Below are positions 1-40,245 of a stretch of 40,245 nt of DNA, in pieces. Positions within the stretch are counted from its first letter, which is position 1; the number at the start of each line of letters is the position of its first letter. A program made the translations under genes and the position numbers. The stretch lies in NCBI GenBank assembly GCA_025363535.1, contig JANYDP010000304.1, positions 1 to 40,245 on the forward strand, given 5' to 3'. The stretch is from Verrucomicrobiota bacterium (GTDB lineage: Bacteria; Verrucomicrobiota; Verrucomicrobiia; Limisphaerales; CAIQOK01). The notes beneath the pieces are model-generated. The model made no database searches and was not told where the DNA came from. It saw nothing but the letters and a program-made list of their open reading frames with translations.

Positions 1-344
1 GGCGAGGCAAACGCCGTGGCCAGGGAGATCCGCACCAGCTCGCGGTTCTCGCCGAAGTAATCGAACAGGCTGGTCAGCACTTCGATGAGCTGCGCCCGGA
101 GTCCGCTGGCGCGCCCCGCCGCCTCCTTCATCAGCTCCAGCTTCTTGTCGTGCGATTCGCTCACCAGCGCCTGAAACAATCCCGCTTTGTCCTTGAAGTA
201 ATAATACAGCGCGGGCTTGGACACCTTGGCGTCGCTCACGATCTGCTGCACGGACGCGGCGGCGTAGCCGCTGTGGGCAAAGCACTTCACCGCCGCGCGC
301 AGAATCTGCGCCCGGGTCTCGCTGGTGTTTGCGGCTTTGGTCAT
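1..344 (-). CDS. TetR/AcrR-family transcriptional regulator, N-terminal ~114 aa only (rest lies beyond the window start)
   Basis: My own minus-strand translation from the ATG at 344: MTKAANTSETRAQILRAAVKCFAHSGYAAASVQQIVSDAKVSKPALYYYFKDKAGLFQALV... This is a canonical TetR HTH (VSKxxLYYYFxxK). It is absent from the ORF track because it runs off the window. Confidence 0.85.
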   Translation of the reverse strand, partial: MTKAANTSETRAQILRAAVKCFAHSGYAAASVQQIVSDAKVSKPALYYYFKDKAGLFQALVSESHDKKLELMKEAAGRASGLRAQLIEVLTSLFDYFGENRELVRISLATAFAS

Positions 345-345
345 G

Positions 346-363
346 ACCTACCGAACGGTAGGT
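346..363. promoter_or_regulatory. Perfect 18-bp palindrome ACCTACCG-AA-CGGTAGGT, candidate TetR operator
   Basis: 8-bp perfect inverted arms lie 2 nt upstream of the TetR start codon, in the divergent region shared with the liv operon. This is the typical geometry of an autoregulatory TetR operator. Confidence 0.4.
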
Positions 364-563
364 AGTCTGGCTGGAACTGTCAAATAATTTTTTGAAAGCC
401 GGGGCCGCCCCGCCGCGCTCCCGTCTGGTTGTGCTCAGGGGCCATGGCCAAGCCACCCTGGCCCGCCTGCCACCCCCGCATTGGAGATTGAAACCGGCGG
501 CGCAGTCTTTTACGGTGGCGTTGGTTGTCAGCAGAAAACAAATCTTTGAACCCGGCTAATTTT

Positions 564-1724
564 ATGATCAGCAGACTTAAACAAATTATCGGCGTGGTCG
601 GCGCGGCCGCCCTCCTCGTTTTTACCGGCTGCAAGCCGTCCGGCGACAACGCGAATGCCACCACCATCAAGGTCGGCGAGTTCGCCTCGCTCACCGGCAG
701 CGAGGCGTCGTTTGGCCGCTCCTCGCACAACGGCACGCTGCTCGCCATCGAGGACATCAACGCTGCCGGCGGCGCGCTCGGAAAAAAGTTTGAGCTGCTT
801 TACGAGGACGACCAGTCGAAGGACGGCGAGTCCGCCACCGCAGTGAAGAAGCTCATCTCGCGCGACAAGGTGGTGGCCATCCTCGGCGAAGTCGCCTCCG
901 GCCGCTCGCTCGAAGCCGCGCCGATCTGCCAGCAGTTCAAGATTCCGCAAATTTCCCCCTCCTCCACCAACCCCAAAGTCACGCAGATGGGCGATTATAT
1001 TTTCCGCGTCTGCTTCGAGGACAGGTTTCAAGGCGGCGTGGTGCTGGCCAAATTCGCCCTGCAAAGTTTGAAGGCCAAGCACGTTGCCATTCTCACGGAC
1101 GTGAGCGCGCCTTACAGCGCCGGGCTGACAACCTATTTCAAGGAACAGTTCATCGCCGGTGGCGGCACCGTGGTGGCCGAGCAAAAATTCACCAAGGATG
1201 ACAAGGATTTTAAGGCGCAGCTCACCGCGATCAAGAGCCTGAATCCCGATGCGATCTTCCTGCCCATCTATTACGGTCCGGCCACGCTGATCGCCTTGCA
1301 GGCGCGCGAACTCGGTTTCACCGTGCCGCTGTTTGGCGGGGACGGCTGGGAAGCGCCGGAACTGGTGCAAGGCCCGGGCGCGGCGGCGGCGCTCGAAGGA
1401 TGTTTCTTTTCCACCCACTTCGCGCCCGACCAAGATTCACCCGAAGCCAAGGCATTCGTGAAAAAATATGAGGCCAAGTTCAGCGCAACGCCCGACGCGA
1501 TGGCCGCGCTCGGTTACGATTCTGCGCTCGTGCTGGCCGACGCCATCAAACGCGCCGGTTCCACCGAAGGCTCGAAAATCCGCGCCGCCCTCGCCGCCAC
1601 CAAAGATTTCGACGGTGCCACCGGCAAGATGACGCTGGATGAAAATCGCAACGCCCGCAAGCCGGCGGTGATCCTCGAAATCAAGGGCGGGAAATTCGTC
1701 TATCGCGAAACGGTAAATCCGTGA
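564..1724 (+). CDS. Branched-chain amino acid ABC transporter substrate-binding lipoprotein (LivJ/LivK family)
   Basis: ORF 525..1724. The ATG at 564 gives MISRLKQIIGVVGAAALLVFTGC, a lipobox signal. The body is a type-I periplasmic binding fold typical of Leu/Ile/Val binders (IKVGEFASLTG..., GYDSALVLADAIKRAG). It is followed by livHMGF. Confidence 0.9.
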   Translation: MISRLKQIIGVVGAAALLVFTGCKPSGDNANATTIKVGEFASLTGSEASFGRSSHNGTLLAIEDINAAGGALGKKFELLYEDDQSKDGESATAVKKLISRDKVVAILGEVASGRSLEAAPICQQFKIPQISPSSTNPKVTQMGDYIFRVCFEDRFQGGVVLAKFALQSLKAKHVAILTDVSAPYSAGLTTYFKEQFIAGGGTVVAEQKFTKDDKDFKAQLTAIKSLNPDAIFLPIYYGPATLIALQARELGFTVPLFGGDGWEAPELVQGPGAAAALEGCFFSTHFAPDQDSPEAKAFVKKYEAKFSATPDAMAALGYDSALVLADAIKRAGSTEGSKIRAALAATKDFDGATGKMTLDENRNARKPAVILEIKGGKFVYRETVNP

Positions 1725-2611
1725 CCGAATTTTTCCAACAGCTCATCAACGGCCTGTCCGTCGGCGCGATGTATGCCCTGATCGCCCTGGGCTACACGCT
1801 GGTCTATGGTGTGTTGCGATTCATCAACTTCGCGCACTGCGATGTCTTCATGGTCGGAGCTTTCGCCGGGATGTACATCGGGCGCGGCTTCACCCAGACC
1901 ACGATTGGCGGCGGCCTCGTGGTGATGATCGGCGCGATGGTGGTCTGCGCCGCGCTGGGTATTCTGATCGAGCGTTTTGCCTACCGGCCATTGCGCAGCC
2001 GTTCCAAACTCACCGTGCTCATCACCGCCATCGGCATTTCGCTGCTGCTCGAAAACGCCGGCCAGCTTGTCTTTGGAACCAACCCGCAGTCCTTCCCCGA
2101 CATTTTTCCCGCGCACAAATTCGAGTTCGGCGAGCTCGTGATTTCCAGCAAAGATCTCGTCGTGCTGGCGGTCGCCGTCACGCTGCTCTGCGCGCTGCAA
2201 TTTCTCGTGCATAAAACCAAAGTCGGCACGGCCATGCGCGCGGTGTCGTTCAATCCGCAGGCCGCCGCGCTGATGGGCGTGAACTTGAACCACCTGGTCA
2301 GCTTCACGTTTGGCCTTGGCTCGGCGCTCGCGGCGGCGGCGGGAATTTTGTGGGCCTACAAGTTTCCGAAAATTGATCCGCTCATGGGCGTGACGCCCGG
2401 CCTCACCGCGTTTGTCGCCGCCGTCATCGGCGGCATCGGCAACATTCCCGGCGCGGCGCTCGGCGGGTTGCTGATTGGCGTCATCGAAACCTTTGTCAAA
2501 GGCAGCCGCTGGTCCACCTGGACGGAAGCCATCGCGTTCGTGCTGCTGATTTTGATTCTGTTGTTCCGCCCCGCCGGCCTGCTGGGCAAACTTCAACCGG
2601 AGAAAGTCTGA
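1721..2611 (+). CDS. livH: Branched-chain amino acid ABC transporter permease (LivH type)
   Basis: 296-aa polytopic membrane protein beginning MTEFFQQLINGLSVGAMYALIALGYTLVYG, the LivH signature N-terminus. GTGA start/stop overlap with the upstream gene. Confidence 0.9.
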   Translation: MTEFFQQLINGLSVGAMYALIALGYTLVYGVLRFINFAHCDVFMVGAFAGMYIGRGFTQTTIGGGLVVMIGAMVVCAALGILIERFAYRPLRSRSKLTVLITAIGISLLLENAGQLVFGTNPQSFPDIFPAHKFEFGELVISSKDLVVLAVAVTLLCALQFLVHKTKVGTAMRAVSFNPQAAALMGVNLNHLVSFTFGLGSALAAAAGILWAYKFPKIDPLMGVTPGLTAFVAAVIGGIGNIPGAALGGLLIGVIETFVKGSRWSTWTEAIAFVLLILILLFRPAGLLGKLQPEKV

Positions 2612-3588
2612 TGCTGCTGGCGCGCCCCCGCATCTCCCTGCTCGTCGCGCTCGTCGCGAGCATTTTGCTGGGAATTTTTCAAAATCAAATTGACCCGTAC
2701 TTCGTGGATGTGCTGACTCGCATCGGCATCAACATCACGCTCGCCGTCAGCCTCAACCTCATCAACGGCCACACCGGCCAATTCTCCCTCGGTCACGCCG
2801 GCTTCATGGCCGTGGGCGCCTACACGGCGGCGGCCATGACGATGTTTGCCGCGCCGCATGTTATTCCCGCGACTGCACCGGCCATAGTTTCCATGCTGTG
2901 GTTTTTGCTCGCGCTGCTGGCGGGCGGCTTGGTGGCGGCGGCCGCCGGCCTTCTCGTTGGTGCGCCGTCGCTGCGGCTCAAGGGCGATTACCTTGCCATC
3001 GTCACGCTCGGCTTCGGCCAGATCATCGCCGTGGTGTTCCGCAACATCGAACCGCTCGGCGGCGCGCTCGGACTCAACGGCATCGCGGCTTACACCAATT
3101 TGTTCTGGGTCTTCACTGCCGCGACGCTGGCGGTCTATGTCGTCACCGCGATGGTCAACAGCACTTACGGACGCGGCTTCCTCGCGACGCACGATGACGA
3201 AGTGGCCGCCGAAGCGATGGGCATCAACACCACGCGCTACAAGATTGTCGCGTTTGTCATCGGAGCCTTTTTCGCCGGCGTTGCGGGTGGGCTATATGGA
3301 CATTTCACGCTGACGATCAATCCCAAGGGCTTTGACTTCAACCGCAGCATTGAAATTGTCGTCATGGTCATCGTCGGCGGGATGGGGCGGACGGGCGGCG
3401 TGATTCTGGCGGCGGTGCTGCTCACGCTGTTGCCGGAGGGATTGCGCACGCTGACAGGAGTCTCACCGTCGCTGCGGTGGATCGGGGAATCACGCCCGCT
3501 GCTTTACTCCATCCTACTGATTGGCCTGATGCTGCTGCGGCCACAGGGACTGTTTTATTTCCGCAAAGCTTCGCGACCCCGCACATGA
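2611..3588 (+). CDS. livM: Branched-chain amino acid ABC transporter permease (LivM type)
   Basis: 325-aa membrane protein with LNLINGHTGQFSLGHAGFMAVGAY and GDYLAIVTLGF motifs. ATGA-type overlaps with both neighbours. Confidence 0.9.
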   Translation: MLLARPRISLLVALVASILLGIFQNQIDPYFVDVLTRIGINITLAVSLNLINGHTGQFSLGHAGFMAVGAYTAAAMTMFAAPHVIPATAPAIVSMLWFLLALLAGGLVAAAAGLLVGAPSLRLKGDYLAIVTLGFGQIIAVVFRNIEPLGGALGLNGIAAYTNLFWVFTAATLAVYVVTAMVNSTYGRGFLATHDDEVAAEAMGINTTRYKIVAFVIGAFFAGVAGGLYGHFTLTINPKGFDFNRSIEIVVMVIVGGMGRTGGVILAAVLLTLLPEGLRTLTGVSPSLRWIGESRPLLYSILLIGLMLLRPQGLFYFRKASRPRT

Positions 3589-4349
3589 GCGCACCCCTGC
3601 TGCAACTGGACGAGGTCACGATCCGTTTCGGCGGATTGACGGCGGTGTCGTCCGTGAGCTTGCAGATCGGGGAAGGTGAACTCGTGGGCCTCATTGGCCC
3701 GAACGGCGCGGGGAAGACCACGGCGTTCAATCTCATCACCGGCGTCTATCAACCCACCGGCGGCGTGATTTCGTTTGCGGGAAAAAACACCGCGAGCCTG
3801 AAACCGCATCGGCTCGCCCGGCTTGGCATTGCGCGGACGTTTCAGAACATCCGCCTGTTCGCGAGTATGAGCGTGTTCGACAATGTGCGCACCGCCGTCC
3901 AGTTGCATCGCCCCCACGGCGTGCGCAACGCCCTCTGGCGCGGAAAGGGTTTTCGCGACGGGGAGGCGGCGGTAGCTAGGCAGGTGATGGAACTGCTGGA
4001 GATCTTTCACCTCGGTAAATTCCGCGACGAACCGGCGAAGAGCCTGCCGTACGGCGAACAGCGGCGGTTGGAAATCGTCCGCGCGCTGGCCACGCAGCCC
4101 AAGCTGCTGCTGCTGGACGAACCCGCCGCCGGGATGAACCCGACGGAGAAGGCCGAGCTGACGAAGCTGATCCGCTTCGTGAAGGAGAAGTTTAAGATCT
4201 CCGTGCTGCTCGTCGAACACGACATGCAGGTGGTCATGGGCATCTGCGAACGGATCGTGGTGCTGGATTACGGCGTGAAGATCGCCGAAGGTGCGCCGGA
4301 GGAAATTCGCAAGAATCCGGCGGTGATTGCGGCCTATCTCGGTGAATGA
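3585..4349 (+). CDS. livG: Branched-chain amino acid ABC transporter ATP-binding protein (LivG type)
   Basis: The ATG at 3585 overlaps the livM stop (ATGA). Walker A GPNGAGKTT, signature LPYGEQRRLEI, Walker B LLLLDEP, C-terminal NPAVIAAYLG. The longer ORF-track start at 3477 is rejected. Confidence 0.92.
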   Translation: MSAPLLQLDEVTIRFGGLTAVSSVSLQIGEGELVGLIGPNGAGKTTAFNLITGVYQPTGGVISFAGKNTASLKPHRLARLGIARTFQNIRLFASMSVFDNVRTAVQLHRPHGVRNALWRGKGFRDGEAAVARQVMELLEIFHLGKFRDEPAKSLPYGEQRRLEIVRALATQPKLLLLDEPAAGMNPTEKAELTKLIRFVKEKFKISVLLVEHDMQVVMGICERIVVLDYGVKIAEGAPEEIRKNPAVIAAYLGE

Positions 4350-4355
4350 ACAACT

Positions 4356-4419
4356 TGATTTACGATTTACGATTTACGCGGTCGCCGGCCTTCGTTTGCG
4401 GTTCGTAAATCGTAAATCA
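4356..4419. repeat. Heptamer-tandem inverted repeat hairpin: (GATTTAC)x3, 26-nt spacer, (CGTAAAT)x2
   Basis: GATTTAC copies at 4357-4363, 4364-4370 and 4371-4377. Complementary CGTAAAT copies at 4404-4410 and 4411-4417. This gives a 15-bp perfect stem in the livG-livF gap, ending 11 nt before the livF ATG. Confidence 0.85.
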
Positions 4420-4430
4420 AAAACACCCGG

Positions 4431-5138
4431 ATGTTAGAACTTAAAAATCTCGCGGTCAGCTACGGGGCCATCCACGCGCTGCACGGCATCTCCCTGGCCG
4501 TGCCGGCGGGCGGCATCGTCACCCTGATCGGCAGCAACGGTGCGGGGAAGAGCACCACGCTGCGCACCATCTCCGGGTTGGTGAAGCCGCTGTCCGGGGA
4601 AATTCTCTACGAGGGCCGGAACATCGCGGGGTTGCCGCCGCATGAGATCGTGAAGCGCGGACTCTCGCAGGTGCCGGAAGGCCGGATGATCTTTGCGAAC
4701 CTCACCGTTCACGAGAACCTGATGATGGGCGCGTATCTCCAGCACGACAAAGCGGTGATCCGTCAGGAACTGGCGCTGGTCTTCGCCACGTTCCCGCGTT
4801 TGCAGGAACGCGAGCAGCAGGTGGCCGGGACGCTCTCCGGCGGCGAACAACAGATGCTGGCGATTGGTCGCGCGCTGATGAGCCGGCCCAAGTTCCTGAT
4901 GCTGGACGAGCCGTCGCTCGGGATTGCGCCGCTGCTGGTGAAGACGATTTTTGAAAAGATCGTGGAGATCAACCGCGAGCGGGGCATCACCATCCTGCTC
5001 GTGGAGCAGAACGCCAACCGGGCGCTGGAGATTTCCCAGTTCGGCTACGTGCTGGAAACCGGCCGCATCATCTTGTCCGACACCTCCGCCGCGTTGCGCC
5101 AGAATCCGCAGGTGCGGAGCGCGTACCTGGGCGGGTAA
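4431..5138 (+). CDS. livF: Branched-chain amino acid ABC transporter ATP-binding protein (LivF type)
   Basis: 235 aa. Walker A GSNGAGKST, signature LSGGEQQMLAI, Walker B FLMLDEPS, C-terminal NPQVRSAYLGG. Confidence 0.92.
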   Translation: MLELKNLAVSYGAIHALHGISLAVPAGGIVTLIGSNGAGKSTTLRTISGLVKPLSGEILYEGRNIAGLPPHEIVKRGLSQVPEGRMIFANLTVHENLMMGAYLQHDKAVIRQELALVFATFPRLQEREQQVAGTLSGGEQQMLAIGRALMSRPKFLMLDEPSLGIAPLLVKTIFEKIVEINRERGITILLVEQNANRALEISQFGYVLETGRIILSDTSAALRQNPQVRSAYLGG

Positions 5139-5340
5139 GGAGCGGACGGGATGGTTTTTGCCCGCGTCAACCGAAGTCCCCGCTGCCCGCCTGAGCCGAA
5201 TGTGCCGGCACCTGCGCGTCTGGGTGGCAACACCGCGCGGCGGTGTCCCCGTCCGCAGCGCGGCACTGAAACGCCGGGCGATTTTCGATGACTGAAGCTG
5301 GGTGCGGCATGGCGACCGCCCCGCCCCGGTACCGCTCGCT

Positions 5341-6681
5341 TCAAATCACCGTCCCATGCGGTACCACGCCGTTCTTGGGGATGATGACGATGCCGTCACG
5401 GATGAAGTAGAGTTCGTGGTCCACGTTCTCCGGCTTGCCGGCGGGGGAGATGACGACGTTGTTCCCGATGCGGGCGTTCTTGTCAATGATGGCGTTCTCG
5501 ATGCGCGCGTTGCTGCCGATGCCGATGCGGGGGCGTCCGGCTTTCTCGTTGATGGCGATGGAGGCGGCGGATTCGTAGTAGTCGCAGCCCAGCCCGACGA
5601 CGCGGTGCAGGCTGGTGCCCGCGCCCACCTGCGTGCGCAGGCCCATGATGCATTGGCGGATGGCGCAGTGGTTGAGGATGCAGCCGTCGGAGATGACGGC
5701 GTGGTCAATCTGCGCGCCGTTGATCTTGGAACCCGGCAGGAAGCGCGGGCGGCTGAAGATGGGCGCGCCCATGTCGAAGAAGTTGAAGCGGGGCAGCTCG
5801 GCGGTGGCGTCGAGGTTGGCCTCGAAGAAGGAGCGGATGGTGCCGACGTCCTCCCAGTAACCCTGGAAGACGTAGGAGAAGACGCGGTGGGTCGTGATGG
5901 CGTCGGGAATGATGTGCTTGCCGAAATCGGTTTGGGTGTTGTCGAGCAGCTTGCAGATGACTTCGCGGTTGAAGACGTAGATGCCCATGGAGGCGAGGAA
6001 GAGTTCGCGGTCGTCGTTGATGCCGAGCTTGGAGTGCCAGTCTTTGGGGAGCTTAAGGGTGTCCTGCACGGCCGGGTCTTTCGGCTTTTCCACGAAGCGG
6101 GTGATGCGGCGCTCCTCGTTGATCTGCATGATGCCGAGGGACTGCGCGTCGTTGCGGAGGACGGGGATGGTGGCGATGGTGATGTCCGCCTTGCTCTCGA
6201 CGTGCTGGTCCACGATCTGGCTGAAGTCCATCCGGTAGAGCTGGTCGCCGCTGAGGATGAGCAGGTAGTCCCAGTCGTTGTTGAGAAAGTGCGCAAGGTT
6301 TTTGCGGACGGCGTCGGCGGTGCCCTGATACCAGGTGGTGTCGGTGAAGGTCTGCTCGGCGGCGAGGATTTCCACGAAGCCGCCGGAGAAATGATCGAAC
6401 TTGTAGGACTGGGAAATGTGGCGGTGAAGCGACGCGGAGTTGAACTGCGTGAGCACATAGACGCGGCGCAGGTCGGAGTTGATGCAGTTGGAGATGGGAA
6501 TGTCCACGAGGCGGTACTTGCCGGCGAGCGGCACGGCGGGCTTGGCGCGCTCCTTGGTGAGCGGAAACAACCGCGTGCCCGCGCCGCCGCCCATGACGAC
6601 GGACAGCACGTTGCTGGTATTGATGGATTGCCGTCCGGTCTGGGACATGAATTTTTTGGGTTGGAGTTCCGGTTTTGACAT
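5341..6681 (-). CDS. glgC: Glucose-1-phosphate adenylyltransferase
   Basis: 446 aa with [42 protein letters not shown] (GlgC N-terminal signature) and a C-terminal left-handed beta-helix repeat. The start could alternatively be the second Met, at 6648. Confidence 0.93.
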
Positions 6682-6872
6682 AATTTTTATTTTGTCGAGG
6701 TTGTGGCGGAGTTATACGCCCGCGAAAGTGGGCATGGCAAGCGGTAAAAAGTTTTTTGTCCGGCGAGATCGGGTCACGCGCAAATAGTGCGGATGCATCA
6801 AGTCTGAACTGCGGGCGGGAGAGAGAAAGGCGTGCCATTGCCAAAGTGACTGGGTGATGTTACCTGTTGCCC

Positions 6873-8180
6873 ATGTCTCCGTTCGAACCAGGGAACACGC
6901 TCACATTTTGGAACCGCCGCCGCATTTGTTTGGCCGCGGCTCTGGCCGTGGCTCTGACGGGGCCGGCACCGGCGCGCGCGGTGATGACTAATCTGGTGAC
7001 GAGCTTGGAGGATTCCGGTCCGGGTTCGTTGCGCCAGGTGATGGGCGATTCAAATCCGGGCGACTTCGTAAGGATCCGCACCAACGGCATCATTCACCTG
7101 ACCAGCGGCGAAATTGTCATCACCAACAACTTTAATCTCGGCGGGTTGGGCGCGACGAATCTGGTCATCAGCGGTAGCAACACCAGCCGCGTGTTCAATG
7201 TTTCCGTCGGAGTCACCGGCACCATCGCCGGCCTGACGATTCGTGATGGCCGGGCCGGAGATGGAATGACCAACAGCCTCGTCAGTGACAGTGGCGCTGA
7301 CGGTGGCGGTTTATACAACGCGGGCAACTTGACAATGAACCGGTGCATCTTCACCGCCAACCGCAGCGGCAATGGCGGCGACGGAGTCGTGGGAACCAAT
7401 GGTCCCGGCAATGTGGGCGGCAGCGGTGGTGCCGGCGGTTCGGGCGGCGCGGGTGGTGCGATCTTTAACCGGGGTACTTTGATCCTGCTGGATTGCGCTG
7501 TCCTCACCAACGCCGGCGGGTTTGGCGGCAATGGAGCGAGTGGAGCTTTCGGCCCTGGTCCGCTACAGGGTCGGACGAACGGGACGGGCGGATTGGGTGG
7601 TGCTGGCGGAGCGGGCGGGGGAATTTTCAACAGCGGCACGCTCGTGATCGAGCGCTGTTTGTTCAGTGGCAATTTGGCGGGTTATGGAGGCGTTGGTGGT
7701 GACAGGGGCGGAGGTTCGGGCGGTTCTGGCGGCGGCGGTGGTGGCATTTGGAACCAGGGCGGCGCGGTGACCATTGCGACTTGCACGTTCAGCGGCAATT
7801 TTTGCGGGGCTGGGAATAGAGGTGGCTTTGAAGGCAGTTCTCCCTTGTGGCTTCTGGCCGGCAACGGCGGTGTCGGAGGCAGTGGAGGAGGTATTGGCAA
7901 TCAACGAGGAACGCTTCTCATTGCCAACTCTGCATTCAACAACAATGGCACCGGTATTGGTGGTGGCGGCGGAGTTGGCGGAATGTCCGGTGGCGGACCG
8001 GGCCGTGGCGGAGATGGTGGAAATGGTGCGGGTTTATGGAATGACCAAGGGAACATGACCGTGATTCTTTGCACCATCAGCAGCAATCTTTGCAGTGCGG
8101 GCGGTGCGGCAATTGGAATTATGGCCCCGCCGGGGTCGGTGGAAGCGGTGGCGGCATTGGGAATCGAGCAGGAAGCCTAA
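6873..8180 (+). CDS. Secreted Gly-rich beta-helix / polymorphic-membrane-protein-repeat protein, N-terminal part (frame broken near 8100)
   Basis: Signal peptide MSPFEPGNTLTFWNRRRICLAAALAVALTGPAPARA, then a CSLREA-like GPGSLRQVM motif. Repeats of GGxI(F/W/Y)NxGxLxxxxCxFxxNxxGxGG follow (GGAIFNRGTLILLDCAV, GGGIFNSGTLVIERCLF, GGGIWNQGGAVTIATCTF ...). The last ~25 codons before the stop at 8180 lose the repeat pattern. Confidence 0.8.
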   Translation: MSPFEPGNTLTFWNRRRICLAAALAVALTGPAPARAVMTNLVTSLEDSGPGSLRQVMGDSNPGDFVRIRTNGIIHLTSGEIVITNNFNLGGLGATNLVISGSNTSRVFNVSVGVTGTIAGLTIRDGRAGDGMTNSLVSDSGADGGGLYNAGNLTMNRCIFTANRSGNGGDGVVGTNGPGNVGGSGGAGGSGGAGGAIFNRGTLILLDCAVLTNAGGFGGNGASGAFGPGPLQGRTNGTGGLGGAGGAGGGIFNSGTLVIERCLFSGNLAGYGGVGGDRGGGSGGSGGGGGGIWNQGGAVTIATCTFSGNFCGAGNRGGFEGSSPLWLLAGNGGVGGSGGGIGNQRGTLLIANSAFNNNGTGIGGGGGVGGMSGGGPGRGGDGGNGAGLWNDQGNMTVILCTISSNLCSAGGAAIGIMAPPGSVEAVAALGIEQEA

Positions 8181-8959
8181 CTGTTACGGCAAGCACGTTG
8201 AACGGGAATGCCTGCGGAAATGGCGGGCAAGTCGGAGGTGAAATCGAGTACCAATCGCTGGCGACGGCAGCGGGGGGCTCAGGTGGAGGTATGGCGGCTC
8301 CATTCAGCAGCAATTCGGTTGTGATTCTTCAAAACACGCTGACTGCCCAGAATGCGAGCGGCAGACAGATTGATTGCTGTTACCCTTACCATACCAATTC
8401 CGCTCCCGGTCGCGACGTTGCCGGCGCGTTCACCTCGTACGGTTACAACTTGATTGGTGTGGGTGATGCCAGCAGCGGCTTGGTGAATGCAACCAACGGC
8501 GACCTCGTTGGCACCACCAACGCGCCCGTCATCCCGTGGCTCGGCCCGCTTCAGGACAACGGCGGTCCGACGTTGACCCACGCTTTACTCGCAGGCAGCC
8601 CGGCGATTGATGCCGGAACTAACAGCGGCCTGGCGTTCGATCAGCGCGGCCAGCCGCGCACGATTGACAATCCCGCCGTCCTGAACGGGGCCGGCAGTGA
8701 TGGAACGGACATCGGTGCCTTGGAAGTGAATCACGTTCTGACCGCCACGGACGTGCGCAGGATTGGCAACGACATTCTGGTGAGATTCACATCCGTCTCG
8801 GACAAAACTTATGGCGTAGAATATAGATCGGAAATTTATGGAGCCGTGTGGATTCGTGTTCCCATCACCATAGCCGGCACTGGTGGTTTGGTCACCTACA
8901 CCGATGCCGACGCGGGACTGTTGCCGCGCCGCTTCTATCGCCTGTCCGAGTTGCCGTAA
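8069..8959 (+). CDS. C-terminal part of the same beta-helix surface protein (choice-of-anchor-Q-like region plus C-terminal beta-sandwich), in the -1 frame
   Basis: The repeat pattern resumes in this frame from about 8109 (GNWNYGPAGVGGSGGGIGNRAGSLTVTASTLNGNACGNGG). Then comes GYNLIGVGD...PWLGPLQDNGGPTLTHALLAGSPAIDAG...DQRGQPR, and the protein ends ...RRFYRLSELP. The ORF-track TTG start at 8069 is probably not a real start. Confidence 0.75.
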   Translation: MHHQQQSLQCGRCGNWNYGPAGVGGSGGGIGNRAGSLTVTASTLNGNACGNGGQVGGEIEYQSLATAAGGSGGGMAAPFSSNSVVILQNTLTAQNASGRQIDCCYPYHTNSAPGRDVAGAFTSYGYNLIGVGDASSGLVNATNGDLVGTTNAPVIPWLGPLQDNGGPTLTHALLAGSPAIDAGTNSGLAFDQRGQPRTIDNPAVLNGAGSDGTDIGALEVNHVLTATDVRRIGNDILVRFTSVSDKTYGVEYRSEIYGAVWIRVPITIAGTGGLVTYTDADAGLLPRRFYRLSELP

Positions 8960-8983
8960 AAATTTACTCATTTGCGGCAGGCT

Positions 8984-11647
8984 TTACTGCCCCGCCCCGT
9001 CCGCGCCGCCACCATCCAAATCAATCAAAATGTCGCGCGGTTCCGCGCCCTTGCTCTCGCCGACGATGCCGCGATTTTCCAGCTCGTCCATGATGCGCGC
9101 CGCCCGGCCGTAGCCGAGCCGCAGGCGGCGTTGTAGCAATGAGACGCTCGCCTTCTGTTCGCTGCGGATGACTTCGATGCACTGCTGGATGATTTCCTCG
9201 TCCTCATCAATGCCGCTCTCGTCGCCGAAGCTGGTCACAGGTTTGGAAAGTTGCTTGTGGATTTCCAGTTCGTAGCTCGGCTTCGCCTGCTGCGCGATGA
9301 AGTCAACCACGCTTTGGATTTCCTGATCCGTGATCAAGGCTCCTTGCGCGCGAATCAACTTCGCCGAGCCGGGCGGCAGATAAAGCATGTCGCCCTTGCC
9401 GAGCAGTTTGTCCGCGCCCTTCGCATCGAGAATCGTCCGCGAGTCCACGGCGGCGGCGACTTGGAACGCGATGCGCGCGGGAATGTTCGATTTGATCACG
9501 CCGGTGATGACATCCACGGACGGACGTTGCGTGGCGACGATGCAATGAATGCCCGCTGCGCGCGCCATCTGCGTGATGCGCGCGATGGCCATTTCCACAT
9601 CTGCCGGGGCGACTAACATCAGGTCCGCCAGCTCGTCAATGATGACGACGATGTAGGAAAGTTTTTCGGGAATGACGATGTCTTCCTCGCGCGGCACGAC
9701 AATCTGTTCGTCCACCTCGACGGCAAAACCATCCGTGCCCGGCTCCACTTTTTCCTTCTTGGCCATGAGCGGCAGTTCGGGTTCCGAGGCCTTCTGCGGC
9801 TGGTTTTTCGGGCGTTCGTTGAACCCCTTGATGTTGCGGTGACCGACGCGGGCGAAGATCTGGTAGCGCTTTTCCATTTCGTTCACCACCCAGCGCAGCG
9901 CGAGGATGACCTTCTTGGGATCGGTGACGACGGGGACGACCAGATGCGGCAGCACGTTGTATTGCTGCAACTCGACGACCTTGGGATCAATCATCACGAA
10001 GCGCAATTGATCCGGCGTGAAGCGGTAGAGCAGCGACGCGATGATGGAATTGATGCAGACGGATTTTCCCGAGCCGGTGCTGCCGGCGATGAGCAGGTGC
10101 GGCATCTCCGCGAGGTCGGCGATGATGGGGTGGCCGTAAACATCCTTGCCCAACGCGATGGGAATGCGGGCCTTGGTGTTGCGCCATTCGTCGGACTCGA
10201 ACAGGTCGCGCATGATGACCTTGGTCTTGATGAGGTTCGGCACCTCGATGCCGACGGAGCTTTTGCCGGGGACAGGCGCGAGGATGTTGATGCGTTCCGC
10301 CTTGAGCACGGCGGCGATGTTGTTGGAGAGCGCGGCGATTTTTTCCAGCTTCACGCCGGGCGCGGGATGCAACTCGTAGCGCGTAATGGTCGGGCCTTTG
10401 GTGATGTCGCCGAGGGAAACTTCGATGTCGAACTGCGCGAGCGTCTGCTGCATGAGCCGGGCGTTGGCCATCAATTCCTCCTTGGACTCCGTCGGCTTCA
10501 CGGTCATGTCCGGGTGCTGGAGGAAATCCATCGCCGGCAGTTGATAATTCCCGATCATCGGCGTCTGCGCGACGGTGATGGGCTTGGGTTTGCGCGGCAG
10601 AAGTTTGGGCTTGGGCTGGATCGTGGGCGCGGAACCGTCGGCGAAGGTGATGACTGGCTCGGCTTTGGCCTCATCAGATTTTTCGGCGACGGCCACTGCT
10701 TCGTCCGTCTTGGTGGCCGCAGGTTCGGCGGCCTTGCCGAGAATATCTGCGGTGGTGGCGGCCACGATTCCCTTGGCGGGAATAATTTCCACCTCGTTGG
10801 GCGGTGCAATTTCTTTCGGCGGTTCACCCGGACCGGATTTTTTGCCGCGCGCCTTGGACTGCGGGACGCTGAGATCGCGCACGGTCGGTTCGGGCACGGG
10901 CTGCATGTCCGCGCCCAGGCCGCTGTTGGGCGTGGTGCCGGTGACGGTGGTGGAGCGGGCCACTTCCTGTTCGAGTTTCTTGGCCTGTTTTTGGAGATCG
11001 CGGGATTTGCGTTCGAGCGCCTGTTCTTCGGGCGTGGCAGCTTGCATTTCCGGCGTGGAGAAATGACCGCGCAGCCAGTGGCCCAGATCGAAGCCGGTCA
11101 GGAACAGCATGCTGACGAAACAAAGCGTGGTGTAAAGAATCGTGGCGCCGATGGGGCCCAGCAGGGAAAAGCCGCATTGCCAGTGCTCGTAATTGCCATA
11201 GGTCACGTAACCCAACCACCCGCCATCGCTGCCCGCGCCGATTTTTGTATGGAAGGTTCCGTTCAAGCCGCCGCGATCCAGAAGGAAAAGCAATCCGGTC
11301 AGGGAAACCAGCAGGCCGACCGCCCAGGACAACGACCAGCGCAGATGTTCGCGCAGGTACGGCAGAAAACGGAGCAGGAACGCCGCGCCAAAAATCGCGA
11401 ACAGTGCCGGCAAAAAATAGCCCACCGCGCCGAACAGCAGAAATCCGCCCCAGGCAAAATACGCGCCGAGGGTTCCAATCCAGTTGTGCGGCGGGTGATT
11501 GGTCGGGTTCTGGTTGAAGCCGATGTCGCCCCGGTCAAACGACCATTGCGCAATCAACAACAACGCCGCCGCGACCAGCAGCACCACGCCGATGATGTCG
11601 TCGAAGCCCCGGGTTGATCCCGAGCCGAATGTTTCCTTACGAGCCAT
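8984..11647 (-). CDS. ftsK: DNA translocase FtsK/SpoIIIE
   Basis: 887 aa: N-terminal TM helices, a Pro/Ala/Lys-rich linker, a motor domain with Walker A GSTGSGKSV and Walker B VVIIDELADLM, and a C-terminal gamma wHTH (SVSLLQRRLRLGYGRAARIMDELE). Confidence 0.95.
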   Translation of the reverse strand: MARKETFGSGSTRGFDDIIGVVLLVAAALLLIAQWSFDRGDIGFNQNPTNHPPHNWIGTLGAYFAWGGFLLFGAVGYFLPALFAIFGAAFLLRFLPYLREHLRWSLSWAVGLLVSLTGLLFLLDRGGLNGTFHTKIGAGSDGGWLGYVTYGNYEHWQCGFSLLGPIGATILYTTLCFVSMLFLTGFDLGHWLRGHFSTPEMQAATPEEQALERKSRDLQKQAKKLEQEVARSTTVTGTTPNSGLGADMQPVPEPTVRDLSVPQSKARGKKSGPGEPPKEIAPPNEVEIIPAKGIVAATTADILGKAAEPAATKTDEAVAVAEKSDEAKAEPVITFADGSAPTIQPKPKLLPRKPKPITVAQTPMIGNYQLPAMDFLQHPDMTVKPTESKEELMANARLMQQTLAQFDIEVSLGDITKGPTITRYELHPAPGVKLEKIAALSNNIAAVLKAERINILAPVPGKSSVGIEVPNLIKTKVIMRDLFESDEWRNTKARIPIALGKDVYGHPIIADLAEMPHLLIAGSTGSGKSVCINSIIASLLYRFTPDQLRFVMIDPKVVELQQYNVLPHLVVPVVTDPKKVILALRWVVNEMEKRYQIFARVGHRNIKGFNERPKNQPQKASEPELPLMAKKEKVEPGTDGFAVEVDEQIVVPREEDIVIPEKLSYIVVIIDELADLMLVAPADVEMAIARITQMARAAGIHCIVATQRPSVDVITGVIKSNIPARIAFQVAAAVDSRTILDAKGADKLLGKGDMLYLPPGSAKLIRAQGALITDQEIQSVVDFIAQQAKPSYELEIHKQLSKPVTSFGDESGIDEDEEIIQQCIEVIRSEQKASVSLLQRRLRLGYGRAARIMDELENRGIVGESKGAEPRDILIDLDGGGADGAGQ

Positions 11648-11670
11648 GCGCGGAGACTAGCAGTTGGCGG

Positions 11671-11787
11671 GGGAAACGTGAAACGTAAAACGTGAAAAAC
11701 CGGATGGGGCTGTCGCTGGTCACACTTCACGTTTCACACTTCACGTTTCACACTTCACGTTTCACGCTCATCCTGTTAGTTTCACGC
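11671..11787. repeat. Heptamer-tandem inverted repeat: GTGAAAC-type x4, spacer, (CACACTTCACGTTT)x3
   Basis: Left arm: GGGAAAC GTGAAAC GTAAAAC GTGAAAA (11671-11698). Right arm: three tandem 14-mers at 11721-11762, each containing the complement GTTTCAC, plus an extra GTTTCACG at 11779-11786. It lies in the divergent gap between ftsK (start 11647) and yihY (start 11794). Confidence 0.85.
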
Positions 11788-11793
11788 CCCGAC

Positions 11794-13596
11794 ATGGCAG
11801 AAAAAAAATCATGGCTTGAGAAGTTGCAGACGTTGCTGGATGAGCGCGGCCTGCGCTCGGAGGCGGATCTCACGAGCCTGAACAAGTTCATCCACTTTTG
11901 GATGTTGCTCGGCAAAAGCTTCGTCCGCAACCGCTGCCCCATCCGTGCCTCGGCGCTTTCCTACACCACGTTGCTGGCGCTGATTCCCATGCTGGCCGTG
12001 GCCATCAGCGTGACCAGCAGCCTGCTCAAGGAACAGGGGGAGGCGGGCATCTACCACTTGGTGGACCGGGTGGTCGCCTATCTGGTGCCGCCAACGAAGG
12101 GTAAAACCAATGGGCCTGCGCCCGCAGTCGTTTTGCAAATGACGACGAACTTCGCCGAATTGAGCGCGCCAACAAATTCGCTGGTCAGCACCAACGAGCC
12201 GCTGCCCGCCGTGACGACGAATGCCGTTCCCGCCAGCGCAGGCGATGACCGGGTCACCTCTGCGCAACGCGAGGTTTCCAAAAAAATCCACGAGTTCATC
12301 ACCAACACCCGCAGCGGCGTGCTGGGCATCACTGGCATGATCGCGCTGGTGGTGGTGGGCATCCGCATGTTGGGCAGCATCGAGTCCACCTTCAACGACA
12401 TCTGGGGGGTGACGCGCGGGCGCAACTGGCTGAGCCGAATTCAAATTTATTGCACCGCCGTCCTGATTGGCCCGCTGCTGCTGACCGGCGCGGCAGCGCT
12501 GGCGGGTGGCCCGCATCTCACGGCAACCCGCCAACTGATCACCAACATGCCGGTCGTGGGCAGTTTTATCTTTCCGATGCTTACCTTGTTGGTGCTGTGG
12601 CTGGCGTTCGCGATTTTTTACCAGCTTGTGCCCAACACCAAGGTGCAGTTCAGCGCGGCGCTCATTGGCGGCATGGTTGCGGGAACGCTCTGGCACTTGA
12701 ACAATGTCTTCGGCTACCTCTTCGCCTCGCGCGTGGCGACTAACAGCACGATTTACGGTGGGCTGTTCATCGTGCCGGTATTCATGGCGGGGCTTTATTT
12801 CACCTGGCTGATTCTATTGTTTGGCGCGCAGGTGGCGTATGCCTTTCAAAATCGCACCTTGTATTTGCAGGAAAAAATCGCCGAGAACGTGAACCAGCGA
12901 GGTCGCGAGTTTGTCGCATTGCGGTTGCTCACCTGCATTGGCCAGCGTTTTCAACGCGGTCTGCCGCCCGCGACGATTCATGAGATGTCCGCCGAGCTGG
13001 CGATTCCCAGCCGGCTGGTGCAGCAAGTTTTGCAGACGCTCATCGCCGCGCATCTCGTCGCGGAAACGCACGGACAGGAACCGGCCTACACGCCCGCGCG
13101 CCCACTCGAAAACATCAATGCCCATCACATTCTCCAGGCCATGCGCGCCACGAACGGTCAGGAGCTGGTCACCCGCGACGAGCCGATCCGCGAGGAGGTC
13201 TATGGCGAGTTTGCGCGTATCCAGGAAGCCGAGCGCCAGGCCGCCGCGTCCGTCACGATGCTCGCGCTGGTCAGCCGCGCGCAGGCCCGGCTGGAACTGG
13301 TCGCCCCGGTGGCGGCTGGGGACGAAATTAAAATGAAGCCCGCGTTGGTGCCGAGCATTGAACCCGCCGCCGCATCCGCCGAGGAAGAAATTAAATCGCC
13401 TGATCTTTCTGCCGGACCTCCTCCTGACCTGACCCCGAAAAAATTTGAACAGGGGAATGTTCGGCCGGAAAATGAAGACCGCATGGCGGTGGCTGAAATA
13501 AAATCCGCAGGATCGTCACAGGCTGAAACTAAAACTGCCGCCTCACCTTCCGCGATTGCAACTCCGACTGAAGAAGAAAGGGATTTTCCATTATGA
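11794..13596 (+). CDS. YihY/BrkB-family membrane protein with a long C-terminal extension (wHTH-like segment plus low-complexity tail)
   Basis: The ATG at 11794 gives MAEKKSWLEKL.... YihY signature IRASALSYTTLLALIPMLAV and six TM segments. Downstream is REFVALRLLTCIGQRF...ATIHEMSAELAIPSRLVQQVLQTLIAAHLV, which looks like a winged helix. The ORF-track start at 11692 reads through the repeat element and is rejected. Confidence 0.8.
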   Translation: MAEKKSWLEKLQTLLDERGLRSEADLTSLNKFIHFWMLLGKSFVRNRCPIRASALSYTTLLALIPMLAVAISVTSSLLKEQGEAGIYHLVDRVVAYLVPPTKGKTNGPAPAVVLQMTTNFAELSAPTNSLVSTNEPLPAVTTNAVPASAGDDRVTSAQREVSKKIHEFITNTRSGVLGITGMIALVVVGIRMLGSIESTFNDIWGVTRGRNWLSRIQIYCTAVLIGPLLLTGAAALAGGPHLTATRQLITNMPVVGSFIFPMLTLLVLWLAFAIFYQLVPNTKVQFSAALIGGMVAGTLWHLNNVFGYLFASRVATNSTIYGGLFIVPVFMAGLYFTWLILLFGAQVAYAFQNRTLYLQEKIAENVNQRGREFVALRLLTCIGQRFQRGLPPATIHEMSAELAIPSRLVQQVLQTLIAAHLVAETHGQEPAYTPARPLENINAHHILQAMRATNGQELVTRDEPIREEVYGEFARIQEAERQAAASVTMLALVSRAQARLELVAPVAAGDEIKMKPALVPSIEPAAASAEEEIKSPDLSAGPPPDLTPKKFEQGNVRPENEDRMAVAEIKSAGSSQAETKTAASPSAIATPTEEERDFPL

Positions 13597-13620
13597 GCGA
13601 ACGTACGCGCCTTGCCGATT

Positions 13621-15276
13621 TCAGACGATGCGGTCGGATGATTGCCCGGACAACTCCTTGATCTCCTCGGCGAGCTTGCTCGCCTGCCTTTCGAGTTCCG
13701 CGCTTTCCTTTTCAAGCAGTTTCTTTCGCTCCGCTGCCAGTTCATCCAACAGGCCCGGCTTCTTCTCGCTCAGTTGGCAAAGCTCGTAATCAGGGCTTTC
13801 TTTCAAGCGGTTCAGCGATTCGATGACCGCGATGATTTCCAGTTGCAACGTCTCATGCAGCCGACGCAACTGCGCCAGTTCCGCCGCGTCGCTGAAATCC
13901 AGCGTCGCCCAGCCCTGGCGCAGGATGAATCCGTGCGGGTCTTCCGCGATGTCCCGCAACGTCTGGATGTCGCCCGCGTCCTTTGCCCGGTTGATGGCGG
14001 CGGTCAGCTTGTGATATGTCTCCAGCTTGTCCGGTTGGTCGGCAAAACGGTCGGGGTGATACAACTTCACCAGCTTCTTCCACAGCCGCGACAGTTCCGC
14101 CTCCTCCTCGACGGTGAGTTGTTTCTTATCCGCCACCGCTGCGGCCGTCTCCTCGTAATCCTTGTCTGTTTGCGCTTTGGCCTGCTCGTAATTCGCTTCC
14201 GCCTGTTTTGCCTCCTCCTCGCCGCCGCGCACCAGCGAATCCAGAAACTTCCGCCGGTAATCCACGATAAGCCGCAGCCGGTCGCGCTGCTGATAATGCT
14301 CGCGCAACTGTCGGAACAACACCGACTGCATGACATCCACGCGCGATTTCTCTTTTGTGAAATTAACTTCCAACTCCGCCAGTCGCGCCCGCGCACCCGC
14401 CACCAACTGCCGCATTTGCTCCAACTCCGGGTTGACGTAAATCACCAGCCCGACGACGCCCGCTTGCGCGGCGGCAACGTCTTTGATTTCGCCGTCAATT
14501 CCCGGCATGGCAAACAGGGTTGCGTCAGATTGCGCACTGGAAATTTCCAGTTGCCGCAGATACCAGCGACCCATTTTCGCGCTGCGAGCATTGGAAGAAT
14601 TTGCCAGCCAGTCCAGCCAGCCGCGCAAGTCCGCGTCCTTGCGGGCCTCTTGAATCAACCTCCCCTTGTGTTTCCCGAATGCGATGCGCGACGGAAACCA
14701 TTCTTCCGCCGCGAACGCGACCAGCTTTTCCCACGTATCCAGACCGCGATGTTCGGCGATGGGGCGAAGCACCTGCGCCATCAAGTCCGCGACCGTTTGC
14801 ACGTCGCCAAGCGCCGTGTGTGCACCGCGTTCGGGCAGGCGATAATACTGCTGCAACGTTTGCAGCTTGCAGTTGCCGGCGGGCACGGGATCGAGCAGCC
14901 GCTGCGCCAGACGCAGGGCGCAAAACCCGCGACTGGCAATCGAGCCGATGCCCAGCCGCTTCCACTCCGGCTGCAACACTTGATCCAGATCGTATTCCAG
15001 ATTGAACGCAACGAGCGGCAGGCCGCCTGCGTATTCGGCAAACTCCCGATAGACCTGCTGCGCCAGCTCGCCGTCGCGCTCCAAAATCTCGCGGGTGTAA
15101 CCATGAACTCGCGTTGCCTCGGCGGGAATATCCGCGTTTTGATTGAGCAACTTGCGAAACGGTTTGCCGTCCGGCTGCCAGCCGCGCATCCGTTGTGCGG
15201 CCAGTTCAACGACAAAGACGGGGACGGCGAAGCCAGTCGTTTCGGTATCCAAGAGAACCCATTGTTCACTGTTCAT
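13621..15276 (-). CDS. DEDDh 3'-5' exonuclease (DnaQ-like) fused to a coiled-coil region and a J-domain (HPD)
   Basis: Exo motifs LLDTETTG (about 15241-15258), AFNLEYDL and HTALGDV. A small FGKHKGRLIQEA...GWLDWL module follows the nuclease. Coiled coil, then the J-domain LWKKLVKLYHPDRFADQPDKLETYHKLTAAINRAKD, with HPD codons at 14050-14058. Start chosen at ATG 15276 (AGGAA 5 nt upstream); ATGs at 15294 and 15297 are alternatives. Confidence 0.85.
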   Translation of the reverse strand: MNSEQWVLLDTETTGFAVPVFVVELAAQRMRGWQPDGKPFRKLLNQNADIPAEATRVHGYTREILERDGELAQQVYREFAEYAGGLPLVAFNLEYDLDQVLQPEWKRLGIGSIASRGFCALRLAQRLLDPVPAGNCKLQTLQQYYRLPERGAHTALGDVQTVADLMAQVLRPIAEHRGLDTWEKLVAFAAEEWFPSRIAFGKHKGRLIQEARKDADLRGWLDWLANSSNARSAKMGRWYLRQLEISSAQSDATLFAMPGIDGEIKDVAAAQAGVVGLVIYVNPELEQMRQLVAGARARLAELEVNFTKEKSRVDVMQSVLFRQLREHYQQRDRLRLIVDYRRKFLDSLVRGGEEEAKQAEANYEQAKAQTDKDYEETAAAVADKKQLTVEEEAELSRLWKKLVKLYHPDRFADQPDKLETYHKLTAAINRAKDAGDIQTLRDIAEDPHGFILRQGWATLDFSDAAELAQLRRLHETLQLEIIAVIESLNRLKESPDYELCQLSEKKPGLLDELAAERKKLLEKESAELERQASKLAEEIKELSGQSSDRIV

Positions 15277-15802
15277 GTTTCCTGTCTTCAACATCATTCA
15301 GCAACCGCTCGATTTCGTCTTTCGACAAGCCCCCTCTTATGTCCTTGAAGCGAACAGCATGTTGCCTACAAGTCTGGCTATCTTGGGCGGAAACGTGGAG
15401 AACCCCGTTAGCGTCAATATCAAAAATCACTCGTATCTGGCGTTCTGACTCTGCCGTCAGTGAAATATCATCGATAATGAACTTGCCGAACAACGGATTC
15501 ATGGCGGCCAGAATGTTTTCACCTTGAACCACAGTGAATTCGATGCTCGTTCCATTACCGATGAAATTAGGAAGGATCAGCGATGTTCGTGCAGGGATTA
15601 TTGTGTTGCGCTTAAACACTGTAATGGCTCGGCCGTCACTGCCCTCGATGCTTAAAGTCAGCGGTGTAGCATCGCATTTTTGCCGAACCATCTCGATTGT
15701 TTCCCTCACCATGTCGGACAGAATACGCTTTGCGCCCGGCTGAGATTTTTCAATCGCGCTTGGCGGTCTCGGCACTAACGCAAAATTGTTCTTCTCATTC
15801 AT
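15266..15802 (-). CDS. Stand-alone Hsp70 (DnaK-type) substrate-binding domain protein with no nucleotide-binding domain
   Basis: 178 aa. PLTLSIEGSDGRAITVFKRNTIIPARTS...FTVVQGENILAAMNPLFGKFIIDDISLTAESERQIRVIFDIDANGVLHVSAQD...GLSKDEIERLLNDVE aligns by eye with E. coli DnaK ~393-520 ([71 protein letters not shown]...GLNEDEIQKMV). Only ~45 non-NBD residues precede it. Confidence 0.85.
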   Translation of the reverse strand: MNEKNNFALVPRPPSAIEKSQPGAKRILSDMVRETIEMVRQKCDATPLTLSIEGSDGRAITVFKRNTIIPARTSLILPNFIGNGTSIEFTVVQGENILAAMNPLFGKFIIDDISLTAESERQIRVIFDIDANGVLHVSAQDSQTCRQHAVRFKDIRGGLSKDEIERLLNDVEDRKHEQ

Positions 15803-16616
15803 GGTTATCTCTAGAAATTATCGCGAGGCTTGGATTTGTTGGAATGTAGGCTGAGAGGCTTGGAGATATCCTTCTGATGCACTCAAGTGCGGCATTGATT
15901 CGAACACCAATCAGTGTTTGTTTATTTGAGATGAATTCGATGGCGACACCCACCAGCCTTGGTGTCCACATCTGATGCCCACCCAAATCGGTCTGAGCAA
16001 AGCTCCAGACAGGGCCACCGCTCATCCCTTGCGGATTGGGTGCTGCTACGATTCTTCCATTCTCGTCGGTAACCTGCTTCAAGTCGAATTTGACCGCGAT
16101 ATGGGTTTGCGGCGTAATCCCCAAAAAGGTGTAATCGGTTTTGGAAATTGATACGGACCTGAAATTGTAAAGTCGCGGCTCCAAAATTCCACCTAGCTTT
16201 TCTGAGTGAACTTTTCTCCAAGGGTATCCAAAAAACTCATACGGTCTTCCTGACAGATCGGAATTGTTTGCGTCTGCATACTGAATTGGAAGTGGTGCGT
16301 GAACTTCTTCCATGAAAGACACTGTGTCATCGGTGAGTGCGATAACCGAAGTGTCATTTCGATCATCTCGCCTCGATCCTTGCACCAGCCGCGTTGCCTT
16401 TCCATGCCCTCGAAGTTTCCGGAACCCTTTTTGATTACCCACGAGCAAAGTTCCATTTGCCGCAAAATCGGTGATGTGCGCCGCAGTGATTAAGAACCTA
16501 GTTTGTTCCACTATGACCAACGTGCCGGTTCCAATCAGTTCCGGCTTTCCGCGTTGCAGATCCCAAAGAGGACAGATGCATTGAGCAATTGGTGGTATTC
16601 TATTTTCACACTCCAA
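15795..16616 (-). CDS. Cytoplasmic trypsin-like (chymotrypsin-fold) serine protease
   Basis: 273 aa. His in FLITAAHI (His codon 16476-16478), Asp in DTSVIAL, Ser in GMSGGPVW (Ser codon 16020-16022). No signal peptide or TM segment. TTG start at 16616, overlapping the Doc gene by 11 nt. Confidence 0.75.
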   Translation of the reverse strand: MECENRIPPIAQCICPLWDLQRGKPELIGTGTLVIVEQTRFLITAAHITDFAANGTLLVGNQKGFRKLRGHGKATRLVQGSRRDDRNDTSVIALTDDTVSFMEEVHAPLPIQYADANNSDLSGRPYEFFGYPWRKVHSEKLGGILEPRLYNFRSVSISKTDYTFLGITPQTHIAVKFDLKQVTDENGRIVAAPNPQGMSGGPVWSFAQTDLGGHQMWTPRLVGVAIEFISNKQTLIGVRINAALECIRRISPSLSAYIPTNPSLAIISRDNHE

Positions 16617-17244
16617 ATTGCTTCCGCAACTTCTCTGGAATCATGGAAAGCAGAGTCTGCTCAACTTGCGGAATATGGTCGTCGAACCGGTGCTGATTGA
16701 TGTTCAACTCTTCGCACCTGGTCACAAGAACCGCTTTAATTTTGCTGGCCACGAAATCCAGAATGATGGCCTTTGTCTCGTCAGGTAGTGGCGCGGTTCC
16801 TCCGACCAGAAGCGATTTGATTTCGTCGGCGATTGTTTGGGGTTCGACATGGAAGAAATTCTCTGTGCCGCTCAAGTAGAGCATCTCTGCAAAGACTGGT
16901 TTTGATATCCGCCCTTCGGTGAGAGCGATCATGCAGTTGAACAGCTCCTCCTCCTCAAATTGCACTTCGATCTGATTTTGTTTCAGAAAGGCCAACGCCG
17001 CCATCAGAGCGGTGCGCTTGTTGCCGTCGGTGAACGGATGATTTTTTGCAATGTGAAAGGCGTACGCCGCCGCCACATCGAAAACGTCGGCGGCGGGCAG
17101 GTAAAGCCAAGTGTTTTGCGGCTGGGCCAGTGCAGATTCCAAAAGTCCGTGGTCCAGCACGGCAGGGTCACCGCCGTATAGTTGGATTTGTTGATCGTGG
17201 TAGGCGAGAACGGCTTCCTCGCGGAGAAAAAGCAGGTCGCTCAC
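16606..17244 (-). CDS. doc: Doc (death-on-curing) Fic-family toxin with an ~85-aa C-terminal extension
   Basis: 212 aa, GTG start. REEAVLAYHDQQIQLYGG..., and the Doc active-site motif HPFTDGNKRT at 17011-17040. Canonical Doc is ~125 aa. Residues ~128-212 (TENFFHVEPQTIADEIKSLL...LSMIPEKLRKQFGV) are extra and unrecognised. Confidence 0.88.
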   Translation of the reverse strand: MSDLLFLREEAVLAYHDQQIQLYGGDPAVLDHGLLESALAQPQNTWLYLPAADVFDVAAAYAFHIAKNHPFTDGNKRTALMAALAFLKQNQIEVQFEEEELFNCMIALTEGRISKPVFAEMLYLSGTENFFHVEPQTIADEIKSLLVGGTAPLPDETKAIILDFVASKIKAVLVTRCEELNINQHRFDDHIPQVEQTLLSMIPEKLRKQFGV

Positions 17245-17249
17245 TGCGG

Positions 17250-17420
17250 TTACTGGGCCAAGCGACGGAACACGCCACTATACTTTTTCTCTGCCCAATC
17301 GCCAGCCGCTTTGGACTGTTCGAGACCAGCGTAGCGAATACTCCGCGACTTGCCCGGAGACTTGGGGGAAGCTTTCGAGGCGATTTTATCAGGCGTTTCC
17401 TTTGTCGCGGTAGCTTTCAT
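17250..17420 (-). CDS. 56-aa small protein in the antitoxin position upstream of doc (not Phd-like by eye)
   Basis: My own codon-by-codon translation: MKATATKETPDKIASKASPKSPGKSRSIRYAGLEQSKAAGDWAEKKYSGVFRRLAQ*. It ends 5 nt before the doc GTG. It is below the 60-aa cutoff of the ORF track. The N-terminus is Lys/Ser/Pro-rich and the C-terminal part looks helical. Confidence 0.55.
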   Translation of the reverse strand: MKATATKETPDKIASKASPKSPGKSRSIRYAGLEQSKAAGDWAEKKYSGVFRRLAQ

Positions 17421-17429
17421 TTCAGTGGC

Positions 17430-17458
17430 AGTTTACCTCAACATAAAGAAGGTGTAAA
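17430..17458 (-). promoter_or_regulatory. Candidate sigma70-type promoter TTTACA-17 nt-TAAACT for the five-gene operon
   Basis: On the minus strand the -35 TTTACA is at 17458-17453 and the -10 TAAACT at 17435-17430, with a 17-nt spacer. The predicted start site is only a few nt before the ATG at 17420, giving a near-leaderless mRNA. Confidence 0.35.
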
Positions 17459-17545
17459 GCTGGTTAAAGGCCGGTGCTCCTGCTGGTTTCAAAGGCCGCA
17501 GGCCGAATGAAGCGCCCCTTTCAAAAATTTTAGGAGCTTACGTGA

Positions 17546-17782
17546 GGAGGCGTGACGCATTACTACGTGGCGAACATGCCCGGTGCGTATGCGCGCACGG
17601 CGACCCAGGTATTGACGAACGTGACGCAGCGTTACATCGAACTGCTGGCCGACAACGGACTGGCCGAAGCCTGCCGCCTGCAACCCGCGCAGGTCAGCGG
17701 CCTCAACGTGATGGGCGGCAAAGTTACGCACAAGGCCGTCGCCGAGGCGCACGGGATGAAGTGGGAAGCGCCGAAGCTCTGA
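17546..17782 (+). pseudogene. ald: 3' remnant (last ~76 codons) of alanine dehydrogenase
   Basis: THYYVANMPGAYARTATQVLTNVTQRYIELLADNGLAEACRLQPAQVSGLNVMGGKVTHKAVAEAHGMKWEAPKL matches the AlaDH C-terminus (xVANMPGAVPRTSTxALTNxTLPY...GLN...G.VT..AVA...G). An in-frame TGA at 17543-17545 lies immediately upstream. The ~300 N-terminal codons are absent. Confidence 0.8.
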
Positions 17783-17824
17783 AAACTTTTACTAGGAACA
17801 CGGGACAGGAATGTCTCGTGAACC

Positions 17825-17890
17825 CGCAGGCAAAAATGCCTGCGCTACGTCAAAACAAAAAAGCGGCGGAAATTTCTTTCCGCCGCTTTT
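17825..17890. terminator. Two hairpins between the ald remnant and the ilvB 3' end; the second is a bidirectional intrinsic terminator
   Basis: CGCAGGCA-aaaa-TGCCTGCG (17825-17844). AAAAGCGGCGGAAA-tttc-TTTCCGCCGCTTTT (17859-17890) has a 14-bp stem flanked by an A-tract and a T-tract, 17 nt from the ilvB stop at 17907. Confidence 0.8.
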
Positions 17891-17906
17891 GCTTTCCAGA
17901 ATTTGC

Positions 17907-19793
17907 TTACGCCTTCCAGATCATGTCCGCCACGGTTTTGCCGGCTGGAATGAAGGGCAGGACGTGCGTGGAGTAAGGCACCACCACGTCGAGCACGTAG
18001 GGTTCGTCAGCGTCGAGCATCCGCTGGATGGCGGCGCGGAGATCTTTCTTGTACATCACGCGCTCGCATTTCACGTTGAACGAATTGCACACGCGCACGT
18101 AGTCGGGATAAATTTCCGCGCGGTGATCGGGGTCGCCGAGATAGGTGTGGCCGCGATTGCCGGCGAAGAAATTATCCTCCCATTGCACCACCATGCCGAG
18201 ATGCTGGTTGTTCAGGATGATCGCCTTCGCGGCTATTTTTTCGATGTGCGCGGTGGCCAGCTCCTGGATGTTCATCAGGAACGAGCCGTCGCCATCAATG
18301 TCAATGACCTGCTTGTCGGGCAGCGCGACCTTCACGCCGAGCGCGGCGGGATAGCCGTAGCCCATCGAGCCGAGGCCGAGGCTGCTGATGTATTGGCGCG
18401 GGTGTTTGTATTTATACCATTGCGCGGCCCACATCTGATGCTGGCCGACGCCGGTGGTGATGTACGCCTCGCCCTTGGTCATTTCGTAAAGCGTCTCGAT
18501 CACCATCTGCTGGAGGATGACTTCGTTCTCCTGGCCCTGGAGATGGTCCACCATGTGGTCGCTGTTGGCGATTTCCGGCGTGATGCGGTAGGCGAACGGC
18601 GCTTTTTCTTTCCACTCGGCGATCTGCGCGAGCCAGGCGGTATGCTTCTTTTGCATCGGCCGTTTCGCGACGAGCTTGTTCAAACGCGTCAACGCGTCCT
18701 TGATGTCGCCGACGATGGGCAGGTGGGCCTTGCGGTTTTTGTTCAGCTCGGACGCGTCAATATCCACATGGACAATCGTGCCGTGCTTGCAAAATTCCTC
18801 GAATTTGCCGGTCACGCGGTCATCGAAGCGCACGCCGAACGCGAGCAGCAAATCCGCGCCGTCCTTCAACTTCGCCATCGGGCCGTTTGGATCTTTGCGG
18901 TAGGCGTATTCGCCGTTGACCGCCCAGTTCGCGGAGGCCGCGCCGTGCATGCCGAGCCAACGCAAGGAGAGCGGATGGGTTTCCGGAAAACCCCCGACGC
19001 CCATGAGGGTGGTCGTCACTGGAATGTTCGTCGCCTCGGCGAATTTTTTCAATTCCGCCGCCGCGCCGCTCGTGATGATGCCGCCGCCGCAGTAAAGCAC
19101 GGGCCGTTCGGCCTTCTCGATCAGCCCCATGATTTCGTTGAGGGCGAGTTCATCCGCCTTGAGATCGGGTTGGGTATAACCGCGCAGACCCTTTTTGATT
19201 TGGTCGAGCGTCGGCCAGACGGGTTGCGTCTTTTGCTGCTGAATATTCTTGGGGAAATCAATCACGACCGGCCCGGGCCGGCCGCTTTGCGCAATGTAGA
19301 AGGCTTCCTTCACGATGCGCGGGATGTCGTTGATGTTCGTGATGAGATAGCTGTGCTTCACGATGGGCAGCGTGACGCCGATGATGTCGGTTTCCTGAAA
19401 CGCGCCGCGACCAATCATCGCCTGGCTCACCTGGCCGGTGATGGCAATGAGCGGGCAGGAATCCATGAAGGCGTCGGCAATGGCGGTGACGAGGTTGGTC
19501 GCGCCGGGGCCGCTGGTGCCCATGCACACGCCGGCTTTGCCGGTGGCGCGGGCGTAACCCTCGGCGGCAAACGAACCGCCCTGCTCATGGCGCGGAAGGA
19601 TGGTGCGGATTTTGGAGTGGGTGAGCGACTGGTGGATTTCCAGGCTCGCGCCGCCGGGGTAGGCGAAAATAACTTCCACGGCCTCGCGTTCAAGCGCGGC
19701 GACGAAGATGTCGCGGCCCAGCATGGCGGCACCGACTTCGGCGCGTTTGGCGGACGGTTTCTTTTTGGCGGCGACTGCGGTTGTTTTGCTCAT
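17907..19793 (-). CDS. ilvB: Acetolactate synthase (AHAS) large catalytic subunit, biosynthetic type
   Basis: The ATG at 19793 gives [57 protein letters not shown].... ThDP motif [18 protein letters not shown]...[12 protein letters not shown]. The ORF-track start at 19892 reads through the upstream hairpin. Confidence 0.93.
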
Positions 19794-19827
19794 ACGTTTT
19801 GCTTTCTTATGGCGGCCCGGCGTGGAT

Positions 19828-19860
19828 AATAAAAACCCCACAGCCGTTGTCAGCCGTGGG
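19828..19860 (-). terminator. Intrinsic-terminator-like hairpin in the ilvB leader (candidate attenuator)
   Basis: Minus-strand sense: CCCACGGCTG-acaa-CGGCTGTGGG (10 bp, two G-U pairs) followed by GTTTTTATT, 34 nt upstream of the ilvB ATG. Confidence 0.5.
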
Positions 19861-19878
19861 TGGTTGTCGAAATTTTCC

Positions 19879-19956
19879 TTAACGACAAGCACCGACGGCG
19901 TCGCATCCTACTACGACGGCGACGGCCAGTTTAACTTGTCGAAACGGTGTTAACAC
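19879..19956 (-). CDS. Candidate Val-rich leader peptide of the ilvB attenuator (25 aa)
   Basis: Minus-strand GTG TTA ACA CCG TTT CGA CAA GTT AAA CTG GCC GTC GCC GTC GTA GTA GGA TGC GAC GCC GTC GGT GCT TGT CGT TAA translates to [25 protein letters not shown]. It ends 18 nt before the terminator hairpin. GTG start with no obvious SD sequence. Confidence 0.25.
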
Positions 19957-20051
19957 GCGAAAAATCTAAGCAAACGTTGGAACTAGGGTCAAGCCCGGAT
20001 TCAAGATGACTTTGCATTTCCAATTTCACTGCGCGGCTCTATTCTGCGCGC

Positions 20052-20522
20052 ATGGCGTTGGTTCGCATTTTGGTGGATGGCTACAGCCTGCTGCACAACT
20101 GGCCCGAGCTGGCGCCGGGACAGCCGCGACATTCCGTCGCCGCCCGCGACGAACTGATCCGCCAACTCACGCTTTATCGCGACGCCACCGGCACGCCGGT
20201 CACCATTTTTTTCGACGGTGCAGGCACGGCGCAGGGTCCGTCGGAGCATCATTCCACGCCCGAGGTGGAAATATTGTTTTCCCCGGCGGGCCAAACCGCC
20301 GATGACTTGATTGAACGCGCGGCGTACCGCTTTCAGCCTTACGGCGAAATCCTGGCCGTCACCGACGACCATGCCGAACGGGACACGGTGGTGGGCATGG
20401 GCGGACTGGCGGCAAGTTGTTTCAATTTCATCCAGATGATGGCCGCCGCGCTGGAAACCCAGCAGCACGCACTCCGGCAGCACAACCGCCGGGAACAAAA
20501 TGATTTTAACCGCAGATCGTAG
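20052..20522 (+). CDS. YacP/Rae1-like NYN-domain ribonuclease
   Basis: 156 aa. ILVDGYSLLHNWPEL...VTIFFDG...EILFSPAGQTADDLIERAA...ILAVTDDHAERD parallels B. subtilis YacP (LLVDGYNMIGAWPQL...VIVVFDA...EVIFTKENETADERIEKLA...VATSDYTEQ). Confidence 0.8.
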   Translation: MALVRILVDGYSLLHNWPELAPGQPRHSVAARDELIRQLTLYRDATGTPVTIFFDGAGTAQGPSEHHSTPEVEILFSPAGQTADDLIERAAYRFQPYGEILAVTDDHAERDTVVGMGGLAASCFNFIQMMAAALETQQHALRQHNRREQNDFNRRS

Positions 20523-20531
20523 CGCATCGGA

Positions 20532-21785
20532 ATGAACACCAGTTTTTTTCAAAACCTTGCGGGCGTAGCGGCGTCTCGGCAGAGCGCCGCAGTTTTGCCC
20601 CGGCAAATGCCAGTGGGCGGCGCTCTGTCGAGACGCCGCGACGAATTTTTGGAACCGCCGCCTCTGCCAGAACTTTTCACCCGCGCGGCGTGCCGCCGTT
20701 TTTTTCAAATTGTCTGCCTGCTGCTGGGCGTGCTGGCCGTCCAAAATGTTTTTTCCCAGGCCGCGCCACAACCGGTTCGTCCGGCCAACCGCTGGCTGCT
20801 CATCCTCGAAACCTCGCGCGCCATGCAGCCGCGCGCCGAGGCCATCGCGCAAATCGCCGGCAACCTCGTGCTTTCCGGCATGAGCGGCCAGATGCGCCCT
20901 GGCGACACCCTTGGCCTTTGGACATTCAACAGTGATCTGCACACGGGCACTTTTCCGCTCCAGACCGTGACGGCCGACAATACCAAGACCATCGCTGAAC
21001 GGGTGGCGTTGTTTGTCGCGCAGCAAAAATTTGAAGGGAGGCCTGGCCGCGACAAGGTGTTTCCGCTGATGAACACGGTCATCAGCAACTCCGAGTTCAT
21101 CACGGTAATTTTCATTTCCGGCGGCGGCGAAACTTTCAGCGGCGCGCCGTTCGACAGGGCCATCAACGCGATTCACAAACAATGGCAGAGCGAGCAGGAC
21201 AAGGCGCGGCAGCCATTTCTGACCATGCTGCGTGCCCAGCACGGACGCATCACCGACTTCGAGGTCGGCCGGCCGCCGGGGCCGCTGAACCTGCCGCCGC
21301 TGCCGCCGGAGTTGCTGATGCCTGATCCGGTCGCGGAAAAACCCGTTCCGTCTAAACCCGCCGAGGTGGTGCCCGTGCCGGTGGTGCCAAACCTCATTGT
21401 TCATGGGCGGAAACCGGAGCCGCCAGTGGAAAGTGTTTCCAACGTTCCGTCGGTGATTTCCGAAAGAATGATCCCCGTGCCGCCACCGGGGGTTCCAACC
21501 TATGCTGCGGTCGAGACTAAAACCAATTCGCCGGTGGCGGTCGTGGGGACGACACCGAAGGCCCCGGCAGATTTCTCCGGGACGAATGTCAGCGCGCCGG
21601 TGGCCACGAATGAGAGTGGTGCCATCCCTGCGACAAAAACGGCCGCGGAGGGGAGGCGTTTCTGGCTGGCTGGAGCGGTCGTGGCGCTGGTCGCAACGGG
21701 GTTGGGGTTTTGGCTGCTCCACCGCTCGCGTTCGCAACCGCGCGTCAGCCTCATCACCCGCTCGCTGGATCGTGACGCCAAATAA
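20532..21785 (+). CDS. Hypothetical membrane-anchored protein: N-terminal signal/TM, vWA-like segment without a clear MIDAS motif, Pro-rich linker, C-terminal TM
   Basis: 417 aa. FFQIVCLLLGVLAVQNVFSQA is hydrophobic. WLLILETSRAM...GDTLGLWTFNSDLH...ITVIFISGGGE is reminiscent of a vWA fold. Pro-rich region PPGPLNLPPLPPELLMPDP. C-terminal TM FWLAGAVVALVATGLGFWLL. Confidence 0.55.
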   Translation: MNTSFFQNLAGVAASRQSAAVLPRQMPVGGALSRRRDEFLEPPPLPELFTRAACRRFFQIVCLLLGVLAVQNVFSQAAPQPVRPANRWLLILETSRAMQPRAEAIAQIAGNLVLSGMSGQMRPGDTLGLWTFNSDLHTGTFPLQTVTADNTKTIAERVALFVAQQKFEGRPGRDKVFPLMNTVISNSEFITVIFISGGGETFSGAPFDRAINAIHKQWQSEQDKARQPFLTMLRAQHGRITDFEVGRPPGPLNLPPLPPELLMPDPVAEKPVPSKPAEVVPVPVVPNLIVHGRKPEPPVESVSNVPSVISERMIPVPPPGVPTYAAVETKTNSPVAVVGTTPKAPADFSGTNVSAPVATNESGAIPATKTAAEGRRFWLAGAVVALVATGLGFWLLHRSRSQPRVSLITRSLDRDAK

Positions 21786-21796
21786 GCGGCGCGTCT

Positions 21797-23392
21797 TCAA
21801 CCGATCCGGAACCAGCAGGTTTTCAAATAGGCCGGCTCGGCGCGGGACACCGGAAAGTCAGGCGGCTGCGGAACGTAATGGCGCTGGAGAATTTTCCGGC
21901 GCGCGGCCCGGGCGGCATCTTCAACGCTGGCCAGAAAACTTTCCGGCTCCCAGTCCGCCGCATTGGTGGAGGCGAGCAGGACTCCGCCGGATTTGAGCAG
22001 CGGCAGCGTGGCGGTGACAAGCTTTCCAAAATCTTTCTCCACGCGGAACGCACCGTGTTCCTTCGACTGTGAGAACGTGGGCGGATCCAGGACGATGGCA
22101 TCGAACGCGCGCGATTTTTTGGCGAGGCGGCGCAGCCAGTCGAACGCGTCACCGAAAATAAAATCGTGCGCGGCGGGATCAAGTCCGTTCAAGGCAAAAT
22201 TCCGGCGACCCCATTCGAGATATTTTTTCGAGAGATCGAGGCTCGTGACGCGCGCCCCGGCTTTCGCGGCGCAGACGGAGAAGCCACAGGTGTAGGCGAA
22301 GGTGTTGAGTACTTCGAGTTTCGAATTCTGAAGTGGAAAGTCCGCCGCGATGTGGCCGGTGAGGAAGCGCCGCCGGTTGTCGTGCTGATCGAGGAACAAG
22401 CCGACGGAGTAGCCTTCCTGAAAACTCAGTTCGAAGCGGATGCTGTTTTCGTGAATTTCAAACCGCTCAGGTGCGGTTTCGCCGAGAATGTGTTGCGGTG
22501 AAGTTTCACCGGGCGTGGTGCGGCGCACCTGCCGGTTGAGAATCTTGTGGTAAGCGCCGCGCGCGGAAACCTGTTGAGCCAGACGAGCCAGTTCCGCTTG
22601 CTGGGGTTGGGTTAATTCACTTTCGCTTTGGGACAGCAACCAGTCGCCGAGGCGCTCAACAAACCAGCCGGGCCAGCCGTCGCTGGCGCCGTGGATGAGG
22701 CGGCCGACGTTCGTGGCCGGCGCGTCAATCACCGCGGCACGCAGGGCCAGGCGCGCGTCGGCGGCAAAATCGGCGGGCGCGCGGAAGGTCACGAGCTTGT
22801 CGCTGGCGGGATGGCGCACGGTGATTTCCGCCGCGTGCAGGCAGACGCGCGGGAACGGTGAACCGCCGTAAAGCGTGTCGCCAAGAATCGGGAAACCGTG
22901 GTCGGCGGCGTGGACGCGGATTTGGTGGGTGCGGCCGGTGAGCGGTTCGGCTTCGACAAAGGTGGAATTCGGAATTTTGGATTTGAGATTGGCGTTGCGG
23001 AAAATCGTCTCCGCTGCTTCGCCGGTCGCGCCGCTGATGTAGCGTTCGCCGAGGCGGGTGATTTTGGAATTGGCGGTGAACTCGGTTTGCTTCAGTCCGT
23101 GCTCCGTCAGCAGCAGATATTTTTTGCGGACGTCGCGGCGGGTGAACTGTTCGGTGAGGGAGCGGTTGGCCTGCGGAGTTTTTCCAAAGACAAGGACGCC
23201 GCTCGTCTCTTTGTCGAGGCGGTGGATGATGGCGAGCTTTGCCCAGCGCGCTTCGCGGTGTCGCAGCCAGTCATACAAACCTTCCCCGGCAAACGGCGCG
23301 GGGGCGTGCGTGTTCAAGCCGGCGGGCTTGTTGACCACCAGCAGGTGCTCGTCTTCGTGCAGCACGCACGGGGCGGGAGAAATTTGCGACAT
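21797..23392 (-). CDS. Fusion protein: RluA-family pseudouridine synthase (N-terminal) plus RlmI/RlmK-type SAM-dependent rRNA methyltransferase (C-terminal)
   Basis: LLVVNKPAGLNTH, HRLDKETSGVLVFGKT (catalytic Asp) and HQIRVHAA mark the Psi synthase. VLNTFAYTCGFSVCAAKAGA...TSLDLSKKYLEWGRRNFALNGL...DAIVLDPPTFSQSK marks a class-I methyltransferase with the DPPxF motif. Start taken at ATG 23392; the ORF track extends to 23455. Confidence 0.85.
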   Translation of the reverse strand: MSQISPAPCVLHEDEHLLVVNKPAGLNTHAPAPFAGEGLYDWLRHREARWAKLAIIHRLDKETSGVLVFGKTPQANRSLTEQFTRRDVRKKYLLLTEHGLKQTEFTANSKITRLGERYISGATGEAAETIFRNANLKSKIPNSTFVEAEPLTGRTHQIRVHAADHGFPILGDTLYGGSPFPRVCLHAAEITVRHPASDKLVTFRAPADFAADARLALRAAVIDAPATNVGRLIHGASDGWPGWFVERLGDWLLSQSESELTQPQQAELARLAQQVSARGAYHKILNRQVRRTTPGETSPQHILGETAPERFEIHENSIRFELSFQEGYSVGLFLDQHDNRRRFLTGHIAADFPLQNSKLEVLNTFAYTCGFSVCAAKAGARVTSLDLSKKYLEWGRRNFALNGLDPAAHDFIFGDAFDWLRRLAKKSRAFDAIVLDPPTFSQSKEHGAFRVEKDFGKLVTATLPLLKSGGVLLASTNAADWEPESFLASVEDAARAARRKILQRHYVPQPPDFPVSRAEPAYLKTCWFRIG

Positions 23393-23439
23393 GGCCGATA
23401 TGCTATTGATTCGTCCGGTTGATGGAACGTGGAAGCCGG

Positions 23440-24264
23440 TCAGAAAAATTTCCAATCACCTTTCCACACAACCCAGACGCCGAGCAGAAAATTGGTGATC
23501 GCATGAGCGGTCATCGCGTCACCCAAGCGGTTTTTGCGGATCACCAGCCAGTGGTACGCGAAACCGCAGAGAATGCCGGCGAGCCATTGCTGATGCTGAA
23601 CGCCGAAGATGATCGCGATGACAAGAAAGGACGTGGGGTGAAAGCGGTTTAATGGCATTTCCAGAAAATTGGTCCGCACGAAATAGCGGTAGAGGAACGA
23701 ACGGTAAAAAACTTCTTCAAGCGGCGGAACGATGACGGTCATTCCAAAAATACGTACAATAGCAAGCAGCCATGCGGTCGAGGAATTCTCACCGAACTCC
23801 GTGAACGGATTCCAGAACGGGCTGGTCACTTTTGCCTGCGGATAAAAAGGATCGAGAAAAACCCACATGAAAAAAATGCCAATGCCGACGGCTATTGCTT
23901 CCCAACTGATCACCCAGCGCATTTCCGGCACGAACGCGCGCGTTTCCCAGACGAGCCACGCACCGACAAAGATTTTCGCAGAGTAAAGCCAGAAACGGGT
24001 CGATTCACCTAGCAAAGCGGGAGCAGAAAAAATAACAACACCAATGATGAGCGCATTCAAATCAATTGCCCATTTCAATTCTGGAACAAACGAGCGCATT
24101 TCCCAAACAAAGAAGGCACCTGCAAAAACTTTCGCGAAATAAACCCAAAGTTTCGAGGTGTGGGCATCTAGACCCGCTGCGGTTGTAATAAGAAGAAAAA
24201 CGACAAGCGGCGCGACGCGGGCGTAGATGGGCGAGGTTTTGGATTTCTCCCTGAAATAGGTCAT
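23440..24264 (-). CDS. CPBP-family (CAAX-type) intramembrane glutamic protease with a duplicated N-terminal TM module
   Basis: Motifs PPLEEVFYRSFLYRYF (EExxxR), FGVQHQQW (FxxxH) and HAITNFLLG (HxxxN). The start is uncertain: ATG 24264 (MTYFREKSK) or 24333, the latter overlapping ptsH by 14 nt. Confidence 0.8.
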   Translation of the reverse strand: MTYFREKSKTSPIYARVAPLVVFLLITTAAGLDAHTSKLWVYFAKVFAGAFFVWEMRSFVPELKWAIDLNALIIGVVIFSAPALLGESTRFWLYSAKIFVGAWLVWETRAFVPEMRWVISWEAIAVGIGIFFMWVFLDPFYPQAKVTSPFWNPFTEFGENSSTAWLLAIVRIFGMTVIVPPLEEVFYRSFLYRYFVRTNFLEMPLNRFHPTSFLVIAIIFGVQHQQWLAGILCGFAYHWLVIRKNRLGDAMTAHAITNFLLGVWVVWKGDWKFF

Positions 24265-24319
24265 CGCGCAAATGTTCCGAAACTTCGGGTAAACGCCAAG
24301 GAAATTATTTTGCCGGCGT

Positions 24320-24619
24320 TTACTCCTCGTCAAACTTGCGTTTGATGAGGGATTCGATTTCAGCCAGCGCGCTGGAAGCGTCCGGGCCGATGGCCGAGAT
24401 GGTCAGTTTGCTGCCCGGGCCGGCGGCGAGCATCATCAAACCCATGATGCTTTTGCCGTTCACTTTTTCACCGTCCTTCTCGACGAAGACATCGCACTGA
24501 AAACGGTTGGCGGTTTTGACGAAGAGCGCGGCGGGCCGGGCGTGAATGCCCAGTTTGTTCGAGACGTGAAAGTCCCGGACAAGGCTGGCATCGTCGGCTG
24601 GCAGTTTTTTGGCGCTCAT
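24320..24619 (-). CDS. ptsH: Phosphocarrier protein HPr
   Basis: 99 aa. NKLGIHARPAALFV (His-15 site) and VNGKSIMGLMMLAAG (Ser-46 site). Confidence 0.92.
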   Translation of the reverse strand: MSAKKLPADDASLVRDFHVSNKLGIHARPAALFVKTANRFQCDVFVEKDGEKVNGKSIMGLMMLAAGPGSKLTISAIGPDASSALAEIESLIKRKFDEE

Positions 24620-24692
24620 CTGGCTGGCTGGATAGTTAACCCAGTTGTGTCATTTAATCCACGCAATTTTTCTGAAGCGCAGCGGCGGCGGG

Positions 24693-25640
24693 TTATTTTT
24701 TTGCCGTGCCGGCCATCTTGGCGAGGAGCCGTTCGTTCAGATCCTTGGCAGGGTTGGAGCCGGCCATGTTGAGCTTGGTCTGGAAGGCGGCGACTTCAAT
24801 CAGGCGCGCCAAGTCGCGGCCGGGCCGGACCGGCAGGATGATGTGCTTGATGTCCAGCCCGAGGATTTTCACGAACTGGTCGTCCATGCCGACGCGCTCC
24901 ACGTCCTCAACTTCGTTCCAGGCTTTCAAGGTGACGATCAGGTCCACGCGTTTTTTGGTGCGGATGCTTTTGACGCCGAACATGGCGGCGACGTTGATGA
25001 TGCCGATGCCGCGGACTTCCATGTGATTGCGGGTCAGCTCCGAGCTGGTGCCGATCACGTTGTCGCCGTCCTCGAGTGTGACCTTGGTGATGTCGTCGGC
25101 GACGAGGCTGTAGCCGCGTTCAATAAGGGCGAGCACGCTTTCACTTTTCCCGATGCCGCTTTCGCCCTTGATGATGACGCCGATGCCGAGGATGTCCACC
25201 ATGCTGCCCATCTCGGTGCCGTGGGGCGCGAACAGGGCCTCCAGCGCGAGCGTGGCGCGGTTGATGAAATTCATCGTGATGAGCGGCGTTTGAAAGACGG
25301 GCACGCCCGCATTTTCCGCCGCCGCCAGCAAGAGTTTGTCCGGGATCAGGCCGCGGCTGAAGACGAGACAGGGGATTTTGTATTTGAAGAGCGTGGCGTA
25401 ACGCCTCGCCCGCTCGTCAGCGGAGAGCGACTTCAAATAATACGCCTCGGCATGCCCGATGGCCTGAATGCGATGAAGGGCGAAATAGCGCGTAAAGCCG
25501 GTCAGCACGAGGCCAGGGCGGTTCACGGTGGGTTCGAGAATGACACGCTGAAGGCCGCCTGCACCGGTCAGCAGTTTTAATTGCAGCGGGTCGGCCTGGT
25601 CTTTGAAGAAGCGTTCGACGGTGATGGTGTCGCGTTGCAT
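24693..25640 (-). CDS. hprK: HPr kinase/phosphorylase
   Basis: The ATG at 25640 gives MQRDTITVERFFKD.... P-loop GESGIGKSE, signature LVADDIT...EVRGIGIINV. The ORF-track start at 25685 lies inside the repeat element. Confidence 0.92.
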   Translation of the reverse strand: MQRDTITVERFFKDQADPLQLKLLTGAGGLQRVILEPTVNRPGLVLTGFTRYFALHRIQAIGHAEAYYLKSLSADERARRYATLFKYKIPCLVFSRGLIPDKLLLAAAENAGVPVFQTPLITMNFINRATLALEALFAPHGTEMGSMVDILGIGVIIKGESGIGKSESVLALIERGYSLVADDITKVTLEDGDNVIGTSSELTRNHMEVRGIGIINVAAMFGVKSIRTKKRVDLIVTLKAWNEVEDVERVGMDDQFVKILGLDIKHIILPVRPGRDLARLIEVAAFQTKLNMAGSNPAKDLNERLLAKMAGTAKK

Positions 25641-25646
25641 AATTTT

Positions 25647-25705
25647 GATGCGTGATGCGTGAAAGTGCGCCGGGCACGTTTCCACGTTTCACGCATCACG
25701 TTTCA
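25647..25705. repeat. Heptamer-tandem inverted repeat in the lptB-hprK gap (GATGCGT GATGCGT GAAAGTG ... GTTTCCA CGTTTCA CGCATCA CGTTTCA)
   Basis: 7-nt periodic arms. An 11-bp perfect stem forms between GATGCGTGAAA (25654-25664) and TTTCACGCATC (25687-25697). In mRNA sense the unit is GTGAAAC, the same heptamer as at 11671-11698. The last copy overlaps the lptB stop codon (25703-25705). The element ends 7 nt from the hprK ATG. Confidence 0.85.
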
Positions 25706-26467
25706 CATGTTAAACTCCGGTCCGAGATAAATTTCCCGCGCCTTGGGGTCATTGGCTAGAAACTCCGCGCTGCCTTCGACCAGCACCTGTCCTTTGTGGA
25801 TGATGTAGCCGCGATCAATCAGCTTCAACGTCTCGCGCACATTGTGGTCGGTGATCAAAATGCCCAGGCCGCGCTCCTTGAGCCGGCGGACGATTTTCTG
25901 CACTTCATAAACGGCGATCGGATCAATGCCGCTGAACGGTTCGTCGAGCAGCAGCAGCTTGGGATTTGTGACCAGCGCGCGGGTGATTTCCAGCCGCCGT
26001 TTTTCGCCGCCGCTCAATGTGAAGGCCTTGCTTTTGGCCAGCGGCGTGAGATCGAGCTCCTCCAGCAAATACTTCAACCGCACGGCGCGCTCGGAGGAAT
26101 TAATTTTGCACGTCTCGAGGATCGCCAGGATGTTTTGCTCGACGGTGAGCTTGCGAAACACCGATGGCTCCTGCGTGAGATAGCCGATGCCCAGGCGGGC
26201 GCGCTGATGCATCGGCAGGTGGGTGATCCGGTGTTCCTGGAAGCGCACCGCGCCCTCGTCCGGTTTCACCACGCCGACGACCATGTTGAACGTGGTGGTC
26301 TTGCCCGCACCGTTCGGGCCGAGCAGTCCGACGATTTCGCCCGCGCCGATGTTGATGGAAACGCCGTTGACCACGCGGCGCTGGCCGTAGGTTTTGACGA
26401 GCTGATGGGTGGCGAGCAACGCGGCAGCGGACTGCGGCGATGGCGGTTGGGGTTCGGTTGCGCTCAC
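25703..26467 (-). CDS. lptB: LPS export ABC transporter ATP-binding protein LptB
   Basis: 254 aa. Walker A GPNGAGKTT, signature LSGGEKRRLEITRAL, Walker B LLLLDEPFSGIDP, C-terminal ...REIYLGPEF. Sits next to lptA, lptC and kdsA. Confidence 0.9.
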   Translation of the reverse strand: MSATEPQPPSPQSAAALLATHQLVKTYGQRRVVNGVSINIGAGEIVGLLGPNGAGKTTTFNMVVGVVKPDEGAVRFQEHRITHLPMHQRARLGIGYLTQEPSVFRKLTVEQNILAILETCKINSSERAVRLKYLLEELDLTPLAKSKAFTLSGGEKRRLEITRALVTNPKLLLLDEPFSGIDPIAVYEVQKIVRRLKERGLGILITDHNVRETLKLIDRGYIIHKGQVLVEGSAEFLANDPKAREIYLGPEFNM

Positions 26468-26479
26468 ACTTGGGTTGAT

Positions 26480-27049
26480 CTAAAAAAGTTTCAACGACGG
26501 CGCGTTCGTGCCGGAAGTTTTGGCGGGTGCCTGTCCTTGCATCTGGAGATTTTCCCCGTGAATGGAGTCGGTGATGCGATCCCAGATGATCGGGTCGCCG
26601 GTGCCGCTGAACATGGCCGATTCCATGAACACATTGCCGGTCAAGGTGATCGTGTCGTTGGTCGCGGTGCTGGTGGTTTTGTAGATGTTGACGGCCTTGT
26701 CGCAGGTCACATGCACCGGGCGGTTCTGCGGATCCAGGCCGTCGAGCTTCACGTTGCCGGAGGCGGTGATGATTTCCGGGCGGCCGCCGTTGGTCGAAAC
26801 CTGCGCGGTCAGGAGGTCGCACGTCATTTTCATCAACGCATAAGTCACCCGCACATGGCCGCGATAAATGCCGCTGCGGTTCTTCAGATCAAAATCCCCC
26901 GCGTCGGAAAAAATTTCCACGGGCGGGTTGGTGGCGGCGAGCGCGGGGCTGGCGTTGGTCGGCGCGGACAATTCCGGCAGCGGCAGGTTGGTCTGGGCGC
27001 TCGCGGTGAGCGTGAGCGCAACGGCGAAAAGACAAAGAATAACTTTCAT
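26480..27049 (-). CDS. lptA: LptA/OstA-N family periplasmic LPS transport protein
   Basis: 189 aa with a signal peptide ([19 protein letters not shown]) and OstA-like beta-jellyroll strands (IYRGHVRVTYALMKMTCDLLTA..., ITASGNVKLD). Sits between lptC and lptB. Confidence 0.7.
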   Translation of the reverse strand: MKVILCLFAVALTLTASAQTNLPLPELSAPTNASPALAATNPPVEIFSDAGDFDLKNRSGIYRGHVRVTYALMKMTCDLLTAQVSTNGGRPEIITASGNVKLDGLDPQNRPVHVTCDKAVNIYKTTSTATNDTITLTGNVFMESAMFSGTGDPIIWDRITDSIHGENLQMQGQAPAKTSGTNAPSLKLF

Positions 27050-27525
27050 GGTTTCGGCGCGGCAGGCCGCGCGTTGTTGATGATCGTATGCACGCGGTTG
27101 GAGAGGGTGAGAGTCTGGTTGGTCATGTGCAGCAAAAATCCTTCGCTTTCAAAAAGAAACCGGCCGTCGCCGCTTTGGGCTTCCAGATGACCGTCGGAAT
27201 AAACCGTCTTTTGGGTATAGTCGTAGAAACACTGGGGCGCGCGCACGACCAGTTGGTTCGTGCCGTTTTCATTGAACAACTGCCATTTCACGCGGCGAAT
27301 CAAAACCTGGTGACTGCCGGACTGGAGTTCGGCCTCGTCGCCTTCGAGCAGGGATTTCATCTGGGTTTCGTGCGGCGGCGGGAAATTTTCCGGCACGGCG
27401 TAGTTGGAGACCACCATGTTGGCGGATCGTTCCGGGGCAGCCATCAGGGCCGACGCGACCAGCAGTAACGCCAGCGAGCGGGCGGCAAGCTGCCGTGAGC
27501 TGCTTGTGAAAAGTTTCCGGATCAT
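27046..27525 (-). CDS. lptC: LptC-like membrane-anchored LPS export protein
   Basis: 159 aa with an N-terminal anchor. Position between kdsA and lptA, with 4-nt overlaps on both sides. The sequence itself is only weakly diagnostic. Confidence 0.55.
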
Positions 27526-28337
27526 TGGGCGGCGGCGTGGAATTTCAGGAGCGACTTGAGCAGCGCCGGCATTTCCGCCAGCGGAATCATGTTGGGTCCG
27601 TCACTGGGGGACTGGTCGGGGTGTGGATGAGTTTCGATGAAGATGCCATTCGCGCCCGCCGCCACCGCGCACCGCGCCAGCACCGGGGCGAATTCCCGCT
27701 GGCCGGTTGTCCGATCCCCGCCACCGCCGGGCAGTTGCACGGAATGGGTCGCGTCAAAAATCACCGGCGCGCCAAAGCGTTTCAAAATGGGAATCGAGCG
27801 CATGTCGGACACGAGGTTGTTGTAGCCGAAGGTCGTGCCGCGTTCGGTGACGAGAATTTTTTTTGCGCCCGCGCTCCGGGCCTTCTCGATGACCTGGCCC
27901 ATTTCGAGCGGCGAGAGGAACTGGCCCTTCTTCACATTCACAATGCGTCCGGTGTGCGCGGCGGCTTCGATCAAATCGGTCTGGCGGCACAGGAACGCGG
28001 GGATTTGCAGGATGTCCACGACTTCACTGGCAAGGCTGGCCTGGTGCTCGGTATGAACATCCGTCAGCACGGGTACGCCGATTTTTTTGCGGACGTTGGC
28101 GAGGACTTGCAGCCCGGTTTCGAGACCGGGGCCGCGTGCGGATTTGGCGGAGGTGCGATTGGCCTTGTCGAAGCTCGCCTTGAAGACGTAAGCGATGCCG
28201 AGCTGGTCGCAGGTTTTTTTCATCGCCGCCGCAATTTTGAGGCAGAGCGCCTCGCTTTCAATGACGCAGGGGCCGGCGATCAGAAACAGCCGGCGGGCTG
28301 TGGTCAGGGATTTCCAGATGGCGGTGTCATTGAGCAC
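27522..28337 (-). CDS. kdsA: 3-deoxy-8-phosphooctulonate synthase (KDO-8-P synthase)
   Basis: 271 aa. [73 protein letters not shown]. Confidence 0.93.
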
Positions 28338-28440
28338 GCGCCATTTCTAGCAGCGGCGTGGTGAATTGTAAATGACCCGTCCGCGGTTTGCCCGATGGAG
28401 CCGACAGGCAATCATCTTCAACGCCTCCGCTTCCGGTTTT

Positions 28441-29148
28441 TCAACTGATCAGCAGCAACCGTGGCGGCTGGCCGGAGCGGTTGGCGGGAGCGCGGTGGAT
28501 GCAGGGCGGAACGGGACTGCCCGGCCAGTCCGTGGCGATGCGCCAGAGATTGCCCAAACCGAAGGAAAAAGGCCGCGCCGCCGGGATTGCGGCGTAGTGA
28601 AGAGCGTAGCAGTTTTCTTTCAGGTATTCGCGGAAGTCGTCGTCATCTTTCCCACCGAAGAGCTTGAGGAGTTCGGCGCGGGTGGCGGGGAGGTCCACGC
28701 GCCGTTGCGCCTCGTCGTTGCGCAAACCCTCGCTCGCCGATCCGTGGTAGGTGCAAAGCCAGGTGTCGGCCTCCACCGTGGCGCTATCTGCGTGGAAGGA
28801 GTAAACGTCCGTGGAGACGGCGGCGTCCGCGTCGCGGGGGTAGGCATGAATGCAGTTGAGGACGGGGTCGAGGTTTTGCTCCCGGAGCAGTCGCTGATCT
28901 TCGAGCAGTGTGGCAATGGCGGCCCGGCCCACGTCGCTCACCGGGAGTGAAAGCAGTCGGGCATCGTCGAGGGTGATGATCCCCTCACCGGCACCGAGGT
29001 GATCCACGACTTCGTTGAAATCGCCGGGCAACGTGCGCTGCCAGCATAGGGCATTGACGCCCCCGGCGAACGGAGTCGAGACCAGCTCGGAAAAACTGTT
29101 CACCGTCTGGATGCGGGTGTAGTCGGGAGGCTGGGTGAAGGGGCTCAT
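28441..29148 (-). CDS. Conserved hypothetical protein (possibly DUF1826-like; from memory only)
   Basis: 235-aa ORF with coding-like composition and no TM segment. I cannot assign a function. The family suggestion is unverified. Confidence 0.5.
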   Translation of the reverse strand: MSPFTQPPDYTRIQTVNSFSELVSTPFAGGVNALCWQRTLPGDFNEVVDHLGAGEGIITLDDARLLSLPVSDVGRAAIATLLEDQRLLREQNLDPVLNCIHAYPRDADAAVSTDVYSFHADSATVEADTWLCTYHGSASEGLRNDEAQRRVDLPATRAELLKLFGGKDDDDFREYLKENCYALHYAAIPAARPFSFGLGNLWRIATDWPGSPVPPCIHRAPANRSGQPPRLLLIS

Positions 29149-29743
29149 GCGCGCGGCAAAAGAAGCGTCGGCAACTGGTGGCGGCCCACGGCTTGCAGTT
29201 CAGAATTGAGCGCTTCGTCGAGTGTTGGTGACAACTTCACGATCCGGATTGTCGCTTTGCGCGGCGTCCGGTTCAAGGATGCGTTTGTGTCCGGCACCAG
29301 TCATCAACCTTCCAGAGCATTTGCCCAACTTGAATTTCCGGGTGCGATTAAAAGCGGTGAGGCCATCGCCAAGGTAGGGCGCGTCGCTCCGCGCGCGTCG
29401 GGGATCCAGAATGGAACGCCCGAGGAGTTTTGGCCTCCAGACGGGATCGGGCTGGAGTCCAAATTTCTGTCGGGACAATTTTCTGGAGCGGAATATCGTG
29501 CAAAACTTTGCCGGAACCGCTTTCCAACACAGTTTGAAGGGCCGTTTTGGGAATGGGAATGGGTGGATTGCCAGCGGCGGAGCAACGCCGCTCCACTATC
29601 GCACCGATTGTTTGGCTGAAACGAAATGCGGTCGTCCTTCTGTTCCCAAGCTGCGGCGGCAGGTCTGCGCCGCCGCCGCGTCCCGTCAACAAGGCTGGGC
29701 GCTTCGCTTGACAGGTTGCTGAACGAAATTATAGTGCGCACGA

Positions 29744-30982
29744 ATGCAGAGTGAAGAATTGAAGGAAAATGGTGACGAGCCGCCGGGCGCGCGGCTTTCT
29801 GATTCGCTAAAGCAATTCCGTTCCGCCGGGCGCGGCTTTTGGAGCAATGTTTCCGATGCCGACTGGAATGACTGGCGCTGGCAGTTGAAGCATCGCATCA
29901 CCACGCTGGAACAGTTGCACCGGCTCATGCCCACGCTCACCCCCGAGGAACATGCGGGCACGCAGCTCGCCAACCACAAGCTGGCGCTGGCCATCACGCC
30001 GTATTTTTTCAACCTGATAGATCCGGCGGACGAAAACTGCCCGATCCGCTGGCAGGTGATTCCGCGCATCGAGGAGACGCACACGGCGGCCTGGGAGATG
30101 AGCGATCCGTGCGGTGAGGATTCGCATTCGCCGGTGCCAGGACTCGTGCATCGCTATCCTGACCGCGTGCTGTTTCTGGTGACAGACCGGTGCGCATCCT
30201 ATTGCCGTTATTGCACGCGGTCGCGGCTGGTGAGCAACGCGACGGGCTACGATTTTCATCCCGAGTACGACAAGCAGATCGCCTACATCGCGGCGCATCC
30301 GGAGATTCGCGACGTGCTGTTGAGCGGCGGTGATCCGCTGTTGTTGAGCGACGAGAAGCTGGAGAATTTATTAAGCCGGCTGCGGGCGATTCCGCATGTG
30401 GAGTTTCTTCGCCTCGGTACGCGCATTCCGGTTTTTCTGCCGCAACGGATCACGCCGGAACTGTGCGCGATGTTGAAACAATTTCATCCGCTTTTTATCA
30501 GCATCCACTCGAACCATCCGCGTGAACTGACTACGGAAGTTCTCGACGCGCTGGGTCGTCTCGCCGATGCGGGCATCCCGCTGGGCAACCAGTCGGTGCT
30601 GCTGCGCCATGTGAACGACGACGCGGAAGTGATGAAGACGCATTTGCAGAAGCTGCTCCGCTGCCGGGTGAAGCCGTATTATCTTTATCAGTGCGACTTG
30701 ATTTCCGGTTCGGCGCACTTGCGGGCGAGTGTGCGCAAGGGGCTGGAAATCATGGAACAATTGCGCGGTCACACCACGGGTTACGCGGTGCCGACCTATG
30801 TGATTGACGCGCCCAACGGCGGCGGCAAGGTGCCCATCAGTCCGGAATACGTGTTGAGCCGCAACGCCGACCGGGTGGTCATCCGCAACTACGAGGGAAA
30901 GATTTTCGAATACCCGGAAGCTGCCGACGGCACTCCACTGGTGGCAGCGCCGAGGGAGATTGAGGAGCCGGCGTTGGTTTAA
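29744..30982 (+). CDS. KamA-family radical SAM enzyme (lysine 2,3-aminomutase-like)
   Basis: 412 aa. WNDWRWQLKHRI, VTDRCASYCRYCTRS (CxxxCxxC cluster), DVLLSGGDPL, and PYYLYQCDLISGSAHLR, typical of KamA/AblA. Confidence 0.88.
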   Translation: MQSEELKENGDEPPGARLSDSLKQFRSAGRGFWSNVSDADWNDWRWQLKHRITTLEQLHRLMPTLTPEEHAGTQLANHKLALAITPYFFNLIDPADENCPIRWQVIPRIEETHTAAWEMSDPCGEDSHSPVPGLVHRYPDRVLFLVTDRCASYCRYCTRSRLVSNATGYDFHPEYDKQIAYIAAHPEIRDVLLSGGDPLLLSDEKLENLLSRLRAIPHVEFLRLGTRIPVFLPQRITPELCAMLKQFHPLFISIHSNHPRELTTEVLDALGRLADAGIPLGNQSVLLRHVNDDAEVMKTHLQKLLRCRVKPYYLYQCDLISGSAHLRASVRKGLEIMEQLRGHTTGYAVPTYVIDAPNGGGKVPISPEYVLSRNADRVVIRNYEGKIFEYPEAADGTPLVAAPREIEEPALV

Positions 30983-31338
30983 GGTTCGATTCAAACGGGG
31001 AACTCGCCCGCGCCAACTGGAAAGCCGGATGCTTTTTGTAATTGTTGGCGCAAGCCGATTCTCTATTCTGGCTTCGTTATTAAACAGTTTTGTCAGTGGA
31101 TAGAATGGCCGTATAAGCTGGGATTTTTTGTTTGCACCCAAGAGCTTACCCATTAACATTGATCCTAACTGTCTGAACCGAGTGACATCATGTAGCGCGA
31201 GTGATGGGTGAACTGTCGGTTGATCAAAAATTAAACTAAGCGATACGAATGAATGTGCTCGATATCTGGGAAGGCTTCCGAGTATCAGCGGATTTTCCGT
31301 AACAAACCCTAAACATAAAGCATAAAGAAAGTTCCAAA

Positions 31339-31785
31339 ATGAAATTCATTAAAATTAATGCCGGTGTTCTTGGTTGCCTGCTGGCCGTCGCCCTCAGCGG
31401 CTGTGACAAAAATTCCTCCAGCCCGGCCGTCGAGGATGCCAAGAAATCTGCGGAAAGCGCCACCACCGCAGCCCAGCAAGGCGTGGATAAAGCCGTCACA
31501 GAAGCGAAGCAAGCGGGTGAGAAAGTGGTCGCCGAAACGAAAGAGGCCGGCCAGAAGGCGGTCGCCACGGCGACTGAACAGGTCAAGGCCGCCGGCGGTG
31601 ACGCGACGGCCGTGATCGCCAAGGTGCAAAGCCTGGTCGCGGAAAAGAAATATCAGGAAGCCCTCACCTCGCTCGGCAGCTTGAAGGACGTGAAGCTTTC
31701 CGACACCCAGCAAAAGGTCGTGGATGGACTCAAAGAGCAGATCACCAAGTTGATGAGCAGCGGTGCCGGACTGCTGGGCAAATAA
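31339..31785 (+). CDS. Small lipoprotein, Ala/Lys/Glu-rich and helical
   Basis: MKFIKINAGVLGCLLAVALSGC lipobox. Low-complexity repeats of the type A(E/Q)xAxxKAV. Confidence 0.7.
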   Translation: MKFIKINAGVLGCLLAVALSGCDKNSSSPAVEDAKKSAESATTAAQQGVDKAVTEAKQAGEKVVAETKEAGQKAVATATEQVKAAGGDATAVIAKVQSLVAEKKYQEALTSLGSLKDVKLSDTQQKVVDGLKEQITKLMSSGAGLLGK

Positions 31786-31837
31786 CCAAATCCCCTCAAT
31801 AACAATAGCAAACACACCTACACACACCTACACACAC

Positions 31838-32602
31838 ATGACCATCAAAGGAACAGTAGTATTGACCATGACGGCATTGACCGCCTTGACTGCGGCGACT
31901 TCCGCGAACGCCCAAGCCGCCACACCGGCACCGCCCGACACCAGTTGGAAAAGCAGCGCCGCTGCTGGATTGACCCTCACCCGGGGCAACAGCGATACCT
32001 TGCTGGCCACCCTCGGCGCGACCACCGGCAAGAAATGGGACGCGAATGAAGTCAGCCTCGGCATTGACGGCAGCTACGGCAAATCCAAAATCGCCGGCAA
32101 CAATCAGACCACTGCCGGATCTGCGCACGCTTTTATGCAATACAACCGGCTCTTCAATGAGCGCCTCTACGGCTACCTCCGCCTGGAAGGGTTGCATGAC
32201 GCGGTGGCCAAAATTAATTACCGGATCACCCTCTCACCGGGTCTTGGCTACTACTTCATCAAGCAGAAAAAAACCGACCTCAGCGCGGAATTCGGTCCAG
32301 GCTTTGTGTTTGAGAAACTGGGCGGCATAAACAAAAGCTTCGTCACGCTGCGGTTGGGCGAGACGTTTCACCATGAGCTGAGCGACCGCGCCCGTATCTG
32401 GGAACACGCGGACATCATGCCGCAGGTGGACAAGTTCAGCAATTACATCGTCACTGCCGAAGCCGGCATCGAGGCGGACATCACCGCAGACAAGCGGCTG
32501 TCGCTCCGTGCAGTTGTGCAGGATACGTTCAACAGCATTCCCGCATTGGGACAGAAAAAGAACGACTTCACGCTCATCACTGGCATTGCTTACAAGTTCT
32601 AA
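31838..32602 (+). CDS. DUF481-family outer-membrane beta-barrel protein (YdiY-like)
   Basis: The ATG at 31838 gives MTIKGTVVLTMTALTALTAATSANAQA, a signal peptide. GLTLTRGNSDT..., alternating beta-strand pattern, C-terminal ...ITGIAYKF. Confidence 0.8.
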   Translation: MTIKGTVVLTMTALTALTAATSANAQAATPAPPDTSWKSSAAAGLTLTRGNSDTLLATLGATTGKKWDANEVSLGIDGSYGKSKIAGNNQTTAGSAHAFMQYNRLFNERLYGYLRLEGLHDAVAKINYRITLSPGLGYYFIKQKKTDLSAEFGPGFVFEKLGGINKSFVTLRLGETFHHELSDRARIWEHADIMPQVDKFSNYIVTAEAGIEADITADKRLSLRAVVQDTFNSIPALGQKKNDFTLITGIAYKF

Positions 32603-32616
32603 TAGAAATTCAACTC

Positions 32617-32650
32617 GCGGGACTGCCAGGTGGCAGTCCCGCTGGCTTTT
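32617..32650 (+). terminator. Intrinsic terminator after the DUF481 gene
   Basis: GCGGGACTGCC-aggt-GGCAGTCCCGC (11-bp perfect stem, 32617-32642) followed by TGGCTTTTA. Confidence 0.75.
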
Positions 32651-32703
32651 ACGATCAGCCCTGACTACTTTCAGACGGTACACGCAGACAACCAGACCGA
32701 CTT

Positions 32704-35007
32704 ATGACCAATTCCAAATCCACCTACAACTGGCGCTTTTTCCGCGCCGGCGGCTTCGATCAAGTCAAACTTGAAACCGGCGCCGACCTCATGAACCTCG
32801 ACCAGCTCGACCAGAAGTTGTGGGTGGCGCTGGCTTGCCCCATCACGGGCGTCGAATTTGACAAGACCACGCTCGCCTTGATTGACTCGGATAAGGATGG
32901 GCGCGTGCGCGTGCCGGAACTCATTACCGCCGCCAAATGGGCTGGGGGTCTGATGAAAAACCCGGACGACCTGCTCAAGGGCAGCCCGACCCTGAAGCCA
33001 GCCGCCATCAATGACGCCACGCCGGAAGGCAAATTGATCGCCAGTTTTGCCCGGCAGGTTCTGGGCAAGTCCGACACGGCGGAAGTTACCTTTGAGGAAG
33101 CCGCCAGCGCCGCGCAGACTTTTGCGGCCAAGCCTTTCAACGGCGACGGCATCGTGCCCGCAGATTCCGCGAGCGATGACGCCACCAAAGCGGTCATCGC
33201 TGACATCATCAACTGTGTCGGGGCCGACACGGATGCCAGCGGCAAGCCCGGTGTGGGCCAGGCCAGGGTGGATCAATTTTTTGCCGCCGCCACCGCTTAC
33301 TCGGACTGGTGGAAAAAAGCGGAAGGTGACGCATCGGTGCTGCCGCTGGGGTTGAACACCGAAGTCGCCGCCGCCGCCGTGAAGGCCGTGAAGTCCAAAG
33401 TGGACGATTACTTTGCGCGCGGCCGGCTTGCGGCTTTTGATCCACGTTCGGTGAATGCGCTGAACCGCGACGAGAAGGAATACGCCGCGTTGGGAGCGAA
33501 AGATCTCACGAGCAGTCATGCGGACATCGCCAGCCTGCCGCTGGCGCAAGTCGGGGCCACGACGCCGCTGCCGCTGACGCAGGGCATCAATCCGGCCTGG
33601 GCCGGTGCGATCGCTGCGTTGCAGACTCATGCCATCATCCCGCTGCTCGGTGCGCGGACCGTGTTGACCGAGGCGGATTGGAACGCGCTGGTCGGCAAGC
33701 TCGCCGCCTTCGATGCGTGGAACGCCGGCAAGACCGGTGGCGTGATTGAAAAAATCGGCGTGACGAGGGCGTGTGAAATCCTCGCGAGCAAGGCTCAGGA
33801 GACACTGACCGTGCTGATCGCCAAGGACAAGGCCGAGGAAGGCAATTCCGTCGCCGTCATCGGCCTGCACCGCCTGATCCATTATCATCGCGACCTGGCC
33901 AGCCTCTGCCGCAACTTCGTCAACTTCGCCGATTTCTATGGCCGCAAGGACAAGGCCATTTTCCAGGCGGGCACGCTGTATCTCGATCAGCGCAGTTGCA
34001 ATTTGTGCCTCACCGTGGATGACGCCGGCAAGCACGCCGCGATGGCGGGCATGGCGGGCACCTATCTCGCGTATTGCGATTGCGCGCGCAAGGGCAGCGG
34101 CGAGAAGTTGTCCATCGTCGCCGCGTTCACCGGCGGCGATTCGGATAATCTCATGGTCGGGCGCAACGGAATTTTCTACGACCGCAAAGGCCGCGATTGG
34201 GACGCCACGATCACCAAGATCGTGGACAACCCGATCAGCATCCGTCAGGCCTTTTGGTCGCCCTATAAAAAATTGGTCCGCATGATCGAAGAGCGCGCCG
34301 CCAAACAAGCCGCCGCTGCCGATGCCAACTCCAACGCGCAATTGACTGCCGTTGCCAATGCGCCCATCGCTCCGGCTGGCACGCCGGCTCCCGCTGCGCC
34401 GGCAAAGTCGGCGCTTGACCCAAGTGTCATCGCGCTGATCAGCCTGGCCTTGGGCAGCTTGGCGGCGGCATTTGCCGGCATCCTGGGTTTCCTTGGGAAA
34501 TTTGAAGCGTGGCAGGTTCCGCTGGTTGTCCTCGGCATCATGCTGGTGATTTCTGCGCCGTCCATGGCCATCGCGTGGCTCAAGTTGCGCAAGCGCAACC
34601 TCGGCCCGATCCTCGACGCCAACGGCTGGGCGGTGAATGCCAAAGCCAAGATGAACGTGCCGTTCGGCGGCGCGCTTACCAGTGTGGCGGCGTTACCGCC
34701 GGGGGCGACCTTCGGTGCGGCGGATGAATTTGCCGAGAAACCTGCGGTCTGGCCCAAGCTCCTGCTCGTTGCGTTTGTTGTCTGGTTCATCTGGGCGTTT
34801 CTGAATGATAGCCAAGGCAGGCTCAACGGTTGGACTCATGGCAAATATGGCAGCGAGCCTTCAAAGGAAGTCTCGGAACAGCGCGCCGCCTCCGCCAAAA
34901 ATAAGGCCGATAAAGATAAGGCCAAAGCCGACGCCGATGCTGCTGCTGCCGTCAACGCTGCACCGCCTACGGTTGTCACGGCAACCAACGCCGTCCCGGC
35001 CAAATAG
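32704..35007 (+). CDS. Large hypothetical membrane protein with a canonical EF-hand-type Ca-binding loop, C-terminal TM helices and a Lys/Ala-rich tail
   Basis: 767 aa. The loop DSDKDGRVRVPE (nt 32884-32919) fits DxDxDGxxxxxE. TM segments are VIALISLALGSLAAAFAGILGFL, VPLVVLGIMLVISAPSMAIAWL and LLLVAFVVWFIWAFL. The tail is KNKADKDKAKADADAAAA. Confidence 0.7.
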   Translation: MTNSKSTYNWRFFRAGGFDQVKLETGADLMNLDQLDQKLWVALACPITGVEFDKTTLALIDSDKDGRVRVPELITAAKWAGGLMKNPDDLLKGSPTLKPAAINDATPEGKLIASFARQVLGKSDTAEVTFEEAASAAQTFAAKPFNGDGIVPADSASDDATKAVIADIINCVGADTDASGKPGVGQARVDQFFAAATAYSDWWKKAEGDASVLPLGLNTEVAAAAVKAVKSKVDDYFARGRLAAFDPRSVNALNRDEKEYAALGAKDLTSSHADIASLPLAQVGATTPLPLTQGINPAWAGAIAALQTHAIIPLLGARTVLTEADWNALVGKLAAFDAWNAGKTGGVIEKIGVTRACEILASKAQETLTVLIAKDKAEEGNSVAVIGLHRLIHYHRDLASLCRNFVNFADFYGRKDKAIFQAGTLYLDQRSCNLCLTVDDAGKHAAMAGMAGTYLAYCDCARKGSGEKLSIVAAFTGGDSDNLMVGRNGIFYDRKGRDWDATITKIVDNPISIRQAFWSPYKKLVRMIEERAAKQAAAADANSNAQLTAVANAPIAPAGTPAPAAPAKSALDPSVIALISLALGSLAAAFAGILGFLGKFEAWQVPLVVLGIMLVISAPSMAIAWLKLRKRNLGPILDANGWAVNAKAKMNVPFGGALTSVAALPPGATFGAADEFAEKPAVWPKLLLVAFVVWFIWAFLNDSQGRLNGWTHGKYGSEPSKEVSEQRAASAKNKADKDKAKADADAAAAVNAAPPTVVTATNAVPAK

Positions 35008-35024
35008 TCTTGCCAAAGATTCAA

Positions 35025-35058
35025 GCCCGGGCGTTCGCGTCCGGGCTTTTTATTTTCC
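35025..35058 (+). terminator. Intrinsic terminator after the 767-aa gene
   Basis: GCCCGGGCG-ttcg-CGTCCGGGC (9 bp including one G-U pair) followed by TTTTTATTTT. Confidence 0.75.
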
Positions 35059-35258
35059 GGCGCTGGCCTTGCCTCGATTTGGTGGACCGGCAGTGAATGC
35101 AGGAGGCACGGGTGATTATTAGCGTCAGAATCCTTCCTGGCTCTCCGTCGGCGACCGCCGTTTTTTATCCGGCGGCTTTTTTTATTTCTTTGTCGGCGGC
35201 CTTGTTTGATGATGGCGGCGTGCAACTTTTAGGCTGCACAGGTTTTGGATAACACGTT

Positions 35259-36545
35259 ATGCCGTCATTCTCGTACAAAGCACGCCGCCGTTCCGGTGAA
35301 ATGGTAGAAGGAATTTTGGAAGTGGCCGACCGACCGGCGGCGTTGGTGCAGATCGAGCGGCTGGGGCTGTTTCCAGTGGCCGTGGAGGCGGTCAAAGCGG
35401 GTGCGGCAGCGTCTGCGGCCACGCCCGGTACGGCGCGGACCAAGGTGGATTTCATGGCAATGTTGCCGCCGTCGTTTCGCCAGGCGATGACCAAGCAGCG
35501 GAAACCGAAACTGCAGGAACTGGCCACCTTCACGCAGCAGATGGCGAACTTGCTGAAGTCGGGGATGCCGCTGACGGTGGCGTTGCAGAGCATGACGCAT
35601 CTGGAGTCGAAGGGCATTCCGTCAAATGTGGCGAAAGATTTGCGGCAGGAAGTGATGGAGGGGCGCGGACTCTCGGACGCGATGGCGAAGCAGCCGGTGA
35701 TTTTTTCCGATCTCTACGTGAACATGGTGAAGGCGGGGGAACAATCCGGCGCGCTGGTGGTGGTATTGCGGCGCATGGCCACGCATTTCCAGCAGTTCGC
35801 GGAAGTGCAGTCCAAGTTTACAGCGGCGTTGATTTATCCGGCGCTGGTGATCTCGGTGGGCTTTCTCCTGATTTTATTTTTCATTTATTTCATGCTGCCC
35901 CGATTCATCGAGATGTTCACCGGCTTCGGCGTGGAGCTGCCGCTGCCCACGCGTATTTTGATGGGGATCAGCAACGTGTTCCAAAATTTCTGGTGGCTGC
36001 TGATTCTCATCGCGGTGGCGGTGGTGATCTTGTTCAAGCGTTTCAAGGCGAGCGAAAACGGTCAGCGGAAGCTCGACGAATGGAAGATGAAAGCCCCCAT
36101 TGTCGGCAAGGTGGTGAAAATAAATTTGTTCGGCCAGTTTGCGCGGGTGCTGTCCACGCTGCTGGAAAACGGCGTGCCGGTGTTGACGGCGTTGAAGATC
36201 ACGGAGCAGGTCATGCCCAACCACATCATCAAAGAGGCCGTGGCCAAGGCGCGCGCAGACGTGACGGATGGCAAGACGCTGGCGCAGCCGCTGGCGCGCA
36301 GCAAGGTGTTCCCGCAATTGATGGTGGATCTGGTGAAGATCGGCGAGGACACGGGCGATGTGCCGGGCGCGCTGGCGAATCTGGCGGACACGTACGAGAG
36401 CGAGCTGCAAATCTCGCTGCGCGTGATGACGAGTTTGATCGAGCCAGCGCTGATCATCGTGATGGCGCTGATGGTGGGCTTTTTGCTGGTCAGCGTGCTG
36501 ATGCCAATGTTCAAGCTGATTTCCAGCATCAACGCGACGAAATGA
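35259..36545 (+). CDS. gspF: Type II secretion / type IV pilus platform protein (GspF/PilC family)
   Basis: 428 aa. MPSFSYKARRRSGEMVEGILEVADRPAALVQIERLGLFPV, two T2SSF repeats (LATFTQQMANLLKSGMPL and FARVLSTLLENGVPVLTAL), and three TM segments. Confidence 0.9.
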   Translation: MPSFSYKARRRSGEMVEGILEVADRPAALVQIERLGLFPVAVEAVKAGAAASAATPGTARTKVDFMAMLPPSFRQAMTKQRKPKLQELATFTQQMANLLKSGMPLTVALQSMTHLESKGIPSNVAKDLRQEVMEGRGLSDAMAKQPVIFSDLYVNMVKAGEQSGALVVVLRRMATHFQQFAEVQSKFTAALIYPALVISVGFLLILFFIYFMLPRFIEMFTGFGVELPLPTRILMGISNVFQNFWWLLILIAVAVVILFKRFKASENGQRKLDEWKMKAPIVGKVVKINLFGQFARVLSTLLENGVPVLTALKITEQVMPNHIIKEAVAKARADVTDGKTLAQPLARSKVFPQLMVDLVKIGEDTGDVPGALANLADTYESELQISLRVMTSLIEPALIIVMALMVGFLLVSVLMPMFKLISSINATK

Positions 36546-36553
36546 TGAAGGCG

Positions 36554-36645
36554 CGAATGGCGAATGGCGAATGGCGAATGCCGACGAGGAGCGTCGTCGG
36601 ACGCGAAGGCAATTCGTCATTCGAAATTCGTCATTCGAAATTCAC
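36554..36645. repeat. Heptamer-tandem inverted repeat: (CGAATGG)x3 + CGAATGC, nested hairpin, (AATTCGTCATTCGA)x2 + AATTCAC
   Basis: Heptamers at 36554, 36561, 36568 and 36575. Nested stem CCGACGA-ggagcg-TCGTCGG (36581-36600). 14-mers at 36611-36624 and 36625-36638 contain CATTCG, the complement of CGAATG. The element lies between the gspF stop and the FTLIEL motif of the next gene. Confidence 0.85.
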
Positions 36646-37141
36646 CCGGGCTTTCACGCTCATCGAACTCATGGTGGTGGTCGGCATCATCGGACTGATC
36701 CTGGCGATGGGCGCGCCGACGCTGCTGAAGTTTTTTCACAAGGAAGGTTTTCGCAAATCGGTCAGCGACACGCTGGAAGCGTGCAGCACGGCGCGGGCGC
36801 GGGCGATTCTGAGCCAGACGACGGTGGAGCTGATGTTTCATCCGGTGCAAAAGCGGTGCGAGGTGTCCGGCGGGCCGGGCGGTGGCTGGGGTGGCTGGGC
36901 GGCCACGGCGTCGTTCGGGGACAGCGTGATGATCGAAATGCTGGACGTGAATTTGATAGAACGCAAAAGCGACGAGACGGCCGGAGTGCGCTTTTTCCCC
37001 AATGGTACCAGCGATGAAATGACTTTGCTCCTGCGCTCAGATCAGAACAAACAATGCGGCATCACCCTGGAGATCACGACGGGGCTGGCAACTTTTCTCA
37101 ACGAGGAAGGTGTGCAAAAATTGATCGCTGGAAAACTATGA
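36578..37141 (+). CDS. Prepilin-type N-terminal cleavage/methylation protein, GspH/FimT-like pseudopilin
   Basis: ...KFTRA/FTLIELMVVVGIIGLILAMGAP is a class III signal. RFFPNGTSDEMTLLL is typical of H-type pseudopilins. The start is uncertain: in-frame ATGs at 36542, 36545, 36557 and 36578 all lie inside or before the repeat element. 36578 gives a 25-aa leader. Confidence 0.75.
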   Translation: MPTRSVVGREGNSSFEIRHSKFTRAFTLIELMVVVGIIGLILAMGAPTLLKFFHKEGFRKSVSDTLEACSTARARAILSQTTVELMFHPVQKRCEVSGGPGGGWGGWAATASFGDSVMIEMLDVNLIERKSDETAGVRFFPNGTSDEMTLLLRSDQNKQCGITLEITTGLATFLNEEGVQKLIAGKL

Positions 37142-37557
37142 ACCGGCGCGTTGCTCAGGTCGGCCGGTCGCGCCAGGCGTTCACGCTTCTGGAAGTGATG
37201 ATCGCCTCCGGGATATTGTTTTTGTGCCTGTTCGCGATCCTGCAACTGCTTTCGACGGCGCTCCGGAACGCGCGGGTGTTGCAGCGCTCGACGGTGGATG
37301 CAGGGATGCTGGCGGCGGAACTTTCCTTGACCAACAAACTTTACGAAGGCCCGGTGCCGAAGGATTTGGGAGGGTTCGACAAGTTGTATCCCGATTTTCG
37401 TTACGAGGGAGAAATCAAGGAGGTCGGAACCAATGGGCTGTTTCAAGTGGACTACGTTGTTTTCAGCCGGAGGGGAGACCATGGCAAAGAATCGAGCCTG
37501 AGCATCCTGCTGTTCAAGCCCGAGTCGCCGCGGCAGGGAGGACTGATCAGGCCGTAA
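37138..37557 (+). CDS. Prepilin-type pseudopilin, GspI-like
   Basis: The ATG at 37138 overlaps the upstream stop (ATGA). MNRRVAQVGRSRQA/FTLLEVMIASGILFLCLFAIL. 139 aa. Confidence 0.75.
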   Translation: MNRRVAQVGRSRQAFTLLEVMIASGILFLCLFAILQLLSTALRNARVLQRSTVDAGMLAAELSLTNKLYEGPVPKDLGGFDKLYPDFRYEGEIKEVGTNGLFQVDYVVFSRRGDHGKESSLSILLFKPESPRQGGLIRP

Positions 37558-37558
37558 T

Positions 37559-38338
37559 ATGAAGATGCCCAAACACGACGTGCGCGCGGCCTTCACGCTG
37601 CTGGAAATCATGGTGGCGCTGGCGTTGTTTGCACTGGTGGGGGCGGCGATTTATTCGAGCTGGTTTGCGGTGCTGCGCGGGTCCCAGGTGGGGCTAGCCT
37701 CGGCGGCGAAGGTGCAGCGGGCGCGTATCGCCATGCAAATCATCGAGGACGCGTTGTGCTCGACGCGTTCGTTTGATGCGGATGGAACGAATTATTATTT
37801 TTACGGGCTGAATGGAGCCAACGCGCAGTTGAGTTTTGTGTCCAAGCTGCCGGCGTCCTTTCCGCGCAGTGGAAAATTTGGCGACCTTGATGTGCGCCGG
37901 GTGGAGTTTGCGCTGGTGGAGGGGCCCGATTCGAGCAAACAACTGGTGTTGCGGCAGCGGCCGATGTTGATGGAGCTGCCCAAGGACGAAAATTTTCATC
38001 CCGTCGTGATCGCCAAAGATGTCAAAAAATTCGCGCTGGAATTTTGGGATCTGCATCCGCCCAAAAACACGATCAACAACAATGCGTCGGACGTGGTGGA
38101 TTGGATTAAAGATTGGGACGAGGAGCGGACCAACCGCTTGCCGGCCATGGTCAAAATCGTGTTGCAGTTCAAGGGCGACGACTTCGGCCAGACGCCGCGG
38201 GAAAACGTCAAAGTGGTCGGCCTGCCGTCGCAGGCGGTGGCGGCGAGTTGGCAAAGAACTCGAGGTGGACAGCCGGGTGGTCCAGGTCGCCCCGGTGGCC
38301 CTGGGGCGCCGATCTCGCTTCCTGGGCGCGCGCCTTAG
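37559..38338 (+). CDS. Prepilin-type pseudopilin, GspJ-like
   Basis: MKMPKHDVRAA/FTLLEIMVALALFALVGAAIY...RARIAMQIIEDAL. 259 aa with a Gly/Pro-rich C-terminus. Confidence 0.75.
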   Translation: MKMPKHDVRAAFTLLEIMVALALFALVGAAIYSSWFAVLRGSQVGLASAAKVQRARIAMQIIEDALCSTRSFDADGTNYYFYGLNGANAQLSFVSKLPASFPRSGKFGDLDVRRVEFALVEGPDSSKQLVLRQRPMLMELPKDENFHPVVIAKDVKKFALEFWDLHPPKNTINNNASDVVDWIKDWDEERTNRLPAMVKIVLQFKGDDFGQTPRENVKVVGLPSQAVAASWQRTRGGQPGGPGRPGGPGAPISLPGRAP

Positions 38339-38355
38339 GACATGAAGGCTGCGAA

Positions 38356-39393
38356 ATGACAATGGGAATGCACATAAAATCATCCAAGAGCGGCATGGCG
38401 TTGATCATGGTCATGGTTGCCATTTTTGCCCTGTCGGTTTTGGTGGGGGCTTTTGCGTATGCGATGAAAGTGGAAACCAAACTGGGCCAGACCGCCAACA
38501 ACGGGGAAAAATTAATCTGGCTGGGGCGTTCCGGAGTGGAACAAGCGAAGGCGATTTTGGCGCAGGGTAATTGCCGGTACGAGGCGTTGAATCAAAAGTG
38601 GGCCGGGGGGACGGGATCAGAGTGTGAAACCAACGGTGCTTTTACGGATTTGCCAATGGAGAATGTCCGGCTCGGCGACGGAACTTTTTCCATCAAAATC
38701 ACCGACCTGGAGCGGAAGATAAACATCAATAATGCGCCGGAAACGTTGCTGAGGAATGCGATTGATTCGCTTGGGCTGAGTCAGGGCGAGGCGGGGATGG
38801 TTCAAGATGGAATTCTGGATTGGATGGATGCGAATCCAAATTCAAATGTTAAACATCCCAACGGGGCGAAGACCGATTATTACCAAAGCCTAGAGCCGCC
38901 GTACATCGCGAAGAATGGGCCGATTGATGACATCTCAGAGCTGTTGATGATTCGCGGCGTCACCCAGGATATTTACTGGGGCCCGGCCTCTACGAATCAT
39001 TCAGCAGCCTATTTTCAACAGCCGAGCCGATCTGGCAGAGTTGGACAGCAACCGGTCTATTCAGCGGGATTGGAAGATATTTTTACGACAATGGGCGGGT
39101 CGGTGAATGTGAACACGGCGACGAGAGAGGTGCTCTTGGGAATTCCTGGAATAAACGAAACCATCGCCGATCAAATCATTCAAAACCGGAATGAAGCCCC
39201 GTTCGAAAACATCGGCTACGTCATCACCAGCTCCGGTGCGCCGTCCAATATTTCCCAATATTGCGGGGTAAACAGTCAGACATTTGAGGTGCAAGTCAGT
39301 GCGGAAGTGGGCGGAACGCGGAGGACCTTTTACGCAATTGTCGGCCGGGTGCCGCCAAGGAATTTGAAAGTCCTGAGCTTTTATTGGAGGTAA
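38356..39393 (+). CDS. gspK: GspK-like minor pseudopilin
   Basis: SGMALIMVMVAIFALSVLVGAFAY, KININNAPETLL, DDISELLMIRGVTQDIY, VNVNTATREVLLGIPGINETIADQII (helix-hairpin-helix). Start taken at ATG 38356; ATGs at 38362, 38368 and 38395 are alternatives. The ORF-track start at 38113 overlaps gspJ and is rejected. Confidence 0.8.
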   Translation: MTMGMHIKSSKSGMALIMVMVAIFALSVLVGAFAYAMKVETKLGQTANNGEKLIWLGRSGVEQAKAILAQGNCRYEALNQKWAGGTGSECETNGAFTDLPMENVRLGDGTFSIKITDLERKININNAPETLLRNAIDSLGLSQGEAGMVQDGILDWMDANPNSNVKHPNGAKTDYYQSLEPPYIAKNGPIDDISELLMIRGVTQDIYWGPASTNHSAAYFQQPSRSGRVGQQPVYSAGLEDIFTTMGGSVNVNTATREVLLGIPGINETIADQIIQNRNEAPFENIGYVITSSGAPSNISQYCGVNSQTFEVQVSAEVGGTRRTFYAIVGRVPPRNLKVLSFYWR

Positions 39394-39507
39394 ATTTTCG
39401 CGCGGCGGAAATTATTTTTTTGAGGGAAATGCCTACACTTGGTTAAAAGCGTCGTATTTCCTAAGAAATAACTAAAAAAAACCAATCAAAAAAATTTCAA
39501 AAAAGGC

Positions 39508-39535
39508 TTGCGCGGTTTTAAGACTACGATAGTCT
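39508..39535 (+). promoter_or_regulatory. Candidate rRNA promoter TTGCGC-16 nt-TAGTCT preceded by an A-rich UP-like tract
   Basis: The A/T-rich stretch at 39469-39505 (AACTAAAAAAAACCAATCAAAAAAATTTCAAAAAAGG) lies directly upstream of the -35-like TTGCGC (39508-39513). The -10-like TAGTCT is at 39530-39535, about 310 nt before the 16S start. Confidence 0.3.
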
Positions 39536-39711
39536 TACCAAGTTGTTACGACGCAACCCGAACAAAAGGTTGTCGTCAAAGCGGTGAAAAGCTTCACCGC
39601 AGTTCTAACGAAGCTCTGAGAGGCCGAGTGGAAAAGAGAAACCGGCTCTCGGATTTTTTGTCCCCTGAATGGGGAGCTAGTTGGAAAAAGATTTTGGGTT
39701 AAGTGACCCGC

Positions 39712-39724
39712 TGCTCATTGAAAA
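39712..39724 (+). promoter_or_regulatory. boxA-like antitermination element in the rRNA leader
   Basis: TGCTCATTGAAAA matches the consensus TGCTCTTTAACAA at 10 of 13 positions. Leader hairpins lie upstream (GCGGTGAA-aagc-TTCACCGC at about 39582-39601). Confidence 0.35.
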
Positions 39725-39842
39725 TTGAATTGTGCGATAAGTTAGAGCCCCTTCAAGCACAACTAGTTAGTGGTTGTATTTGAAGAGTTTTAAAATTGTA
39801 ATTCGTCCGACTAATCATCGGACAGGAATTAAACTAACGTTT

Positions 39843-40245
<403 letters not shown>

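Follow-up and report, generated by a model that had tools for sequence, protein, structure and literature searches.

The five minus-strand genes considered here form a composite cluster. The last two belong to a recurrent two-gene core, which we found at several hundred loci in metagenomes and MAGs, mostly from Verrucomicrobiota. The first core gene encodes an adaptor composed of a 44-aa motif followed by an interchangeable domain (REC, Sel1/TPR, LRR or, rarely, a lid-less Hsp70 substrate-binding domain, SBD), and the second encodes a coiled-coil protein with an HPD-containing J-like domain that in most cases carries an ExoX-like DEDDh exonuclease at its N-terminus (ExoJ). As a composite explanation of the whole cluster, to which we assign a probability of roughly 0.5, we suggest a modular system of an effector slot, a tagged adaptor, and a J-domain core. 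In the window (the whole 40,245-nt stretch of DNA analysed), the genes in the variable slot are a trypsin-like protease and, upstream of it, Doc and a small inhibitor-like ORF. The cluster has the following features, all on the minus strand:

17430-17458, minus: promoter-like site ahead of the small ORF (TTTACA and TAAACT with a 17-nt spacer), consensus match only
17250-17420, minus: small ORF, 56 aa, ATG start, candidate Doc antitoxin or inhibitor with a Lys/Ser/Pro-rich N-terminal half and a helix-like C-terminus (...WAEKKYSGVFRRLAQ)
16606-17244, minus: Doc gene, 212 aa, GTG start
16879-17229, minus: Doc (Fic-fold kinase toxin) domain, residues 6-122 of 212
17014-17040, minus: Doc motif HPFTDGNKR
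16609-16878, minus: Doc C-terminal extension, 90 aa
15795-16616, minus: protease gene, 273 aa, TTG start, chymotrypsin-fold serine protease without an N-terminal hydrophobic signal
16476-16487, minus: triad residue H47, motif TAAH
16344-16358, minus: triad residue D88, motif NDTSV
16011-16028, minus: triad residue S199, motif GMSGGP
15266-15802, minus: SBD protein gene, 178 aa, ATG start
15671-15802, minus: 44-aa partner motif (MNEKNNFALVPRPPSAIEKSQPGAKRILSDMVRETIEMVRQKCD) at the N-terminus of the SBD protein
15266-15670, minus: Hsp70 substrate-binding beta-sandwich (residues 45-160) and one helix (residues 161-177)
13621-15276, minus: ExoJ gene, 551 aa, exonuclease/J protein
14782-15258, minus: N-terminal DEDDh 3'-5' exonuclease domain
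15232-15249, 14989-15003 and 14803-14820, minus: exonuclease motifs DTETTG, NLEYD and HTALGD
14533-14709, minus: ExoX/DUF3820-like region after the exonuclease, with FGKHKGR at 14659-14679
14131-14430, minus: long predicted coiled coil, residues 283-382
13942-14112, minus: J-like domain (helix II, HPD at 14050-14058, helices III and IV)
13621-13941, minus: C-terminal helical/coiled-coil tail and stop codon

The ORF listing of the window confirmed the five closely packed ORFs; it starts ExoJ at 15297, while the family alignment sets the start at MNSEQW (15276), which we adopted. The gap and overlaps described in the sequence-only reading match exactly, with 5 nt between the small ORF and Doc and overlaps of 11 nt for Doc/protease (16606-16616), 8 nt for protease/SBD (15795-15802), and 11 nt for SBD/ExoJ (15266-15276). 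Profiles and structure comparisons also bore out its domain calls, i.e. Doc, a serine protease with an H-D-S triad, an Hsp70 SBD lacking the ATPase, and a DEDDh-J fusion. The single candidate promoter that it had placed before the cluster fared less well: the site is present at 17430-17458, but because four such sites were observed in the scanned region versus 2.1 expected by chance, it is weak evidence. The signal scan detected no minus-strand terminator-like site within the cluster; a strong ilvB terminator lies at 17890-17859, and the end of ExoJ is convergent with a YihY/BrkB gene that ends at 13596.

The evidence for the core pair comes from both of its genes. Wherever the 5' end of an ExoJ locus is intact (L001, L002, L007-L010, L013-L017, L019, L020, and L025), a motif gene lies directly upstream. 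A metagenome scan for the motif gave 66 non-redundant loci that extend at least 400 nt downstream of it, and in 59 of these an ExoJ-family gene follows (38 full-length, 17 short coiled-coil/J proteins without the exonuclease, and 4 fragmentary). Of 40 junctions between a motif gene and ExoJ, 24 are overlaps of 4-14 nt, and in 8 others the two genes lie within 30 nt of each other; a locus can have one to four adaptor genes in tandem, and 15 of 37 tandem junctions overlap. Moreover, motif variants co-vary with the form of the J protein, "ALVRKPSSAVEKAAP" occurring with the short J and "ALVPRPPGALEKAEP" with full ExoJ, and a divergent ExoJ (52-53% identity) is paired with a divergent motif. The pair also occurs on a recombinase-bearing element and in a phage-like contig, where it resembles a moron insertion.

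ExoJ matches RNase_T with an E value of 1.7e-13 and the DnaJ profile with 0.0018, which is under the Pfam cut-off; a profile of its J region matches ~35 solved J-domains. Its catalytic residues show complete or at least 90% conservation among 44 homologues, and the HPD is invariant in the family; the structure model of the protein is poor (pLDDT 59). The N-terminal 248 residues resemble ExoX/DUF3820 exonucleases and PADLOC PDC-S48 (1.7e-16), the ExoX/DUF3820-like region matching PDC-S48 profile positions 1-233 and phrog_192 and having relatives annotated as exoX or DUF3820, whereas the C-terminal 300 residues (coiled coil and J) set ExoJ apart and have no relatives in phage or plasmid collections. 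Short family members begin at the coiled coil. With more than 1,400 close homologues in Verrucomicrobiota and 75-90% identity in the best 120 matches, ExoJ shows a conservation that is unusual for a defence gene and that, together with its host-like GC, would also fit a housekeeping or regulatory role.

The SBD protein matches only positions 388-520 of the Hsp70 profile (E 1e-24), lacks the ATPase domain and the helical lid, and is modeled as a beta-sandwich with one helix, for which the top Foldseek match is the DnaK SBD (6e-13). Its 44-aa motif was modeled with low confidence (residues 1-21 disordered, residues 22-39 helical) and was not placed confidently in the SBD cleft; the stretch ALVPRPP may resemble the DnaK-binding core of proline-rich antimicrobial peptides. 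The motif is carried by 522 representative proteins (clusters), nearly always from residue 1, and the domain that follows it among 143 representatives scanned was REC in 62, Sel1 in 33, LRR in 10, and Hsp70 SBD in two.

Of the 70 loci that could be assessed upstream of the motif genes, 44 have a co-oriented ORF (at least 140 aa) no more than 150 nt away, and 24 of these 44 carry a toxin-type domain. Among these 24, SIR2 is commonest (13), followed by trypsin-like proteins (3, including a homologue of the window protease), DUF2971/PDC-S31 (2), and TIR, RES, HEPN_AbiU2, DUF4238, Doc, and SET (one each); the encoded proteins are single-domain and without sensors of their own. Approximately one third of the assessable loci, including many REC-type loci, have no co-oriented upstream gene. 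A simple rule of "exonuclease or separate effector" was not seen, an upstream gene being present in 12 of 16 loci with an exonuclease-less J protein versus 25 of 35 others.

The window protease matches Trypsin_2 (E 1e-4, under the Pfam cut-off) and phrog_36721 (E 6e-7), and H47, D88, and S199 are invariant in two relatives. A search for a conserved neighbourhood outside the window, as the sequence-only reading had envisaged, identified L092, in which a 61%-identical protease homologue that matches the PADLOC LmuA model (4.9e-7) lies beside motif genes and ExoJ, directly upstream of a non-SBD motif gene and with a similar few-nt overlap. L001 has no protease gene. We put even odds on the protease being a true part of the system and regard Doc and the small ORF as less likely members than the protease. 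Doc matches the Fic (E 6.7e-19) and TIGR01550 DOC_P1 (E 8.4e-19) profiles. As in Phd-Doc of phage P1, Doc aligns over the whole of P1 Doc (residues 8-122, E 1.6e-17), contains the HxFxD(A/G)NKR motif, and has a small ORF upstream; unlike in Phd-Doc, this ORF is neither Phd/YefM nor another known antitoxin family (no family match in Pfam, NCBIfam, PADLOC, or PHROGs), Doc has a conserved C-terminal extension, and the pair is packed into a five-gene string. Conserved synteny of at least three genes was recovered in the related locus L001, which retains the order small ORF-Doc-SBD-(LRR)-ExoJ with 63 nt between Doc and SBD; its 59-aa ORF in the same position is 68% identical to the small ORF, and its Doc is 78% identical across all 212 aa, extension included. 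Doc-SBD adjacency was observed only in these two related loci.

Two further features lie beyond the upstream end of the cluster:

17470-17551, no strand: short repeat bounding the cassette on its upstream side, present once in the window and not hairpin-like
17552-17782, plus: truncated alanine dehydrogenase (AlaDh_PNT_C 2.9e-13, last 60 profile positions only)

The GC content is 0.544 for the small ORF, 0.526 for Doc, 0.478 for the protease, 0.479 for SBD, and 0.597 for ExoJ versus 0.588 for the window, so that the low-GC part ends at the ExoJ start; elsewhere, too, variable genes are lower in GC than the J gene (52 of 53 cases). Of the locus, for which horizontal acquisition was proposed earlier, only the upstream part looks recently acquired, ExoJ being a lineage-wide gene with host-like GC. 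The adjacent "gene remnant" proved to be the end of an alanine dehydrogenase gene; ald is intact in the related locus L022, and the remnant lies at the boundary of the inserted or variable interval. In related loci the same 45-80-nt repeat stands between the TA-type cassettes that precede ExoJ, and this interval is also an array of ordinary TA pairs split by a short repeat (L007, L009, and L022). Because Doc and the small ORF adjoin this repeat, adjacency alone could explain the presence of Doc, and the two may form a TA cassette of their own within a variable array.

The sequence-only reading had suggested a TAC-like system, and TA systems that depend on a chaperone are established. In such a system, the NBD-less SBD would be a dedicated chaperone, recruited by the J-domain protein, that stabilizes the small antitoxin or the C-terminal extension of Doc. 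The SBD fold is intact, and the Doc, small ORF, and SBD genes are neighbours in both the window and L001, with the Doc extension conserved in both; nevertheless, we consider this arrangement very unlikely. The SBD slot is held by REC, Sel1, or LRR in most loci, other SBD-type genes whose context is visible follow a 255-aa gene (L002-L005) or a SIR2-like gene (L025-L027) without Doc, and in the window the protease gene separates Doc from the SBD gene. The cluster contains no SecB-like gene, and the SBD protein lacks the Hsp70 ATPase domain, on which J domains act. The conserved partner of the SBD is ExoJ, through the N-terminal motif, a tag that marks partners of the J-domain protein. The conserved core is the motif protein and the coiled-coil/J protein rather than Doc and SBD, and the TAC-like reading is unsupported. 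Many SBD database matches are DnaK fragments from short or frameshifted contigs, as would be expected if the 178-aa ORF were itself a piece of a broken dnaK-like gene in a degenerating cluster. Against such decay, the ORF is intact and overlaps both neighbours, its model is confident (pLDDT >80 across most of residues 45-160), the protease gene occupies the upstream place where no NBD-coding remnant is found, and six full-length homologues (50-60% identity, 177-219 aa) have the same motif-SBDβ-one helix architecture with the motif joined straight to D[AV]TPLTLSI. The intact ORF and these homologues effectively refute the decay reading, in agreement with the earlier view of the ORF.

The motif protein and ExoJ could also be a real two-gene unit with a non-defence role (e.g. 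DnaK-linked regulation or nucleic-acid processing), beside which independent selfish or defence cassettes (Doc with the small ORF, the protease and, elsewhere, SIR2, TIR, VapC, and ParE) gather in a recombination-prone interval, the overlaps in the window being incidental packing. We regard this as possible but doubtful. Ordinary TA pairs (HicA, Phd-PIN, ParE, and DUF4160/DUF2442) lie upstream of ExoJ in L007-L009, and L022, which is syntenic with the window at ald, has three repeat-flanked cassettes in the matching interval (VapC; a membrane protein; a ParE-like protein with antitoxin). The window Doc, which abuts the repeat, is a full P1-type toxin preceded by a small ORF of its own; the absence of the protease and the 63-nt spacing in L001, the conservation and GC of ExoJ, and the lack of an upstream partner in about a third of loci also fit this reading. 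By contrast, the upstream genes mostly encode single effector domains without their usual sensor or partner genes and usually lie a few nt from the first motif gene (gaps of 6-19 nt for SIR2, overlaps for DUF2971 and the protease), one SIR2-like subfamily recurs in 13 non-redundant loci beside differing adaptor types, and the window protease family recurs beside a different adaptor in L092. Finally, ExoJ flanks are without synteny among the loci compared, suggesting that ExoJ moves together with the variable region and does not anchor a chromosomal site.

The modular system that we favour has partial counterparts among known systems. TAC systems with a SecB-like chaperone likewise place a chaperone-derived gene beside a TA pair, chaperone availability gating the toxin; in the window, however, the domain is an Hsp70 SBDβ whose link is to a J-domain protein, not to the TA pair, and which in most loci is replaced by REC, Sel1, or LRR. 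The chaperone-based conflict systems of Kaur, Burroughs, Iyer and Aravind 2020 (PMC7159879) comprise effector-associated domains (EADs) as well as MoxR-vWA ternary systems and GTPase-centric systems with HSP70/GrpE and DnaJ-fused proteins; the points in common are a conserved regulatory core whose effectors (trypsin-like peptidases, TIR) can be exchanged, short domains shared by neighbouring genes, and Hsp70/DnaJ parts, but the window module has no MoxR, vWA, or GTPase and no homology to them, its core is exonuclease/coiled-coil/J, and its 44-aa motif is on adaptors only. CoCoNuT type III (PMC11090510) resembles it as a predicted defence operon with an Hsp70-derived domain (CnuD) and extensive coiled coils, yet CnuD retains NBD and SBD and works with McrBC-type GTPases, and CoCoNuT lacks a J domain and an N-terminal tag. 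The STAND NTPase bNACHT25 requires host DnaJ for phage sensing (PMC12169576), an anti-phage function via the host Hsp70 co-chaperone system like the one proposed here; the window module encodes its own J domain and no NTPase. The repertoire of the variable slot (SIR2, TIR, protease, HEPN) recalls the effectors of Lamassu (LmuA, which the window-type protease homologue matches), Avs, Thoeris, and retrons, but LmuB/C, a STAND NTPase, ThsB, and a reverse transcriptase are lacking. Neither literature searches nor PADLOC yielded a description of the module, and PADLOC gave only partial matches on the cluster (DEDDh/PDC-S48 on the exonuclease half, Fic-type candidates on Doc), consistent with the earlier view that the gene combination is not a described system.

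In our working model, the J domain would couple the complex to host Hsp70 (DnaK), and the 44-aa motif would dock the adaptor onto the coiled-coil/J protein or itself be a DnaK client segment. The variable domain may act as the trigger sensor, with Sel1, LRR, or SBD responding to foreign or unfolded protein and REC to phosphorylation, and the exonuclease, the upstream effector, or both would deliver the output. For the window, this predicts proteolysis and perhaps phosphorylation of EF-Tu by Doc, which the small ORF would otherwise restrain. The module looks like a chaperone-linked defence module, apparently an undescribed one, and, judging from its gene neighbours, is probably a conflict system of the anti-phage abortive-infection type.

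The cluster consists of five ORFs on the minus strand, and their boundaries agree exactly with those of the sequence-only reading, with one gap of 5 nt followed by overlaps of 11, 8, and 11 nt.

Genes of the cluster in order of transcription (window coordinates)
17250-17420, minus strand: small ORF, 56 aa
16606-17244, minus strand: Doc gene, 212 aa, GTG start
15795-16616, minus strand: protease gene, 273 aa, TTG start
15266-15802, minus strand: gene for the SBD protein, 178 aa
13621-15276, minus strand: gene for ExoJ, 551 aa

The longest ORF for ExoJ, the DEDDh exonuclease/coiled-coil/J-domain protein, would begin at 15297; we placed the start at 15276 because all 44 homologues in the family alignment begin at the MNxxxW position. 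A promoter-like site with a consensus match is located at 17458-17430 and the ilvB terminator at 17890-17859, and a scan of the minus strand within the cluster returned no terminator-like site; these promoter and terminator consensus matches are weak evidence, because four promoter-like sites were found where 2.1 are expected. GC content is 0.48-0.54 in the four upstream genes, 0.597 in the ExoJ gene, and 0.588 in the window. Convergent with ExoJ is the gene for a YihY/BrkB membrane protein (11692-13596, plus strand); this protein has an additional C-terminal region in which an Rrf2-like match falls short of the threshold (27.6 bits; cut-off 30) and which includes a long low-complexity tail. 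Further low-GC stretches (0.46-0.55) lie at 30500-32000, at 38500-40000, and at 23000-24500, the last covering an Rce1-like CAAX protease gene (23440-24333).

From its sequence, the Doc protein is a predicted member of the Doc family: it matches Pfam Fic (6.7e-19), TIGR01550 (8.4e-19), and the PHROG 'Doc-like toxin' (2.5e-30), aligns with the P1 Doc structure over residues 8-122 (E 1.6e-17), and has an intact active-site motif, HPFTDGNKR at residues 69-77, that conforms to HxFx(D/N)(A/G)NKR. Its extension (residues 123-212) matched no family. Compared between the window and L001, a locus on another contig, this 90-aa stretch (16609-16878, minus strand) and the Doc domain are conserved to the same degree; the sole match of the stretch, to NCBIfam LIC_13076, was non-significant (E 0.021). 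The small ORF lies 5 nt upstream of Doc and has an equivalent in the corresponding position of L001 (68% identical); searches for Phd/YefM or another known family in Pfam, NCBIfam, PADLOC, and PHROGs returned no match for it, and the pair thus differs from Phd-Doc in having no known antitoxin family. The protease scored 23.5 against Pfam Trypsin_2 (gathering score 27.6) and has the PA-clan triad order and GxSGxP serine motif in H47, D88, and S199 (TAAH, NDTSV, and GMSGGP), residues that do not vary across the two to three relatives aligned with it; by direct reading of the sequence, its N-terminus has no hydrophobic stretch.

The SBD protein matches the Hsp70 profile only at positions 388-520 of 599, and its residues 1-44 form a separate motif, treated below. 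An AlphaFold2 model (pLDDT 75.7) consists of a beta-sandwich (residues 45-160) and a single helix (161-177) followed by the stop codon, and Foldseek searches with this model retrieved DnaK substrate-binding domains (best 6e-13; ~133 aligned columns with 35-40% identity). The substrate-binding beta-sandwich of Hsp70 is present, and the actin-like ATPase domain and the alpha-helical lid are both absent. Based on the model, the Foldseek matches, and the span of the profile match, we therefore conclude that the 178-aa protein is an SBDβ that lacks both ATPase and lid. Full-length relatives are few (P0002-P0005 and P0230; 50-60% identity, 177-219 aa), and their existence led us to reject the idea that the gene is a fragment of a decaying dnaK; that the cluster merely contains a broken dnaK is extremely improbable.

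In ExoJ, the DEDDh motifs DxE, D, and H-x4-D are represented by the conserved residues D10, E12, D96, H153, and D158, and the exonuclease domain is followed by an ExoX/DUF3820-like region and, in the C-terminal half, by a long coiled coil and then a helix-HPD-helix segment. The HPD tripeptide (H407-P408-D409) is invariant in the 44 homologues and is flanked by modeled helices at residues 389-405 and 415-434. Pfam DnaJ scored 18.8 bits on ExoJ (E 0.0018), below its gathering score of 27.8; a profile of the J segment alone matched ~35 solved J-domains with individually weak scores, in all cases on helix II-HPD-helix III (DNAJA1, E 0.0015; Sec63, 0.0016; E. coli DnaJ, 0.008; HscB, CbpA, and auxilin were also among them). 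A profile of whole ExoJ gave significant matches in the PDB to exonucleases only, and an AlphaFold2 model built with the 44 close homologues was poor (pLDDT 59). Homologues of ExoJ gave 1,451 matches, of which the best 120 (522-568 aa) have identities of 75-100%; matches bearing a source name are mostly labeled Verrucomicrobiota, and the genome scan yielded at least 14 ExoJ loci. Pfam and NCBIfam contain no family for the C-terminal half of ExoJ or for the N-terminal motif of the SBD protein.

This motif connects the SBD protein to the other ExoJ loci. On other contigs, the gene before ExoJ always opens with the ~44 residues found at the N-terminus of the SBD protein (consensus MNEKxNFALVPRPPxALEKAEPGAKRILSGMVADTLALAKKE), followed by a domain that varies between REC, 2xREC, Sel1, LRR, and SBD. 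An exhaustive profile search identified 522 representative proteins with the motif, nearly always at residue 1; the proteins that a word-index search retrieved with the motif were all 44-77 aa long, some of them clearly truncations. Among the best 143 of the 522, Pfam assigned Response_reg (62), Sel1 (33), LRR_4 (10), several TPR families, Toprim_Crpt (3), HSP70 (2), PTS_EIIA_2 (2), and FGE-sulfatase (1). Scanning metagenomes with a tight motif alignment gave 80 loci, in which adaptor domains were typed with home-made HMMs seeded from Pfam-typed members; counts refer to non-redundant loci, and the comparison sequences are all metagenomic contigs or MAGs, some of them probably mis-binned. Where at least 400 nt of downstream sequence was available, an ExoJ-family gene followed the last motif gene in 59 of 66 loci (38 full-length, 17 short, and 4 fragmentary genes), the short form beginning at about residue 278 and comprising the coiled coil and J domain without the exonuclease. 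Motif genes occur in tandem arrays of up to four, and the stop of the motif gene overlaps the start of ExoJ by 4-14 nt in 24 of 40 junctions, with eight more junctions within 30 nt. At the DNA level, the window resembles other loci only across the ExoJ ORF and the ~100 nt encoding the motif, and the flanks of ExoJ differ between genomes. The variable portion of a motif gene is poorer in GC than the J gene in 52 of 53 comparisons (0.508 vs 0.590). Motif variants track the form of the J protein, and the motif HMM matches adaptor genes only, never ExoJ. From these downstream counts and junctions, we conclude that the conserved core consists of one or more motif proteins and a coiled-coil/J protein, with or without the exonuclease; the two are a tightly coupled pair in which the domain of the adaptor is interchangeable. 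The exonuclease is often fused to this core without being obligatory, and the motif carries an Hsp70 SBD only rarely.

We note several variants of the core. Short ExoJ forms of ~270 aa follow motif genes in L019, L056, L068, L085, L086, L088, L089, L097-L099, L102, L103, L107, and L109, and their partners carry a distinct motif variant, ALVRKPSSAVEKAAP. A 25-aa fragment resembling the start of the short form (residues 278-302) is found just upstream of a motif gene in L044 (2604-2678), where it sits between two motif genes, and in L048 (297-371), which suggests cassette insertion by recombination at the start of the J gene. Two divergent ExoJ genes (52-53% identity; L028 6960-9626 and L029 3646-6578) have as partners an FGE-sulfatase-domain protein and an LRR protein with divergent motifs; one of the two is located on a phage-like contig, with the capsid and head-tail genes on either side, and the other adjoins a LexA-like repressor and a serine recombinase. 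In L022 (7654-8390), a copy of ExoJ is kept only from residue 422 onward, downstream of an ORF that by eye could be a fragment from the N-terminus of a group II intron reverse transcriptase; further ExoJ remnants are present in L021, L023, and L024.

Upstream of the motif genes lies a variable slot in which toxin-type genes are enriched. In 44 of 70 assessable non-redundant loci, this slot holds a co-oriented ORF of 140 aa or more within 150 nt, and 24 of these 44 ORFs have toxin-type domains. One SIR2-like family occupies 13 loci (in L037, Pfam SIR2_2 exceeds its cut-off; in L049, PADLOC SIR2 matches at 1.5e-11), trypsin-like proteases three (the window; L092, whose protease is 61% identical to that of the window and overlaps an LRR-type motif gene; and L076, with another Trypsin_2-type protease at 28.4 against the gathering score of 27.6), and DUF2971/PDC-S31 two, while a CAP12/Pycsar-type TIR (2.6e-25), RES (2e-19), HEPN_AbiU2 (3.6e-11), DUF4238 (3e-10), SET, and Doc (L001) are found in one locus each. 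Most of the slot genes encode just an effector domain with no sensor part attached, and this repertoire is the one known from effector-swapping defence families. Inspection and BLAST clustering detected no motif common to the effector proteins that would tie them to the core. The idea that exonuclease-less loci need a separate effector was unsupported (upstream gene in 12 of 16 vs 25 of 35 loci; Fisher p = 1).

Ordinary TA pairs lie in the same interval, namely HicA, Phd-PIN, and ParE in L007-L009 and VapC and ParE-like pairs in L022, and in several Verrucomicrobiota contigs the TA-type cassettes upstream of ExoJ are separated by a 45-80-nt repeat with the core GGTGCTCCYGCTGGTTTCAAAGGCCGCAGGC.

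Copies of the repeat
Window 17470-17551: single copy, directly upstream of the small ORF/Doc promoter
L007 4903-4940 and 5847-5884
L009 4056-4093 and 5639-5676
L013 492-530
L015 1001-1040
L022 4211-4277, 5088-5169, and 6234-6300

We rejected an attC/integron nature of the repeat, because it shows no hairpin signal and folds no better than shuffled sequence (z ~ +0.5 to -0.8); the single copy at 17470-17551 also counts against it. In Rfam searches of the window, the repeat had no match and the only family found was the start of a bacterial 16S rRNA gene (first 383 model positions at 39843-40245, plus strand, running off the window end); a tRNA-linked island was likewise rejected, as the window has no tRNA genes. 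The window and L022 share an alanine-dehydrogenase flank: ald is intact in L022, and in the window a 76-aa ORF (17552-17782, plus strand) represents the C-terminal end of the enzyme (AlaDh_PNT_C positions 155-214 of 214, the last 60; E 2.9e-13) with the rest of the gene missing. The Doc cassette starts at the truncated edge of this remnant. Compared with the window, L001 is 78% identical at the nucleotide level in the small ORF and Doc and 72% in the SBD gene, has no protease, and carries one additional motif gene, of the LRR type, ahead of ExoJ. Based on the TA cassettes, the repeat, and L001, it is possible that Doc and the small ORF form a TA cassette of their own that came to lie beside the module. 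A second short element, at 17799-17851 just downstream of the ilvB terminator and 92% identical to L001 816-868, is probably a dispersed repeat of the lineage.

The sequence-only reading did not recognize the gene combination as a described system, and this held up: the only PADLOC-DB v2 matches were DEDDh/PDC-S48, in the exonuclease half of ExoJ, and Fic-type candidates, in Doc; the SBD protein, the protease of the window, and the J half drew none, and the database has no model for the core. Searches of open-access papers and bioRxiv turned up nothing specific on a J-domain/exonuclease or Hsp70-SBD/Doc system. The nearest precedents among the papers found are chaperone-based conflict systems and EAD logic (PMC7159879), the Hsp70-like CnuD in CoCoNuTs (PMC11090510), and DnaJ-dependent sensing by bNACHT25 (PMC12169576). 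EAD-type coupling places the same short domain on the effector or adaptor and on the core (Kaur et al. 2020), whereas here the motif is absent from ExoJ. Because chaperone-based conflict systems, CoCoNuTs, and bNACHT25 share none of the core genes of the module, we rate it as a candidate new kind of system, the function of which is proposed from comparative inference alone.

Our working hypothesis, to which we assign a probability of about 0.5, is that the module is a conflict or defence system made of a tagged adaptor, a J-protein core, and an upstream effector. The J domain would engage host DnaK, the motif would dock on the coiled coil or be a DnaK client segment, the adaptor domain would act as the sensor, and the outputs would come from the exonuclease and the upstream toxin. 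The disordered NFALVPRPP of the motif may resemble YLPRP, the core of DnaK-binding proline-rich peptides, and Foldseek matches of the SBD model include complexes of proline-rich peptides with the DnaK SBD; AlphaFold2 did not position the motif in the peptide cleft of the SBD protein with any confidence. Since it is the ATPase domain of Hsp70 that J domains act on, and the SBD protein of the window has no such domain, the module is unlikely to run a direct J-SBD chaperone cycle of its own. With ordinary TA pairs in the same interval, the locus may instead be a hot-spot whose only true unit is the two-gene core, with a role other than defence; we regard this as possible, if doubtful. The proposal that the locus is a TAC-like system in which the Hsp70 SBD serves a Doc antitoxin did not survive the comparison and is highly unlikely. 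Doc is indeed the gene upstream of the SBD-type adaptor in the window and in L001 (together with the protease in the window, not in L001), but this linkage to a TA pair is inconsistent, since SBD-type genes occur without Doc in L002-L005, where the upstream gene encodes a 255-aa protein, and in L025-L027, where it is SIR2-like. Moreover, the only chaperone-derived gene is the Hsp70 SBDβ, a SecB-like gene is absent, and elsewhere REC, Sel1, or LRR domains take the slot of the SBD.

Within the conflict-system hypothesis, we speculate that the motif might be an Hsp70 client tag and that the J domain of the module might hand tagged sensors to host DnaK, making the chaperone the switch in a new family of abortive-infection systems, a tentative and rather unlikely version. 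A phage flooding or hijacking DnaK, or a foreign protein bound by Sel1, LRR, or SBD, would free the complex and so unleash the exonuclease together with the toxin encoded upstream (SIR2, TIR, RES, HEPN, protease, or Doc). The tag-orphan Hsp70 SBD fusion of the window would then be a self-binding or decoy form of the switch.

Even on a conservative reading, the analysis yields a new conserved two-gene unit and shows the Hsp70-SBD gene to be a rare representative of a family in which domains are swapped. Provided that the inference holds, this family would be large and unnamed, with 522 representative adaptor clusters and >1,400 close ExoJ homologues, and the 44-aa tag and tag-to-J pairing would be small, portable parts. 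To our knowledge, almost nothing is known of defence biology in Verrucomicrobiota. Here, a J-domain protein, a programmer of Hsp70, would be the fixed core around which sensors and toxins are swapped like cassettes; the central protein-folding machine of the cell would be tied directly to conflict or immunity decisions, and the module would be a concrete example of an infection signalled by the availability of chaperones.

What the first reader, a model, noticed from the sequence alone, without database searches (positions are those of the whole stretch)
15266..15802. Hsp70 substrate-binding domain encoded alone, without the ATPase domain
The 178-aa product aligns by eye along the whole DnaK beta-sandwich SBD, including the near-invariant (V/I)xFDIDANG(I/V)LHVSAxD strand and the start of the helical lid (GLSKDEIERLL). 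Only ~45 unrelated residues precede it, and the upstream gene is a protease, so no NBD is present. Canonical Hsp70 function needs NBD-SBD allostery, so a free SBD would act as an ATP-independent holdase, decoy or sensor. It is followed immediately by a J-domain protein whose normal target (the NBD/linker) is missing in cis. This suggests interplay with the host DnaK, for example sensing chaperone titration during infection or stress.
Basis: partly seen in the sequence, partly recalled or inferred. Interest (0 to 1): 0.72.

Follow-up and report, generated by a model that had tools for sequence, protein, structure and literature searches.

The report
Hsp70 binding domain as swappable cassette
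The ATPase-less Hsp70 substrate-binding domain is real, but it is one rare, interchangeable "head" among many carried on a conserved 43-residue N-terminal peptide, in a previously undescribed hypervariable gene family that sits directly upstream of a conserved exonuclease/J-domain gene in Verrucomicrobiota.

Summary
Observation confirmed. ORF 15266-15802(-) encodes 178 aa. Residues 44-177 match Pfam HSP70 columns 388-520 (E 1e-24), equal to E. coli DnaK 392-521. The AF2 model has all eight beta-strands plus lid helix A and superposes on solved SBDs. There is no NBD, no hydrophobic linker and no NBD remnant anywhere in the window. The gene is under purifying selection.

The main new result concerns the "45 unrelated residues". 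They form a conserved module, here called N-mod, found at the N-terminus of at least 485 protein clusters. Among the 150 best-scoring clusters the C-terminal heads are mostly receiver domains (59) and Sel1 repeats (35); TPR, LRR and PTS-EIIA are less common, and Hsp70 SBD occurs in only 3.

N-mod genes lie directly upstream of, and overlap, a highly conserved DEDDh-exonuclease + J-like-domain gene (ExoJ, invariant HPD). This held in 37 loci, including all 14 loci that were retrieved through ExoJ alone and had upstream DNA. Heads are exchanged by recombination inside N-mod: two contigs are 99.2% identical up to about codon 31, then carry SBD versus receiver.

So the J-protein is linked to N-mod, not to the SBD. 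Best reading (inferred): N-mod docks variable binding or sensor heads onto the J-domain hub, which acts on the cell's own DnaK. The biological role is unknown.

The parts
15266..15802 (-). Gene for the 178-aa N-mod + Hsp70-SBD protein (stop codon included)
   Evidence: ORF listed. Pfam HSP70 E 9.6e-25. Close full-length homologs P0002-P0005 at 50-60% identity, plus P0095. dN/dS 0.14-0.32.
15674..15802 (-). N-mod: conserved N-terminal module, residues 1-43 (MNEKNNFALVPRPPSAIEKSQPGAKRILSDMVRETIEMVRQKC)
   Evidence: Shared with REC, LRR, Sel1, EIIA and other proteins. The profile finds 485 clusters at E<=1e-3, nearly always at residues 1-43. No match in Pfam, PDB sequences, NCBIfam or PADLOC. pS 0.60 against pN 0.22 over 45 distinct copies. 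AF2 gives low confidence, with a helix at 22-39.
15269..15673 (-). Hsp70 substrate-binding beta-sandwich (residues 44-~160) plus lid helix A (161-177); no NBD, no VLLLD linker, no lid helices B-E
   Evidence: By alignment to DnaK, the pocket positions I401/F426/V436/I438 correspond to I52/L77/I87/F89. The arch positions M404/A429 correspond to S55/F80 and vary within the family (DnaK residue roles are from my own knowledge of Zhu et al. 1996).
13621..15297 (-). ExoJ: conserved DEDDh exonuclease + helical/J-like-domain protein (558 aa as listed; homologs start at Met8 = nt 15276, which overlaps the SBD gene's 3' end by 11 nt)
   Evidence: PF00929 E 1.7e-13, DnaJ E 0.0018. PADLOC DEDDh and PDC-S48 match the N-terminal part. 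At least 1403 homologs, the top 120 at 75-90% identity, Verrucomicrobiota. Alignment A6. N-mod genes are its only recurrent neighbour.
14782..15258 (-). DEDDh 3'-5' exonuclease domain of ExoJ (residues 14-172)
   Evidence: Pfam RNase_T covers model positions 1-163 of 164. PDB sequence matches to Cas2-DEDDh and DnaQ. Absent from the short 'J-only' forms in L020, L038, L039 and L041.
13915..14112 (-). J-like domain of ExoJ (residues ~396-461; LWKKLVKLYHPDRF... with invariant HPD 414-416)
   Evidence: Pfam DnaJ scores 21.1 bits, below the 27.8 cutoff, aligned to model columns 14-51. A profile against PDB sequences finds more than 15 J-domains at E 0.02-0.3 in the correct helix II-HPD-helix III register. 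HPD is invariant in 47 sequences. AF2 predicts helices 396-412, 422-441 and 444-461 at low to moderate confidence.
15795..16616 (-). Trypsin-like serine peptidase (273 aa) between Doc and the SBD gene; an accessory, non-N-mod cassette
   Evidence: PF13365 E 1e-4, below the cutoff. A homolog (363 bits; PF13365 27.8 bits) lies upstream of N-mod genes in L032:67-870. Absent from the other loci.
16606..17244 (-). Doc-type Fic-fold protein (212 aa; HPFTDGNKR motif and a ~100-aa C-terminal extension)
   Evidence: PF02661 E 6.7e-19; TIGR01550 DOC_P1 E 8.4e-19. Found only in the window, L001 and L006, so it is not part of the conserved core.
17250..17420 (-). 56-aa ORF immediately upstream of Doc; candidate antitoxin
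   Evidence: Conserved upstream of Doc in L001 (1135-1314) and L006. No family match. A promoter-like site at 17458-17430 and an ilvB terminator-like hairpin at 17890-17859 suggest the operon starts here.

Best explanation
The ORF is a functional gene for a two-part protein. The first part is a 43-residue N-terminal module (N-mod). The second is a lid-less, linker-less, NBD-less Hsp70 substrate-binding beta-sandwich. It is one rare member of a large hypervariable family of 'N-mod + head' proteins in Verrucomicrobiota.

Shown:
- Genes of this family sit, singly or in tandem arrays of 1-3, directly upstream of a highly conserved gene (ExoJ) and usually overlap it. ExoJ encodes a DEDDh exonuclease fused to a helical region containing a J-like domain with invariant HPD.
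- The heads are mostly receiver domains and Sel1/TPR/LRR repeats.
- Heads are exchanged between near-identical genomes by recombination within the N-mod coding sequence.

Inferred:
- N-mod is the constant docking peptide that couples whichever head is present to the J-containing half of ExoJ. Short ExoJ forms lacking the exonuclease keep the N-mod partners, which points to that half.
- The J-domain recruits and activates the cell's own full-length DnaK, not this SBD, which has neither an NBD nor the linker that J-domains act on.
- In this allele the SBD head serves as an ATP-independent receptor for an extended hydrophobic peptide. It plays the same specificity or sensor role that Sel1, LRR or REC heads play in other alleles.

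Whether the output is regulation of the exonuclease, DnaK-driven remodelling of a bound target, or an immune or abortive response is not determined.
For: Real gene and full SBD:
-.
- Purifying selection, dN/dS 0.14-0.32.
- Five further SBD-type clusters (P0002-P0005, P0095) at 50-60% identity.

N-mod is a separate module:
- P0079 and P0080 share only residues 1-40 and continue as REC.
- L001 has N-mod-SBD followed by N-mod-LRR.
- 45 distinct copies across the fetched loci.
- 485 clusters at E<=1e-3 and 370 at E<=1e-10, with N-mod at residues 1-43 and protein lengths 50-624 aa.
- Head census of the top 150 clusters: REC 59, Sel1 35, TPR ~10, LRR 8, Toprim_Crpt 5, HSP70 3, EIIA 2.
- Selection acts on the peptide, not the DNA: pS 0.60, pN 0.22.

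Coupling to ExoJ:
- N-mod genes lie directly upstream on the same strand in 37 loci and are the only recurrent neighbour.
- All 14 loci found through ExoJ alone that had upstream DNA carry them.
- Stop/start overlaps occur, for example 4 nt in L002-L005 and 11 nt in the window.
- J-only short forms still have N-mod partners.
- In the 51-53% diverged ExoJ loci L055 and L056, the upstream FGE-like and LRR proteins carry correspondingly diverged N-mod-like N-termini.

Cassette exchange:
- L001 and L006 are 99.2% identical over 917 bp, up to about codon 31 of N-mod, then unrelated (SBD versus REC).
- ExoJ proteins 87-89% identical to the window's are paired with EIIA (L019), REC (L050/L051, L037) or SBD heads.

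The J-domain does not target this SBD:
- There is no NBD in the window.
- The DnaK linker VLLLD is replaced by VRQKC.
Against: - No direct evidence that N-mod binds ExoJ. The inference rests on gene order and overlap.
- AF2 gives N-mod low confidence (pLDDT 43-54).
- N-mod divergence does not track ExoJ divergence within the canonical group: Mantel r 0.09, p 0.24. The best region, ExoJ 290-395, gives r 0.21, p 0.06.
- A few N-mod genes have no ExoJ within 10 kb (L017, L023).
- The J-domain assignment is below Pfam's gathering score, and the ExoJ model is poor.
- The SBD arch and loop residues are not conserved among the few SBD-type members, so peptide binding is plausible but unproven.
- Only 6 SBD-type clusters are known.
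Confidence: 0.6

Rival explanations
1. Client model, analogous to HscB-IscU-HscA. N-mod is itself an Hsp70-binding client tag: a hydrophobic FALV core followed by basic and proline residues, then a basic-flanked amphipathic helix. The J-protein presents N-mod to DnaK's SBD, so N-mod proteins are dedicated DnaK clients whose activity is switched by chaperone remodelling. In the SBD allele, the built-in SBD would bind its own or a neighbour's N-mod and act as a self-inhibited or decoy form that competes with DnaK.
For: - The N-mod consensus NFALV[PR][RK]P[PS].A.EKA.PGAKRILSGMVADTLAL has the general look of DnaK-binding segments. It resembles the YLPRP core of proline-rich peptides crystallised in the DnaK SBD (own knowledge; such complexes, 3dpo, 3qnj and 4ezn, appear among the fold matches only because of the SBD).
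- An invariant-HPD J-like domain is encoded next door.
- L001 carries an SBD head and an LRR head in tandem, so a trans interaction is possible.
Against:
- The proline after ALV is not conserved (ALVRK, ALVQK and ALVTK variants).
- AF2 did not confidently dock N-mod into the cleft.
- The model does not by itself explain why heads are so diverse and so rapidly exchanged.
- It is compatible with, rather than exclusive of, the docking model.
Confidence: 0.2
2. The free SBD and the J-protein form a dedicated SBD-specific pair: an ATP-independent holdase or decoy that monitors or titrates host DnaK during infection or stress.
For: SBD-to-ExoJ adjacency is seen in the window and in L002-L005. The hydrophobic pocket residues are retained.
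Against: - The same J-protein (87-89% identical) is paired with REC or EIIA heads elsewhere.
- SBD heads are only 3 of 150 N-mod clusters.
- In L001 an LRR gene lies between the SBD gene and ExoJ.
- The window is chromosomal, with no phage genes nearby.
Confidence: 0.1
3. The SBD protein belongs to the adjacent Doc toxin module. It would be an antitoxin-like or chaperone-like third component (as in toxin-antitoxin-chaperone systems), or a substrate of the Fic-fold enzyme, by analogy with FICD AMPylating the BiP SBD.
For: Doc lies upstream in the window, L001 and L006. Fic-Hsp70 SBD chemistry exists in eukaryotes (own knowledge; FICD-BiP structures appear).
Against: - Doc has its own conserved small upstream ORF.
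- SBD genes in L002-L005 have no Doc; a 255-aa unknown protein lies upstream instead.
- About 40 other N-mod loci lack Doc.
- In L006 the same Doc (99% identical) is followed by a REC head.
- The motif HPFTDGNKR is the kinase-type Doc variant, not the AMPylating Fic motif (motif rules from own knowledge).
- The residue aligned to the BiP AMPylation site region is not Thr (own alignment, from memory of the site).
Confidence: 0.04
4. Decayed fragment of a dnaK gene or an assembly artefact.
For: Many short 'Hsp70' database hits are truncated or frameshifted DnaK fragments on short contigs.
Against: - The ORF is intact with an ATG start and a dedicated N-terminal module.
- Orthologs of the same length occur in independent samples.
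- dN/dS is 0.14-0.32.
- There is no NBD remnant.
- It is tightly packed in an operon.
Confidence: 0.02

Closest known systems
DnaK/Hsp70 substrate-binding domain (e.g. E. coli DnaK 393-507 + helix A; PDB 1DKY/1DKZ; mortalin SBD 3N8E)
   Same: Homologous domain: 35-45% identity over ~135 residues, eight-stranded sandwich, FDIDANG strand and the start of lid helix A. The hydrophobic pocket positions are conserved in character.
   Different: It has no NBD, no VLLLD interdomain linker and no lid helices B-E. The arch residues (M404/A429 equivalents) are replaced and variable. It is preceded by an unrelated conserved 43-aa module. It therefore cannot run the ATP-driven chaperone cycle.
NBD-only Hsp70 proteins in GAP1-N2 GTPase conflict systems (Kaur, Burroughs, Iyer, Aravind 2020, PMC7159879)
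   Same: That system also has an Hsp70 split into a single-domain protein, encoded near DnaJ-domain or TPR-containing proteins in variable multi-gene systems.
   Different: That protein keeps the opposite half of Hsp70 (the ATPase without the peptide-binding domain). The partners (GTPase, GrpE, FNIII) and the phyla (Actinobacteria, Firmicutes) differ. No N-mod or exonuclease is involved.
Specialised class-C J-domain proteins with a dedicated partner, e.g. HscB-IscU-HscA (own knowledge; bacterial Hsp70 review PMC8215388)
   Same: A J-domain is joined to a helical domain and encoded next to a dedicated partner protein that would be handed to an Hsp70.
   Different: The J-like domain here is divergent (below the Pfam cutoff), lacks helix I, and is fused to a DEDDh exonuclease and long helices. 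The partner set is hypervariable rather than a single client. Binding is untested. A large JDP survey (PMC10410713) does not mention exonuclease fusions in its main text.
F-box proteins / SCF ligases, and response-regulator adaptors such as RssB or CpdR (functional analogy only; own knowledge)
   Same: The logic is the same: a short constant N-terminal motif plugs interchangeable recognition heads (LRR, repeats, REC) into one constant machine.
   Different: There is no sequence or structural relationship. The machine here is a J-domain/exonuclease protein, not a ubiquitin ligase or AAA+ protease.
Cassette-exchange loci such as polymorphic toxin C-terminal cassettes (functional analogy)
   Same: A conserved 5' segment provides homology for swapping divergent 3' modules. 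Arrays include tandem and truncated stub copies.
   Different: The conserved part is a short N-terminal peptide on complete, independently translated genes. There are no immunity genes. The heads are binding or signalling domains, not toxins.
PADLOC candidate PDC-S48 and Cas2-DEDDh exonucleases
   Same: The N-terminal exonuclease part of ExoJ matches PDC-S48 (E 1.7e-16, model positions 1-233 of 411) and the CRISPR-associated DEDDh model (E 1e-22).
   Different: Only the exonuclease domain matches. The SBD protein, N-mod and the protease have no PADLOC match. No known defence system has this architecture.

Membership tests
Hsp70 chaperone (DnaK/HscA/HscC) | N-terminal actin-fold nucleotide-binding (ATPase) domain | tested here: not met
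   Pfam and NCBIfam matches start at profile column ~385. No NBD-like sequence exists anywhere in the window.
Hsp70 chaperone (DnaK/HscA/HscC) | Conserved hydrophobic interdomain linker (DnaK 389-VLLLD-393) needed for allostery and J-domain action | tested here: not met
   The aligned positions read VRQKCD in the window and DRRESD, AHQEFD or VRRELD in homologs. The role of the linker is from established knowledge.
Hsp70 chaperone (DnaK/HscA/HscC) | Eight-stranded SBD-beta sandwich with a central hydrophobic pocket | tested here: met
   AF2 predicts eight strands. Foldseek TMt is 0.69-0.74 to solved SBDs. Pocket positions are I52/L77/I87/F89 by alignment.
Hsp70 chaperone (DnaK/HscA/HscC) | Alpha-helical lid (helices A-E) closing over the cleft | tested here: not met
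   The protein ends at residue 178, within helix A (DnaK ~521).
Hsp70 chaperone (DnaK/HscA/HscC) | Peptide binding in the cleft | not testable with these tools
   This needs peptide-binding assays. The arch residues are diverged.
J-domain protein (the neighbour ExoJ) | HPD tripeptide between helices II and III | tested here: met
   KLYHPDRF is invariant in 47 homologs and in the short forms.
J-domain protein (the neighbour ExoJ) | Significant match to the J-domain family model / four-helix J fold | tested here: inconclusive
   Pfam DnaJ scores 21.1 bits against a cutoff of 27.8. The profile against PDB finds many J-domains at E 0.02-0.3 in the right register. AF2 helices fit, but pLDDT is 53-71 and helix I is absent.
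J-domain protein (the neighbour ExoJ) | Stimulates Hsp70 ATPase | not testable with these tools
   This is a biochemical assay.
N-mod protein family (defined here) | About 43-aa N-terminal module matching the N-mod profile | tested here: met
   98 bits, E 1.7e-23 against 1.84e9 proteins; it is the top hit.
N-mod protein family (defined here) | Encoded directly upstream of, and on the same strand as, an ExoJ gene | tested here: met
   In the window the gene at 15266-15802 overlaps the ExoJ start. The same arrangement is seen in 37 loci.
Phd-Doc type II toxin-antitoxin module (as a home for the SBD protein) | Two-gene unit of a small antitoxin plus Doc; any third component should co-occur with it | tested here: not met
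   Doc and the 56-aa ORF occur in 3 loci only. SBD genes occur without Doc in L002-L005, and the same Doc is paired with a REC head in L006.
Known anti-phage defence systems (PADLOC-DB v2) | Match of the component proteins to a described system | tested here: not met
   There are no hits for the SBD protein or the protease. In ExoJ only the exonuclease domain matches (DEDDh, PDC-S48). Doc matches only generic Fic candidates.

The most novel reading that the evidence does not exclude
N-mod/ExoJ is a previously undescribed, recombination-diversified receptor system of Verrucomicrobiota that is occasionally carried by their prophages. A 43-residue docking peptive plays the role an F-box plays in eukaryotes. 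It plugs interchangeable sensor heads into a hub that combines a J-domain, which commandeers the cell's DnaK, with a DEDDh exonuclease. The heads are receiver, Sel1/TPR, LRR and EIIA domains, and, uniquely, an ATPase-less Hsp70 substrate-binding domain. The array would act as an immune or conflict sensor, or as a signal-integration device. The SBD head would be the first natural example of an Hsp70 peptide-binding domain reused as a stand-alone, chaperone-cycle-independent recognition module.
Probability: 0.3. Interest if true: 0.85.

Novelty: new variant of a known kind. Interest (0 to 1): 0.68.

Why it matters
Hsp70 function is understood as NBD-SBD allostery. A naturally selected SBD that has lost the NBD, linker and lid, and has been recruited as one option among LRR, Sel1 and REC heads, shows the beta-sandwich can be used as a generic peptide-recognition module.

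The finding also exposes an unannotated family. It comprises at least 485 clusters at 50% identity and has no Pfam, NCBIfam, PADLOC or PDB match. It is coupled to an abundant, highly conserved J-domain/exonuclease protein in a poorly studied phylum, and cassettes turn over at strain level.

That gives a concrete, testable case of how a J-domain protein might be supplied with exchangeable specificity adaptors. It is also a candidate new conflict or signalling system. The parts are small and soluble, so binding, ATPase-stimulation and phage-challenge experiments are straightforward.

Tried and rejected
1. NBD remnant. tblastn of 73 DnaK fragments against the window found nothing outside 15269-15676.
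2. Doc/Fic link, as a TAC-like chaperone or a FICD-BiP-like substrate. Rejected on co-occurrence: Doc is in only 3 loci, SBD genes occur without Doc, and the same Doc is paired with a REC head.
3. Homotypic adaptor idea, with an N-mod copy inside ExoJ, like effector-associated domains. hhalign probability was 0.08%, and the N-mod HMM found only one copy in the window.
4. N-mod/ExoJ co-evolution. Mantel tests were not significant: r 0.09 for the C-terminal half, and r 0.21, p 0.06 for residues 290-395. Within-locus N-mods are more alike than between loci (72.7% against 62.0%, p~2e-4), but local duplication or gene conversion could explain that.
5. N-mod as a DNA-level recombination or regulatory element only. 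Rejected, because synonymous sites are near saturation (pS 0.60) while the peptide is conserved. Even so, recombination does use N-mod as homology between close relatives.
6. ExoJ structure. The AF2 model was poor (pLDDT 59, exonuclease domain not folded because the alignment is shallow at 75-90% identity) and the Foldseek result was meaningless.
7. N-mod against PDB sequences, Pfam, NCBIfam and PADLOC: no match.
8. Flank synteny. IlvB, YihY and FtsK are not near ExoJ in any other locus, and no downstream gene is conserved.
9. Canonical N-mod in IMG/VR: none found.
10. Literature. Searches found no SBD-only bacterial Hsp70, no J-domain/DEDDh fusion and nothing on this family.

Caveats:
- The word-indexed protein search returned mostly proteins of query-like length, so its counts are lower bounds.
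- Only the top 150 of the 485 N-mod clusters were censused for domains.

Full report
**1. The observation**

The minus-strand ORF at 15266-15802 encodes a 178-aa protein containing VIFDIDANGVLHVSAQD and GLSKDEIERLL.
- Pfam HSP70 matches residues 44-177 to profile columns 388-520 of 599 (E 9.6e-25, 87 bits).
- The NCBIfam DnaK equivalog models match the same columns (E ~1e-29). HscA models score lower.
- Against PDB sequences, residues 43-173 align with E. coli DnaK 392-521.
- An AlphaFold2 model built on a 91-sequence alignment gives eight strands between residues 50 and 153 and a helix at 161-177. Per-block pLDDT is 76-91 through the sandwich.
- Foldseek superposes the model on isolated SBD structures over about 135 columns, rmsd 3.3-3.5 A, target-normalised TM 0.69-0.74.

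The similarity therefore covers the entire SBD-beta and the start of the lid.

There is no NBD. The upstream ORF is a trypsin-like peptidase. tblastn with 73 DnaK fragments carrying C-terminal NBD sequence hits only 15269-15676 in the whole 40-kb window. The DnaK linker VLLLD is replaced by VRQKC.

The gene is under purifying selection: dN/dS is 0.14-0.32 against two orthologs. Full-length orthologs of 177-219 aa exist in independent metagenomes (P0002-P0005, P0095).

**2.

Two hits in the first search, P0079 and P0080, share about 73% identity with only the first ~40 residues and then continue as receiver domains. On contig L001 the SBD gene is followed by an LRR gene that starts with the same ~43 residues. 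I call this segment N-mod; its consensus is MNEKNNFALVPRPPSA.EKAEPGAKRILSGMVADTLAL.

A profile of N-mod was searched without a word index against 1.84 billion representative proteins. It finds 485 clusters at E<=1e-3 (370 at E<=1e-10). The match is almost always at residues 1-43, in proteins of 50-624 aa.

A Pfam census of the best 150 clusters gives these heads:

| Head domain | Clusters |
|---|---|
| Response_reg (REC) | 59 |
| Sel1 | 35 |
| TPR types | ~10 |
| LRR | 8 |
| Toprim_Crpt | 5 |
| HSP70 | 3 |
| PTS_EIIA_2 | 2 |
| MIT | 2 |
| FGE-sulfatase | 1 |

N-mod has no match in Pfam, NCBIfam, PADLOC or PDB sequences. Across 45 distinct copies, synonymous differences are near saturation (pS 0.60) while pN is 0.22. 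Selection is therefore on the peptide. AF2 predicts a flexible proline-rich start and a helix at 22-39, at low confidence.

**3. Genomic context**

In the window the minus-strand operon reads as follows:
- a 56-aa ORF (17250-17420);
- Doc-type Fic protein (16606-17244);
- trypsin-like peptidase (15795-16616);
- N-mod-SBD (15266-15802);
- a 558-aa protein (13621-15297) that I call ExoJ.

Adjacent genes overlap by 8-11 nt. The ilvB gene upstream ends in a strong terminator-like hairpin, and a promoter-like site precedes the 56-aa ORF.

ExoJ has three parts:
- a DEDDh exonuclease domain (PF00929 E 1.7e-13; PADLOC DEDDh and PDC-S48 match the N-terminal part only; PDB sequence matches to Cas2-DEDDh and DnaQ);
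- a variable linker;
- a helical C-terminal half containing LWKKLVKLYHPDRF.

The DnaJ match is below Pfam's cutoff (21.1 against 27.8 bits). However, a profile of this region hits more than 15 solved J-domains at E 0.02-0.3 in the correct helix II-HPD-helix III register, and HPD is invariant in 47 homologs.

ExoJ is abundant and very conserved. At least 1403 homologs have E<=1e-10, and the best 120 are 75-90% identical. Where named, they come from Verrucomicrobiota/Limisphaerales MAGs.

**4. The coupling**

In the loci fetched through N-mod, through exact proteins and, independently, through ExoJ alone, N-mod genes sit directly upstream of ExoJ on the same strand, in arrays of one to three.
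- This holds in 37 loci, and N-mod is the only gene family that recurs near ExoJ.
- All 14 ExoJ-anchored metagenome loci with upstream DNA have N-mod genes.
- Nothing downstream is conserved, and no other locus shares the window's flanks.
- Short ExoJ forms that lack the exonuclease (about 275 aa, equal to residues 285-558; L020, L038, L039, L041) still follow N-mod genes. This ties N-mod to the J-containing half.
- Exceptions are rare: L017 and L023 have no ExoJ within 10 kb, and L009 is an N-mod stub cut by an IS element.
- Two IMG/VR contigs carry 51-53% diverged ExoJ genes. One lies between phage head genes (L055). The other lies beside a repressor and a serine integrase (L056). Their upstream FGE-sulfatase-like and LRR genes have correspondingly diverged N-mod-like N-termini.

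**5. Turnover**

L001 and L006 are 99.2% identical over 917 bp. This stretch covers the 56-aa ORF, Doc, the spacer and N-mod codons 1 to about 31. After that they become unrelated: an SBD head in L001 and a REC head in L006. The recombination breakpoint therefore lies inside N-mod.

ExoJ proteins 87-89% identical to the window's are paired with EIIA (L019), REC (L050/L051, L037) or SBD heads. N-mod-only stubs of 44-79 aa occur next to ExoJ. Doc and its small ORF occur in only three loci, and the peptidase in two. These are accessory genes.

**6. Interpretation**

Shown:
- The SBD ORF is a real, selected, ATPase-less Hsp70 SBD.
- It belongs to the N-mod family.
- The family is genetically coupled to ExoJ.
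- Heads are swapped by recombination in N-mod.

Inferred:
- N-mod docks the head onto the J/helical half of ExoJ.
- The J-domain works on the cell's own DnaK. This SBD lacks the NBD and linker that J-domains act on.
- The SBD head serves as an ATP-independent peptide receptor, equivalent in role to the Sel1, LRR or REC heads. Its pocket residues are kept as I52/L77/I87/F89. The arch positions are S55/F80 and vary within the family.

I could not obtain direct support for N-mod-ExoJ binding:
- N-mod is not present in ExoJ.
- Mantel tests for co-variation were not significant.
- The ExoJ model was too poor to use.

A close alternative is that N-mod is itself a DnaK-binding client tag presented by the J-protein, as in HscB-IscU. 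The SBD allele would then be a self-binding or decoy form. I give the docking/adaptor reading about 0.6 and the client variant about 0.2. The biological output (regulation, remodelling or immunity) is open. Rapid cassette turnover, tandem arrays and stubs, nearby toxin-antitoxin genes and the prophage-borne versions suggest a conflict role, but nothing tests it.

**7. Comparison with known systems**

The protein is a homolog of the Hsp70 SBD but fails the defining features of an Hsp70 chaperone: NBD, linker and lid. The nearest described oddity is the opposite half. NBD-only Hsp70s occur in GAP1-N2 GTPase systems next to DnaJ and TPR proteins (PMC7159879).

Functionally, the architecture resembles specialised J-proteins with dedicated partners. 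In its logic it resembles F-box adaptors, response-regulator adaptors and cassette-exchange loci. These are analogies, not memberships. Searches of the literature, a bacterial Hsp70 review and a large J-domain-protein survey found no description of an SBD-only bacterial Hsp70, a J/DEDDh fusion or this family.

**8. Verdict**

The SBD-only gene is a new variant of a known domain family. The more notable result is the undescribed N-mod/ExoJ cassette system it belongs to. Interest 0.68.

Noticed in passing
window 16606-17420 (-): A 56-aa ORF plus a Doc-type Fic protein (HPFTDGNKR motif, 212 aa, with a ~100-aa C-terminal extension beyond the Doc core) form a probable toxin-antitoxin pair. The pair is conserved in L001 and L006. 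The 56-aa protein matches no family.
   Followed up: partly
window 15795-16616 (-); L032:67-870: A trypsin-like peptidase (TAAHITD and GMSGGP motifs) lies between Doc and the SBD gene. A homolog (363 bits) sits upstream of two N-mod genes (LRR, then Sel1+Toprim_Crpt) in L032. It may be a recurrent accessory of these arrays.
   Followed up: partly
L020:10613-11359, L038:3883-4704, L039:4040-4828, L041:860-1660: Short 'J-only' versions of ExoJ (~275 aa, equal to residues 285-558) lack the exonuclease domain. Those with upstream DNA are still preceded by N-mod genes, whose N-mod tends to be of the ...SAVEKAAPG... subtype.
   Followed up: partly
L055:4906-7623 and L056:3631-6575 (IMG/VR contigs): Diverged ExoJ genes (51-53% identity) occur on prophage-like contigs. 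In L055 the gene is inserted between the major head protein and downstream head genes, like a moron, and is preceded by an FGE-sulfatase-like protein. In L056 it lies next to a repressor and a serine integrase, and is preceded by an LRR protein. Both upstream proteins have diverged N-mod-like N-termini.
   Followed up: partly
L001 vs L006 (L001:1200-2116 = L006:1-917): The DNA is 99.2% identical up to about codon 31 of N-mod and then unrelated (SBD versus REC). This is a strain-level recombination breakpoint inside the conserved module.
   Followed up: yes
L009:8016-10056: An N-mod gene is reduced to a 64-69-aa stub directly followed by an IS element (DUF4096 + DDE_Tnp_1). No ExoJ lies nearby.
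   Followed up: no
L037:1453-3609: One open frame holds two N-mod modules (N-mod-Sel1, then N-mod-REC). It is either a natural fusion of two cassettes or a lost stop codon.
   Followed up: no
L007:6158-7015, L009:7190-7843: DUF2971-family proteins without N-mod lie just upstream of N-mod genes in two unrelated loci.
   Followed up: no
window 11692-13596 (+): A YihY/BrkB membrane protein (PF03631) is fused to a C-terminal Rrf2-like HTH region, which is an unusual combination. It is convergent with ExoJ.
   Followed up: no
window 14001-18000: GC content dips to 0.53-0.55 across the Doc-peptidase-SBD-ExoJ block, against about 0.60 in the flanks. This is consistent with a horizontally exchanged island.
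   Followed up: no
window 17859-17890 (-): A 14-bp-stem terminator-like hairpin lies right after the ilvB stop. A sigma-70-like site at 17458-17430 lies just upstream of the 56-aa ORF. The counts of such sites are no higher than in shuffled sequence.
   Followed up: no
L016, L018 (record titles): MAGs labelled Bifidobacteriaceae and Acidobacteria carry typical Verrucomicrobiota-type N-mod/ExoJ genes on short contigs. These are probably binning contamination rather than a wider host range.
   Followed up: no
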